A stretch of DNA of 63,993 bases, the filler included, from Diploschistes diacapsis (lineage: Eukaryota): the NCBI GenBank assembly GCA_023645945.1. It is 8 parts of 8 records of this genome, joined end to end, with 100 filler letters (N's around TTAATTAATTAA, not from the genome) between each part and the next. Parts side by side here need not be neighbours in the genome. Positions count along the whole stretch, not along the records: positions 8,182 to 16,252 come from JALAIB010001202.1; 7 more parts are not named here. One strand, written 5' to 3'. The position numbers and the translations under genes were made by a program. Positions 1-63,993 of the stretch are shown one piece after another (within the stretch, counting starts at the first letter, position 1; every line of letters starts with the position of its first letter). The notes beneath the pieces were generated by a model that saw only the letters and a list, made by a program, of their open reading frames with translations, did not search any database and was not told the DNA's origin.

Positions 1-930
1 GGGATGGGCCGGAGTGTTTGCGGTGTTGGGGTGTTCTTTGATTGGGTTCCCCCTTGGTCTTTTGGTCGGAGCTATGACCATCTTCGTCAAGCTCTCTCGG
101 GATAGAGGCGCAGAGCTTCAGCGGGAAGCGGAGCGAGAGGGAGAGGCAGAGGGCGAACGGGCTAACTCGGCGCAGGCGGGTGCGAAATTCTTTTTCTGGA
201 GCGCAGGTGGAGATGGACGATACGACCACGGCCCACAGGAGAGGGGCCAGGTGAGGGTAGGAAGGCGTGATTATGTCCTGGGAGCGGATGGGGGAGCGGG
301 ACTAGGAGGGCTCTGAGGGCTGGGGTTATTCTTACGTAAATAAATGAGACGTAGCGACTCGTTGCGGGCTTTACACTTTCTACCCATGCAGCGGCTAGCA
401 GAGGGAGTTGGTCTGGCAAACTATGAAAGCAGTGCATTTCTGTGAACTATAGGAAGGGTCGGAGGGCTCGGTAAGAGCTCGTGTGTTTGGGAGATGTTAG
501 TCCTGTAAGAAATGGAGTCAGGACGATCGGGGTCCGATCATCAATATCGAAACATGCCTTGAAACAACAGTCTTCCTTAGCTAACTGCAAAACAGAACCC
601 GTCTAACCTTGCCAAAAAGACGTGCAAATTAAGAGGACGTCCAGTTTCACTTATAATTGGCTGTTTCACCTCTGTAGTCCATCTGAGGCGTGTAAGCTTC
701 ACCATCGATCAGAGCGATGTTTGGCAGTCCGGCTCGTTCTTTTCTCACACCTCTTTAACACATACCAGACGCACACATATAAAACTGCAGAGTTATGTCC
801 GCCAACGCCCTGTGTCATCCCATCACCAGCATACCTCCATCATCACCTACTAGGGAACAAGAAGCGCGGAGAAAGCATCGGCCCAGCTAGAATCAGCTCT
901 TATGACGAACTTGAGGAGCTAGAGCTCGCT

Positions 931-1471
<541 letters not shown>

Positions 1472-1966
1472 CTAGATGGCTGTGGCAGAAGTGAAAGATA
1501 AGGTCGTAGGTAGCAAAGATTAAGTAGGCAGTAGAATTTCAAGTTTAGGTCGGGAAGTCTATGAGTCTTCGTAAGTGATAGGTGTATGTAATCACTAGGC
1601 AGCGGGGGATGGTGTAAGTAAGTAAGTAAGAAAGGCACTCGCTTAGGGGGGGCCTTGTCTTGTACGAAGCTGGGCTTGTGGTGGGGCGGTGTGTTGTGTG
1701 CACTGGGTGTATGAGGCGAATTACGAGTATGTATCTATCTATCAGGTGCTGGAGTCAGTCAGTCACAGTGTTGGTCACTTCAAGTGACGGTATCTGCCTA
1801 ACTAGTAGTCTCTGAGTCTCTGGCAGATCCTTTGACTCCCAAATCATCCTCCACTTCTGAGTGAGTAAGGTAAGACATCATGTGATTGTACAGCTGGATG
1901 AGGCTAGCGTCCGTCGGATCTCGCTTGAACTTTTATGATCAACTGGCAGCATTCATACCAAGTGCA

Positions 1967-3328
1967 ATGGCGTCCGCTGCTCGCTGCCTGCGGGCATTCA
2001 ACTCTCGAATAGCTCGATGTGATCACAAGAGTTCAAAGAATCCCTTCCAGCCTCTAGCACATTATCGCCATGCCTCGGTCCGCCGGAAAACAGTGGCAGA
2101 GTCCCAGCGATCAGCATTGTCCGCTCCTCGGCCGCCGCAGCAGCAGCCCTCCAAAGTCGTTGCCCCAAAAACCCGCATCGTCGTTGGAATCGTCTTCATC
2201 AGCGTCCTCATCTACTCAATGGTACCCCCCGCCCTGGGATAGTACAATCCAAGCCAGAGCTTACTTTACCGCCAGCTTACCGAGCCCCTTCAACCCATTT
2301 CCTCCTCCGGCCCCGACAAAACCGAAGCCCCCACCATCGCTGACCTCGATTCCCGACGCAAGCGCGAGTCCGGTGTGACCGCCACCTCCCCTATGCGCCT
2401 GCGTATGGAAGCTTTTATAAAGGAGCAGCAAGACGAGATTGTTCAAGCCATCGAGAAGCTCGAAGGGCCTGGAGTCAAGTTCCGGCGCGACACATGGCAG
2501 CGCCCCGCAGGCGGGGATGGTATCTCGTGCGTGCTACAGGACGGAAACATCTTCGAGAAGGCCGGTGTCAACACCTCCGTCGTATATGGCACGCTGCCGC
2601 GGCAGGCAATACAAAAGATGCGTGTGAACCATAAGGCGCTGGACGATCCCGATATCGAAAGCTTGGAGTTTTTCGCGGCGGGGTTGAGCCTAGTGTTGCA
2701 TCCGGTAAACCCGATGGCACCGACCGTGCATTTGAATTATCGCTATTTCGAGACGATGGACAAGGAGGGCAAGGGAAAGGCCTGGTGGTTTGGTGGCGGG
2801 ACAGACCTGACGCCGAGCTATCTTTTCGATGAGGATGCAGTGCATTTCCATAAAACGATAAAGGAGGCTTGTGATAGGCACGGAAAGGAGTATTACCCAC
2901 GATTCAAGAGCTGGTGTGACAAATACTTTTTCATCCCGCACCGAGGTGAAGCGAGAGGCGTCGGAGGCATTTTCTTCGACGACCTAGATGAGGAGACAAG
3001 CGACCAGGAGTCGCTGTTCAGCTTTGCGCAGGACTGCTGCAGGGCTTTCTTGCCGAGTTATCTGCCCATTTTGCAGCGGAGGGTAAACATGCCATATGTC
3101 GACCAGGAGAAGGCGTGGCAGCAGCTGAGAAGGGGAAGGTATGTGGAATTTAACTTGGTCCACGATCGAGGGACGAGCTTTGGGCTCAACACGCCGGGCG
3201 CGAGAGTGGAGAGCATCTTGATGAGCTTACCGCTCACAGCGAGATGGCAATATATGCATGAGCCGGATATTGGCAGTAGAGAGGAAAAGCTGCTGGCCCT
3301 GCTGAGGCAGCCCAGGGATTGGGTGTAA
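1967..3328 (+). CDS. HEM13: Oxygen-dependent coproporphyrinogen III oxidase with N-terminal presequence and TM segment; intron 2222-2275
   Basis: Motifs FEKAGVNTSVVYG, APTVHLNYRYFE, WWFGGGTDLTP, RGVGGIFFDD, QQLRRGRYVEFNL, GARVESILMSLP; GTACCC...GCCAG intron joins exon 1 in frame to ORF 2375-3328. Confidence 0.95.
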
Positions 3329-4404
3329 TCACTATAATGCATGTAGCCTGGAGCGTGTGTCACGACAATACTTGTATAAAACAATTACCGTCTTTCCAGC
3401 TTTTAACGGATATTCCATCACTAGGAGCACTCGATGCCCCTAAAAGGTGCGAAAACCCATGCAAACGACTATAAGTCCCAGGCAGTACCCGAATTCTGGT
3501 TCCCCATTGAACAGTGAGTTACCTCGCTCGTCGAGCGAAGGACCAGGGTGTCTATATACTTGATACCGCCGCTTACAACCGCTTAATGCCACTCGCTACC
3601 TCTGTAATCTCAACTTCTGTCTAAACGCCTTCACAGCTCTTGCTCTTTGAACACCCAGACAAAGTCCTATTCCAATGGATCCCTAAAGTCAAAGTGCCTA
3701 TATCGAGCGGAAGAACAAGGAAAACCTAATCCGATTCCTTCGAGTTTATTCGGGGCTTCAGATCCCACCAAACTTCTATAGCCTATGATGATGTGGGTGT
3801 CGCTAATCGCAACAAGACTGACCAACTCGGAGACGTCAACCAGGTAGTTCATCTCTACAGCCATTCGGTGCAAGAAGTTTATATAAGAAGTCGGTACAGT
3901 ACTCCTATTCGGGGCATCCTTGTGCTTGTTTCCGGATTCGTCTACCTGGGATTAAATGTTTTTCTATGTTCATTAATGGTAGCTGAATATGTGGCCGTGA
4001 GCCTGGCGTGGTGGACAGAAGCATCGGCATCAGTGTGTGGTCTTGTGGTTTCGCTATATGTATCAGTTTAGTTCAATACTGGCACAAACCAGTATTGTGG
4101 TCTTTTGGCTATATTGCCTAACGGTACTAAACTGGCGCTTTGCAGTATCACAGTCTTACTTAGCTGAGGTGTCAACGATATCATCTAGTATAGCCAGAGT
4201 TGGTAAGAATCAGTGGAAGTGATATGAGGTGAGAACAAGGTACGTATATACCGTCCCTTAAAGTATGAGGGTAAGAAGCAAAAGACTTTTGATTCAAAGT
4301 TGTCGATCAGCATCAGAAGAATCCCCTGCATGTCCTCAATCCTGTGAGCCACAATGCAATGGATTTAGATCGTATATGTCACTTTATATATAGGAAAGTC
4401 TAGG

Positions 4405-5860
4405 ATGTCTCCTTTGCTCAAGCCCATCAAATGGATTTATCATGAGTTCGGCATCGCCTCCTTATACAGCACAGGCCGAGATGCATGGCTTCCGATCCTG
4501 TCACGATGCTTTCGCATACTCGCCTATGGCGCTAATTCTCTTATCATTGCCCTCTTCTTCCCATCTCTCAAGTTCTTGGACTTCCAGATCGGATTGTTCT
4601 ACAGTTTGACCCTCGCTGGTGACTTGCTCCTCTCTCTAGGTCTGACCCTAGTAGCGGATGCCCTGGACCGGCGCTGTATCCTGCTCGTGAGTGCCGTTCT
4701 AATGGTCCTCTCGGGAGGAGTGTTTGCTGTCTTTGAGAGCTTCTAGATCCTCCTGTTCCGCCGCCGTCGTTAGCGTTATAAGCGTCACCGGTGGCGACTT
4801 CGGGCCTTTCCGTGCAATCAAAGAGTCTACTTGATTCCACTTTACCACACCGAAGACACGCTCGAATGTCTTGTCCTGGTACGTGACTATATCAAGTCTG
4901 GGCTCGGCTGCTAGCGTGGAGTTCTCTGGACGCTTTGTTGATTTCTTACCGAACCTGGAAGGATGGGAAATCAACAGTGCGTACCACGCAATATTCTGGC
5001 CATACATGATCTTGGGGACGATGAATATCATCACCGTATTGTCTATGAGCAACAAGTGCGAAATTGCAGGAATGATTCCCAAAGGTGAGGCGTCAGAGAG
5101 GCAGCTTGACGAGAGGCAGCTAAGGGCGGAGGCTGTGGGTGCGGACGAGGACGAAGACGAGGGTAGCCGGGATACAAACGCTGCGCTGCCAAACAAGCCG
5201 AATGATTCTCAAAAGAAGAGCCGCTTTGCTCAGATCTTGTCGGAAACTAGTTCAATCATGTACAAGCCATGGTTTCTTTTGACCGTTGACTCCTTAGCCG
5301 ATGGAATGGTCTCGTACGCTTTGACAAACCACTACCTCGACCGCAAACCCAAATGGCGAAATCTACGCTCGGAGACACAGTCTCAATAAGCTACTTCCTC
5401 TCGTCTTGCTCCACGATCTTCTTCGCAAGCCCACTCGCTAAACACCTTGGTGTTATCAACACCACGGTTTTCACGCACCTTCCATCCTCGGCCGCTATTC
5501 CACTCTTCCCTTTTCCCCAGGGCATTCCTTTGACCGTTGTTCTTTTCTTCCTTCGCACTGGACTGAACAACATAGATCAAGCGCCAAGAGCAGCCTTCAT
5601 TGCAGAAGTTGTAAGACCAGAGGAGCGTACGGGCAGTCGTGGGAATCACCAACATGTTGAGGACACTGGCTTCAACTGTTGGTCCCAGCCATCACTGGCT
5701 TGCTAGCTGATAGTGATACATTCTGGATAGCCTACATTACTGTTGGGTCTTTTGCGAACATTGTATGACCTCGGTCCATGGGCCATGTTTGTGAACATGA
5801 AGTTGCACAACCCGTGAAAGCGAAAGAGAAGGCAAAAATTTCGGAACAGATTGACGATGA
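4405..5860 (+). pseudogene. Decayed MFS transporter
   Basis: Hydrophobic MFS-like segments (RILAYGANSLIIALF, ADALDRRCILL, GGDFGPFRAIKES, LGVINTTVFTHLPSS, IDQAPRAAFIA) split over several frames; in-frame TAG at 4744 and frameshifts near 4760, 4830 and 5350. Confidence 0.8.
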
Positions 5861-6185
5861 GGAAGAGCTGGCCGAGTTGGACCTCGTGCAGCGGTTAAGG
5901 CGTAGGTTAAACAAGCAAGCCTGAAAGGTCTTGCCTACTATACTTATTTCAGCATTTGGTCTAACCCCCAACAAGGCCCCCTACTAGCGCGACGCGCCGT
6001 CTCACTACTAACATCTGAATACTGATAGAGGTTGTAATAATTAATACCCTCATAATAGGGATAGTAATCGTACAGCTAGACTGAATACCTAGCCGCCTAG
6101 TGGAGCTGCCTCCAGTTGCAAGCGCGGGTGTGCTAAAGACCCAGAGACTGCTAGTAGAGATGGGAAGGACACGACCTTCCTACAT

Positions 6186-7290
6186 TCACTCCCAGTTTAA
6201 AAACTTCATCCAGGCCTCGTGTGGTGCGGGAGTGCCTTTTGGTGAGGAAGGGCTTTTGGGTGAGGGAGGGCGTTTGGGTGAGGGAGGGCGTCTGGATGAG
6301 GGAGGACCTACTGGTGATGAAGGCTGTTTTGCTGAGGACCCGGAGGGGCCTTGCTTTGCGGCCGGGTATGCCAGTTTCGGTAATATTGGTGAGGAGGAGG
6401 AAGCGCGTTCCCATGGCTCTCCAGCTCTTCTCTTCGCAGCGCTATTTTGGCTCTTAACCCTTTCCTTCCTAGACATGATCAGTAAAATGAAGCAGCTGAG
6501 ATTTGATTGCAATCACTGTAACCATCCCTCACGGTCTGTTGCTAGCATTCTGTCCCGGAATGCTTTATTACTCTTCCTGGACATGATGAGTAAATGGAGC
6601 ATCGAGGTATGGGTTGCCAGCACCGTCTCTTTTCGCGCCACCCCTTAGGGTCTTTTTGTCTCTGCGAGTCTCGGTAGGCTTTCGAGGACTGTCTGGATAT
6701 GATCAATAAACGGAAATTCTAAGATGTGCCTACCATTACTTTTCTCTCTGCTTTAGTCCCTCAGGATCTTCTATTAGCAGTCTCTTTCGACGTTCCCGCT
6801 GATAGCTGCCGGGTATTTGATTAGTAAATTGAGCATCTGGGATGATGTGATTGCGGTCTCTCGCCTCGCTTTACAAGATCACTCAAACTAACTTCACTGA
6901 GGGCGTTATTCTTCTAGCACCGTTTTTAGTGTGCTTCTTTTAAAGCTGGCAGGCCATATTAATGATAGATGGCAGATGCCACCAAGATAGCTGGGTGGTG
7001 GGGCCCGTCATCTATTCTTAATGGGTCCTGCCTGGCTGCATCTGAACCTACTTGGATGCTACTGCTCCAGCGTCCTTCTTTGACCCCTGATCCGGTGTGT
7101 CTCCACGACGTGTTAGTGAGCCCAGTAAGACGAAGGGCAACTGGTCAATATGGCGTAGCTGATGTCCTTTGACTGGATTCCTTTGAATATCTCCGAGAAC
7201 ACGAGCATAGTATCGGCTCGACCAGGCGTCGACGAACACGGTGAAAGTGGAAATGGAAATGGAAATGGAAAAGATAACGAGATAGCGCAT
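6186..7290 (-). pseudogene. Putative secreted protein gene, probably decayed, built of repeated exon-intron units
   Basis: ATG at 7290 gives signal-peptide-like MRYLVIFSISISISTFTVFVDA and a later RR site; recurring similar 3' splice sites at 6469, 6577, 6693 and ~6808; Pro-rich last exon with RPPSPK repeats; stops in the middle units. Confidence 0.45.
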
Positions 7291-7957
7291 GTTGAGAACA
7301 TGCAGATGCTGCACCAACAGGGAAGACGTCAAGTGCTTATAACAGCAAGAGTCGAGGCGATCATCAAGGAATGTAGAGAAATGGGAATTCTGATCAAGAA
7401 ATGCAGGCACTCTTGGAATGACCTTTTTTTGCCCACCCACCTCTCGGCAACAGGCACGCTTTAAGGTTCAAGGTTGCCGCGGCCACGCACCTAATCGTCG
7501 CAATAATACCCTACCTCTTCCGACGTTAGTGCCACCACGATAGACGTCCAGGAACTGCGGAGAACACGTATATGAGGCTGTGTACGATCAGAGGTGGTGC
7601 GGGTTAAAACCTTGATGATTGTTCCTTCCACCCATGGCAGATTCGGTCTCGAGACACATCGAGACGTCCCCCCCCCTTCAACTCAGCTGCTTTGCGCTGT
7701 GCAGGTTTGTGCAGAAGCGCGCAATTCAAGGCCCGTCTTTCTGTCGCATCTTTTGTTTTGGCACTGCGCATTGGATATCCGGCTACGGAACTTTGAAGTT
7801 GCTATAGGAGCAACTACCGGGGCGAGGATCCGGTATATGTGCCAATAATAAATAATATCATGTGTCTGGCGACACATGATGTCACCCTCCGAGTTCCTAA
7901 GCGAAGCAGTAAGTATTAAGTAAAAAATCTAGGCTTAAAAAACGGGGTAGGTTTATT

Positions 7958-8021
7958 GGGGGTTGCACCCCCAAACCCCTGCTTTTTTTATTTGTGGGGA
8001 TTGCATCCCCACACCCCTGCT
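7958..8021. repeat. Pair of GC hairpin direct repeats
   Basis: GGGGGTTGCACCCCCAAACCCCTGCT (7958-7983) and GTGGGGATTGCATCCCCACACCCCTGCT (7994-8021) in AT-rich contig end. Confidence 0.75.
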
Positions 8022-8081
8022 CATGGTATTTAGCTGAATACTTAGAACTCTGATTGACTTTAATAGTTGTTTATTTTAAGA

Positions 8082-8181
8082 NNNNNNNNNNNNNNNNNNN
8101 NNNNNNNNNNNNNNNNNNNNNNNNNTTAATTAATTAANNNNNNNNNNNNNNNNNNNNNNNNNNNNNNNNNNNNNNNNNNNN
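8082..8181. other. Artificial contig spacer (also 16253-16352, 24419-24518, 32582-32681, 40739-40838, 48881-48980, 57020-57119)
   Basis: Identical N44-TTAATTAATTAA-N44 blocks (stops in all six frames) separating contigs of steadily decreasing length. Confidence 0.99.
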
Positions 8182-8736
8182 GACGTTGACGCTACGATGA
8201 GCATTTGAGGCTGCTATGGTGGTCATGATTTACATCCATTTTGTGGTACCTATACCCTTTGGCGATTATTGGCGCGCGTCAACGAGGCATTGCTAGGAGC
8301 CTCTCCGTTTTCTAATTGCATGGCTATTGGCGATGGAGGTCAAAACAATGTGACGGGGACACATAGATTAGTCTCCCCTTCTGATCATCCTGCAATGATG
8401 AAAACCAGAACATTTATCATTACCCTTTGCTGTGCAGTCATCATGAGTGGAAAGTAGTACTGAACCAACCCTCCCTCTGTTCCGCGACCATTGAGACTGG
8501 AATGTGCAAACGATAAGTGAGTATACAGAAAGAACTATGCATACCAATTTCTTCCATACCAGAGACAATCCCACCCACCAACGCCATTGGTTCAGCACCG
8601 CTCGAATGCCTTCAAGCTGCGAACCACCAGATACAGATGCGCTCTCCCCCCCTATGTATTTCCAGCCAATCGAATCAGAAATTCGTCTTCAGAACATAAC
8701 AATAAGCCTTGTCCATCCTTTCCTACCAGCCCTTCT

Positions 8737-10669
8737 TCACCGCGCCGACCTCGCCATAGCCCGCATATTTGCCAACAGCATCTCCGCGCCGAAATCGCCC
8801 CCATCTACCTCCATGCCCCCCACATCCTCGCCCTCATCTGCATCTATATCTCCAACCCCATTCTCATCGCCACCCCTCAAACTCGGATCCAGCACGCTGC
8901 AATCTAGGGTACCCGTGCCGACACTGACCTTGAGCGGCACACGGTGGGCCCCTGGCGTGCTATTGACATCGACGCCGTTCGCAAGGTGCTGCTGGGCCGG
9001 CGTGATATGGACATCGTCGTCGTCTTCTCCCGCTGCGTCCACGCTGTCGCCGTCTGCTTCTCTCCCCCCCTCATCACCGTCTAGTTCCCCGTTCCCGTTT
9101 CCATTCCCACATCCTTCGCCTTCTCTTCGGCCTCCCCTTTCCCTTTCCCTTCCCCTTCCCTCCTCATTCTCAACAACGTCAACCTCCATCTCACCTGTCC
9201 CATCAATAGCAGGAACCCCCAGATCGCCTAAGCCCCCCTCCGGTAGCGCACGCTGATCCTTGCGGTCTCTCTCCACCGCTCCAATCCAGCGTCTAATCAG
9301 CGCCTCTCCATCCAACGGCCACCCTTCTCCCTCTTCCTCCATATCATCATCTTCATCTCCATCTACATCCCCTGGTCCCTCTCCTACCCTGCCCGCATTC
9401 CCCTCTCCCTCTCCCCTTACGGGTCCTTTCCTCCTCCTCTTGCTCCTCCTCGCCGCTCCCTCCATGACCCACCGGCTCGTCTCAACATCCATCTTATGAA
9501 ACGCCGGGATATTGTACGTATATTCCTTCGGCTGCTGGCACGCACTCAATCGTGCAATCTGCAACCTCAACTGCGCAGCCTGGCCCTCTGCATTCGCCAC
9601 CCTCTCACGCAGCTCATCTACCTCTTCCCGTCCGGCGGCTAGCGAGCGCAGCGTCTCGAGGTGCCAGAGCTCGGCCTTTTGGCGATCTGGGGTAGCCGCC
9701 CAAGCGTCCCAGGCTTGGGCAAGGTGGGCGTGGTATTGCACGGGATCGGGCTTGGCGGTCAAGGAGGCGGTGAAGCCGGGTTGTGGGGAAAATAGGTCGT
9801 GAACGTCGGGACGGGAGACGAGCTGAGACTGGGTGCGAGCGAAGGCGGCAAGGCGGGAGGTCAGAAGGATTTGGAGGTGGGTATAGTGCGGTTTGGTAGG
9901 GAAGGAGATGGGACAGTGGGCCGGGGACGAGAGCGGTTGCGCGGAGGCGATGGTCGGTTGGGGTGGGAGAAGGCGCAGGACGAGCGCAGGGAAGGTGAGG
10001 GAAAGGAAATCGAAGGGGAAGGGGGAGGGTGGATGAGCTTGGGCACTGGCGAGATGTTAGTTGGGAGGGGGGTGGTTGGTGAACGCGACAGAAGAGCGTC
10101 TAATTTGGTGCGTACCTGGCGGCGTTAACGGAGTCGAGAACCTCCTGTAGAGCGAGCTCGGCGGCGCGCAGGCGCGTCCGGTCTTCCAGCATTCGCTTTT
10201 TCATCGTGGCGTCGCTTCTACTTCCTTGCTTTCTCGAGCCCGGATCTTGTCGCAGCCCGGCGGATGGGATATCCGTCATGACGCCCGTAGCTTCCCATGT
10301 CGGCTTGTTGATCCAATAGCGCTTGTTTTCGTCCGTGCCCACCACGAAGCTGTACGGCGAATCCGCCGTTCTAGGAGGACAGAATTCGTTGCTCACGGGC
10401 GTCGAGGGATCCGTCCCCTGCCTGCTCCTCCTTGGCTGTCTGCGCGTGATGTTGGACCTGAGCAGACGGATCTTATCGACATCGTGCACGCCGTCCGTGG
10501 CTTTGGGATTTTTGACTTTTATGTACAGATCGAGATGACGTCCCAACGAAGAAGAAGTAAATTGGTCACCGCAAAAGGGACAAGGCTTGTTCTTGGGAGC
10601 GCCCGATTTTGCAAGCGTCGCAGGGACGTCGGGCGAGGCTTTGCTGGGTGCTGGACTGGGCTCTGACAT
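8737..10669 (-). CDS. Conserved fungal hypothetical protein with N-terminal CxxC/His zinc-finger-like motif and coiled coil; intron 10115-10046
   Basis: KPCPFCGDQFTSSSLGRHLDLYIK in exon 1; GTACGC...CTAAC...CCAG intron joins in frame to FDFLSLTFPALVLRLLPP and ORF 8737-9762. Confidence 0.75.
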
Positions 10670-10813
10670 TGCTTCGCAGACGCGATCTCGTATGCTCGGT
10701 GTTGTGAAAAGGGCATTGAGTGTTATGCACAAATTATGGTTGCTTAGGCCGTAATGCACGGGCCGTTAGCACCCAGCCGAAGGGTTATCACTTCAAGTAG
10801 TCCGAAGTATTTA

Positions 10814-11313
10814 CTTTAGTAGTCCATTTTCTGCCTTATGTATTTACCACCAAAATTTGTATGTGAGATACATGATGACCACCATAGTAACTACCTACTG
10901 CCATATGTTTTGATGCATGTTTTGATGCCTTCTTTAATGCCTCGAAGTATGTTATGCTGCATGTTTTGATGCTTCTTGAAGCAGGTTCTGCTGCATTTTT
11001 TAAGGCCTCTCGAAGTATGTTTTGCTCTATGTTTGGCTGCGTGTTTTAAATGCCTCTCGAAGTATATTTGGCTGTAGGTTTGGCTACCTCTCGAAGCATG
11101 TTTTGCGGCACGTTTTGCGGCACGTTTTGATGCCTCTCGAGGTATGTTTTGATGTATGGTTTGGGCCTTTCGAAGCGTGTTTTGCCACTATGTTTTGATG
11201 CCTTTCGAAGCATGTTTTCCCTCAAAAAATGGGTGGTTACCAAGTATCTTATATACAAATTTTGGTGGTAGGTACATGAGGCAAAAAGTAGGGCAGAAAC
11301 TGGACTACTGAAG
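10814..11313. mobile_element. MITE with ~70-bp imperfect TIRs and an internal minisatellite, TA-flanked (Tc1/mariner-like)
   Basis: Left CTTTAGTAGTCCATTTTCTGCC-TTATGTATTTACCACCAAAATTTGTATGTGAGATAC matches the reverse complement of the right end CTTCAGTAGTCCAGTTTCTGCC-(12 nt)-TCATGTACCTACCACCAAAATTTGTATATAAGATAC; TA on both sides; interior of ATGTTTTGATGCCTCTCGAAG-type repeats. Confidence 0.75.
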
Positions 11314-11436
11314 TAATTAACCCTACTTTTAAATGCTTGTAATTATAACGGGTTAAAGTTTTATTATTCTTATATACTTGTAAACCCTCTGTCCAGCTTG
11401 ATACGTATACTAAATCACTATTAACATTGTATTTCT

Positions 11437-11952
11437 TGGGCTGGATGGAGTGAAGCGGGTACACGCGGGTACGGTCCCAAAACAACTACATTTACGAGTT
11501 GAGTGTGGAATTTCAGCAGACTACACTCGTAAGTGTAGTGTAGTGTGCTGATATATATAGCTACTGTGCTACACTCAGGAGTGTGAGTGTGCTAGAATTT
11601 GCACATTACACTCTGCGGGTACTCGCGCGTGGAGTGAGTGTGCGAGAAGTGTAGTGTGGAAGCGAGTGTGGAGGCATGTTTTTCTGCTTATGTGACTGCT
11701 TTTAATAATGCACGGTGCTGCTTTTGATGCTTCATGGTGCTGCTTATTTAACTGCTTTTAATTTTTTGCTGCATTTTCCACTGCTTCCATTGCTTCCACT
11801 GCCACTGCTGCTTCCAATGCTGCTTCTGCTTTCACCACAGTGCCCATCAGAAAAACCATCAGAATAGGCATTTAGCGTCTGAATTAACGCCAGCACACTC
11901 ACTCGCACATTACACTACCCGTACACTCATTCCACCCGCGGGTACCAGCCTA
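11437..11952. mobile_element. Non-autonomous hAT-type MITE
   Basis: Exact 8-bp direct repeat GTATTTCT at 11429-11436 and 11953-11960; short TIRs TGGGCTGG / CCAGCCTA; many subterminal GTGTAGTGT/ACACTC and CGCGGGTA motifs. Confidence 0.8.
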
Positions 11953-12367
11953 GTATTTCTCTGGGCGTTCAGCTCGCGCTTGTGGTGAAGCAACAACTTC
12001 AAGTTACCTCCTTTGGCAAGCCTGAATTGCTCTACAATTTTATACTACAACTCCTCTCCATCGTTAGAAATGATGCTAATGTCAAGTTCATTGAAATCAA
12101 TAAACTTGTCACCAATCTCCTGTAAATACTGCCCATAAGCCGAGAAACTTATTTTCACCGTCTTCTCAAGTCCATGTTGTACCTATATTGTTACTCTTCC
12201 TATGGTCGATAGAACGATCTTCCTCTTGTGTTAGGATGAGAATGGGCCCCTGTCGACATCCGTTTGAGATTGATTCTTCTTTGCTTCTCCTTTACTGGTG
12301 GCTCGACCGCTCGGAGGCCCCGTAAGGGGAGTCAAGGCCTCTAGGTGGTCGTGCGCTTATTCCTCCG

Positions 12368-14108
12368 TTATGGCAGGAATAGAAGTAGAGTTGGGAGATT
12401 TTGAGTCTCCGCATCATGTGGCTTCAATAACTGAAATGGGTCAAAATTTGAGCCCTGAAGGTGCGGTCTAAAGTATGGTTTGCTTAATCTGGTTATTCCA
12501 ACCATTACGGCATTATAGGTAACATACTGTATATTTGGATTCTGAGGCGCTGTCTGCTGGTTACCGCAGTTTCTGCAGCGAAGTTTTTTGACGACATAAA
12601 TACCGGTTGTTCTGTGCCACCTTAGGTCGTACATAGTCTCTATTAAGCTCTCTGCATGTTTTGCAAAAGACTTCAATGTGAGGCGGCATACGAGGATTCC
12701 TAACGATCTGTTGAGAAATTCGTGTATCATTTGATATTTTGGGACCTGAGTTTGGATCAGTACCAGAACGCGAGGAAATGGAGCTATAGGTCTATTGCTA
12801 ACCTGTCTTGCTCCCTGGTATGGGTTGGGTTAGTACTTCTACTAGTGGCGTTCCTTGCTCCTGGGGATGTGTTGTAGGATTCTCTCTAAATGCGCTAGCA
12901 TTTGTCACTTCAGAATTACAAGATGTCCTTGGCTCCTGTGAACATAAAAGTTGCCTAACTGGCGGTGGCTGATCGCTGAGCAGAAAAGAATTATTATCAC
13001 CTTTCGATAGGATCCTCTTCGCTGCTCTCCTTGCATTCCAAGAACCCGGCCGGTATAAGATTCCAGTTCCTCCTGGCGCCTGCATTAAAGAGGGATCTAG
13101 ACCTTTAGCAGCCATAACTGATGTGAGAGCATTTCGAGCTAGTGTTTGCTGGCGTGGGTAATGACTAAGCTTCGGAAATCGATTGATGAAAGACCAATGC
13201 AACTCTTGATAGAATCCATCCTTGTACGTTAGTCCGGCGAGTTGATGAGCAATAACCATTAGACGGTTCTGCCGACTCGCATACTTTTGTCCCCAAGGAA
13301 AAAAAAAGACCTGTGGATGCATAGCAAATATCACAAAGCGGATGAATTTGCCATGGACTCCTAGGTTATCTGATGCCCATTCTAGATATATTGAAATATC
13401 GCTGTGATTATCCCATAAGCAAAGCCGCTCAAGGTTGCATATTTTCAGCATTCTTTGCTGAATAGCTCTGTCTAAAGGATCTCAACTTTTGCTTCCATAT
13501 TCTTTCGTATCTTAAACAACCAGTCTTCGTGGCAGGCCAATATATTTACCGGATAGTCAACCAAGCCATCTGTAATTTCACGTCGCGCGAGATGGTCGAA
13601 GATCAATGTTTTTCCGTTGACAAACGTGTTGGCCATGATTAACGCGATACAAGGAGTTGTCGGATCAGCAGTCTCCCCATGATATGGATACTGAGTGACG
13701 AAGCTAGGATTGTGTAAATGATGTGCAATTGGCCAATTAAAGTCTCCGGATGGGGGAACAAGCTCATCTTTCGCCGCGGTGGGCTCTAGAGATGGGATTC
13801 CATCTTCTGAAATCGAGCAAATTTTTGCAATTGAATGCAGCTTGTTTTGATTTGGATTGCCTTGAATCGGCATAGGAAAGGCTAGATCCGTAATAAATTG
13901 GAAATTCACCTTGATCTAAGGTAAGTCAAGCCTCTAAATCACGAAAGTGTGATTCAAGTTCTCTCAGCCGTGCAAGGGAATTCTCGCTTAGGCAGTCCTT
14001 GGGCTCATCTAACCAAAGATTGCCAAAAAGTCGGTACTTGGCGCCAGACAACTGAGTACCATCGATAGCTTCATTGGTTTCTACTGTTTGTGGGACAGAC
14101 TGGACCAT
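12368..14108 (-). pseudogene. Fragmented accessory gene, possibly a UDG-like fold with a C-terminal Zn ribbon
   Basis: Four colinear minus-strand ORFs separated by stops or frameshifts; motifs HLHNP, IFDHLARRE, MEAKVEIL, FVIFAMHPQ, CRNCG. Confidence 0.45.
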
Positions 14109-14701
14109 GTTATATATGGTGGCTCTTGCTCAAAGCGATAGACTCGCTGAACCGGGAGGGGGGGTCGTGTTATTCTGAGAAGAGAATATAAGACTAAATG
14201 TAGGTAAGTGTTGGAGCAAGCACGAGATGTAAGATGCCTTGTGGGTAGAAGATATAGGGCTGGCAGGCCGTCAGGCTAGGCCCGATAGGCCGCCATGCCA
14301 GACACTCCCAATGGGGGGATGATGCATTCCAACAGTAAGCGTCAAGAGGAAAGCTTCCTGGGTGAGAAAACGGCTTGCTTATAGATTAGTCAGAACACGG
14401 ATCAAAAAAGGGGGTTACCTACAATAAGAAATAATTCAATTTGAAGGTCTATCTGGATGGGATAAGAATTCGATTATACTATGTTCTGCCGCTTTACTAG
14501 AACCAACCTCTTTAGTATTGTAAACACTAGACTGCATTGGTTGGTTCTCGGCTAACACAAACAAGTATAGAGAGTATCCGTTAGAGAAAGAATTGAAAAC
14601 TCGATAAAAAAGAGCGCGGATCGAACATCAGCGTTCTAAAGAAAGAACCAATAACAGTTTTTAGTATTTATATCTTGATTAAGTAATATAGATCAAATAT
14701 T

Positions 14702-14839
14702 GGTCGGTTAGCTCAGTTGGTTAGAGCGTGGTAAGAACTATTGCGAATGCTAGTTTCGCCTCTGACACTAACTCATCCAGGTGCTAATACTTCCTGTTAT
14801 GTTACGCCAAGGTCATGGGTTCGACCCCCATACTGACCA
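14702..14839 (+). tRNA. tRNA-Ile (anticodon AAT at 14786-14788) with two interruptions: 50-nt GT-AG insert 14731-14780 (positions 28/29) and canonical 14-nt intron 14790-14803 (37/38)
   Basis: After removing both inserts: acceptor GGTCGGT/ACTGACC, D arm GCTC-AGTTGGTTA-GAGC, anticodon arm TGGTG-CTAATAA-CGCCA, variable loop AGGTC, T arm ATGGG-TTCGACC-CCCAT, discriminator A; intact A and B boxes. Confidence 0.93.
14731..14780 (+). other. Candidate spliceosomal (U2-type) intron within the tRNA-Ile anticodon stem
   Basis: 5' site G|GTAAGA, branch site ACTAAC at 14767-14772 (also CTGAC at 14762-14766), 3' site CCAG|GT; precise removal restores the 5-bp anticodon stem. Confidence 0.8.
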
Positions 14840-14846
14840 TATAATA

Positions 14847-14854
14847 TTTTTTTT
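14847..14854 (+). terminator. RNA polymerase III oligo-T terminator
   Basis: T8 run starting 8 nt after the tRNA discriminator base. Confidence 0.8.
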
Positions 14855-16895
14855 GGAATCTAATGCTTTTGCAAATCGTAGGAATAGATAATGGCCGACT
14901 ATCGGCTAAGGATAATATATAGTACTCACTTAAAGTCATGTATCCCAAATACAGAAGAAATAAATTAGTTTTGCTAGTCAGTTGAAGGAGAATATGTTAT
15001 GAACGCATATTGCTAAAATTGCAACAGTTCTGCAACGGATGTTTCTACTCGGCGGAGAATTTGACAACTTCTATCCAAATAATTGTTCTCCATGAAAACA
15101 TTAGCCCCTGGCATTTAAATTGCCTTAGCTTAACATATAAGATAGCCACTGCACTCCGGCAATGTCTCGTTCGCAACAGAGAATAGACCGACATACACAA
15201 GACGAATTCGCGTACGTTGGTATAGAGTGAGTATATTATCTGCCTTCTTTATCAGTAAGCGATATGCACAGCAAACCAGTGTTACATTATCTCGTCTCGC
15301 TGCCTTTTGATTGTATTTTTCACATTCTCGAGATAGTTTGAATGTGAACAGGAGTTTTGCCAGATCGAGTGTATTAAGTCTAATCTAATGCGCCAGTTCC
15401 GTTTTGAAATATAATTCCACCGTAGTATCTTCGCTTCTCATTGGAATTTGGGTTCTCCGCTCCAAAGGTGTGATATTCGTACCTCTAGGGACGGCTTGTC
15501 TATCTAGAATCTTGTGTCTATTATAATGATAATTGGAAGCGATCTACCTCTACAGACAATGAAGAAACTGCAACTTCGAAATTTGGAGATATTACAAACT
15601 TGATAGAACGCCCCTACAGGAATAGGTGCTACATTACCGGGGGCTGAGCCTGATCCGGAAGGATTACGTGTAACTGGGCATCATCTGTAGGCTGAATGGT
15701 TCAGATTCGAAAAGGTGCAGAACTAACTAGGTGGGAAGTAGCGAGGTATAAATACTTCCCTAGGTCAGCTCTACAAACCTTTGAACCCACAAACGTTCAG
15801 AATGTTCCAATATGCGAGTAATAAAAAGATATAATAAATAAATGAATCTTGTTCTTCATATAATAAATAATAAAATAAATAAATCAGTCTTGTTCTTTAC
15901 ATAATAAATAATAAAATCGGATTGAATATAGTTTTTATAACCGTCCGCGATTAATAAACGTTAACGACCCGTTGTAACAGCGAGGGTTAGTGCCTAATAG
16001 GTAGCAACTATCCTACTGAGCCAAAAGATTGAATATAATGCTTTTAAGAACCCCGAAGCACTGTTTCCCTATTATAACGTGTTTCACGGGGATTCCGGCC
16101 ACCCCCAGTGTAATACGCAGAACCCAATAAGGGCTACTAGGGGGTATGCCAAGCATATACCAAGGCCCGCTAGCGTGTTCTTATATAAGAACAGAGTTTT
16201 CGCAGATAGAAATAGTTTTTTAGAAATTATTTTATTAATATATCTATCGTTTNNNNNNNNNNNNNNNNNNNNNNNNNNNNNNNNNNNNNNNNNNNNTTAA
16301 TTAATTAANNNNNNNNNNNNNNNNNNNNNNNNNNNNNNNNNNNNNNNNNNNNGTGGAGGGCTTGGAGAGGGTCGAGCGATGGAGGTAGGGAGGGGAAGGG
16401 GAGGAAGGATGTTTGAGATTGGAGGAGCGTGGGAGCGAGGGACATGAGTGCATTTGTCGAGATTATATGTACAGGGCGGATTGGGGATTAAAGCGGAGGG
16501 AGAGCGCTGTCAATGGGGGCATCTTTACTTCGTGGTTTTAGATACATGGCGAGGCCGTGCCTCGGCGTCGCTACTTGGTATAGCCAATCGAGAAGTATTT
16601 ACGTAGAACAGAGCACTTGTCTCTTGCAGAGAAAACATAGCGCGAAGGGACAGTAAGCGCCACAGGTTGAAGAAACCCCTGATCCATCGTGATCAAGCTT
16701 GCAATGTAAGCCACGGTTTGCAATGCCAGCGTAAGGAGCCCTTATCCACAGAAGCCTGCCTGCGTGAACGGCGCTGCAGCTCAAGAAAAAGCCAAGGGCT
16801 GGAAGCTGGCCTAAGTATGCTTGGGTATGAGCCCGGGATATCTTCGCAGAATCAAGACAAGGAAAGCTAGTGAATCGCGCCGTGTGAAAATGAAG

Positions 16896-19800
16896 CTACT
16901 GAGTGCCATTTGGTAAGTTTTCGTCAGAATAACGATTGGGATCCGCCTGGTCAAGGGGATAATTGTAAGCGTGGCCTGCGGTGGAGCTCTGGAAGGGGAC
17001 GGTAGTGGGTAGCGGATCAAGATCGTCATCTCCATAGTCATGAAGTTGCATCGGAAAGCGCCGTATGAAAATGCCTGAGAGGTGGGAATAGCGTGGTATG
17101 ATGTCAAGGACGTCGGAAAGGCGGATCCAGAAGACGTGCTTTAGGTCATTGAACTTGGCCTGTGCTATCTTCATTGCTGCCAGTTCGTCGTTGAGTCGAT
17201 AATCAAGAGGATGACAGTCGTAACGGGTGAGCTGGATTCGAACGACTCTCCAGAGATCGAAGCGCTGAGTATCTGTGAGCTCACGCTTGGGCCAGGCAGT
17301 ATCTACAGAACTTGTCAGTATGATCGATATGCATAATGTATATGAGCATACATTGCGAAAGAGTCAGGTCGATCAAGCCCAACAGTGGAGCAACCTGAAT
17401 ATTTGTAACCCATTGCTCTTCCCGCAAATGTTCGGCGCAGCTTGGATCCAACTTAGACCCTTTCACGAACATCAAAGGAAGCCACCATTGGACTTCTTCG
17501 GGGTCTCTGGGTTTAGCACCCAAACCCGCCGCCCAGCGTAAACCATTTGGAAGCCTATCCCTGCGTTGACGTTCCTCTTCCTGTTGCTTACGAAGCCTTT
17601 GGCGTTCCTGATCCTCTTCACGCTTCTTTTCGAGTCTCGCAGCTTCTTCTTGTTCCTCACGCTTCCGCTTCAAGCGAGCTGCTTCCTCTGCCTCAGCTTG
17701 CTTCTGCCTTCGACGTGCTTCTTCCTCAGCCTCAGCCTGCTTCTGTCTCTGACGCGCCGCTTCCTCCTCCGCCTCTTTTTCGCGCTGCAAGCGGGCCGCC
17801 TCCTCCTCTTCTCGCTTCTTTCGGAGGAGAACTGCCTCGGCTTCGGCCTCTTGCTGCTCCTTGAGACGTAAAGCGTCCTCCGCGTCTTTTTTCTGCTTAA
17901 GGAGGGCCATCTCCCTTTCTTGCCGCTTCGAAAGCTCTGCAGCTTCTTCTTCCTGACGTCTAACCTGGACTTCATGCTCCAGCCTTTTCTTTATCGCACT
18001 TTGAGCAGCCAGCTGGTCTTCGGTGATATGTGCGCTCACCGAAGCATTGTCAAAGTCGTCCTTAGCAGCAACAGGCGCTATGATAGAGCCAGGCTCGTCG
18101 CCAACACCTCTTTTGTTGCCGTTCTGTTGTACGTCGGGCGCCAGTTCTAGCGGCTGTTCCATTTCGTGGTCTTGGGTTTGCGCTTCTTTTGCGGGCTTCG
18201 GCGTAGACTTGTCGGTACCTGACGATTTGCCTTTGGCGGCAGGCAGCGGAGAGGATGTTGAATCACGAATAGTGGGGGAAATCTTTATATCTTTGATAGA
18301 GGAAATAGAACCTCCCATGAAAGCGACAGGGGCAGAGCCCGACGACGATGGAACAGTAGCCATGTTTGCTATACGTGCAGGTCCTAATTGTGCCGAAGTC
18401 CTTGGGCTTTTATCTTGTACACTGCTATCAGAATTAACCCGAGGGCGTTTTGGCTTGTTCGACTCGGATTGCTTTTCGAACTGTTTCGACGAGCTCAAAA
18501 CTCGTCCATTGGGGGGAGTGTCACTGCGCCGTGCACGCTTCTTGGCAGTCGCGAATTCACTTTTTGATTCAATATTTTCCTCACGCTTTGCCTTTGTAGA
18601 TGCTAGTTCCTTAGTAGAGCTAGAACGCGCCTGTTCCTGGGTCGAAGATGTAGAACCCATCGAGATCAAGCTATTTCTCCGCTGCTTCTTTTCCTGGTCG
18701 TTCTTCATGTCTTTTCCCGATACCAGCCTTTTCCTCGGCTTAAGTACGTCCTTTTCTGCATCGCTCAAGGATCGCCTTTTCTCGCCATTAGCAAGTCTAA
18801 GAGGGGAAGCTTCACGATCTGAGACCGCAGTTGAACCTTCACGGCTGTCATGCCTAGGAACTTTCAAGTGTCGTTTGCTGCTATCTTGAACCTTGTCCAA
18901 GCTGTCTCTGTCTCTATCGCGTTCTCTGCGTACATGGCCGTTCTTGCTCTCCGCGCTGGCCCTTTTGCGAATCCAGGAATCCTTAGCTGTCAAAGTGGGG
19001 CTGGATGACTTCTGCGACGCACGCAGCGGCGAGGTGGACGATTTCTGGCGCAAGGCTTTCTTCGCTTCACGGCTTTGAGGAGACTTGTGAACTGCGTTTG
19101 GCGATTTACCTCTAGTACGGTCTTTATGCTTATCGTATGCAGACTTGAGTAACCGGTACTCTTCTTCCCATCCTACGCCGCGTCTTTCTTTAGCGAGCTC
19201 ATAGTACGTGAGTTTCTTGTGGATTCGACGAGTGGGATCAAAGCTCGGTTGGTCCAGCAATAGTTTAAGAACACCAATATTATTGCGCCCGATGGCAACG
19301 AGCATAGGAGTATTGAGGCCATCCTTAAATTTGCGAAGTGGATCAGGGTCTGGATTGGCTTTGCCCATCGCGAACAAGAATGATAGACACAGCTCATGCC
19401 CACCCTTTGCTGCAGCTAGAAGCGCCTCGGGATCCCCCATCGGCTTCATTTCCAGGATGTGAAGAACGGCTTCGCCATCGCCCTTGCCTGCTTTCTCTCT
19501 GAGCATCTCAGGTGTAGGGTTCAACCAAAGTAGATCGTTTCGAGATGGTTCGCTCCGAGCTGGCCTGCGTCTTGAGGTAGGAGGCGGTGGGCTCCTAGTA
19601 CCATGAAGCGAAGGTGATGCCCGAGGGCTTCTCCCGGATAAGCTTTCCTTCGCCGTGTTGGGCGGCCTTACATCTTCGGAATGACGACGGCGGTCGAAAC
19701 GCTCGCGTGCTTTCTCAAGAACAGCTTTGATGTCTTTCGCATTGTCACCCTCTGGATCCACCAAGTCTATCGGTTCTTCACCTTTGGCATTGACCTGTCT

Positions 19801-20976
19801 TGGATTGACGCCCGCCTTCACCAGCAATTTGACAACGTTGAGGTGGCCGTTCTCGACAGCGTCGATTAAAGGCGTATCTCTGTCCAGGTTCATACAATCT
19901 GCTTTACAGCCATGCTCAAGTAGCACTCTCACAATCTCCGCATTCCCCTCCAGAGCCGCGATTTGCAAGGGAGTGTTTCCGGCGTTGTCTTCGTCGTCGA
20001 TATCCTCTGGGCGGTCTTTCAGTCTTGCGACAACAGACTCGACATCTTCCACCGCACAAGCACGAGCAAGCAAAGTTCTGCCGTTTTTATCTCGCAGCTT
20101 CCTGTGAGGTTTCGGCATACTTGTATCCTCAAAAACAGTAGATCGTTTGGGATGCGCAGAAGCTTGGGGAGATCCGCTATCGTTCGACCTGGTGTCTTCA
20201 GAACCCCTTCTTTTGGTGCCAACAGCAAGAGGTGGTGGTTTTCTTCGCTTGTGTGTGCTGCTAGGGTTCGAGGACTGCGTTGACAGCGCTCTGGGCCTCT
20301 GGCGGGCAGGGGACTCCGAACGAGGGTTGCTCACCTTGCGCGGCTCGGTCGTGGAACGCTCTTCTGACCGTCTTTCTCGTTTAACGCGCCTCCTATGTAG
20401 TCTCTCATCCGCCTCATCTCCCGAAATCTTGCGCTTTCTCGGCACGGAAGCGCGAGAGTGGGTGTCGCTATCAACGGAGAGCTTTGACTTGGACTGTGCG
20501 GACTCGGAGTTGGCGCGACTAGCAGGTCTTTCTTCCTGGCCCCGACCAGGCGAAGATCGGGTCGAGCTCAGATTACTCGAATTATTCGTTTCGGTCAATG
20601 CCCCAGGTTTTTTGTGCTTTTCTTGACCGCTGTGATTACGGTCCTTGGAGACTTGCAATGAATCGCCATTCGTATATTTCAACCCAGATTTCGCACGCAC
20701 ACCGTTCTCATGCTTTATCGCCCTCTTAGGGACACCGCTATCCAATCCTTCCTCTTTACCAGGCATTACAACAGTTTCCGCCTCACTATCGCTCCTCCCA
20801 TCCTCGTTCGCATTGTCGGCATGACGACTCACCTTATCTTTAGTGTTCTCAGTATCAGCCTTTGCTTGCTGGCCCGTCTGCACTGTGCACTCGCCACCCG
20901 TAGCAGTACCCTCATGCTGGATTCCATTCTGATATATCGCTGAAGGCCCGGAGTCTTCACTAGAATCATTGTTCAT
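16896..20976 (-). CDS. HOS4: Ankyrin-repeat protein, Hos4-like (Set3 histone deacetylase complex subunit); intron 17351-17303
   Basis: >1200-aa ORF with ankyrin repeats (DKNGRTLLARAC, DNAGNTPLQIAALEG, DRDTPLIDAVENGH), long S/R/K low-complexity regions and an E/K/R/Q coiled coil; GTATGC...CTGAC...TAG intron joins the last exon ending LPNGTQ*; in-frame stop at 21031 favours ATG 20976. Confidence 0.7.
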
Positions 20977-21571
20977 GACGATCGCATCTGGCTCGATGAC
21001 CACTTTAACTTCATCCTGGGCCGTTGTGGATTAGGCTGCAAGCTGAGGCGGTGGAGAGTAGCGACCGTGGAGTTTTAGCTTCCACAGACACTAATCATAC
21101 AGCGAAACGGATGCGATATGGGATGAAAAGTTGAATCGGATGCAGCATATAAAGATGACGACTATCGCTACAAGTCGGTCTGCGCTGCCGAGGATGTGGT
21201 GGGATCGGTGGTGTTAATCTGGTAAGAGGCAATTAATAATAGAAAGTCGTGAGGGAAAGCGGGAAGAAGAGTAAGAGTAGATGCAAAGTGCAAATCACGT
21301 GCGCCAGCCCTAAGGTACATTATTATTGCAGTAGAGGAGGATTCTTTTCTGCGCCACTGGGGCACTCCTTTTCGATCAGGGAACGGTTGAGATACGAAAA
21401 AACTGCACCAGCCAATCAGCATGGATAAAACTGCCAAGACTCTTACTTGTCACCTTTTAGGACTAGCGGAAGCGACGCGATCTATTGACATGCACTTTTA
21501 CTTTCTTCACTTTCCATAATCTGACATCTTTCAACAGCCCACGGCCACCCAGTGCTCGATCCGACCTCAGA

Positions 21572-22534
21572 ATGGACCCTGTCCAAATAGTCAGAGCTTT
21601 CTTCTTTGGCGGTGCCGGCATAGTAATTCATCTGAAGTTGCCTCGCTTAATGGTCTGGCTAAGGTACGTATAGGGTGTGCTACTTGACGCAGTACCTTGG
21701 CTGCGGAATCGGTATGTCGCATATGGATCACGGACGCCTACACGCAAGCCAGAATATGCACCGAGTCAATCGCTCCTCACCTTGATCAGGGATCTGCCAG
21801 CCTATCCCGTTCCACATCGATGGTTCCTGCACTACTATGTTGTATCCGTGTCAATGTCAGTCTTTTGGGGCTTACAGATACTCACGCGCGGCTCGGTTCT
21901 ATTGTGGCTAGCAAAGCATGCATCGGGACACTTGTCGGACTCCATGCCCTTGAGCAGGGTGTATCTGCTATGGGCTCTTATGACCATACAGGGCTCTCGG
22001 CGACTCTATGAATCGGTCCTCTATGTGAAGCCTTCGAAATCAACCATGCCGCTCTCCATCTACCTGATAGGCATAGGTTACTACCTGATGGCCAGCGTGG
22101 GAGTTTGGATCGAAGGCTCCGCGGCACTCTTGGCTTCCAGACCCGTATCATTCGACACGATGATGTTCAGATTTGCCTATTGGACTCCTTCTATACGAAC
22201 CGCCTTATGTGTTCCTTTCTTCATACTTGCGTCGGGAGTGCAAAGGGACTGCCACGCCTACCTTGCCTCGCTGCCAAAGTACACTCTGCCCGATCATCCG
22301 ATATTCCATAGTATCGTCTGCCCTCATTATACCATGGAGTGCATCATCTATCTCTCACTGGCCTTCCTGGGTGCTCCAAAGGGCCAGATAGCCAACAAGA
22401 CCATACTTTCGATCTTGACGTTCGCGGTGGTGAACTTGGGCTTAATTGCAAAGCAGACCAAAAACTGGTCCATAGAGAAGTTTGGCAAGGAAAAGGTGGA
22501 AAATAGGTGGAGGATGATACCAGGTGTGTGGTAG
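21572..22534 (+). CDS. DFG10: Polyprenol/polyprenal reductase (steroid 5-alpha-reductase family); intron 21623-21673
   Basis: VPHRWFLHYY, QGSRRLYES, HAYLASLPKYTLP, IVCPHYTMECIIY, RWRMIPGVW; multi-pass hydrophobic. Confidence 0.85.
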
Positions 22535-25500
22535 AACGAGATGCATTCTCTTCTGTATACATACGCAACGACATAGGCTGTGCCTTTGGTGTATGTCGCT
22601 TGTGGTTTCTCAAACTTAACAATGTATATTGAGAGCATGATTGTAGACTGATAAAGTAAAGCTCGCAATACTCAATGCCTAGCTCAGGGGGAAGGGGAAG
22701 ATACTCTGGAACTTATCTCTAATGAATCAGTCCTCCCATTGCTATAAAAAGAAAGTGTAGGTATGCTATTTGTCCCACGTACAAAACATTGGAAAGGAAT
22801 AAAGCTTAGCTAATCCCACGTAAATTTGCTCCAAGCGTCTGGTCAGATTAATATTCGATTAATGAAATTATTTACTTTCGCTAATCGGTGATTGCATAAA
22901 TATTGAATAAATAATCGATCCGATTAATTGCCGGTTAATCGTATATTAATCTATTAATGATTAACGCTCTCGTTAATTACGTGACCGATATCGATACTCG
23001 CCTGGATTTGCTTGATTTTGTGCAATCCTACTGCAAGAGAGTTTCTGTCGAAGGGAAATCCTCAATTCTGGCCTATGGGCTACCCTACTCCTCATGTCTC
23101 TACCTGAACTGCACTTGTTTCTCAATCACGCCGTCATTCCGATGTACAAGCATCGTTTGGCGATGGCAGTATCATTGACTCCGCCAGCAATTTGATATTC
23201 CTTGATCCCTCACCGCACACATGGTGGGAACATGCATTATGGGTGTTTGAGCCAGTTTGAAAGCTTCAAGATGGTGTGCGATTGCGGGTTTGGTGGCTAC
23301 CTAGCGCAGCCCTATCGATAGAAGCCACCGGACTCCAACCTGCTATGGATTCCCGGAAGGTGTGGAAGTCACACCCGGAACAGATTGGCATTGCTCATAT
23401 ACAAACTATTGGCCTATTTTGACTGGCGAGATTACCGAGATCAAAAGCCACGGACCCAACCACAATCATTGAGTGGGATTTACTGTCCCTGCAATGGATC
23501 TGTGCCGCTTTCCAGCTTTGTCTGGAGCTGCACAGGTTAAAGACGAGGATGAAGAGAAAGGCGAACGGTATGAAAGAGAAGAGGAAGAAGATGATAATGA
23601 CGACGAAGATGGTAACCAGCGACAACTTAGCACGCGCCCAGCTGCTCCTACCATGCAAGATCTTATAGAGTAGAATACTTTAATGATAGAAACCTCAGGA
23701 GCGCTTCTCGTTGGTATCGACGGTAGGGCACGAAACTTCAGCATAAACGCAGCCTCTGTCTCAGGTACTCACGATGTCCTGATTGTCCACAACGAAGGGA
23801 GTCATTTTTGGAGTGCCCGCCATCCAATCGTATGGCTAGAAACAGCTGCAATAGGTCCGCAAGTCTAGCGTGCAGATTGATGGTATTGGGAGTTAATCAG
23901 ATTCACGAGATGGGTTTGTCCAGATGCCCACATTTCGCTACTTGTAGGAATTATAGTTGCCACCATCATCACCCTTCTAATCTACATATTCTACAAACTT
24001 TGCATTGCGCCTCGATAAGCATGCCATGCATCTGAGGCAGTGAGCGGCACTTGGCTTTCGTGTGTTGATCCATCGATAGTGTAAGCTTTGAGTTCGGGTT
24101 GATGCCATGATTAATCATCTGGCTAGTAGTTTAAGTCGAAGCTGCATAAACGGCCTGTTTTTCTGCTGGATGGCGAATTCGGTTCTCGGTCTTCGCTCCA
24201 CGGAGATCCCAATCAATCAAACAGAGAGCTAATTCGCATTCCCAGATGCTTGTCAAGTAGACGTATATTTCCTCCTCAAATACCTCATACATTCCCGCAA
24301 TATTGCTCAATCCCCCCATCGACCAATCCAGCCCTGCTCGTCCTTCCGCACCGTATATCCTCATTAGCCCCCAATCAAAGGCACACACCCCCACCCATAC
24401 CCCGCAAAAAACCATGTCNNNNNNNNNNNNNNNNNNNNNNNNNNNNNNNNNNNNNNNNNNNNTTAATTAATTAANNNNNNNNNNNNNNNNNNNNNNNNNN
24501 NNNNNNNNNNNNNNNNNNCCCCTGGGGCCCCCTCCAGCGCTCATGCTCCTTTATCGCGCTTCATTCATACGAACTCCCCTCCTCCTCCTCAAGCTGCAGG
24601 CATGCCCACCAAAGACTCCCACCAAAGACTCCCCCTGCTTCCGCATCAGGATTGACCAGCCTTCTAGAAAACGAAGGAATGTACTACTACACACCCAGTC
24701 AACCATCAGCTATCACGAAAAGAAAAAAAAAACCTGCAAATCCAATCATTACCCTGCCATATCGCCAAATAATCAGCTTCCTGCAGCGGGGCGGCTTTTG
24801 ACGTGTTCGCCCATCCCCAGACCCGCAACCAATGCGAATCATTCCTTCATTTATTATTCACTCACTCATTCATTCGTTCGTTCATTCGTTCATTCGGTCC
24901 CCTCCCTCTATGCAAAGAGAACTCGACGGGGCACGGCAAGTTCCATCATTTCCCTTGTTCGTCGCGGCAACGGTATCTCGCACTCCGGTGCATTCCGCAT
25001 ACGACTTTACTTACCTTACTTACGCCTATCTACTTCGAAGCATTGCCGCCTGGCTTTGCCGCAGCAGCTCGCCGACTGAAAAAGCGGATGCAGAATAATC
25101 TTGTTTTTTATTTTACTGTGAGCTTACGACCGTAGATTGGTGGTTGGTCCATCTGAGTTATCTCATCGCTGGGTAGTATGAGTATGGTCTTCGGCAAGTC
25201 GGCTAATCTAATCCCTTGTCTCGCTTATCCGTCGATGTGTGTGCGCGAGAAAATCAGGGGCTTTGCTCTTTGACCGCCCGCTTCAAAGGGGTTGTTTTCA
25301 AAACCCCTTTGCTTTGATGCTACAGTGCGCGCTTCCTCGTAGCTGCCAGTTGACTTTATCCGCGAGCGGAAACTCTAGCTCCTTCAGGGAAAAAAATTGT
25401 GGAGTAAAAACGGGACCCGTTGGCGGTAGCCCATGGGATTTTTGCTAGAGGGTATCGAAAAAATATCGGGGCGCACACGGCGTCTTGCCACCCGCCGCCA

Positions 25501-25599
25501 GCCCCTTCCAGCTGACCAAGTACTTCGTAAAAAGGCTTATTCTCCATATGCTTTTGCCCCCCCCCCCCAGTTTCCGTGTCTCATCTCGCGTGAATACCC

Positions 25600-27115
25600 T
25601 CATACGGGCATGCTCATATGAATGCTCCCATTACTCGTCGTCCTCGAGTGCACCGCCCGATTCACGTCCCGCATTAACGCGCCCCCACCACCACCGCCGT
25701 TCACGCCTCCCATTCCCATTGCCATTGCCATTCCCATTCCCATTCCCATTCCCATCATATCCCCCGCCCCTGCCGAAATCATCGGCACGCCGTTCCCGTC
25801 CGCCCCGGCCAGCGCCTGCGCCATGTCCGTGTGCAGCGCGTACACCGGCCCCTTGGTGTCGTCGCCGTCAAACACGACAAAGTTCTGGATCGGCTGCTCC
25901 TTGCCGCCGATCACGTTGATGACGTCCTGCGCCAGCTGCCCGCCCAGGAAGGCGCACACGGGACTGAGCTCCGAGCCGAGGTTGCCGAGGAAGGAGCGCA
26001 GAACGTCCGCGCGCAGGGTCTCGGTCGGGAGCTGGAGCTCCTTGTGCTTCTCGCCCGCCAGGGTCGTGAAGAGCTTGATGTCGGCGTGCGAGTGCGAGGG
26101 GAAGAGGTTGTCGGTCTGGGATTGGTATTCCCACAGCGCGCGGATGCAGGACAGGATCGGGCTGACCATGAACTTGCGCCGCTGGCTTGCGAGGTGCCAG
26201 GCCGTGAGTGGCGAAGTGTTGGCCAGGTTGATGGGCGTGTAGGTTTCCAGCTTGGTGACTTGCTCCGTCGTCTTGCCGTCGGAGCCGCGCGAGGTGGTGA
26301 CGTTGATGATTGATTGGGTCGGCGTCTGCAGGCCGAGTTTGGTTTCGATGTTGGATTTCTCGCGGGAGATGACGAAGGTGTGCTGGATCAGGTCCGCAAA
26401 GATGAAACCGTAGAGGCCGAAACTGGAGGAGGCGTAGAAGGGTTTACCTTGCACGCGGCAGGCGATGTTGATGGTGGTCAGGACGCTGAGCGGGAGGTCG
26501 GTGGCTATCACGAGGCTGTAGGCGCCGAAGAAGGCGGGCTCTGCGAGGAGAGAGGGAAGGTTTGCTAGGTGAAGGCTGACGCGGGGGTTGAGCTTTTGGA
26601 CGTATGGCAGAGCTGCCTGGGACCGCTGTGAGGGATGAGAACCGCGAGGAGGGTAATACGACATGCTGTGGGCTTACCATCCGGCCGACAGATTCTTCAG
26701 AGATGACAAATTGAGCTCCGAAGTCGTCCTCCGTCACCACGTCATCATCCACGATGGTGAGGGATCCGATGCCCGCAAGCACGAGATTCTTGGCTATCTC
26801 ATTTCCAAGGGCTTTCATGCCAATAAGTAGAATGTTGGCACTCCGTAAACTGGGCTGGTCAGAGCCAGCGACAACAATAACAAGCCGTCTGCTTACCGTT
26901 CCTGCGCTTGAACCCCCCATAATCTGATCTGACGATCATAGAGCGCGATCTCGTCTGCGCAATAATCACTTAGGTCAACACAAATATCTCTCCACACTAA
27001 ACTCACCAGCGCTGATACCGGAGGGAGGCATTGGTGGCGCTGTCATATTTCCATCTAACAGTCCATGGCCGCTAGACCTAGAATTTCGGTTTTGTAGATT
27101 GGAGGAAGCATCCAT
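25600..27115 (-). CDS. AOS1: SUMO-activating enzyme E1 subunit Aos1/Rad31 (ThiF family), three introns (27006-26955, ~26896-26851, ~26677-26626)
   Basis: ISADEIALYDRQIRLWGVQAQER, NILLIGMKALGNEIAKNLVLAGIGSLTIVD, LNPRV, GLYGFIFADL, ELSPVCAFLGGQLAQDVIN, PIQNFVVFDG. Confidence 0.9.
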
Positions 27116-27500
27116 GGCGTAAAGTGATCTGAGGGTGGAACTGAGGGATTGAGGATGAGAACAACCGACGGGGATGTCAGCTGATATAGCAGAAAGATAC
27201 CATCACGGAGGACGCTGGGCAACTGCTTTCTAAACTCTCTGGTAAACCCGGATACATATGATGGGTTGTCGAGCGTGTGCTATGTCATATGCGCATGCGC
27301 TTTCAAGGGCTGAATGAAACACATCTTAAGTCGACTACGGCAGACAGCCACGCTATGACTTGGACAAATGAGTGGGATGCAGGCATTATACATGTAGTCA
27401 GCCACTAGATAGAACTGCTCGACTGTCATACAGTTACTACTACCAAGATAAGTGATGCCACCAATGCAGCGTGGCCTTAGGCTTAGAAATGGAACCAATC

Positions 27501-27501
<1 letters not shown>

Positions 27502-27531
<30 letters not shown>
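27502..27531. repeat. (CT)n microsatellite
   Basis: TCTCTCTCTCCCTCTCTCTCTCTCTCTC in the divergent intergenic region. Confidence 0.85.
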
Positions 27532-27969
27532 ACCGTGCGTAACGCAGTCTTTAAGGTTCGAAAGATGGCCGGGTCCTTTGACTTCATCCCGCATTGTCCC
27601 ACTCTACGCTTACTTCGTACCTGAACAACTGACCCTGGCTCTTGTCACCTGTCCTCTCGCTCTGTTGCACCAGATCAGACAGAACAACTATACTTCATCA
27701 CTGCTATTGCTACACAGGCCCACCTCAGCTCATTTGCAAGGGTGCCGCTGAACAAGGCAACCGAGTCTGTCTTGCTTTGGTGGAAACCTGCAGCGGCACC
27801 TCCTCCTTTTCCCGGCAACGTGCTTGCTTAGCGCCTAGTTGAATGTCTGTCCATTCAAGCCTTGCTGGCACATGCTTCCCAAGCGTAATCTGAAGCATTA
27901 CTGGTCCGGATCCTGCAGAGGGCGAGTCATACGGTGTTGTGACTTGTGGAGAGAAAGAGACGGCCCACC

Positions 27970-29537
27970 ATGGACAATCGAGGCTCGCCGCCAGTGGACA
28001 GAAATGCGGAAAATGCAAGAAGACGACGAAGAGCACAAAACATCCAGCTTCGAGGAATGAGTCCGCCGCCTCGAATACAAATGACTCACCCCACACAGTC
28101 CATCGATAACCGAGCCCCGCTGCAAGTCGCTCCACCACGACTGTTTGCCAACCCGGGCACCACACATCTTCAACGACACCGGCTCCGAAGGCAGAGGGAA
28201 GACGACGCTTTTGGAACGGTACAAGACGCAGTCAATCGGCTGAACGAAGTGACGTCGAATCTGACCTCCGTTCTCGACGAGCCATTACCACAAATTCTGG
28301 GGCCCGACGACTTCACTGGGCTGATAGATGATATGGATGGCTACAACAGGAGAAGTAAGAGGAGGAAACTTGATTCAGATCCTCTCGATACTCAACCAAG
28401 CTTCAGCTATGGCTATCATGGACAAGTTGCCCCTGGCCGGTTAAAGATGATGATTAGTAGCTGCGACGGGGGGCATTTACTCGAGTCTGACGAGCTACTC
28501 CCGCAAAAGAACTATCATCCGGAAAACGTGCTTCACAACGACAAGAGTGTATACTGCTCCAAAAAGGACAAATGTAATATAGTTCTCAAGCACTGGGGCG
28601 AAACGCCCTTCACTGTCACCAAAATCATTGTCAAGGCACCAGACTCTGGCTTCACAGCTCCGTAAGCAGCCTTCGTTCCTTATAGTTAATTACTGCTGAC
28701 TTCATTCAGGGTGCAAGAAGGGATGGTCTTCCTGTCAATGTCCAACGAGCAACTTGCGAGTCGGACCTCTCGCTATCAGATCAGAGACACCTGCCCCCAC
28801 ACCCTCACCCGTCAAAGCTCTGAACGACTTGGTGGACATCCGAACGATGACCCCCGGCCTTCCCTAAATGAGCCCTACTATTCGCAGCGGACGGGGCAGC
28901 CCTCTGTGAGGATGCTCCCTCCCGGGAACTACTTCCAACCTGTCTCAGGTACCGAATCTCCAGACACGGACTCGACGCCGCCACCAGACGACGTGTACCC
29001 GCACCCTCGCATCCAGCAGCCGAATGGGTCGTTTCATCAGTCTCAAGAACCATCGGCTCCCTTTGGATACCGAATCACCACATCCTGTGATGAGCCTTCC
29101 GGCGATGAAGAGGAACCGTCTAGCCCGTCTATTCTCCTGGACAGGCAGCGACGCAGGTATAGGGTCGACGAATCTTCGACTTCGGAAGATGATGATGAAC
29201 CAAGAATACGATACCACCGCCAGAGGTGCGATCCGAGGACGATCGAACGTATGGATGGGGACTCTGAGTCGGAAAGCAGAAGGCCACCACAAGAACTCAT
29301 GCCCTACGCTAAGTTTTTTATTGAGAGAAGAAAATATGTCGTGAGCCTGAAATTTGATCCTCCAATGTATGGTTCTTATATTCGTTTCGCGATCTATAGA
29401 CTGACAAGGCCAGATCTGCACGGTATGTGCTATTAAAACTGTGGAGTCCACAGGGTCACGGCAATATCGATATTCAGAATATCTCCATCCACGGCTTCGC
29501 TGGGCCGAGATACTTCCCTGCTATATCCATGGCCTGA
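27970..29537 (+). CDS. Conserved fungal hypothetical protein with a split galactose-binding-like (muskelin-N/DOC-like) domain; introns 28662-28709 and 29367-29413
   Basis: GQVAPGRLKMMISSCDGG, YHPENVLHNDKSVYCS, CNIVLKH, FTVTKIIVKAP, then FDPPISARYVLLKLWSP-NIDIQ-GFAGPRYFP; both introns are GT-AG with CTGAC branch sites and keep frame. Confidence 0.8.
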
Positions 29538-30502
29538 GCTGGCCCCGGATGGCCTCGAGCATTTTTAATTTATTATAGGGTGCTCATCTGACATTGCTAT
29601 GACTTGTCCGGCATGGTACTAGTGTTGATTTGCATAAGCTACCCTTGTACCATAGGTTTTCTAGCGGCAATGACCAGTACAGATGGTGACCGCAATCTTG
29701 GTTACTGTTACTGATTACTCGGCTCCGGTGCATATATGCGTAATGACGATCTAGCCAGTTAACTGCTGTGGGTAGCTTTCATATACCAGAAAATAGCCTT
29801 CGACATTTGCTCGTAGTTTAAGAACTGATTATTTCTATTCCATTACCCCCATCTCGCATTCAGCTACGGGGGGGCAAGAATCCTCGAGAAAGAACAACCA
29901 TCGGGATTTCCGGCCACGCTGCCAAGGTACAATGTCAAAATGGAGGCCATAGTACGCTGTCAAGGTCGAGGCCAGAGTACGCCGCCGATATGATGACTCG
30001 AAGGTCGAGCATCGTTGTCAAACCAGACAAACAAGGCAAATGCTTAAGTCCGAACGGGTCTTGTACTTTCTTCAAGGACTAGAGCTTCATCAATAATAAT
30101 TTGAATTGCAATCTATGGAACGTACCAGCCAACTTTCACAAAAAAGCGCTCAGCTTGCGTTATCTCCGAGCTCCATGACTCCGCTCAAACAAACTTTCCT
30201 TGGAGAAACTGATCAGGAGCGTACGATGTAGCTTGCGTGGCAAGGTACATGGAGAACCCAGTTGAGACTGAAAGAGCATGGAACTCTTGCTTGCCAGAGC
30301 CACTAGTCAAGTGGTACCCCGAATTACCCCGATATATATGGGGGGAGAATACCCTGTTGACTTTGTTGCGAGTTTAGTACCTGTCACTTTGAAGCACTGT
30401 TGCAGGTTGAATCTCCAACTGCATTATCTTGAGCGTTCGTAAAGGTGTCACAGAAGCACCAGTCTTATCTGTCTTCCTCTGCAATAATTGCAATATCTTG
30501 CA

Positions 30503-31967
30503 ATGGCTGTCGATAGCATCCTCCTTCAGGGCGGGGCAGGTCATTGTCCATGAGGCCGATGATGCCGTTTCTACCAAGACGTGTGATATCCTCATCGAGG
30601 GCAACAAAATCACCAAGGTTGCGCCTTTAATCACAGCACCGAGCTCAGCCACCCGCGTGATTGACTGCAAAGCTCGTTTGATCAGTCCAGGTTTCATTGA
30701 TACCCATAGACACACCTGGCAGACCCAGCTGAAGGGAAGGCATATCGATGAGACTCTATTTCAGGTAGGTCATTGCATGGCCAACCAAAAGATTAATGGC
30801 TGACAAAGCTTAGTACATGCCCACTGGCAACGTTAGATGTTGTTCCTGCGAAGCAGGAGAGAAAGGCTGAACATGTCGTAGATGGCTTGCAAGTTTTACT
30901 CCGCCCATGACGTCTTTTTGGGCACGCTTGGTGGTGCACTTGAATCCATTGATGCCGGAACTACTGCTATCGTCGATCACGCTCACATGTGCTACTCGCC
31001 CGAAATCGCGCTTAGCGCAGCAGCGGCTCTGGAGGCTTCCGGAGTGCGCGCAACGTACTGCATCTCGCCTACCTTGCTCGTCAAGCAGTGGGGGCCGAAG
31101 CTTGAAGTCGATCAGGATGTAATCCCAAGCTGGTGGGACGAGATGTACTCCAATCTGGCCCAGGAGCTGCGCAAAGGGTCTGGAAGGGTCAGTCTAGGCT
31201 TGGGGTTTGACGTATTCCAGATAGGGAAAGAAAAAACGGTGGACCTGTTCACGAAGGCCCGCAAGGAAGGAGCAAAGATCATCACTTCCCATAGCGTCTT
31301 CGATACGTCCAGCTTGCAGTTTCTGATAGTCCTTTTTGAGCAGATTGCTTACTACCGCAAGGTTACGATCCCCCTGTCGAGCATGAAGGAATGGGGCCTA
31401 CTAGGTCCCGACATCCTCCTCAGCCACTTCAACAACGCTACGCCCGAGAAGTCTGCCGACCTCGAAGCGGCTGGTGGCCACGTCTCTTGGAGGCGAGGCT
31501 AGCGCTCCAACACGCTCGTTCCGTCTGCAACAAGTCTTTCGAGGACAAGGGCCAGATTGCACCAAACCTGAATATCAAAGCCGTCGAAGTCTTCAATCTC
31601 GCCACGATCAAGGGCGCCCGTGCCATGGGAATGGAAAAAGAAATCGGATCGATCGCAGAGGGCAAAGCTCGCGGACCTTGTCATCTGGGACATGACGACC
31701 CCGGGCATGGTGGCGGCGGCCCATCACGATGCCGTTGCGGCCATCTTGGTCCACTCGAGTGTGAGGGACGTCGACACGGTCATTGTGGACGGTATCGTGA
31801 GGAAGGAGAATGGGAAGCTCAAGGCTTTCGATAACAAGGGCAAGAAGATGGAGTGGGCCGAAATTGCCAAGGAGTTTGTGGCTAGTCGCGAGGAGATACA
31901 GAGGCGGGCGAACAAGGTCGACTACCAGCAGGCATCGAAGGATCTTGCGGCAAGCATGGGTCAATGA
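30503..31967 (+). pseudogene. Metal-dependent amidohydrolase (SAH/MTA deaminase-like), disrupted
   Basis: PGFIDTHRHTWQ HxH motif, ESIDAGTTAIVDHAH, LATIKGARAMGMEKEIGSI, DVDTVIVDG; frameshift in the G run near 30530, apparent deletion near 31488, frameshift near 31667. Confidence 0.8.
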
Positions 31968-33419
31968 GTGAGAGCTTTGGAGGGCTTAGTCGACGGTTAC
32001 GTCGTGTGCTTAACAATACTCTTCATCTACTCATATAAACATTCATTCCGAGCAGGAAACACACATCTAACAACATGTTTCTCCCGGCGAGTCCCCTCCT
32101 TCATAGACTCCATTGCTAGCCGGCCCGCTTAGCGCCTGCTGCTTTTAGTCTCTTACAAATGCACTTTACTTAGGCCGGCAGCTGTTCATGTGAAGGCCAT
32201 CACCGTTCCTATAGCATCCAGCCTAGTCTACCTCTCGTGCGATTCGTAAGGAGGCACAACAAGCTACCTAAAACGGACATTCGGTCTTGGTAACTCTTGG
32301 TGCGTTATCCAGGTATTTATACCGAAGCGTTTTCTTGATTTTTTGATGTGGCTATTATCTCGTTTATCTGCCACAACCCAACCCATCCATCTTCCGCAAG
32401 CGCCTTGTATGTGCCATACTATACAGTATAAATTGTCTTCATGACGACGCCCAACTTCCCTCCTCCGGGAAGCAATCAGTACATCCATCGATACCCTAAT
32501 CTCGATGCTTGATCCTGGCTCTTCATTTAAGTTGGCGCGGTGCAGAGAGATATAAGCAGTATGGTGGTGCAGTATCAAACCNNNNNNNNNNNNNNNNNNN
32601 NNNNNNNNNNNNNNNNNNNNNNNNNTTAATTAATTAANNNNNNNNNNNNNNNNNNNNNNNNNNNNNNNNNNNNNNNNNNNNTTTAAAATATTAAAAAAAT
32701 GCTTTTTTATTTTTTTGATTACGTAATAAAAATGATTGGCCTCGCTATCTTCGCCGGTTTCGTCTGTTTCGTTTGTTTCGATAGGTTTCGCTAGACATTT
32801 TTTTTGCTTGAAAAACTTTTCGTGATGATAGCGTGCACCGCGTATTTAGCGACCATGTGATTAAGTGTTATTGGTGTCAGTTTACATACAAGGAATGGCT
32901 TGGAAGTGACGAGGTCGGAACCTCGGATCGTTACAATATAATTGCTGTACCCGTAACGGCGCTTTTTGGCGGGCACCATTTTTTAACCCCATATTAGGCA
33001 CTTAAGGAAAATTTAAGAAATTTCGAAAAGAAGTTATCTTCATCCGTAATGCTTTAAAACTTTTTAAAATATTTTCAATTTTCGATTTGCCACATTTCTG
33101 AGGAAGATAGTTGGATATAAACTTAATCGATTTTAGTGAGCAATCGGGTGTGACTTGACTACTTTTGGCACTGACTTTTAATTCTTAGACCCCTAAATTT
33201 CTCTAGAATGAATTCATACGGTGTCCAAAATCTAATGAAAAATAACCTTCAATAGATCAGAATAGTAGAAAGAAAAATAATTAAAAGGTTAAATTAAGGG
33301 AACGCATTCAGATTATTATAAGCCACGTAAGGCGCGCTTATGGCCTTAATTAATAAAAGTTTGAAAGGATTTTGCCTGTCTCACTCTCTTTTATTCTTTT
33401 TTAGTAGTTAGTCCTAACA

Positions 33420-34650
33420 TCATGATCCTGCCCGGGGTATAGCCATCTTGTCACATTATCTTATTCCACTCCTTACTTTTTTGGATTATTTTAGTAATTC
33501 ATATTAGTTCTTTGTCTTCTATTCAGGGACACTGCATTCAGTTTCAATAGGATCCATGTTCTAATACTTATCATAGTAATCATTCAATAATCTAGAACAT
33601 TTGGTTATTAACATATTTTTTAATGATATTTTATTAGGCTCTAGACAAGTCTCGAACCTCCTAAAACCTTTGAAGTCTTATCAATAGTTGATGAATCACT
33701 TGTTCTAACCTATTTAAATTAATACTCGTATATAATTTTAAGACATAAACCAAAGCTTCACTAATTAGATTTTATTAAAAATTTTATTATTTGTGGCACT
33801 CGGCTTAGCTACACCGAATTCAACAGACGGATCATCTAATAGCTTTGTTAAGTCTTTTACTAATGTCTAAACCTATAATGTGACCTTCTTATCTCGAGCA
33901 GAAAGTTGACATTATCAAATAAAGCTACAATAGAAAACCAGGAATCAACTCGATTTCACAGGTTATCATACTTTGAAGGAAGATAACTCTCATTGTGAGT
34001 ATAATACACTTTGAGGGTAATCATTCTCAATTCTATGGTGGTCACCGAATAATTCCTCGCCGAACAGTACATAGGGTCCCTTCACCTCCTCAAAGAACTA
34101 GATGGAATATTCTATCACGAACCTATTCCCATGATCATTATCCATTACTAGAGAATGGACTGGAAGAACTACAACAGCAATCATACAATCGGCCAAGCAT
34201 AATCGTGTTAAAACGCGAGGTCACGGCCTTCATAGTTTCCTAAGATGATGGAAAACATCTATTGTCTTCTCAAATCCTCAAATAATCTATATCTAGAGCT
34301 AACTATCACAATCAACCCTAGTGCCTCCGCATCGAGATCTATCATAGCGCAACAATAATATCATTCCCATATACAGCTTATGTTTCCAACTTCCCATACT
34401 GCAACTCCTCGGAAGGCAGGGCAAGATAGAAATAATCTAAACCTTTGAGTATGCATATTGATAGGCATGCGAAACATAAAAGAATAACTGGCGCCAAGAT
34501 AGCCATTTGGGCCAGTATTATAGGAGATCAACCTAAAGTCATATAAGAGGAAAGAACTAAGAACCTTTGTGAAGGCTTTATAAAGCGGCTCCATATTGCG
34601 ATGCAAGAGGAAACGAAAAGAGATTAACTTGGACCTGAATCTGATGCCCT
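33420..34650 (+). pseudogene. RIP-like AT-rich gene relic of unknown family
   Basis: Coding-like Leu-rich frames broken by many TAA/TAG codons; TpA-rich with surviving CpG. Confidence 0.3.
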
Positions 34651-35250
34651 AGATAGTATGAGCATTATGGCAGAATGAGGTTCTATAATCGAGGCCCCTT
34701 GTTGAGAGCTCATTAATAAAAACGTGCCTTTTTGCTAATAACAAAATATCTGTCGAGATAACATACATAACGGATCGATTTGAATCATCGATCTGGATCT
34801 ATTAACTGGATAGTTATTACTTAACAGCACCTTACGCTTTCGTGTTAATCTGAAACTTTTTGACGTTATAAATAACCGTTATTCTTTATAGTGTATTCTT
34901 TTTAGTGGCGTGGGGTAATTAAGTACTAAAAGCCAATATGCTATTAGACTTACGAAGATAAGATATAAAAAATTTTTAAAAATTTATATATATTTTTATA
35001 AAAATTCAAAACCATTAGACTTTCGAGTCAATTATTAATGGTAAATCTTTTTTTAAATATCGGATGTTACTAGTACTCCAGGGGCAAATAAATTACGACT
35101 TATAAAATTTCAATATTAGCTAGCTTAGCTAGACTGAATGACCTTCTAACCTTACTTTTCCCACGTCTACTTGAACTTACGAATTATCATCTGGGGATTC
35201 TGCTTAGATATCTAATATCACGAGTTTCTTGAGTTCAGAAATGAGCAGCT

Positions 35251-36471
35251 ATGTTATCCAGCGACCATTCTCCTTCGCGAGCGCGAAATCGCTTGTTCTT
35301 TCGACCTATAACACCGCCACCACGCCCAATATCGAATCTGCAGATATCTCCGACGAAGCGTAAAATTTCAAATTCAGCGCAGACTTCCCCTACAAAAATA
35401 GTCGCACGAGCACCCTTGGCGCTTATATCAAATATGGCGATACCGACCCAGCCAAAACCCGAAAGCTCACAAAACGCATCGTTTAATGCTATTAAAGAAC
35501 GATTGCTCAAAACCGTCGAGGCTAGGAACACCAATCAGACTTTATCAACAGAGATTAGCGTCCTGGATTTTGAGCTAGTTGAGCTCAATGACCGCGAGTA
35601 CGAAGAATTGGAGGCAATAGTGGGCGACTCCGACCAGAAATTTCCGAGGATTACCTACGATTCTTTGAAAGGGAAAATGAGAATCAGTTATGTGCCGTCA
35701 CATTTGCACGAAGAGATCGCCGCTCAATTTCCGATGGAACATGCAATATCGAGATTGAATTTAACATCTGAAATAAGAGCACGGACGGGAATATCAGGAA
35801 GCCCTAGAATCAGATTCACTGGACATCATAAGCGCACCAAATTAGAACCGGATGCCGCATTTATGTATCGGAACGGTCAAGACAGGGAACGAAAATTATC
35901 CGCGGTTGTGGAAATAGGTTACAGTGAGCCCTACGAAAGCCTACGCGAGGTTGCTTCGATTTGGTTAAATGGCCAATCAACTATCCAGTTGGTCGTGCTA
36001 CTCAAGATTACTGAAACCCCTGAATGGACTTCCAAGTCTAGCGTTGGCGACCGTGATTTAACCCAAATCAAAAGTAGCTTGAAGTCCGAGAAACTCGATT
36101 TCGAACAAATCGAACCTCGATCAGATACAATTGTTCATCCGTTATCATTCGGGAATTATGGTATACCTTTGATTAATCAAATGACAATGTCTCTTGAATT
36201 ATGGAAAAGAGATGCTAGTGGGAAGCCAACGCAAAATGGAAATCGAATGTGGTATGTTCCGGGTTGCACTGACCCGTTGTTAAAATATGGAGATTTGTTT
36301 CCAATTTCTAAAGAAGATGGGGGCGATGTACCGTTTCAACTTTCTTGGCAGAAACTCGAGATGGCGTTAATTGAAAGCAGACTCGACTTCGCTGATGTCC
36401 GTTATGGACAAGTTAGAAACTGGGTACGGGCTCGCGAATCAGATAGCACCGACGATGTTTCTGATTTGTAA
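35251..36471 (+). CDS. Uma2-like PD-(D/E)XK restriction-endonuclease-fold protein
   Basis: Intronless 406-aa ORF with PRITYD, PSHLHE, KLEPDAAF, AVVEIGYSE, LREVASIWL and LVVLLKI, the motif order typical of Uma2-type nucleases. Confidence 0.7.
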   Translation: MLSSDHSPSRARNRLFFRPITPPPRPISNLQISPTKRKISNSAQTSPTKIVARAPLALISNMAIPTQPKPESSQNASFNAIKERLLKTVEARNTNQTLSTEISVLDFELVELNDREYEELEAIVGDSDQKFPRITYDSLKGKMRISYVPSHLHEEIAAQFPMEHAISRLNLTSEIRARTGISGSPRIRFTGHHKRTKLEPDAAFMYRNGQDRERKLSAVVEIGYSEPYESLREVASIWLNGQSTIQLVVLLKITETPEWTSKSSVGDRDLTQIKSSLKSEKLDFEQIEPRSDTIVHPLSFGNYGIPLINQMTMSLELWKRDASGKPTQNGNRMWYVPGCTDPLLKYGDLFPISKEDGGDVPFQLSWQKLEMALIESRLDFADVRYGQVRNWVRARESDSTDDVSDL

Positions 36472-37112
36472 ATATTGTGCTTGGGCCATCGGGCGATCTC
36501 AAAACTTTTCTTAAGCTTTAGTCTATGTCTATGGCAGGCATTTCGAGTCTTCGGACTTGTCCAAAAATTAATGCCGAAACTTGTACATTAAAGCAAATAG
36601 TACGCCATATCGTTTGCTACGTTCAGAGGCTAGGAATTCCTTTGCTATAAGACGTTAGATAGAACCAGTATTACCAGTCTTAGGACTCGTCCAGGCAACG
36701 GAATCGAGCTATATGCAAGATAGTCTTCAGACTGTATAAGGATAGTTATAGGCCAGGTATATTTCAATACGTCGGCATAGTTGTCAATAAAATGATAATC
36801 ATTTTATGCAGTTCTGCAAAAAGACGCATTATGAATGTTAAAAGACTTCATTATTCTCATGATACTGTAGTTACCATTCAATTAACTAAGAAAGCTGCCT
36901 TACTGCTACTCGAATAGGCTTAACGAACTGTTATGTTGATTTTCTCCAGCATAGAACTCTATGTTCCAAATTCTTTATCTTTACTTGCGGGCGGGTCCGG
37001 TCAGCTGGAAATCGAAAAAGGTGCAGCCGGAATGGACGGGTAATGCTGTAAATTTATGTAAGGAATTGACAGCTTAACCACCGAAGACAGATTAACGAGT
37101 TCGGAAACTCGG

Positions 37113-38378
37113 TTACGCAGCGTGTTCAGGCACCAGTTCAGCGATCGCCGAATTGGCAAGCGGTGAGGGTGGGAGCTTGATTCTATTGTTCTTCTGGTCG
37201 AATAAGGGAACATCTGCTGGCGTACCGGATCCGGGCTTGAAGTCCGCTGAATGAGTCTCCACTGGCTCGGTGGCGAGGCTCCGAATCGCCTCGTAGAACG
37301 CTTCGTAACGCTTATACTCGGTTTTTTGGTCGAAATTTTCTCTGAATCTAGTTTGATACATGACAAAGAGAATGTCGGAAATGTCTCTTTTGACGAAGGT
37401 TTGCCACTTTGCTTGTAGTTCTGCCTCCTCTTGCGCTGGTACCTCGGCAAGGAATATCCAAGCCAAGTTCACAAGCTTAGAGATCTCGCCTGGTAAAAAC
37501 CAGGTCACTTTACCGAATGTTTCCGCATTAGAGCGACCAACCCAATCGGTCAACAATACTCTGATTGCAGCGTCACCTTTTGCTCTGAAGGCATCGAGGC
37601 TTCGCCACCAGTTATCGCCATACCCGTGTTCCTTGCCAATCAGGTGGCCAATGACCATGATGGAGGTGGAGGCGACATGGCGGTTGAAAGAACTCCTCCA
37701 TTCTTCCATTCTATCGCTGAGACTTTGCCATTTTGCCCTAGTCGCTTTAAGGTCCGCGACAATAGCGCGAGGCCCATACGCCTCGAAGAAGTAACGGCTC
37801 CGATCATGATTGATGAAGTATTCGATGGCAGTGATATCGCGGGCGTGAACAGTGCTATTTGCGTCGGTGGAGGGCATATCCACACTGAAAACCTAATTGG
37901 ATTAGAGAAATAGGGCTACCAAGCTAAGTTAGGAATAACTCACAAAGGACCAGGGAGCGACAGAGTTCTTAATCTGCTGGAGCCTTCTATCCTGAGCGAA
38001 AGACTTAATGTCGTTGAGAGTCATCGCCATTCCGGGCTCTAATCCCGCCGGAAGTGCAGGGAAGAGAAAGTTGGGCCCCTTAGAGATCGCCTGGACGCTT
38101 AGAGTTCCCTCGAGTTGTGTGATGCGGATCTGTAAAGCACGATTTTGTTCTTCAAGGATGCCCGTTCTGGCTTCTGCAGCATTGGCTCTGGCTTCTGCAG
38201 CGATGGTCCGATCCCTTTGGGCTTGCTCTAAGGTGGTCAGGTGGGTAACCTGCATCTCGAGCTGGCTGACCCGTGCATTGGCTGCCAGTGTTTTAGCTTT
38301 TGTATCTGATAGATTCTGGACAAGTAAAGCTACTAGGGGGTTCGGATCAGGAGCTGCCGCATTTACAGTCGATTCCAT
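37113..38378 (-). CDS. Hypothetical protein with N-terminal coiled coil; intron 37943-37893
   Basis: Two ORFs joined in frame by a GTGAGT...CTAAT...TAG intron; heptad-like AAEARANAAEART stretch. Confidence 0.6.
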
Positions 38379-38711
38379 AGTGCGAACTTTTAACTATGGC
38401 ACATCGAGGTCGATACGCCTTGATGTTGAGATGTCTGGGCTTGAATGAATAATTGGATTTCAACAGAAAGAAGGGATCGAGGGATAATATAATAAGTGAA
38501 GAAGGAATATAGGGTTTAGAGATGATTTAGTTAGGTGAAGTAGGAGGATGGCAGGTAAGATAAAGAAGGAAGAGGATGATCTTGTAAGATGAAACCAGGT
38601 GTAGTAAGTAAACTTGAGGCTTTGGTTTATAAGTTTAAATTAATTGTAAATCTACCAAATTCCAGCTGAGCATCCTTCAACCCAATGGTTTATCTGTAAC
38701 TTGTCTCGAAT

Positions 38712-40300
38712 TCATTCTAACCAAGGCACATCCTCCAAAACCTTCTGGAATCTGGGCCATCCGGACCGCAACGGATCCAAAACTAGGATGCTTAGTTTCC
38801 CATTTTGCTTGCCAGCAAAACGCCCCCCGAGTAGCTCTTTGCTACCGAAAATGGCTTCGCATACATCGATAAATAACCTCTTGAGAGGGTCTCCCCAGTC
38901 CCTCTCCCTTGCCAAACGGTCAAAATCCAGGTCGACCGAGCGGGGAAATAATCCCCGAAGCATGAAAGGGGTCGCCATATTGAAGGAATCTTCCCAAAGG
39001 GCCAGCCGCCTTGATGTATCCTCACAGATCAGCTTCTGCATCTTAGCAGCCTCGACCACCCCGTGCCTGACAAACGTTATAAGGCGTGAGCGATAGTCAG
39101 ATTCATCAGCCGCAACATTGCCGTTTTGATAACCGGTCTGGGAGAAGCTGTAATAGTAGAAAATATGCGCGGCGATTGTAGAGAGATATTGTGCCCTAGA
39201 TTGAAGCTTCGACTGGTTCTTCGCCCAAAACTCGCCAAATGTTGTTGGGATTCCGCCTCTTAAGGTTTTCCGCCAGCCGGGCCTCTCAGATGCTATCCGA
39301 AGGAAGATATTGTCCTATAGATGTCCTATGAGCAGGAAACAACAACAGGGGAAGAGGGATCCAACGGTAACGATCTCTTTGTTAAGCAACGTGAGTCTAG
39401 GGCGTTTTGCTTTCCCGTTTTGGGTTTTGCTTTCTTTCAAAAGTCCGTATTTCCTTTTCCGTCTTTCAAAAGCAGCTTCGAGGCCATTCGGCCTCGGTGG
39501 AAGTGGGAGTTGTGGCACTGGAGCCACGAGATGATATGCGGTTTGTATGTTTGATATCTCGTGGCGGACCGTATCATCATTTTCTTGAAATCTCGTAATG
39601 ATTGCATCCATCCTAAATGCCACGACCTCTCGCTGCAGGGGCAGTCTTTCTAAGCAACACAAGCATCATCGATAAGGTTGTATAGTCCATAAGGAAACTG
39701 GCGAAAGTGAGAATATGTCAACAAGAACTGCTGTTAGTAATGATTAATTGAATAAAGATGAAAGCTCACTTCGATAATAGAATACAAGATTAAGAAGCGA
39801 TACATAGTGAATGCTTTAATGAAATCGATGCGACAGTATTATATAACCTAGATATCCGAATAGTTAGGCGAAAACACGAAATGCTGGACGAGAGGTATGG
39901 TTCAAAGTCCTTATAGGACAGTTTTTCTCTCGAGCTAAAGACTATGCCTGAGTCCAGCAAGGACGTAAAGGTTCAAAGGGAAAGGTATGTTTCAAGGTCC
40001 CGATCGGACTATTCTTCATTTACAACAAGTTATAGAGGATACTGGTGAAGAAATCCCGTTCGTTTATATAATGAGCTTCATGTGACTGCTTCCAAGAACT
40101 GCTCCTGATTAAAATGTTCGTCAGGTCTAAATTTCCTTTCCTATCCACATTTCTACTGATCTAAGACGGTTAGCCTGTTCTTCATCTTGTGTTTGTTTCT
40201 AACCCAACTTCCTCACCATTGGATTAAGATTTATAGGGCCTGGTTCCACCCCGTTTCACTTTCGGAGAAGAGCCGGGTCATTAGACCCGAGGACATTATG
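38712..40300 (-). pseudogene. Hypothetical multi-exon gene with an intact 3' half and a stop-riddled 5' half
   Basis: Open frames ~39320-38712 and 39662-39315; GTGAGC donor near 39770; upstream frame 39780-40150 reads as protein but has several stop codons. Confidence 0.4.
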
Positions 40301-40838
40301 GGAGATAATTAACGCGTAAACTTGACCAGCTGGAGAAAAGATCATGCGGATAAGGACAAGGACCGCACCAATAAATGAAAGGCTACAGAGAAATTTGAAT
40401 TCGAAAGAAAAGGCAATATATGGCTGAACAGAAATCAGACGCTCAAAGGCGAAAAGCCTTTTCCCAAGAGGGTGGCTGAAAGACGCACAGCCTCTTTTTA
40501 AGTTGGGGAATTGTATGCGAACGAAAAAGCCCAGGCGAAAAAAGGGCATTGGACAGAAAATCAACAGCTTGAAGATGGGATAGGAACTTGTAATTAAAAA
40601 GTTCTAACTATCTTATAATATAATTATGAATTAGAGTTGCCGACCACCAAATGAGACGTATTACCATATAAGACGCTTTTCGTATGTTACTCGTATTTAA
40701 TGCGTAACCACATCGCAATAATAGTTTTATTTTTAATANNNNNNNNNNNNNNNNNNNNNNNNNNNNNNNNNNNNNNNNNNNNTTAATTAATTAANNNNNN
40801 NNNNNNNNNNNNNNNNNNNNNNNNNNNNNNNNNNNNNN

Positions 40839-42270
40839 GCTCAATCCACAGCCCCACCATCTCCCCATCCACGGCCTTCAGCTCGCCCATCGCCGGCGCC
40901 GCCCTCACCGCCTCCTCGATCCCCAAAGGCAACCCCATTCCCCCCTTCCCCTTTTTCCTAACCAGCACCTCCTCCAAGAAATCAACCAGCCTCAGAGCCG
41001 CATTCTTTTTCGCCTCCGCCACGTCCACCGTCCACCCGCTGCTCTGCCGCAGCACCCGCATCCACTCCTCCGGCCGCACGATCTCCAGCCCGCCCATCCG
41101 TGCCGCGACCGCGGGCAGGATGTCGCGCCACGGCGTCTTGTGCGGGTTTACGACGTGATAGACAGGCGGAGATATCTCGCCCCTGCTCCAGTCGCCGGGC
41201 GGATAGAGGGCGGCAGCGTGCTTGGCCAGCTGGACGACGATCTGGGCGACCGCGCCGACGGGCACCCAGTCAATGCCCGGCGTGCCGGCCAGGTGTATGT
41301 CCGGCAGTTTACCGAGGATCTTGGAGGAGGCGAGGATGCGCGGGAACCATTCCGAGCGTGGCCACATGCCCTGTTTCGTGGTCGGGCCTGCGATCTGCCC
41401 GACGCGGCAGATGGCCGAGGGGATGCCGGCGAGCCGGGCGGCGGTGTCGAGGACGCGCTCGGCGAGGTGCTTGGAACGGGCATAGCCGGATTGTTGGGGA
41501 ATTCTAGGGTCGTGGAAAATTTGTTCGGGGATGGCGGCGAGGTTGTCCTTTTTTTGGGAAGGGGAGGGTTGGAAGCGCATGGCGGCGCCGATGCTGGAGA
41601 TGAAGAATATTAGGGGGGAGTAGGTGGAGCGCGAGGAGAAGTCGGTTAGGCGGGTGACGCCTTGCAGGTGTAGGGAGGCCATTTGGGCGAGGGGTTGGTT
41701 GAAGTCGACGGCCCAGGCGTTGTGGATGATTAGGGTGACAGCGCGGAGGAGGGTGAGGTATTGCAATGAGCTGAGGCCGAGGTACGGTTTGGAAAGGTCG
41801 CCTTGTAGGAATGTGGTGTTCTTCAATGCAAACTCCTGAGAGAGACCACGCTCTGCCATTGTCCTGCGCTGGCGTCTTTCGCTGTCTGGGCTTCTGTTGA
41901 AGCAGTAGATCGTGTCTATGCCCTCATCACGCAAGAGCCAATCGAGCATGTAGTTGCCGAGTGAGCCCGTAGAGCCTGTGATAAGGACGGTGTGTCGATC
42001 CGGAGTTCGTTGCGACGGCGGTCTGCCGCTCAGTGGGAGCTCGGCGACATTGGCTTCATATATGCGTTGCATTTCCATCAAAGAATCGCTGTCACTCGGC
42101 GATCTGTCGAGTGAGGCAGGGGTATGAGGCGACATGCTTAGATCTTCATACGAAACTGTCTGGGTACAATGGACCTCCGGTCTACCCATTTGTGCAGGCA
42201 ATGCTTCGCTATGCTTTGCAAGTATCAACACCTGTAATGAATCGAGGCAAAGCTCGAGCAGGTTTGTCAA
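40839..42270 (-). CDS. NRPS-like fragment: degenerate carrier (T) domain plus terminal thioester reductase (R) domain; 3' end cut by the contig break
   Basis: LLELCLDSLQV (LGxDSL-like), TVLITGSTGSLG, LQGDLSKPYLGL, IIHNAWAVDFN, FFISSI, GYARSKHLAE, ICRVGQIAG, DWVPV. Confidence 0.75.
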
Positions 42271-42993
42271 TGTGGTACTATGTTCGATATCAACAAAAGA
42301 AGACTCTTTTTCTATAAGTTTGGTTGGAAGAATGTAGATAGTTAAAAAAAGAAGACCGCCAGGGCGTCTTCACTTTTTGCTACAGGCGATCCTGCTCCTT
42401 CCCGGTTGGTTGCGTAGAGATCGCAAAGCTAGCCTTCTTCGCACGCGTCCTTTTGAAGCCCGAGGCCGAAGTTCTCTAAAGATTACTATCTTAACTTTTC
42501 TCGGGTACCTACTGGCGGCTGCCTCGCTTCGACTGGTAGTAAAGGTGCAGATTGAAAACGAGCTTTTGCTGCAGGTACTGGGAGAAAAGGACTTTCAACT
42601 TAGAATGGAAATAAAAATTCCAGGAGCATCGAAAAGCGACCCCAAAGAAGTTTGAGGTCTCGGCGTGATGGCAATGGACCCTATACCGCCAGTTCAACTA
42701 CGAAATTGGTAAGCAGCTTCGATAGGCCGTGTTTGTGTTTGGTGAATAAGGCATTCGCTGAGACATCTGCTGGCGCTGCTCTGACATCTACCTGGTTAAT
42801 GTAAGGGACTCGCTAGTGCACTCGATTCAACGCGGCCCCCAGATATAGACAACCGAGTAGATGCGCTCACAATATAGTCTCTCGTTCTACATAGACACTC
42901 ATGTACATCATCAGCATAATCCAAGTTACCTACCCAACCATATCTCCCAGCACCAAGCAATGACAGCACAAAAGCACCAGTATCCATCTCGCC

Positions 42994-45123
42994 TCACAAT
43001 CTCACCCCACCGGCCCTAATCCTCTCCCAATCACTCACCTCATAGCGCTCATACGTCCCATTCTTCAACCAGTAAAGCCTATCCTCCTGCGCGACCTTTT
43101 GCGGATCCACGCCCTGTACTCTCAACCCCTGCTTCTGCTGCTTGTTATTTCCCGTCGCCTCCAGCTCCCGCATCACCCTGAGGAAAAGTGGTACAGCAAA
43201 CTTTGGTAGTCCCCTCTGCGCATGCGCCGCTATATCCCGCATCAGCTCTGCATTCGGCTCTACGCCGCCGTGGATGGTAATGGCCGCGCATCCGGCCCGC
43301 CCATCGTGATGCGGCAGCTCCACGCCATAGACGTTCGCCTCTGAGATGGCTGGATGTAGGCCCAGCACCTCCGACACTTCCGAAGTAGACACGTTCTCGG
43401 ACCGCCAGCGGAAGGTGTCGCCGATGCGGTCGACGAAGTAGGCGCGCCCCTCGCTATCTATGCGCACAGTATCGCCGGTGCGGAACCATGCGTCGCCCTG
43501 CTTGAACACGTCTCTTAGAATTTTTGATGACGAGGCCTTCTGGTTGCCGTGATAGCCCAGGTAGTTAGCTTCCACATGCTTAGGGTCGATCCGGTAGAGC
43601 AGCTCGCCCGGTGCATTCGTCTCTACGAGCGTGCAGTAGTAGTTGTTGGCCGGATCCCGGGCCGGGGCATCGGTTTCCCAGTCCAGCTTAACGATGGCTA
43701 GCCCTCTGCCCATTATGGTAGACATCATCCGCACAAGAGGACCGCCGCGGCCGATGGCACCGGAGCTGTAACCGTTGCGCGATAGATTCCACAGTGCACC
43801 AGGGCCTTCGGTGGCAGAGTAGAACTCGGCAATGGTCTCGATGCCGAAGCGCTCGCGGAAACGCTCCCAGACGTCGGGGCGCAGGCCGTTGCCAAAGGCG
43901 GATCGCACGCGGTTTTCCTTGTCGATATTGGCGCCGGTTGCGGGATCGATTTGCGGCGGGGCTGCTAGTAGATAGCGGCAGGTTTCGCCGACGTATTGGA
44001 TTATGGTCGCCCCCGACGAGCGCACATCGGGCCAGAAGGTCTTAGTTGAGAAGCGGTGGCCGACGGCGAGGGTGTAGCCGAGTACAAGGGAGGGTATGAA
44101 GGCCATGAGGGTGGCTGTGCCGTGATAGATGGGCATGCACTAAGACGAGCCGTCAGTATGGATCTAGGGAGGTATTGCCCGCTTGAGCTACCTACCGTAT
44201 AATATATATCCTCTTTCTTAACTCCCAGCCACCTCGAATTGAAGGACGCGGCAGCATATGCTTTCGACCAGCTAACTAATGGGTCGTCAGCCAGAGTGCG
44301 GTATATGAGCTAAAAGGGACCATTGCTTACCGACTGCAGCCTTCGGCAGCCCTGTGGTTCCGCTTGTGTAGATCAGACACGCCAACTTGTTGCCCTCGTT
44401 CACTCCTTGGGCGTTATATACCCAGTCAGGCTCTCTTACGCCTGGCACTAGGGCAATCTTGCTCTCAAGAGCAAGGTCGACGACGACTGCCTCAACGGAG
44501 CCGTTGCCGCCTTCCCGAAAGTCTCTCGCTGCTAGCGATTCTCTGACTTCGCGCGAAAACTTGTCCGCAACCTCATCATCCACGAAGACTATGCGCGCTG
44601 ATGAGGTCTTGATGCAATGGAGCAACGGTTTGTTGGTAAGATTGTAGTTGATAAGTGCCGGATATGCTCCGATCGCCCAAAGGCCCAACATCATGAAGAT
44701 GAACTTTGGCGAATTCATAAAGTCCAAGGCAACAATCTCCCGCGGCGCTATGGCGTAAGTCTGCTTCAGCCATGTTCCGTGCTTAATCGCAAGATCGTAT
44801 CCTTCCTTGAATGTCCACCTTTGCCCCTCGTATATGAGGAATATCCGGTTCGCATCTTTCTTCGACAGCGCAAGGTCCTCGAGGCGATGGAACCAGCTTG
44901 GCCGGCCTTGTCGATCATAGCGCTTGCACTGGATAGAGAAGGCGACCAAGCTGCTGATGATTTTCAGATCCTGGGTGAAGTTGTATCGCGCATCAAGGTA
45001 GGCGGTCGATGCTAGCGCTGCTGGCGCAGCTATGCTTAAAGGAACTTGTGTTGCGGACGGCGTTAGTGAAGGTAAATAAAGCGGCTGGCATCGGCGACAG
45101 GGGTAGTTGGGCTTACTTTGCAT
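42994..45123 (-). CDS. FAT1: Very-long-chain acyl-CoA synthetase / fatty acid transport protein; introns 45116-45045, ~44330-44276, ~44197-44141
   Basis: LIYTSGTTGLPKAA, MPIYHGT, QYVGETCRYLL, FGNGLRPDVW, EFYSATEG, GDAWFRTGD, FVDRIGDTFRWRSENVSTSEV, HDGRAGCA. Confidence 0.9.
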
Positions 45124-45573
45124 GCTCTTTCGCTAGTACTCGAGGTCGCTGTCTCAACACCAGATGCCTCCTGTTCAAGAATACCAAAGCTACTTCTCGG
45201 CAATGAGGAGTTGAGAGGGGAGCCCATCACTGTATCTTTACTACCAACTCATCTGGAGCCGAGGTTGCAGCGCGGACCGAGGATCAGCTCTGATTGGCAC
45301 ACTTGGACAATGGCCAATGGCTGGGTTGCAGTCGTAAAGCTGCCCGATTTGGCCGGGTCGTGGAATGCATCCTCAGTCTACTTCTCTCAATCCTAGCCTA
45401 CATTGTTCAATGTTAAACTGCGGTTCCTAACTTTTTGGATGCCGGTTATTCTGACCGTTATCTTGGCAGTATGCAAAATTGGGGGTGTACAATATGTAGC
45501 GGAAATTATGTTTACTCTGGCTGGGAAGTATGTAGGTTCTTCAAAATACTGTGGGATCTACATACAAATCTAA

Positions 45574-46124
45574 GGCCCTGTTTGGCGCCACGTAGAGCTG
45601 CTCTACGGTAGAGTGCATCTACGTGGCGCGTTTGGCAGCCAGCCCCACCACGCTGGCGCTTACCATCCTCGGCCTAGTGATTTAACCTCGGCTCAGTAGT
45701 TTAACCTCGGCCCAGCCTTTCAGCCTTCTCAGTCTTTTCTGCGCATGCGTGATGGTCGCAGGCGTAGCATTTATCGTAATACTGGGCTGCGTATAGTTGC
45801 AAGTTGCGCAACATCAGCGAGTAAAATAACGGTTATTTTGTTTTTGTTTTCTGTGATATTTAGATTAAAAATCGTCCATTTTAGCCAGATGGAAGAGGGA
45901 AATAGGCGGTGGAAACGGCGGCGATAGGGTTTCGATCCATTTTGAATCATTACGTAGAGTGCTGTGAGAGCTCTCGAGCTCTCACAGCACTCTACGAAGA
46001 TTTTGGTGGTCATAGAGCGCGTAGACGCTCTACGGCGTTTGGTGGGAGCGTAGAGGTCATGTGACCTCGTACAATCTACGTAGAGGCTCTACACATGCTC
46101 TACGCTGACCACCAAAACAGGGCC
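45574..46124. mobile_element. PIF/Harbinger (Tourist-like) MITE, full length
   Basis: TIRs GGCCCTGTTTGG...CCAAAACAGGGCC; TAA duplicated at 45571-45573 and 46125-46127; subterminal CGTAGAG/CTCTACG repeats; no transposase. Confidence 0.88.
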
Positions 46125-46373
46125 TAAGTAACTCTGTATTGTCGAGGCTTAGCGTCTGTAATCTAAATAACCGCTGCCCTATTTACGCCTTGCTGCTGCG
46201 ATATAGTAGACGTGTAGCCCCTATTCTGCTGCAACGAGATACTGACTATGATTGGTCATCAGGCGCCTCCAAGCAGACTTTGCACGGAGGCTTTCACCTG
46301 CGCATTGCATTCACTTTTTTTATTGGAAGCTAATACAACATCGGATGGAACTATGACAAACAATACCTCGTCT

Positions 46374-48130
46374 TTACAGCTTGGCTTTCGGAGCCTTCTT
46401 TGCCTCCTCCTCCACCGCTTTCTTCAGCACTCTTCTCAAGATCTTCCCGCTCGCGCTCTTGGGTATCTCATCAACGAATTGGACGCCACCTCTTAAGCGC
46501 TTGTGGGATGCTACGCGCTCCGCAAGCCAGCTTGTAATATCGTCGATAGTCTGCTTGTTCCCCTCCACCCCCATTGTGGGAACTACGAAGGCCCTCGGAA
46601 CTTCGGTGGCCTGTTCTTCAGAATAAATTCCCACAACGGCAACGTCATTTACTTTGGGATGCCCCTGCAAGAGGCCTTCTAGCTCTGCCGGAGGAACTTG
46701 GAAGCCCTTGTACTTGATAAGCTCCTTCACGCGATCAGTGATGTAGAAATTTCCCTCCTCATCTTGGTACCCGACATCGCCAGTCTTGAAATAACCGTCT
46801 GGAGTAAGGGCATTCTTAGTGCCCTCCGGATTGTTGAGATAACCCTGAAAGACATTTGGTCCTTTGATCCAGAGCTCACCCACTTGGCCAATTGGAACCT
46901 CTTTCTCGTCTTCAGACATATATTTGGCGGTTTGGTTGGGAAGCATCTGCCCGACACTCCCAATAGTTGATTTCCAAAGGTCCCAAGGCTGCGTATGTGT
47001 CGTTGGAGAGGTCTCACTAAGACCGTAGCCTTGTTTGACTCGTATATTGATACGAGCATAAAGCGCATCGACAAGTTCTCTTGTCAGCGGTGCAGCACCA
47101 GAGTTCATCATTCTGATACTGCTCAAGTCGTACTTGGATACTGCGGGATGTTTGGCTAATTGAAGGACGACTGGCGGTACCACGTACGCGAACGTAATGC
47201 GGTGTTGCTGGATGGTTTGGCAGAAAGTCTCGATATCGTATTTTGGCATAACAACCAAGGTCCAGCCAACCATGACGCACTGGTGAAGCAAGCAGGTTAG
47301 ACCATAAATATGAAAGAATGGGAGGAATCCAATAATGCGATCTCCCTTGCCGTCAGCATTGCCGTTCCAGCTCAAGTTCTGTCCCTCCCCCGTCATGATT
47401 TGATAGATGTTCGCCACAATGTTGCCATGCGATAACATAACGCCCTTTGGCAGGCCAGTAGTTCCGGAGGAATAGGCTAAGAAAGCTAGATCTGATGGTT
47501 TGCGCTTTGTTCTCCTGTAGCGATTTGTGCCTGCCATATTCCTGATTGAAGTGAAATGCTTGACCTTTCCAGTCTCGTCGCGCTCCTCGCCAATAAGAAT
47601 AACCATATCTTCCGGTATGCCTGCTGCTTTGGCCGCCTTCAGAGCAGTTCCAAGAAGAGCCTTTTGTGTGACAATGGCCTTTGCGCTAGCATCCTTCAGT
47701 TGGAATATGAGTTCCTCTGCGTTATACCCTACAGGACTGTGAGCGCGGCTGTATTAGAGAGGGTAAAGCTCCATACCTGGATTAGCGGCGGTAACGATGC
47801 CTCCAGCCCAGTGGCATCCCCATATTATTGGTGGAGTATCAATGCTGTTGGGGGTGAACAGAGCCAAGACATCATCTTTCTTCCATTCCCAGACCGATTT
47901 GAGACCATGGGCGAACGAGATAGCCGCGGCCTTGACCTGAGCAAATGTGTAGGATCTGCCAGTGAAGGCGTCCACATATAGAACTTGGCTTCGGTCAGCT
48001 TCATGTGCAACTGATGACGCATCCTCCCACCTTTATCATCCGGATATGGCCTGTCCTTTCTGTCCAGTAAGCTGGCCCAAATATCCGTTTCTGGTATGTC
48101 AATTCTAGGATAGAGAGATTCTGTAGGCAT
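46374..48130 (-). CDS. 4-coumarate-CoA-ligase-like / phenylacetyl-CoA ligase with peroxisomal PTS1; introns 48030-47984 and ~47776-47729
   Basis: YSSGTTGLPKGV, LPFFHIYGL, SGAAPL, QGYGLSETSP, GELWIKGPNVFQGY, FKTGD, DRVKELIKYKGFQV, IPKSASGKILRR; ends in AKL*. Confidence 0.9.
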
Positions 48131-48433
48131 CCTATCTAGATCTGGGGGTTAAAGTTTTTACGTAGATATGAGAGGATCATGGCTATGCAAGATAGAAAAC
48201 AAAGGAAAAATTGAAGAAAACCCCGCCAACCTTAGTTCCTCGCATTGAGTTTCCCATCTGTCCCGGTCCTGATCAGATGATGTTGTGGCCATCAGCTTCC
48301 TCTCTGTAGTGTCAATCAACGCTCATGTTTTAAAAGCCTCCGCCGTTCCAGTGTACGGTTATACCGGAATTAGAGTCTCGGTGCAATGACCGCATTAGCA
48401 ACAGCAGCTTGTTTTTCAACATCTTAACCGCTC

Positions 48434-48880
48434 ATGGCATTTGTGCGACGGTGCGTTGGAGGGTATTTCTTCAAAGGGGATGCCACATTAGTTCTGCGAA
48501 GCTGCCAGCGACGATGGGCGCAAGTACACGACGTGCGCTTCGTCGCCACACTACCCCAAACCGAAAAGGTCTTTGAGAAGTACAAGGACAAGCTCGACAA
48601 GAAAGCTAGAGAGTCAGTAAGCACCCTCGTTTAGGACCTTTCGAGGACTGCAATTCTTACTCAGTCCCACAGAATAGGAATCAAAGACGCCGACGAGCTC
48701 AAGCGCATCTATAAAGAAAACAACAAGCCCAGGTCCTCAACAGCCTCCACTTCCCCCTTCCCACCACCGCCGCCACCACCCCAACCACAAGCTCCAACAC
48801 AGTCCTTCGCTTCCACCTCTAGTCCGACTTCTCCTCCACCAAAACTCCCCTCCCAGTTCGGCAAACCCAATATCAAAACC
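48434..48880 (+). CDS. ATP11: Mitochondrial F1-ATPase assembly chaperone, 5' part only (intron ~48613-48672; truncated by the contig end)
   Basis: Presequence followed by QRRWAQVHDVRFVAT and EKYKDKLDKKARE, then GIKDADELKRIYKE, resembling the N-terminus of Pezizomycotina Atp11; conserved C-terminal domain not in the window. Confidence 0.65.
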
Positions 48881-49334
48881 NNNNNNNNNNNNNNNNNNNN
48901 NNNNNNNNNNNNNNNNNNNNNNNNTTAATTAATTAANNNNNNNNNNNNNNNNNNNNNNNNNNNNNNNNNNNNNNNNNNNNAGTTGAGGGCGGGACAGTCT
49001 AGATTTTGTATTAGATGTTGATAGCATCGTGTGTACATCTTGCCTCGTCTTGCCTAAGAACTTTGAGGGAGAGCGAATGGGATTCTTTGGCCTCCATGGT
49101 GGACCTTGATGTGGGTCTAGGATGAGTAGTCGATACTGAAAATAAATCAGAGCAGAATCTCCGTCATGGTCCACTCTCTTCAGTATACGCATCAGGTTGT
49201 CTTCTGTTACTGCAGTGTTTCATATACGGTGTATAAAAGAGAGTTGAAAGAGTATGGCGGTTTCTCAGGCGAGAAGTACCGTAAATATCGATATCGACGA
49301 GGCAGTGCAACTACAACGAGACCCAAGAATCACA

Positions 49335-49801
49335 ATGGTCCGCAACACATCCAATGCCAACATCGCCTCTCTCCATTCGATATCACTAGCCTGACTCGAC
49401 TCTCTACCTACAGACCGCGGCCTCGTCGCCATATCCCCCATTCCGTGCTCCATCGTAGTCCAAGTTTCTCCAGTCCTCGTCCTCCCCGCCCCCAAGTCAC
49501 GCTGCTGGACCACTACACCTACAACTGGCCTTTCATTGGCCCCGTCACCCCAAAGAGAACGACCGCACAAGCCCTCGCCCTTGGCCTGGGACTCCATTTT
49601 AATCATTCGTCGGGCAGACAGACCGTGGGCTTCAGACGGGATTTGGACAACGAGGTTATCGTCCACACTTCGCTCCGGGATGTGGGGGCGGGAGAAGAGC
49701 TCTGTGTGAGCTATTGGGGATTTGGGACAAGCCAGAAGGGCAGGGTAAATGGGAACAGCGAGGAGGAATGTGCAAACTCGTTGGGACGGATACAACTTTA
49801 A
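49335..49801 (+). pseudogene. Small SET-domain methyltransferase, degenerate
   Basis: RGLVA, VQVSPVLVLP, LLDHYTYNWP, ALGLGLHFNHS, LRDVGAGEELCVSY in more than one frame. Confidence 0.6.
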
Positions 49802-51931
49802 AAAAGCAGTTTTCGGATTCGCGACGGAAGTCTGAACGTAGGTGCAGGCATCCTTTGACAGCTCAGTTTGATGCTTTCACACGATGAGGGCCGCGGGTGG
49901 AATATCAGCCAAAAGCTATTCCAAAGTATATAATATAGAAATCGTATCAGTGTCGGAAACCTTCCCCCCGATCATCGGCATCAAGCACGACGATCGATGA
50001 AAAGCGAGTACAGGGCTGTGTTGCTTGGACATTCTGGATGTCCCTGCCTGAAAGGATGGGCTCAGAAATTTCCATATACAACAGTAACCCCGGACTCTCT
50101 ATTTGAACCTGCTTCCTACTATGAATAGTAGGTAAGGGGGAGCAGGTTTTGGTCTTTATTTCTCGCTAGGGTAGCAATATGCACTGCAACACCCTTTATC
50201 AAAATCCTGTGGTCATTCAAGTAAGGTCCCCACGCGCTTGTTGTTTTGGTCTCGCGACCTTGGCTGACCCCATTAAGAGGACAACCCGAGGAAGGTGCCC
50301 CGACCTGGCGTGAGCCCCAATACGATTGGGCACCCGCCGCAAACGAAATTGCAGGCCGATACGGAACCATATCAGGGAGAGGAATCGAACCTCCCAGCCA
50401 CTCCCCCAAGTCAAAACAATTCAACACAAATATAAATGGATGTTGTGGTTTGTGCACCACAACAAAGACCTTGAACATAGTCCCAAGGGCAAAAGCCAGT
50501 TGGATAAAAGTCCGCTGCAGCAGATGCCCCGGGTCAGACTTCAATCACTGGAGGCTGGAGACGATCATACATGAGATAAACTGCTCCAGTAGACGCTCCT
50601 AACCGACCAACGTCCTTTAGTGTAGTCCGAATACATAAGCTGAGAGAATAAGAATTCCAATACAGCAAATCTCCGGGCCTAACCTCAGAAGCGGTAGAGG
50701 TAATCATGCGATTGAGAGCGACCTCTCTAGCAGATGCTCCGTTTCGCCCAAATTGTCTTGCTCGGTCCATATAATTGATAGTGCTGTAGACATCTTGTCT
50801 AGAGCAGCTATCGAGGATATAGACTGAGTTGGGCGCACAGTATCACCAAGCCTCTCTCATGGCCTGATAGCTGTGCTAATGTGTCCATGTGCTTCATCAA
50901 GTGAGCGAAGGGGTGACCCTTCTCCTCAATATCCGAAGGCGCGCCCGCATGTTTTCAAAGTGTTGCGTGTCAAAATATTAGCAACGAGATGCAGCTTCCT
51001 GCAGGTCATTACGTAAGGGTACAATGGCCGGCTCGTCTTAGCTTCACCCGAAGGCTAGTAGACTCCAACACCACGATGAGGTGCGAGCTATTCGTTGGAG
51101 ATGTCAAAGTAGGGCCTTGTCTGTAGTGGAGGTTTTCAATCGTTCGGTAAGGTGTGCGATGGTGTGCGATGGTAGGCATTGAAGTGATAGGTATGGAGGA
51201 AAGATGATGAGAAAGAAAAACCAAGCTGATGCAATATGGCGAGAAGAAACAACGATTGTAGTTCAATAGAGATGGATTGAGTGCAGAAGGAAAGAGTGAA
51301 AGGAGGATGGGAAGCTGGCCTTTAAGTATGGAAAAAGACAGCCCTATGCAAGAAGATGCGCTAGTTACCGATGTGGTGGGGAAATTGCATTCATTTCGGC
51401 AGTCTCGGGACATCGGAAGAACCGGCGATACCTAGCTAGCTAGACCTTTTTTCTGGACTCAATTAGGCACTGCATGCTGCATTAAAGCATCATGGGGCTC
51501 GGCTCTGCGAGTAGATGTTGTAGGGGTGACATGTCAGAACAGCCTTTTATTGCAGTCCGCATCGCAAGCCAAGATGGTGATCGTGTAAGCCAATAACGCC
51601 TTGTTGTTAAGTCGAGATTACATGCTGCCCCAGGTGTTGGTCGCTTATGGAGCTAGCATTATGTTGGTGTGAGAGGTCCATTAGTCTATTTTCCGGTGCT
51701 AACACTTTCCTCCGTCCGTGGATAGATCGGATGGGATGGGCGTCCTCGTTCGGCCTTGAACTTTGCGAGTTCATCTGGCGTATTTGAGTATTATGAGTAT
51801 CTAGGTTCCCTCGAGGCCATGCTATAAGATTGAACAGCCCTCATCTCCCAAATCATCGACTACCCTCACTACGGACCAGTCACGTTTGAATCTACCTCGA
51901 TAGGGTCAAGACAAGTAAAGGGAGCAGCACC

Positions 51932-53206
51932 ATGAAACTCTCACAAGAAGTCGCTCGTCCGGCTTTCTCAGTGCCGGACTCGCCCCTTATCAGCTATGGC
52001 CGCCCATTCCCTGAGCTATGCCGTAAATACGCCGACGAGACATTCAAGGCATTAAAGATCTACGTTCTCATTTCCCGTACACTGGCCAACAAGACCCCCG
52101 CTTTGAAGCAACTGCAGGAGGCCCTTGGCGACAAGATCGTGGGCACCAGGATCGGAATGACACCACACACCTTGTTCAGTGAGTGTTTGGAGGTCGTCCA
52201 TGAATGCCGTAGACTTGAGGCCGACTTCATGATCACCGTGGGCGGGTCAAGTCTGACGGATGCCGCTAAGCTGGCCGCTTTCGTGAGTTTATCTTCACTC
52301 CATCGTTCCATTGTTCTGATAGTCTTCGGATAGGCCTTGGGCAATGATGTGGAGAATGAGAATGACCTCGTCAAGCTCCCTTACAACCTTAGAAGCGTAG
52401 CCGCAGGCGTTAAGCCCCCCAAGTTTCCGTTCATTAGCGTCCCGACTTCCTTATCGGGTGCGGAATACAGCATATACTCGGGCGCCACTCGAGACAGCGA
52501 TCATTGCAAAATGCAATTCAGTGCGCCTTGCGAAGGACCGAGGGTCATCATCTTGGACCCCGAGCTTTGCCTCCATACACCAGCAGACTTTTGGCTGAGC
52601 TCTGGCGTACGGGCGATTGACCACTGCACAGAGTCCTATTGCGGACTGAGGCGTATCAAAGAGGTCGACAAGGCATGTGTCGAAGGCCTAAAGCTGCTGG
52701 TTCCTGGGCTGCTCAATTCAAAAGCCAACCCGTCAAATCCCGAACCGAGGCTTGAGTGCATGTTAGGTGTCAACCATGCAATGACTCCTTTGCGATACCT
52801 TGTCTTTGCCGGAGCAAGCCACGGAATTGGCCACAACTTGGGTCCACTGGGTGTCGGCCACGGCGAGACGAGCTGTATCTTACTTCCTGCAGTATCCAAG
52901 TACAATGCAAAGCGAGGCGCGAACGTTAATGAGCAGAAGGCAACCGCAGAAGTGTACTGGGCCATCCCGGAAGCAAGGACTCTGTTCGAAGCCGAAGGCC
53001 TGAAGCAGGAGTCAGCGGATTTGGGGGACCTCCTTCACGTTATCTTCAGAGCGCTGGGAATGCCACGGACCTTGACTGAAAAGGGGATTGGCAGGGACAA
53101 GTTTGATCTGCTAGCCAAGAATAGCTTGGAAGACGTGTTGGTCAAAACCAATCCGGCGAAACTGGATGAGAAGGATGTCAAGGAGATACTTGAGATGTGT
53201 CTCTAA
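51932..53206 (+). CDS. Iron-containing alcohol dehydrogenase / maleylacetate-reductase-like protein; intron 52283-52333
   Basis: ITVGGSSLTDAAK, VPTSLSGAEYS, IILDPEL, SGVRAIDHCTE, GASHGIGHNLG, GVGHGETSCILLP. Confidence 0.88.
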
Positions 53207-53266
53207 GCTGAGGGTATCTGAAAACCACGGTGTGGTGCAAGCGACAGCTGTAGATTGACCAGATAA

Positions 53267-53772
53267 GGCCCTGTTTGGTGGTCAGCGTAGAGCATGTGTA
53301 GAGCTCCTACGTAGATTGTACGAGGTCACATGACACTCTACGCTCCCACCAAACGCCCCTTTTCGTAGAGCTCCTACGTAGACGTCATAGGAGCTCTACG
53401 ACCACTACGACCACTACGACCATTATCGAGACCTCGAGAGATCTCGACAAGCTCTACGTATTGATCCAAAATGGACCGAAACCCTATCGCCGCCGCCCTC
53501 ACCGCCCATTTCCCCACTCCCATCTGGCCAAAATGGACGATTTTTGGTCCAGATATCACGAAAACAAAGACAGGATAACCGTTATTTTGCTCGCTGATGT
53601 TCCGCAACTGTGCGCGGCCCAGCATTACGACAAATGCTACGCCTGCAAGGGCATTGTAAAGATGCCATCACCCATGCGCAGAGAAGGCTGGGAAGGCTGG
53701 AAGGCTGGGCCGAGGCTGGACTACTAGGCCGAGGATGGTAAGCGACAGCGTGGTGGGGCTGGCTGCCAAACG
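53267..53772. mobile_element. Second, inverted and truncated copy of the PIF/Harbinger MITE at 45574-46124
   Basis: TAA-GGCCCTGTTTGGTGGTCAGCGTAGAGCATGTGTAGAG matches the reverse complement of the right end of copy 1; similarity continues to GTGGGGCTGGCTGCCAAACGC; other TIR absent. Confidence 0.85.
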
Positions 53773-54006
53773 CCAACGCGACAATAGGACATAGCCTACC
53801 ATCTAGTCAGGCTCTCGAAAGGTCAAGTTGTGATTTATACGGTCAAAGATGACGGCCACCCCATTCCAGCCTTCTCCTTATCAAGGCTCCATGCTGCGAA
53901 ACGATGATGTGTAGGGGTTTGCAAGCCTGAGGTACTCCACGATTGATCATCGCCTTACCATCAGCGTTATACCTCACGAAGACAGACTGAAACATTCTGA
54001 CGAGGT

Positions 54007-56999
54007 ATGCGTCGCGAAGACTACACGGTGGGATGGATCTGCGTGGCGCAGACGGAATATGTGGCTGCCTGCGAGCTGCTAGACGAAGAGCACCCTTCAT
54101 TACCCACCAGCTCCGTTCACGACGACAACGCCTACACCCTCGGGCGCATTGGTGATCACCACATCGTCATCGCATGCCTTCCGAAAGGGAGGTACGGCAT
54201 CGCCTCCGCTGCCAGCGTGGCCAAAGACATGCTACGCAGCTTCGAGTCCATCCGAATCGGATTAATGGTCGGCATCGGAGGAGGGGCACCCAGCGATAAA
54301 CATGATATCAGACTCGGCGATGTCGTGGTCGGTTGTCCGGTTAAGAAGGAGGGTGGTGTGGTCCCGTACAATTTTGGCAAGGCGATTCAAGATCAGGAAT
54401 TCGAGCGAACCGGGTTTTTGAACTCGCCGCCAACGGTCCTCTTGACGGCGTTAAATAAACTGAGTGTACACCATGAAAGGAAGGGTAGTCGTATTGCTGA
54501 GTCGGTCCAAATGATGATTACCCAAAATCCAAGATTACGAAAGAAATACCAACATCCGGGCGCGGGGTATGACAAGCTATACGACTCAAGTTATAATCAT
54601 CGTGGCAGTGATCACAGGTGCGATATCGAATGTGATAGCGCATCTCCGCCGGTGCTTCTACGACCGCGGCGTGAGCTGGACCCGGATGAACCGGTGGTGC
54701 ACTACGGCCTTATTGCATCAGCGGACCAGCTGATGAAAGATGCGATTGCCCGTGACCGGATAACCAAAGAACATGATGTCCTATGCTTTGAGATGGAAGC
54801 GGCAGGGCTAATGAATGATTTCCCCTGCGTTGTGATTCGAGGCATTTGCGATTACTCGGACTCGCACAAAAACGACATGTGGCAAGGGTACGCGGCGGTC
54901 ACGGCGGCGTCGTATGCCAAGGAACTTCTTAGGATGATTCCAGAACATGAGATTGCCGACACACAAAAGGCGACTGCAGAGATGGGTGAGTAAATTATAG
55001 ATATTTACTACATTGGCCTTGGAAGGAGCAGGTCAGATATTGATATCTTTTCTTTTACTATAAGGGAAAGAGCTTGACGGGAACTGCAAAACTGCTTTCT
55101 TCATAGTCACCAGATAGATGCTAGATCACAAAAGATGTGTAACGCTAATCCTTTCCATGATGGCTTTAGTTAAACCTCTCTTCTCCGTACCGTATGAAAG
55201 AGATGTCAACTTCATTGATCGAAAAGATATCTTTGTTCAGATCGAAGAGCAGCTTCGTATGCATCACCGCGCCTCGTTATGTGGAATCGGGGGGGTCGGG
55301 TATGCTTTCTCCTTCGCGAACTCTCATAGGGGCTGACGGAGGTGTCAGGAAATCTCAGATCGCCATCGAATACGCTTACCGGTTTCGGCAGTCTCGACCG
55401 CAGAGTCATGTCTTCTGGGTGTACGCAGCCAGTTCGGGTACATTCCTGCAGGCCTGCCACGACATTGCACGGAGCCTGAAACTTCCTACATGTGACGACC
55501 CAAAGACCGATCCATGTGAATTGGTCTCCAAATGGCTCAAGGAGGAGGGTCATAGTTGGCTGATGATTTTGGATAATGCGGATAATGCAGAGCTCTTTTT
55601 CTCCTCAACTGAATCGGATGCCCTACCTGCTACCCTTATGCAAACCCAAAGTTCTTTGAACGACTACCTTCCAAGTGTATTAAGTTCTCAGAAATCGTTG
55701 CTCGTGACGACAAGAAGCAGACCTCTAGGTGAGGATCTTGCCCATGGAGAACTGTGTGTGGGGGTGCATCGCTTTTCATTGCAAGAGGCGAAAGACTTAT
55801 TACAGTTGAAGATGAAGGGGCTTAAGACTTCTTTCGAGGTGTACATTACAGAAAGGCTACTGGACATTCTGGGATATATCCCACTAGCCATCACCCAGGC
55901 CGCGGCTTTTATTAAACGCAATCGAATGTCTATCAAAGGCTATTTAGCCGCCCTCGAAAAAGATAATCAGAACCTGACGGATTATCTGAGCCAGGATCTT
56001 CAAGACCCTCGGAGGCCGAGGGGTTTTCCCAATTCCGTCTTCCGAACATGGAAGTTATCCTTTGACCAGATCCTGACACAGGAACCCCAGACGGCAAAGC
56101 TATTATCCTTTATAGCGATGCTTAATCCACAGAGGATTCCGGAGAATCTGTTGCAACCGCTGGCTGAAAGAGATGTAGATTTCAGAATGGCACTAGGTAC
56201 GCTTGACGGGTTCGCCTTAATTACTCAAGAAAGTGGAAGAGAGACATATACAATACACCCACTCGTACAAGCATCGGTGCATTACTGGCTCGAACAAAGA
56301 AGTGAAAAAGCAGATTATGCCAGCCGAGCTTTGCAGCTATTAGCAAAGGAGTTCCCGAATGGTGAGCATGAGCATAAAGAAAGATGTGAATCATTGCTGG
56401 CGCATGCTCAAGCGGTATTATGCTATAATTATATATCAGAAGATGATCTCGGACACCGCGGAGCCCTTCTTTATAATATTGGATGGTTTAATGTGCAGCA
56501 AGGCAGATATATTGCTGCGTATCAAGAAGTCTCCGAAGCATACAAAATCAATCGAGAACAATTAGGGGAGGATGCGACTACCACATTAAACAGTCTGTCT
56601 TTGCTTGCATTGGTGCTTCGGTACCAGGGAAAGTATGAGGCGGCCGAGGAGATGAACCGACGAGCGCTGGAAGGGTATGAGAAGGTGCTGGGAGTGGAGC
56701 ATCCCGACACATTAGTTAGCGTCAGTAATCTAACATCGGTGCTTAAGTACCAGAGGAAGTATAAAACGGCCGAAGAAATGAACCGACGAGCGCTGGAAGG
56801 GAGAAAGAAGGTACTAAAATTAAAACATCCCGATATATTAATTAATCTCAATAATTTAACATTAGTGCTTAAATATCAAAAAAAATATGAAATAGCCGAA
56901 AAGATGAACCGACGAGCGCTAGAAGGGAGAAAAAAGGTACTAAAAGTAGAATATCCTTCGATATTAATTAACGTGGGTAATCTAATATTAGTACTTTAA
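54007..56999 (+). CDS. Fungal NLR-like protein: PNP_UDP_1 effector + NB-ARC + TPR repeats; introns 54986-55169 and 55300-55348; TPR array degenerating
   Basis: YTVGWIC, DDNAYTLGRIG, GLMVGIGGG, DIRLGDVVV, CFEMEAAG, IRGICDYSDSHKN; Walker A GIGGVGKS across intron 2; WLMILDNAD, LVTTR, IPLAITQAA; QGKYEAAEEMNRRALEG repeats. Confidence 0.92.
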
Positions 57000-57019
57000 T
57001 ATTAAAGGAAGTATAAAAC
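56620..57019 (+). repeat. 126-bp tandem repeats encoding 42-aa TPR units
   Basis: ATGAACCGACGAGCGCT recurs three times at 126-bp spacing; a fourth unit begins at the contig end. Confidence 0.9.
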
Positions 57020-57119
57020 NNNNNNNNNNNNNNNNNNNNNNNNNNNNNNNNNNNNNNNNNNNNTTAATTAATTAANNNNNNNNNNNNNNNNNNNNNNNNN
57101 NNNNNNNNNNNNNNNNNNN

Positions 57120-57551
57120 ATCCACCTCCACCCCCGCCACCTTCAGCAGTTCCTCACACTTCCGCAGCCTCTGCAGCATGTCCGCCTCCGTCGGTTTCCG
57201 CTTACCCCGCCGCGGCGGTGCGGGCGGGCGGTAGATGCATTCGAGCTTCGACTTGGCGCAGTGCGAGCAGGGGTGGACCTTGTTGCATTTCACTTTGCGT
57301 TGCTGGCATTGGATGCAGGAGATTAGTTTCTGAGGCTTGCTGGCGGGAGTGCTGGCGTTGGCGTTGGAGGTGTTGTGGCTGGGGGTGGCGGCGCCGGCGT
57401 CCCGGGGACGATGGTGCTGAGGAAGGCTCGGGTTGCGGTGGGAGTTGATAGGTGCCACGGAGATGGAGACGGAGCTGGTGGTGGAGGGGAAGGCGTGGGG
57501 AGAGGAGATTTGGGAGGAGGGCGAGACTTGGGAGTCGTTGTCATCGGCCAT
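57120..57551 (-). CDS. Zn(II)2Cys6 transcription factor, 5' part only
   Basis: SCIQCQQRKVKCNKVHPCSHCAKSKLECIY followed by a dimerisation helix; cut by the contig end. Confidence 0.9.
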
Positions 57552-58118
57552 GGCGAAAGGTGGGATTGAGTTGGTGGGAGTCCGAGGGTGTTGTGGGATC
57601 ACGGGGGCTCCATTGCGGCAAAGGCGACTAGGTCGTAAAAGTAAATAGAATATAGGCTGTGGAATGGCAATGAAATGAAATGAAATGAATAAAATCTCTA
57701 CATATGCTGTCGGTTAGCAAGAGATCGAGTAGATAGAAGGTGGTATGCAATCCAATATGCAAGGTGTATACGTGTAAGTTGTATGTATAACTATATGCTG
57801 CATAGAGTTTGTACTATTCAGCCGCAAGGATGCCAGCCCTATCAGGTTTGGCATGCAACAAGTCTTTCCGAGCAAGAAATGCCTTCCTTTTCCATCTTTT
57901 GAACCTAAGGTCTTTATTCTACGCGAACAATAGGCGGACAGAAAAAAGGTGAGAAGTGAAGTGGAAAGTGAAGATCTTTATTAGATTAAAAAGACTAGGT
58001 CATCGCTGCAAGTGCTGTAGACAACCGTTTCCCCAACCACCTTCCCAATGCGGCCTCCTTTCCACGCGATGCGACGCGAACCTGTAATCTATACGTGAAA
58101 ACCTAGCTAGCGCAACCT

Positions 58119-59961
58119 TCAGACCTCCGCCTCAGCCGCTGCCGCCGCCTCCAACTCAGCCGGCTTCTGCTGCTTATTCTTCTTGATGTTCCGCCACTCC
58201 ATGGCCAGCGCCCCAATTATAGTAAAGCACGCCATTGCCAAACCCGCATAGAACGCATCGACGATAGCTGAATTGTAAATCTCCAACACCTGCGGCAGCA
58301 GATGCGCCGGTACAATATTCCTGATGTCCGTCGCACCTGTGCTCACGACCGCAGCCGGGTTCACACCACCAAGCGCCTCGAGCCCGGCCGCGAGCTTGTT
58401 AGACAGGATATTCTGGCCCACGGAGATGAAAATGGCGCCGCCCAGCGACTGCGAGAAGACCATGAGCGAGGCACCGATGGAGACGTCGCGGCGGCTGAGC
58501 ACGGCCTGCGCGGCCAGATTGGGCTGCTGCATGCCGATGCCCAGCCCGATACCGAAGATGATCTGGTAGCCGAGCCACATGCCCTCGCCGGAGGTCGTGG
58601 TGAGCGTGGTGAGCATGCCTGCGCCGACGGACATAATGATCGAGGCGATGATCATGAAGGGCGTGTAGTAGCCGATTACGGTCACCATGATGCCGGTGCT
58701 CAGACTCCCAACGACGAGGGAGAGGACGAGGGCGAGGTTGCGCACTCCAGATTCGACGGCGTCGACGCCTTGAATGGCTTGGAAGTAGATGGGGATATAG
58801 TAAACAAAGATCATCATCGCTGAACCGGCTCCGAGAGTATAGAGCACACCCGCGAGGATACTCCTCTGCATAAAGATCCGAGGCGGTACAGTGGCGCCTT
58901 CCTGGCGAACGATCTGAACGACGACAAAGGCAACGATTAGAACGACGAAGAGGACGAGTAGCGCAATGATGCGGCCGTCGCTCCACGCGTACGTCGACCC
59001 ACCCCACTGGAGGGCGAGGAGCAGGCAGATGATACCCGGGAGGAAGAAAAAAGTGCCGAGAGGATCGAGCTGCTTCAATTTGTCCGCAGTCGGCATGGAA
59101 GCGGAGCTGGGAGCTTGGACCTTGAGGATGAGCGCGATGATTACAATAGTGACCGCGCCAATTGGTAGGTTCAGGTAGAAGCACCATCGCCAGGTGACTT
59201 GCTCAGTAAAGGCTCCTCCGAGCAAAGGACCCATGACGGAAGCAATTCCGAAAACACCGCCGATGCTACCGGTAAAGATTGGGCGCCTGTGGAGCGGAAC
59301 GGCGTAAACGATGATGATTAGCGCGCCAGAGAAGACTCCTGCAGAACCCAACCCGGCAATTGCACGTCCGACGATGAAGGCCACGGAGTTTGGTGCTGCA
59401 CCGCAAATAGCCGAGCCGATTTCGAACAGAACGATTGCAGCGAGAAAGACCCACTTGGGCGAGTAGAATTGATAGATGCGGCCGAAGAGCAGTTGAAAGC
59501 CGCAAGCCGTGAGCAGGTAGGCGCTACCGTACCACCCGACGTCTCCGAGCGAGTCAAACTGGTTTGTGATGGACGGGATAGCGGTGGCGATAATTGTCCG
59601 GTCCTGAGCCCGTAATCAGCTTTTGTTGGATATCCATAATAGGCAGATTCCATACCAGCGCTATCAGGAAGATGGCCAAATACAGCGAAAGCATGATCAA
59701 TGCCACGGCAACGCCTTTGGGGTAGACGGCCTCCGACTCGATTCGCGAAAGCTCCTCCTTCCTCGAGCCTCTCGCGGGCGCATCGTGCTGTGTCTCATGC
59801 TTCTCGAGCTCACCGTCCACGGAGTGTTGTTCGGCGGATGAGCTGTTTTGATGTGAACGGTGAGATACTGGGGCAGCGCCACCACCTATTGTGGAAGCTT
59901 TGCGACTGATGTTGCTGATCGTCTTCTCGATTGCCCCATTAGTCGCCGACAATTCCTCCAT
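58119..59961 (-). CDS. DHA2-family MFS efflux pump (AflT/TOXA-like); intron 59655-59604
   Basis: FLIALDRTIIATAIP, DVGWYGSAYLL, GRAIAGLGSAG, GPLLGGAFT, WRWCFYLNLPIG, LQWGGSTYAW, YYIPIYFQAI, GYYTPF. Confidence 0.92.
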
Positions 59962-61099
59962 GACGGTATTCTTTTCACTATCTATAGACAGAAGTGGATT
60001 TTAATGGGGGGTATTAACTATGGAGAGTGGGCGGAAGTGATGAACAAGGTGGACAGGAACGTCTCACATCATCAAAGAGGCAAGCGATACTGGCATATTG
60101 TACTATGCCAGGTGCAGCCACCTTATAGAATGAATCTGTTCTTTCATTGTTGCCCAGACAAGACCCGCCCCCGCCCCTTCGCTGTTTAAACTCGCGTCTC
60201 TCGGAGTTCCGGGACAGCCGAATGTAAGGTATGGCGGTTGATTGGAACGTTGTCCACTCTTGAGTTGATTTGCGCTATCCCGCCCCGTCATGATGATTTC
60301 TTTGAGTCTAAATTCTGCGTTAGAGCCGATCGGTTCCTTCTGTGGATCGGCACGTGGAGAATTCTAGCTGCTAACAGCTGGGCAAACGTTCTCGAAGATT
60401 GCCTAGATTAAGCCAACGACATGGCACTGCAGACCTGTCAGTGTTGGTTTTCGGAGCTTCGGACGAGATAACTTTGGCCCGAGTCCCGTGTAGAATTAAG
60501 TTAATTGCCCGTAATCGATAACCCCGCCGTGCCTCCTCACAGTGACTACTTATTACGTCCGAATTTGCGATGCTCCGGTTGCAGTCTTGTGGCAACCTAC
60601 TATGATGGTTCGTCCCTACTCTTCCCATGAACGTCTCGCTAATGCTCTGTTCGCCCACAGACTAATCGGATCGATTATTTGTACGATTTCGACACAGCTC
60701 TTATACAATTCTTATACAACTTCTTTTATATAGCTTTTATATAACTTTATTACATCCTGTTAAAAAGTGGAAGTGAGGGCACTAAATAGGCAGTAATGAC
60801 TAGTGAAATAAATGGTAAATAGCTTGCATACAATAATAAAATATTATTATTGTAGGAGGTAATGGTAATGAATGAAGACAATTAATAAGTGGATGGAGAT
60901 AGAGATTAAAGCTATAGACTGTAGTGGCATAGCTGACGTCGCTGCAGCAGCATCTATGACGATGCCGCCCACTATGGCTATATAGTGCTCGCTGGCCCCG
61001 CCTAGCTAGCCATAATCTTCACTCCACAACAATGAATTAGACGGTGGGAAGTGAAAGATGTTTTATAGATACTTTCACCTGATTATTACTAGTAATCAA

Positions 61100-61260
61100 T
61101 ATTTACCTAGTAATCTCCGATAATGTTGGATCTCCTAATCCAGCATAAATATTGGATCCAATTATCCAACATTTACTGGATCCATGGCCCAAATATTGGA
61201 TTAATAATCCAATAATCCAATCATCCTTCCTAATCTAGAACCTCCTGGAACCTTCAGGTC
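61100..61260. repeat. AT-rich cluster of TTGGAT/ATCCAA motifs, possible MITE relic
   Basis: Repeated AATATTGGAT and ATCCAA in both orientations; no TSD identified. Confidence 0.35.
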
Positions 61261-61482
61261 CAACTAGTTGCTTAGTCAGACAAACTAACCCATTTAGGTT
61301 AATAATCTGACACATCTTTTATTCAATCTTTAGACAGTTTTTTTTATCCAAATCTTATATAGTTTTTATGCAAATTTTATGCTAAAGATACATCTGGTAA
61401 TTTAATGGTTATAGTTATGATTAATCGATTATTAATTGAACACCAAGCAGCCTTCCGATTGACAAAGCAGCCTACAGTCACA

Positions 61483-63017
61483 ATGGCACTCGTTGCCTGG
61501 CTTGAGCTTTGTTGCGGCTTGATCTTTGTATCAATTGCATCGTTGACGCTGTACAGGCTCGTCTTGAGCCCCTTGGCAAGGATTCCTGGCCCCAAGCTTG
61601 CCGGACTCGCATCATGGTACGAGATATACTACGACATTATTCGACCAGGCCAATACGTCTGGAAAATAAAGGAATTGCATATAAATATGGACCCATTGTG
61701 CGCGTTGCTCCCTCAGAGATCCATATTGCAGATCCTTCGTTCTTGGACGAGATCAAGGTCGGACAACTGGCTGAAGCGTTCGAGAACCATAGGTTATCTG
61801 GAACGGTCGTGAATCTCTCTAACATCTACTATGCTTTTGCAAACGAGTAAGTGCATCACTTCTTAGAAAGTTGTTCAAGTCATCTAATAAGGGGAGTATC
61901 GTCGTGCAATATAGTTTCGGGCAAGATGATAATCTTTTTGATGATAAGATTAAAGCAGCTACTCTTCGCAGGAATATTTCCGACCTGCTGTTAGGTGTGA
62001 AAGTTAGCCAGCATTTCCCTTGGATCTTTGATTTGCTTAACGCGCTACCGTTCTTCCTTGCAAAGAACATCATGCCCCCTGGTGCACTTGATATGCTAGC
62101 TTTTTTCACAGGTAAGTAATGCTTAGTTCGCTTTTTCAATGTCTGTTGAATGGGTGGGGCATTGATTAGATGCACTCTGCGAGCTTGGCTTGGGATTCTG
62201 CAAAGACTTATATTGTAATAGAAAATCCGAAAGGATATCGATCGAGTCCTTGAGGATCAGAGCGGTATCAAGGACCGCAAACGATCCAATTTCTACGAGC
62301 TTCGAGACAACCCCACATTGTCTGCTAATGAAAGGAGTGTGAAGCGATTTGAAGATGAGGCAACGCTCCTTGTAATGGCAGGTGAGCAGACTTCTAATGC
62401 AGGATGCTCGCTGCGCTTGAGGTAGCCTTTAGTGACATCAGAAAGGTACCGAGTCCGTTGCGGTAACAATTGCTACAGCACATTTTTACCTGCTGTACCA
62501 GCCAGAGTACATGACCAAGGTGCGAGACGAGCTCCGCACTGGTTCCTTGGACGCCTCATGGACCGAGCTTGAGAAGCTTCCTTACCTGACCGGTACAATC
62601 ATGGAAAGTCTGCGCCTTAACATGGGTGTCACTGGCCGTCTGGCCCGCATCGCCCCTGACGAAGCTCTGCATTATGGCGTGTGTACGATCCCACCTGGCA
62701 TACCCGTCAGCTCAACGACCCTCTGCATCCACACCGACGAAGATGTATTCCCACACCCATGGGTCTTCAAACCGGAGCGCTGGTTTGGCTAAGAAGGCAC
62801 GGAACGGAAGAAGTATCTTATGTCCTTCAACAAGGGCGCCAGGCAGTGTATCGGCATCAATCTTGCCTATGCAGAGATGTACATGGCTTTGGCGGCAGCG
62901 GTCCGATTTGACATGCAGCTACATTAGACGGATGAGTCAGATGTGCGATTTAAGCACGATTTTCACGCAGCGTTCCCGAAGCTCGATTCAAAAGGGATTC
63001 GAGCAGTCGTGAAATGA
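61483..63017 (+). pseudogene. Cytochrome P450 pseudogene (trichodiene-oxygenase-like clan)
   Basis: SPLARIPGPKLA, KYGPIVRVAPSEIHI, LVMAGTES, ESLRL, FKPERW, heme motif [11 protein letters not shown]; frameshift near 61680, apparent deletion near 61760-61880, in-frame TAA at 62790 before the heme Cys. Confidence 0.85.
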
Positions 63018-63993
63018 GTCACCAGCCTTACCAACTCCAAAATCTAATCTCGCAACAATTTAACTATTTGGATACCTCTTCTTGGAAGTGAGCAAATTGT
63101 CGATCATGGTTCAGGGAAAGAGTGGATCTCTCTATGACAATTTTTGTAGCGGATTCATGTGAACCTCGAAAGCCTACTTTGAAATCCAAGGCAGATAGGT
63201 ATACATGATCGTCTGAAAGACTCGAGGATCCTAAATCCAGAAATGACAGAGTGAGTCTCCTAGGTAATCGTCATATTCTGACAATGGCAATGACAACGCA
63301 GCTTAGCAAACATAAAAGTGGTTAAAAGCATAGTGCAGGACCTTCACATTGCGATACACAAATGTCACCATGGAGACACCATTATACTCTCTCCAAACGT
63401 CCAATCCATCGAGTGCTGGAGATGGCTTGTCCATTCATTGTCTGGTGGAGCACAATATCCACCTCCCTTCCGCAAACGGCCATTGGAGCCATTGTTATCC
63501 TTGCCTCTCATCAAAAATAACCCAAATCTCCACGTTGAAGAGTTCTGCCTCTGTATGCAAAGAAGATTGAAGTCTGTCAGCAACAGCTGTAATCTAAGTT
63601 CTAGCTCCAGAGCAAGCGCTTACTGCCATCATACAACCATCCATACTAACGTCCCGCGTCTCTAAAACCAGAGCACAGGGGCCGAGTCGTAGCCCTCAAG
63701 ACTTTTCCTCAAACCATCTCTAAGCCCCACAAACGATGTACTTCCCTCCCTTCCGAGACCTCCCGCGGCGCGGCGCTCCGTCCCTTTATTTAATTAACGC
63801 TGACCCGCATCACAACCTAAAACCGTCAGCCTCAAACGCCGTTCTCCCTCCCCTCCCTCTCCTAATCCAGGGCGGAAGTGAGTCCGAAGCCGAAGCCACA
63901 TCCCCCACCGCCGCCCCCGCTCTGGACTCTAACCCCGGCATTGCACCCGCGCCTTTCGGCCTTCCCCGGCGCAGACGTGAACCGAGAGCGGGG

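Follow-up and report, generated by a model that had tools for sequence, protein, structure and literature searches.

A candidate spliceosomal intron in the anticodon stem of a fungal tRNA-Ile(AAU) gene

Layout of the tRNA-Ile(AAU) locus

The window, a stretch of 63,993 nt (filler included) from assembly GCA_023645945.1 of Diploschistes diacapsis, holds a tRNA gene at 14702-14839 on the plus strand. The Rfam tRNA model RF00005 scores 44.5 bits there, with a gathering score of 29, and is covered over its whole length (1-71 of 71), leaving 75 nt unaligned in the anticodon region. No further tRNA was found in the window with Rfam, even at E values up to 10. When 14731-14780 is deleted, ARAGORN (option -i) calls tRNA-Ile(aat) with a 14-nt intron after position 37. 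Every stem of this insert-free cloverleaf pairs, including the five pairs of the anticodon stem, which are all standard or wobble pairs, and the exon decay that marks a pseudogene is not seen.

The Rfam alignment and the insert-free ARAGORN cloverleaf place exon 1 at 14702-14730 (plus strand, as are all features of this locus). It carries the 5' strand of the acceptor stem, the D arm, position 26 and positions 27-28 of the anticodon stem. The 50-nt GT-AG insert follows at 14731-14780. Exon 2 (14781-14789; ARAGORN) covers tRNA positions 29-37, with the anticodon AAT at 14786-14788. The canonical 14-nt intron at 37/38 occupies 14790-14803 and is reported by ARAGORN as i(40,14) once the 50-nt insert is removed. 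Exon 3 (14804-14839; Rfam alignment and ARAGORN) covers positions 38-73 and consists of the 3' strand of the anticodon stem, the variable loop, the T arm, the 3' strand of the acceptor stem and the discriminator A.

The elements of a type-2 gene of RNA polymerase III (Pol III) can be read from the sequence, namely an A box within the D arm (14709-14720), a B box within the T arm (14815-14825) and a T run shortly 3' of the gene. The last is a Pol III-type terminator of eight T (14847-14854), 8 nt past the discriminator base, and runs of at least four T are absent from the gene itself. The upstream leader is AT-rich, with a T5 run at 14658 and a TATA-like stretch, TATTTATAT, at 14665-14673, 29-37 nt upstream of tRNA position 1. 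Judged by its sequence and place, this stretch may position TFIIIB.

The intergenic DNA that surrounds the locus is AT-rich and contains repeats, and at least 790 nt separate the tRNA gene from the closest ORF. Around the locus itself, a search for direct or inverted repeats gave nothing meaningful. The Pfam matches in the window are to ordinary fungal-type genes only, such as AMP-binding enzymes and an NLR-like TPR_10 protein.

The 50-nt insert resembles local mRNA introns

The insert falls between tRNA positions 28 and 29, where it breaks the 5' strand of the anticodon stem; the 37/38 site of canonical tRNA introns is taken by the separate 14-nt intron. The donor of the insert, GTAAGA (14731-14736), belongs to the GTRNGT class; the donors of local mRNA introns read GTAAG, GTATG, GTGAG or GTACG. 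The candidate branch site ACTAAC (14767-14772) contains CTAAC, in agreement with the fungal CTRAY pattern, and places the branch A (14771) 9 nt before the 3' end of the insert, a distance that is mostly 9-14 nt in the local introns. A second CTRAC motif, CTGAC, lies just upstream, with its A at 14765 and 15 nt after that A. The acceptor is CAG (14778-14780), a YAG, and deletion from GT to AG yields a perfect tRNA-Ile(aat) cloverleaf. The length of 50 nt compares with 48-55 nt in 8 of the 14 candidate mRNA introns that an ORF-joining screen gave for the window. On these signals the insert is classed as a candidate U2-type GT-AG intron of the mRNA kind.

A sequence-only reading of this DNA had reported the GTAAG donor, the ACTAAC branch site and the CAG acceptor at 14731-14780, an intact A box, B box and T8 terminator, and a cloverleaf restored by GT-AG removal. 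These features are all present, the last being the ARAGORN call with its 14-nt intron. Its further remark that the insert is as long as mRNA introns of the window also holds; two of the introns that it named, at 17303 and 28662, were recovered by the ORF-joining screen, but the third, at 21623, was not.

The combination of signals is rare in the surrounding DNA. The 125,800 50-mers on both strands of the window were filtered for an initial GTRNG, a CTRAY located 5-25 nt before the end and a terminal YAG; the insert was the only one to pass. A GGT repeated at the two insert ends allows the borders to shift by -1 to +2 nt; the GT-AG placement alone yields intron signals.

Contigs from other DNA runs carry the insert

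Contigs of two runs carry the insert. The contig of run X1 spans 13400-14920 without a difference from the window, and its depth is flat at 118.1 over the insert and its flanks. X1 is possibly the sample behind the window assembly and thus does not count as independent support; the flat depth indicates that no extra copies of the insert are placed there. In run X2, which holds the DNA of a relative, a contig reaching from near 14701 to at least 14807 carries the insert. For this stretch of X2, three changes are listed (14742 T>C, 14745 G>A and 14754 T>C); each falls in the interior of the intron, and none in the exons, the splice signals or the 14-nt intron. The X2 exons are therefore likely identical to those of the window. 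Three listed changes are too few for the sparing of the splice signals to be significant. The upstream flank in X2 (record 12) differs by 20 substitutions and 14 gap letters over 192 nt, or ~10%. The best-matching run of the window is labelled as a lichen metagenome.

Such an insert could also stem from an error of assembly, a chimera included, or from an introner-like or miniature mobile element present in many copies, one of which landed in the tRNA gene. The window does come from a metagenome-type sample, and introner-like elements are known in some fungi. However, the Logan contigs that span the insert come from runs of different studies, and, within the filters of the comparison, a contig joining 14730 to 14781 was not found in any of the four DNA runs X1-X4, among which X3 (whose contig stops at 14815) and X4 (one 32-nt contig, 14701-14731) are uninformative on the insert. 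A mobile origin is likewise opposed by the flat X1 depth and by the lack of a second copy of the insert in the 64-kb window, where no other match exceeds 11 nt. An origin by artefact or by a mobile element is accordingly judged very improbable. A stable intron hairpin, as in introner-like elements, was considered and rejected, the insert alone folding at only -5.1 kcal/mol; a repeat or mobile element finds no support within the window.

A second tRNA-Ile(AAU) gene with GT-AG inserts

The sequence-only reading had proposed a scan for tRNA halves separated by GT..CTRAC..YAG inserts. In a single scan of metagenome contigs for any 34-64-nt GT..AG insert at the 28/29 site of tRNA-Ile(AAU), one locus, L001, was found on the minus strand of an environmental contig. 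The same pattern gave no match in viral contigs. In prokaryote contigs (596 billion bases), which served as a negative control, it gave one match, L002, that was dismissed as a chance hit, since it lies inside a bacterial coding region without tRNA context.

L001 contains two GT-AG inserts. Its first exon (1105-1096) is followed by an insert of 49 nt (1095-1047) between tRNA positions 10 and 11, in the D stem, with the donor GTAATC, CTGAC 10 nt from the end and a CAG acceptor. The next exon (1046-1028) leads to a 54-nt insert (1027-974) at the 28/29 site, with GTACGT, CTAAT 11 nt from the end and CAG. A short exon (973-965), a canonical intron of 17 nt (964-948) and the last exon (947-912) complete the gene, and a T6 run lies at 910-905. 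The donor GTACGT belongs to the GTRNGT class, and the GTAATC of the first insert lacks the G at +5. With both GT-AG inserts removed, ARAGORN calls tRNA-Ile(aat) with the 17-nt intron.

Comparison of the mature tRNAs of the window and L001 showed seven differing positions, all in stems and with all pairs kept; no unpaired position differs between the two. Three of the changes are compensatory doubles (6:67, 50:64 and 52:62), and one turns an A-U into a G-U pair. Such stem-only, compensatory differences indicate that both genes kept the tRNA fold during their divergence. The flanks of L001 are unrelated to those of the window, so the common 28/29 position may reflect either inheritance or parallel gain. 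The three GT-AG inserts share no similarity beyond their signals, as shuffled sequences attained the alignment scores in 404 and 233 of 1000 cases.

These comparisons bear on the possibility that an mRNA-type intron, or a copy of one, landed in one tRNA-Ile(AAU) copy that the fungus could spare (reverse splicing into an abundant tRNA transcript, with later reverse transcription and recombination, would be one route), and that the transcript is not spliced productively or its product not used. According to the accessible text of PMC4090602, eukaryotic tRNA genes with insertions outside 37/38 are usually deemed pseudogenes among many synonymous copies. The AT-rich, repeat-bearing intergenic setting would suit such a fate, and the window copy of tRNA-Ile(AAU) could be dispensable. 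However, the exons are flawless in both loci, and their differences are confined to stems, with the three compensatory doubles. L001 would require two intron insertions into one dead 74-nt gene without exon decay. In X2, the changes listed leave the exons untouched while the flank differs by about a tenth and the insert by 3 of 50 nt. The terminator, A box and B box are also retained. A dead or dying gene is thus considered unlikely, although of the alternatives weighed here it is the one to be taken most seriously.

The inserts could also be non-canonical tRNA introns with a bulge-helix-bulge (BHB) structure, cut by the tRNA splicing endonuclease. In the accessible text of PMC4090602, introns of the BHB class are described in the anticodon stem and the D arm, with several per tRNA gene. 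The BHB structure was taken as two 3-nt bulges with the cut sites, a 4-bp helix between them and flanking helices. In every allowed border placement of the three GT-AG inserts, only 6-7 of the 10 pairs form, equal to the median of 2000 insert shuffles, and no BHB motif was found at the insert borders in the minimum free energy fold. Furthermore, BHB introns offer no reason for GTRNG, for CTRAY 9-11 nt from the end, for YAG or for the length of local introns, and the signals occur in all three inserts. With pairing at the level of the shuffle median, the BHB explanation was rejected and is regarded as highly unlikely.

Transcription and proposed maturation

Spliceosomal splicing is normally coupled to transcription by RNA polymerase II (Pol II), and the Pol III transcripts of animal cells generally make poor substrates for splicing. 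A functional spliceosomal intron might accordingly lie in a longer non-coding Pol II transcript that is spliced co-transcriptionally and from which RNase P and RNase Z release the tRNA. The structure of L001 lends some weight to this arrangement. Its first insert parts exon 1 from the A box and splits the box, so that Pol III need not start upstream of exon 1; a start set by the A box would probably fall inside the insert, and exon 1 would be lost. Against Pol II stand the T runs no more than 10 nt past the discriminator base in both genes (T8 in the window, T6 in L001), together with the A-box-like and B-box sequences and the AT-rich or TATA-like upstream DNA that both genes possess, and the distance between the window locus and the nearest ORF. 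The three GT-AG inserts and the two canonical introns are also free of runs of at least four T, a weak point, because just 2 of the 14 candidate mRNA introns hold T4 and T-run avoidance is thus uninformative as a Pol III signature. A Pol II precursor is rated improbable.

The best reading of the insert, on probable though not compelling grounds, is a genuine intron of the spliceosomal type within a functional tRNA gene whose transcription is probably by Pol III. The tRNA-Ile(AAU) gene would then be nuclear, belong to an ascomycete-like fungus of a lichen sample and carry introns of two different kinds. The hedged suggestion of a candidate spliceosomal intron in the sequence-only reading has gained support from every test made, namely the intron signals, the lack of a BHB structure, the lack of a second copy in the window, the X1 and X2 contigs and L001.

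Maturation of the window transcript may be pictured in four steps. The gene would be transcribed most likely by Pol III, as the A and B boxes, the AT-rich upstream DNA and the T8 terminator suggest. The nuclear spliceosome would then recognize GUAAGA, ACUAAC (with A14771 as the branch nucleotide) and CAG, release the 50-nt lariat and join G28 to G29, by which the anticodon stem would be restored. RNase P and RNase Z would trim the ends. Finally, the tRNA splicing endonuclease and a ligase would remove the 14-nt intron.

With two loci and the contig of one relative, the window gene seems to belong to a small class. The second, unrelated contig with a like insert implies that some fungi may need the spliceosome to make a tRNA. 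The wider proposal, to which we incline only slightly, is that some ascomycetes, possibly lichen-associated, depend on the spliceosome to make an essential tRNA; that introns in the D stem and anticodon stem of Pol III-transcribed tRNA-Ile(AAU) genes have been kept through compensatory change of the tRNA body; and that the spliceosome and then the endonuclease act on one precursor.

Comparison with known introns

In textbook accounts, eukaryotic nuclear introns are spliceosomal in Pol II transcripts, with a few exceptions in snRNA and rRNA genes, and of the endonuclease type in tRNAs. The canonical 37/38 introns, removed by the endonuclease and a ligase, are also found in the window gene (14 nt) and in L001 (17 nt). 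The 50-nt insert differs from them in its 28/29 position within a stem, its GT, branch and AG signals and its local mRNA-intron length. The intron types are described as unrelated in the accessible text of PMC12530127.

The BHB introns and multi-intron tRNA genes covered in the accessible text of PMC4090602 come from archaea, Cyanidioschyzon merolae and nucleomorphs, with up to three introns per gene. As in those genes, the interruptions here lie in the anticodon stem and the D arm, and several introns can occur in one gene. In contrast, the genes described here lack the BHB motif and carry spliceosomal signals instead, and the host of the window gene is a fungus.

A close parallel is with small structural RNAs. 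The window gene resembles U6 of Schizosaccharomyces pombe in that a short GT-AG intron with a branch site lies in a small structural RNA gene with internal Pol III promoter elements and a T-run terminator; in U6 the intron is removed by the spliceosome. Introns of the mRNA type have reportedly been observed in fungal snRNA genes, above all in this Pol III-transcribed U6 gene. However, the host RNA of the window is a tRNA, which stands outside the spliceosome, so the explanation offered for U6, reverse splicing at the catalytic centre, is not directly applicable. The window gene also carries an intron of the endonuclease type, so its precursor would pass through two splicing systems.

Spliceosomal introns are also said to occur in rRNA genes of ascomycetes, mostly lichen-forming ones. 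The shared feature is an mRNA-type intron in a stable-RNA gene that is not transcribed by Pol II; the rRNA introns lie in Pol I genes, whereas the window holds a tRNA gene with Pol III signals. No paper was found that extends the rRNA-gene introns to tRNA. Nor was a natural spliceosomal intron in a tRNA gene found described, in a literature search that was thin on subscription journals. In an engineered yeast tRNA gene, an actin pre-mRNA intron was reportedly spliced by the mRNA pathway. If that account is accurate, a Pol III pre-tRNA can be a substrate of the spliceosome; the construct was artificial, whereas the window case would be natural and evolutionarily maintained.

If the interpretation as a spliceosomal intron holds, tRNA would be the second class of Pol III transcript, after U6, to be accepted by the spliceosome, and one without a role in it, which would bear on how tightly splicing is coupled to Pol II. 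The locus would offer a natural case of a 138-nt precursor that passes through two splicing pathways in sequence. It would also inform on intron gain, with one site filled in two unrelated loci and two gains in a 74-nt gene.

Annotation of interrupted tRNA genes

The sequence-only reading had expected tRNA finders to miss or mislabel the window locus, as ARAGORN does. Under default settings ARAGORN reports no gene in the window, and with the intron option the intact locus is called as tRNA-Asn(gtt) with a 61-nt intron. The expectation failed for Infernal with Rfam, which does detect the tRNA. Intact L001 gives nothing with ARAGORN, and nothing with Rfam even at E values up to 10. If the introns are real, a blind spot of tRNA annotation would be exposed: since ARAGORN and Rfam miss or mislabel such genes, more of them may hide in fungal genomes, and tRNA counts may be too low.

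A tRNA-Ile(AAU) gene interrupted in the anticodon stem

The tRNA-Ile(AAU) gene lies on the plus strand and comprises exon 1 (14702-14730, tRNA positions 1-28), exon 2 (14781-14789, positions 29-37, with the anticodon AAT at 14786-14788) and exon 3 (14804-14839, positions 38-73). The 50-nt insert (14731-14780) separates tRNA positions 28 and 29, and the canonical intron (14790-14803) separates positions 37 and 38. A T8 run is located downstream at 14847-14854, and no run of four or more T's occurs within the gene. The DNA upstream is AT-rich and contains a TATA-like stretch (14665-14673). Reinspection of the sequence agreed with the sequence-only reading of 14702-14854, which described a tRNA gene split by a candidate spliceosomal intron. 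Because GGT is present at both ends of the insert, its borders can slide by -1 to +2 nt, and a single placement gives GT-AG.

The Rfam tRNA model matched 14702-14839 (+) over its full length (positions 1-71 of 71) and scored 44.5 bits (gathering score 29), leaving 75 nt of the anticodon region unaligned. No other above-threshold Rfam match was found in the window, and no further tRNA match appeared in the window up to E = 10. ARAGORN with default settings reported 0 tRNA genes in the window, and its intron option forced the intact locus into a tRNA-Asn(gtt) with a 61-nt intron. Thus, the prediction that tRNA finders would miss or mislabel the locus holds for ARAGORN but not for Rfam. Once 14731-14780 was deleted, ARAGORN called tRNA-Ile(aat) cleanly, with every pair of the anticodon stem formed and a 14-nt intron after position 37.

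Intron signals of the insert

To collect candidate mRNA introns, the window was screened for 35-150-nt GT..AG segments that, once removed, bring together two open frames, both at least 60 codons long; a GTRNG donor, a CTRAY branch site and YAG were also required. The screen yielded 14 candidates, eight of them 48-55 nt long, with GTAAG, GTATG, GTGAG or GTACG donors and mostly 9-14 nt between the branch A and the 3' end. Of three mRNA introns cited earlier as examples, those at 17303 and 28662 were recovered and the one at 21623 was missed. The 50-nt tRNA insert starts with GTAAGA, ends with CAG and has a CTAAC branch candidate whose A (A14771) is followed by 9 nt, as well as a second branch-like motif, CTGAC (A14765). 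Its length, donor, branch distance and CAG are all within the pattern of the window's mRNA introns, bearing out the resemblance first proposed. Among 125,800 50-mers on both strands, only the tRNA insert itself passed the intron-signal filter; for lengths of 45-60 nt, 38 of ~2.05 million segments passed.

Removal of introns outside 37/38 by the tRNA splicing endonuclease needs a bulge-helix-bulge (BHB) motif, as described in an excerpt of PMC4090602. Over all allowed border placements the insert forms 6-7 of 10 possible pairs, equal to the median over 2000 shuffled versions of it, making a BHB intron very improbable. The insert alone folds weakly (-5.1 kcal/mol). An origin as an assembly artefact or a mobile element is equally improbable. 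The best other match to the insert within the window is 11 nt, arguing against a repeated element, and no meaningful repeats flank the insert. Misassembly, a doubt raised in the sequence-only reading, was checked on contigs, and the insert was confirmed in those of run X1 and of X2, a run from another study. The X1 contig spans 13400-14920 with 0 differences from the window; X1 is possibly the window's own source sample, and only X2 counts as independent.

Retention of the insert in a relative

Sampled words of 8182-16252 were recovered at 95% in the lichen-metagenome run, 25% in X2, which contains a relative's DNA, and 12% in X3, a rock metagenome. The X2 contig (depth 98) starts near 14701, reaches at least 14807 as judged from distances to the contig end, and contains the insert. 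The differences listed for this contig (14742 T>C, 14745 G>A and 14754 T>C) are confined to the insert interior and spare the donor and acceptor, the branch region, the exons and the 14-nt intron, although with just three substitutions this distribution is not significant. In the 192-nt upstream flank from X2 (record 12, 14535-14726) there are 20 substitutions and 14 gap letters. By the listed differences, the tRNA is therefore more conserved than its surroundings. The insert is thus retained in a clearly diverged relative.

A second interrupted tRNA-Ile(AAU) gene

The sequence-only reading had proposed a search for tRNA halves split by intron-like inserts. A scan of metagenome contigs for any 34-64-nt GT..AG insert at the same tRNA-Ile(AAU) site yielded a single locus, L001, on the minus strand of a 1150-nt contig. 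After the first exon (1105-1096) comes a 49-nt insert (insert 1, 1095-1047) that interrupts the D stem and A box between tRNA positions 10 and 11; it has a GTAATC donor, a CTGAC motif whose branch A is followed by 10 nt, and CAG. The second exon (1046-1028), of 19 nt, is flanked by GT-AG inserts on both sides. Insert 2, of 54 nt (1027-974), has a GTACGT donor, a CTAAT motif whose branch A is followed by 11 nt, and CAG; it occupies the 28/29 site, identical to that of the window insert. The third exon (973-965), a 17-nt canonical intron (964-948), the last exon (947-912) and a T6 run (910-905) complete the locus. Insert 1 splits the A box, and its final bases together with the second exon recreate an A-box-like sequence.

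On the intact locus ARAGORN found no tRNA, and Rfam gave no match to the gene even up to E = 10; removal of both GT-AG inserts gave a tRNA-Ile(aat) with a 17-nt intron in ARAGORN. The L001 flanks are unrelated to those of the window, and the 1150-nt contig has no long ORF. The similarity of its inserts to the window insert is no better than that of shuffles (404 and 233 of 1000 reach the observed scores). The same pattern had 0 matches in viral contigs and one in a prokaryote genome collection (L002, 3001-3069), a chance match that has no tRNA features, lies in coding sequence (the contig is labelled a gammaproteobacterial MAG) and serves solely as a negative control. As judged from its sequence, L001 makes the spliceosomal-intron reading clearly stronger.

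Comparison of the mature tRNAs of the window and L001 showed that 7 of 74 positions differ, all in stems. Three pairs are changed on both sides (6:67 G-C to U-A, 50:64 U-A to C-G and 52:62 G-C to A-U) and one differs as A-U to G-U; all pairs are kept and the unpaired positions are identical. Selection on a functional tRNA leaves this kind of pattern; a decaying pseudogene would not show it. A non-functional copy is therefore rather unlikely; L001 would also have needed two separate intron insertions into a dead 74-nt gene without one damaging exon change. The stem-only changes, the undamaged exons around the two L001 inserts and the X2 comparison together favour expressed genes with precisely removed inserts. 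The original observation is confirmed, and at the DNA level the window locus, X2 and L001 support its interpretation: the tRNA gene is probably functional and spliced, and its insert a spliceosomal-type intron.

Proposed processing

The GT-AG inserts would be removed by the spliceosome, since each of the three carries a donor, CAG and a CTRAY branch site 9-11 nt from its 3' end, and matches local mRNA introns in length. The precursor would be made by Pol III, as suggested by the A and B boxes, the AT-rich upstream DNA with its TATA-like stretch and the T8 and T6 runs. A weak point lies in L001, in which insert 1 separates exon 1 from the A box, so that a start site set by the A box only would come to lie within the insert. 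Initiation directed by an upstream TATA element, or transcription by Pol II, would remove this difficulty. Despite this separation, a Pol II precursor is unlikely, given that the boxes, the TATA-like stretch and the T runs point to Pol III. The most likely order would be restoration of the anticodon stem by the spliceosome, end trimming, and then removal of the 37/38 intron by endonuclease and ligase. This order fits because the spliceosome is nuclear and the endonuclease needs the mature tRNA body. The latter requirement is described in an excerpt of PMC4090602.

Comparison with known systems

The closest precedents are the mRNA-type introns reportedly present in snRNA genes of fungi (above all the U6 gene of S. 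pombe, which Pol III transcribes) and the spliceosomal introns that Bhattacharya et al. are said to have described in 2000 in rRNA genes of mostly lichen-forming ascomycetes. As a phenomenon, mRNA-type introns in stable-RNA genes are already known. An engineered yeast pre-tRNA with an actin intron was reportedly spliced via the mRNA pathway (EMBO J, 1990). In full-text searches of a collection with few subscription journals, no published case of a tRNA gene with a natural spliceosomal intron turned up. Non-canonical and multiple tRNA introns of archaea, C. merolae and nucleomorphs are BHB-dependent according to an excerpt of PMC4090602, whereas the window insert lacks a BHB motif. An excerpt of a 2025 paper on tRNA intron loss (PMC12530127) regards spliceosomal introns and tRNA introns as classes with no relation to each other. 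For tRNA biology, a tRNA gene with a spliceosomal intron would, if true, come as a real surprise, and it is directly testable.

Other features of the window

The window contains ordinary fungal-looking genes with short introns and CTRAY branch sites, and its source is probably an ascomycete-like fungus of a lichen. A high-copy dispersed repeat (15600-16252) lies 0.8 kb downstream of the tRNA gene, with AT-rich tracts alternating with GC-rich patches; over it, the summed contig depth in X1-X3 rises from about 120-170 to 1,000-94,000, and the contigs have many loose ends and joints. At intervals of about 8.16 kb (8082-8181, 16253-16352, 24419-24518 onward) the window has paired blocks of 44 N, fourteen in all, that cut ORFs (e.g. 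16079-16300 and 40783-42270); they are evidently masked stretches, not biology. A sub-threshold Rfam match to the C/D-box snoRNA snR64 at 12095-12206 (-) (26.3 bits against a gathering score of 38, E = 2.3) may reflect chance or a diverged snoRNA gene. Two adjacent genes for AMP-binding (acyl-activating) enzymes at 42994-47606 (-) (Pfam PF00501 and PF13193) look like a tandem pair, with one short intron each (44276-44330 and 47729-47776). The gene at 55194-56999 (+) encodes an NLR-like protein with TPR_10/TPR_12 repeats and DUF7779, a type typical of filamentous ascomycetes, and contains a candidate 49-nt intron at 55300-55348.

Follow-up and report, generated by a model that had tools for sequence, protein, structure and literature searches.

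In textbooks and reviews, tRNA introns and spliceosomal introns are treated as separate worlds. For fungi and animals, tRNA introns are reported from 37/38 exclusively, and those of eukaryotes that rely on the splicing endonuclease (SEN/TSEN) are described as lying "invariably" at position 37/38 in PMC10485636, which also describes multi-intron tRNA genes in Archaea and noncanonical tRNA introns in some red algae. On the side of the spliceosome, mRNA-type introns are found in the genes of U6 (a Pol III transcript), U1, U2, U5, and rRNA, according to PMC5855946; the U6 snRNA introns of fission yeast and other organisms were described by Tani and Ohshima (1989, 1991), as cited there. Lichen-forming ascomycetes carry spliceosomal introns in their nuclear rRNA genes, as described by Bhattacharya et al. 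(2000) and cited in PMC5855946 and PMC8527467, and the latter paper states that a 57-nt lichen spliceosomal intron is correctly spliced by yeast from Pol I rRNA transcripts. The term "tRNA" has no occurrence in PMC8527467, and "spliceosomal intron" has none in two large tRNA reviews (PMC4090602 and PMC10275265). A search of open-licence PMC papers and bioRxiv preprints gave no report of spliceosomal introns in tRNA genes, and a report elsewhere is possible. A canonical tRNA intron and an mRNA-type intron in one and the same tRNA therefore appear to be undescribed, each kind being known alone.

The window analyzed in this study is the whole stretch of 63,993 nucleotides from Diploschistes diacapsis. 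Its sole Rfam tRNA match lies at 14702 to 14839 on the plus strand (44.5 bits, compared with a gathering score of 29), and the alignment places 75 nt in the anticodon arm, where the model expects 11. No other tRNA was found in the window by Rfam at E-values up to 5 or by a separate scan for T arms with acceptor strands, and default ARAGORN reports no tRNA in it. When the two inserts are cut by script at their coordinates, ARAGORN recognizes a perfect 74-nt cloverleaf of tRNA-Ile(AAT), with an anticodon stem of TGGTG/CGCCA and the loop CTAATAA. When the segment 14731 to 14780 is cut alone, the program reports tRNA-Ile(AAT) with a 14-nt intron immediately 3' of A37 (14789), which is the canonical 37/38 site that the earlier note had assigned to this intron.

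All parts of the gene are on the plus strand. Exon 1 (14702 to 14730) comprises tRNA positions 1 to 28 in the Rfam and ARAGORN alignments, i.e., the 5' strand of the acceptor, the D arm with the A box, and the first two bases of the anticodon stem. It is followed by the candidate mRNA-type GT-AG intron of 50 nt (14731 to 14780), which interrupts the anticodon stem on its 5' side at the 28/29 boundary. The middle exon, which was predicted in the earlier note to be only 9 nt long and to carry the anticodon, is indeed found at 14781 to 14789 (positions 29 to 37) when ARAGORN is run after cutting, with the anticodon AAT at 14786 to 14788. The canonical tRNA intron CTTCCTGTTATGTT (14790 to 14803, 14 nt) separates positions 37 and 38 once the 50-nt insert is cut, and exon 3 (14804 to 14839) contains positions 38 to 73, namely the 3' strand CGCCA of the anticodon stem (14805 to 14809), the variable loop, the T arm, the 3' strand of the acceptor, and the discriminator base A. 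The B box GGTTCGACCCC is located in the T arm within exon 3, as indicated by Rfam, ARAGORN, and the T-arm scan.

Type 2 (tRNA) genes of Pol III carry A and B boxes of known consensus, T runs are Pol III terminators, and upstream TATA elements are a feature of Pol III genes in fission yeast. The A-box and B-box regions of the window gene agree with the Rfam consensus. A run of eight T residues, a putative Pol III terminator, is located at 14848 to 14855, 9 nt past the discriminator base, whereas the longest T run within the gene is three. A TATA-like stretch, TATTTATAT, was noticed by eye at 14665 to 14673, 29 to 37 nt 5' of tRNA position 1; it is a possible upstream Pol III promoter element, although this is uncertain, as the context is AT rich (GC 0.40) and a chance occurrence is possible. 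Given the two internal boxes and the T8 run downstream, Pol III would be expected to transcribe the whole 138-nt body.

The raw sequence can also be read with a single intron. ARAGORN with intron search calls tRNA-Asn(GTT) with a 61-nt intron here; however, the anticodon stem of this candidate contains three G.U pairs, its intron is at 32/33, and approximately 9 bases are pushed into the variable loop, whereas with two introns the sequence forms a perfect Ile cloverleaf and the second gene described below is Ile(AAT) once its GT-AG inserts are cut. We rejected the Asn candidate, whose probability we consider negligible. Elsewhere in the window, permissive ARAGORN settings gave a "tRNA-Phe" with a 749-nt intron (51910 to 52755, minus strand), which has mismatched stems and no Rfam support and was classified as a false positive.

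The 50-nt insert carries the signals of an mRNA-type intron: the 5' site GTAAGA (14731 to 14736), the branch motif CACTAAC (14766 to 14772), and the 3' site CAG (14778 to 14780). From the putative branch A (14771) to the end of the insert there are 9 nt, with the terminal CAG included. Exact excision of 14731 to 14780, as cut by script and read by ARAGORN, rebuilds the 5-bp stem TGGTG/CGCCA. The style of the introns of the host was taken from the protein genes of the window, in which 31 candidate introns that join ORFs were listed heuristically. Thirteen of these are 42 to 58 nt long; the starts are GTAAG, GTATG, GTGAG, or GTACG, a CTRAY motif is found 5 to 28 nt from the end, and the ends are AG. 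The commonest 5-mer start is GTAAG (8/31), and the 50-nt insert is midrange in both length and signals. The pattern GTRNG..CTRAY..YAG is matched by 45 of the 2,046,096 45- to 60-mers of the window (2.2e-5). The insert is not repeated in the window, where its best other match is 11 nt. Since just 3 of the 31 host candidates contain TTTT, the absence of T runs from the introns of the tRNA gene is no argument for Pol III read-through. Judging by the signals, the length, and the exact restoration of the stem, the insert is probably removed by the spliceosome.

A direct repeat, GGT, flanks the 50-nt insert (14730 to 14732 and 14780 to 14782), which means that four cuts restore the tRNA equally well, one of them being GT-AG. 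The insert at 28/29 of the second gene has a GGT repeat as well, and the 10/11 insert of that gene is flanked by AG. Such flanking direct repeats could be a trace of intron arrival.

The named homologues of the largest ORF come from Lecanoromycetes (Trapelia, Circinaria, Gyalolechia, Xanthoria, and Teloschistes) at 34 to 46% identity, and the closest matches reach 60 to 64%. A sequencing run labelled as a lichen metagenome contains 98% of the words sampled from the window and may be its source. An ankyrin-repeat ORF of 1240 codons is located at 17281 to 21003 on the minus strand; its homologues carry the NCBI name "Set3 complex subunit with deacetylase activity," and a 49-nt intron candidate is found in its region at 17303 to 17351. 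A subthreshold Rfam match to the C/D-box snoRNA family snR64 was observed at 12095 to 12206 on the minus strand (26.3 bits, compared with a gathering score of 38; E-value, 2.3). The block 32001 to 36000 is AT rich (GC 0.35 to 0.40, compared with 0.49 for the window), and 31503 to 35250 contains no ORF of at least 200 codons.

A diverged second gene, here called L001, was obtained from one scan of a metagenome collection with a pattern composed of the end of exon 1, GTRNG, 25 to 55 free bases, YAG, and exon 2. The scan yielded a single contig, which contains a tRNA-Ile(AAT) gene with three inserts on the minus strand. The first insert (1047 to 1095 of the contig, 49 nt, GTAATC..TACTGAC..CAG) interrupts the D stem at 10/11, a site inside the A box. 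The second (54 nt, GTACGT..ATCTAAT..CAG) occupies the same 28/29 site as the insert of the window, and the third is a 17-nt canonical intron at 37/38 with G third from its end. A run of six T residues follows the tRNA gene. Rfam finds no tRNA in L001 at E-values up to 0.01, and ARAGORN reports nothing in the unspliced sequence but Ile(AAT) after both GT-AG inserts are cut; the gene was first recognized by eye, and excision at coordinates then confirmed it. Because the pattern itself demanded GT and AG at the 28/29 insert, these letters are ascertained rather than independent evidence; it asked for neither the D-stem insert nor the branch motifs, and the canonical intron and the remainder of the tRNA were likewise outside it. 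Two pattern scans of a prokaryote genome collection gave no match, one of them with an abbreviated pattern over 596 billion bases; these searches serve as chance controls only. Three further features of L001 were observed. The terminal CAG of its 10/11 insert recreates most of the A-box sequence beside exon 2, TATA-like stretches are present 38 to 44 and 14 to 19 nt upstream of position 1, and exon 1 is set apart from the A box by the D-stem intron, so that one must ask at which point Pol III would begin transcription.

The mature tRNAs of the window and L001 agree in 67 of their 74 positions. All seven exon differences are in stems and preserve pairing; three are double compensatory changes, i.e., G-C to T-A at 6:67, T-A to C-G at 50:64, and G-C to A-T at 52:62 from the window to L001, and the change of A to G at position 49 gives G.U. 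On the other hand, the introns of the two genes do not align outside GTA.. at the start and ..CCAG at the end, and the flanks share no similarity, so that orthology has no support from synteny. None of the three GT-AG inserts (one in the window and two in L001) has lost its 5' site, branch motif, or YAG. The conserved, covarying exons beside freely drifting introns that retain their splice signals point to selection on the spliced product, and this pattern of divergence argues for selection, unlike that of a decaying pseudogene. The earlier note had also claimed selection. The claim itself is supported by the pairing-preserving exon changes and the diverged introns of L001, whereas the argument first offered for it, one possible base pair, is weak evidence. 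Taken together, the features of the locus make it very likely that the window tRNA-Ile(AAU) is a real, selected, doubly interrupted gene. The shared 28/29 site may reflect parallel insertion at a hot spot, a comparison that is based on one readable relative.

A closer relative is represented in sequencing run X2 by two short contigs, one of 117 nt without gaps and one of 121 nt with 4 gaps. Both are colinear over 14706 to 14822, which indicates that this relative keeps both inserts. They carry 11 (in the 117-nt contig) and 7 differences, of which three are located (14742, 14745, and 14754); these are all inside the 50-nt intron and away from its signals. Over the 1001-base stretch compared, 43 differences come on top of those listed, and some of the others may fall in exons or splice signals. 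The read depth of X2 is approximately 245 to 258 over the exons and 98 over the intron, which suggests that the exon sequence is common to other copies or to other organisms. One X2 contig skips 53 bases of the upstream flank (14481 to 14535), an apparent insertion or deletion difference between the relatives. Runs X3 and X4 contained next to nothing of the stretch examined.

The depth in X2 bears on an explanation in which the locus is a dead or dying copy. According to this explanation, an mRNA-type intron was copied into a redundant tRNA-Ile(AAU) gene, possibly through a reverse-splicing event at the tRNA with subsequent reverse transcription and recombination; the yield of tRNA was lost, and the exons and the canonical intron are intact only because the event is recent. 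Fungi usually have several copies of tRNA-Ile(AAU), which would make one copy dispensable, and the extra exon depth hints at further copies. In addition, the X2 contig with 11 differences in 117 positions is near the divergence of the flank, most of the positions not being given. However, the same site is occupied in L001 although introns and flanks are unalignable, the exons of L001 differ by pairing-preserving changes only, three of them double, and not only do all three GT-AG inserts keep the 5' site, the branch motif, and YAG, but both loci also keep a T-run terminator. Decay would not give such a pattern unless two insertions were independent and recent. We therefore consider the dead copy unlikely, although it has to be taken seriously.

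The tRNA-like sequence could also be embedded in a Pol II transcript, either a noncoding RNA or an untranslated region, to which the GT-AG intron would belong. This would agree with the normal action of spliceosomes on Pol II transcripts, but no plus-strand ORF of at least 50 codons exists in 13300 to 17300, a run of T residues follows closely on the discriminator base at each of the two loci, and there is no reason why the intron of a host transcript should rebuild a tRNA stem with single-base precision, as is seen three times in the two loci. Such an origin is highly improbable in our view. We favor instead, as somewhat more probable than all else considered here but with clear reserve, a working nuclear tRNA-Ile(AAU) gene with two unrelated introns and a full two-machine pathway, in which transcription, both splicing reactions, and their order are inferred. 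In this pathway, the spliceosome would excise the 50-nt GT-AG intron (14731 to 14780) from between positions 28 and 29 in the nucleus. Until this excision, neither the D arm nor the 5-bp anticodon stem would form; its result would be an ordinary intron-containing pre-tRNA. The 14-nt intron would then be released by SEN/TSEN through cuts at 37/38 and at its own 3' end; the enzyme would use the tRNA body as its ruler, probably along with the C32:G14801 pair, and a tRNA ligase would join the halves. The order would be enforced twice; i.e., the insert breaks the structure that SEN reads, and the two machines are probably in separate compartments, the nucleus and the mitochondrial surface.

The first of these two constraints was examined by nearest-neighbor folding. 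In the full 138-nt precursor, the predicted probabilities of the pairs 27:43 and 28:42 are 0.0 and that of the D stem is 0.001, whereas the pairs 29:41, 30:40, and 31:39 are still above 0.9. When the 50-nt insert is removed, the anticodon stem reaches 0.86 to 0.97. Forcing the SEN-competent fold on the full precursor costs 14 to 17 kcal/mol (−21.9 or −24.3, compared with −38.6 kcal/mol). The same behavior is predicted for L001, in which the D stem is itself interrupted by an insert. These folds ignore both the tertiary contacts of tRNA and proteins. As for the second constraint, PMC10485636 describes a four-subunit endonuclease that reads the whole tRNA body, with subunits in contact with the D arm, and places it on the outer mitochondrial membrane in budding and fission yeast, with the same expected in other ascomycetes. 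If SEN is mitochondrial here as it is there, the nuclear spliceosome would act before export and the endonuclease after it. The most likely order is thus the spliceosome first and SEN second, as judged from predicted folds and from the location of the enzyme in other ascomycetes.

The gene might also work in a different manner, with SEN cutting while the insert is looped out, so that the order is not obligate, or with the insert removed by machinery other than the spliceosome; even when these two options are counted together, we regard them as quite improbable. The anticodon stem has an unbroken 3' strand, its three inner pairs hold in the full precursor as given above, the folds leave out proteins and tertiary structure, and SEN also cuts non-tRNA substrates (as described in PMC10485636), all of which would favor a looped-out insert. 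Nevertheless, the SEN-competent fold of the full precursor is far above the minimum in energy with the D stem predicted to be lost, the additional GT-AG insert of L001 interrupts the D stem, and a tRNA cut first by a cytoplasmic SEN would need reimport to meet the spliceosome. With respect to other machinery, a strict bulge-helix-bulge motif (two 3-nt bulges with the splice sites and a 4-bp helix between them) was found in none of the three GT-AG inserts, with boundary shifts of up to 2 nt allowed; both canonical 37/38 introns, in the window and in L001, also fail this test, which thus rules out only the archaeal form. Furthermore, an insert of 50 nt is too short to be self-splicing.

The pairing of the 14-nt canonical intron was considered separately. 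G14801, the third-last base of the intron, faces C32 (14784), and TGTTA (14795 to 14799) is complementary to TAATA (14785 to 14789) of the anticodon loop, with one G.U pair counted, so that the capacity for both pairings that the earlier note had reported is present at these coordinates. In a chance test of 200,000 trials each, with shuffles of the intron and draws from the local composition, G at −3 occurred with a frequency of 0.14 and 0.22, respectively, a 5-bp complement upstream of −3 with 0.058 and 0.045, and both jointly with 0.0045 and 0.0099. Jointly, the pairing features exceed chance, although not overwhelmingly. TGTTA is present in tandem (14795 to 14799 and 14800 to 14804), and the two copies span the 3' end of the intron. 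In nearest-neighbor folding, the favored register pairs TAATA with TGTT|A38, the terminal copy (−25.3 kcal/mol, pair probabilities of 0.48 to 0.83), whereas the register with the C32:G14801 pair has −22.9 kcal/mol and a probability of approximately 0.04. The favored register is predicted to place the 3' splice site inside a helix, and SEN is known to use a bulge at this site. The 17-nt intron of L001 ends in TGTT and has only the terminal copy (TGTT plus A38); there, the register that hides the 3' site is predicted at more than 0.9, compared with 0.0 for the pair of C32 with G(−3). Of the anticodon-intron pairing that the earlier note had taken, along with a folded tRNA body, as what SEN recognizes, the capacity of C32 to pair with G at the third-last position is therefore upheld, with G at −3 also in L001, whereas the helix of TGTTA with the anticodon loop is neither conserved in L001 nor the predicted favored register.

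Beyond this locus, it is possible, although we put it forward only tentatively, that in a lichen-forming (or related) ascomycete lineage spliceosomal introns have colonized nuclear tRNA genes and been maintained there, which would leave the main isoleucine tRNA dependent on both the spliceosome and the tRNA endonuclease. If this is true, this tRNA would be the first known example of a Pol III tRNA that needs both machines, and the spliceosome would be able to serve tRNA maturation. Splicing capacity and the supply of a core component of translation would be coupled, a link already proposed for the spliceosomal introns in lichen rRNA genes. It would also mean that mRNA-type introns are able to invade and persist in Pol III genes beyond U6, and that a built-in order of processing can arise from structure and cell compartment alone. 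Since default ARAGORN missed the gene of the window and Rfam missed that of L001, standard tRNA finders would miss such genes, and the tRNA gene sets of some fungi would be undercounted. The precursor would furthermore be a compact natural substrate for the question of how spliceosomes find uncapped Pol III transcripts.

Compared with the canonical 37/38 introns of the SEN/TSEN pathway, the 14-nt intron of the window has the same site, G at −3 opposite C32, and a complement to the anticodon loop, and the 17-nt intron of L001 has the same site and G at −3. The difference is that the precursor of the window is predicted to be unable to fold the body that SEN reads until an unrelated intron has left the anticodon stem. 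The archaeal and red algal tRNA genes resemble this gene in having more than one intron per tRNA, introns within stems, and very short middle exons, whereas their introns are removed by one enzyme at bulge-helix-bulge motifs; here, none of the three noncanonical inserts has this motif, and all three have GT, a branch motif, and AG. The spliceosomal introns of lichen rRNA genes come from the same kind of organism, as the proteins of the window are closest to those of Lecanoromycetes, and are likewise short spliceosomal introns in non-Pol II genes; their hosts are Pol I rRNA genes, in contrast to the tRNA gene described here. The introns of the U6, U1, U2, and U5 genes share with the 50-nt insert the GT-AG ends, the mRNA-like signals, the unconserved interior, and a host that is a short, highly conserved noncoding RNA gene, and U6 is also transcribed by Pol III. 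On the other hand, tRNA is outside the spliceosome, and the rationale of reverse splicing into a neighbor in the active site is not obviously applicable to it. Unlike U6, the RNA of the window would also need the protein-only tRNA splicing pathway.
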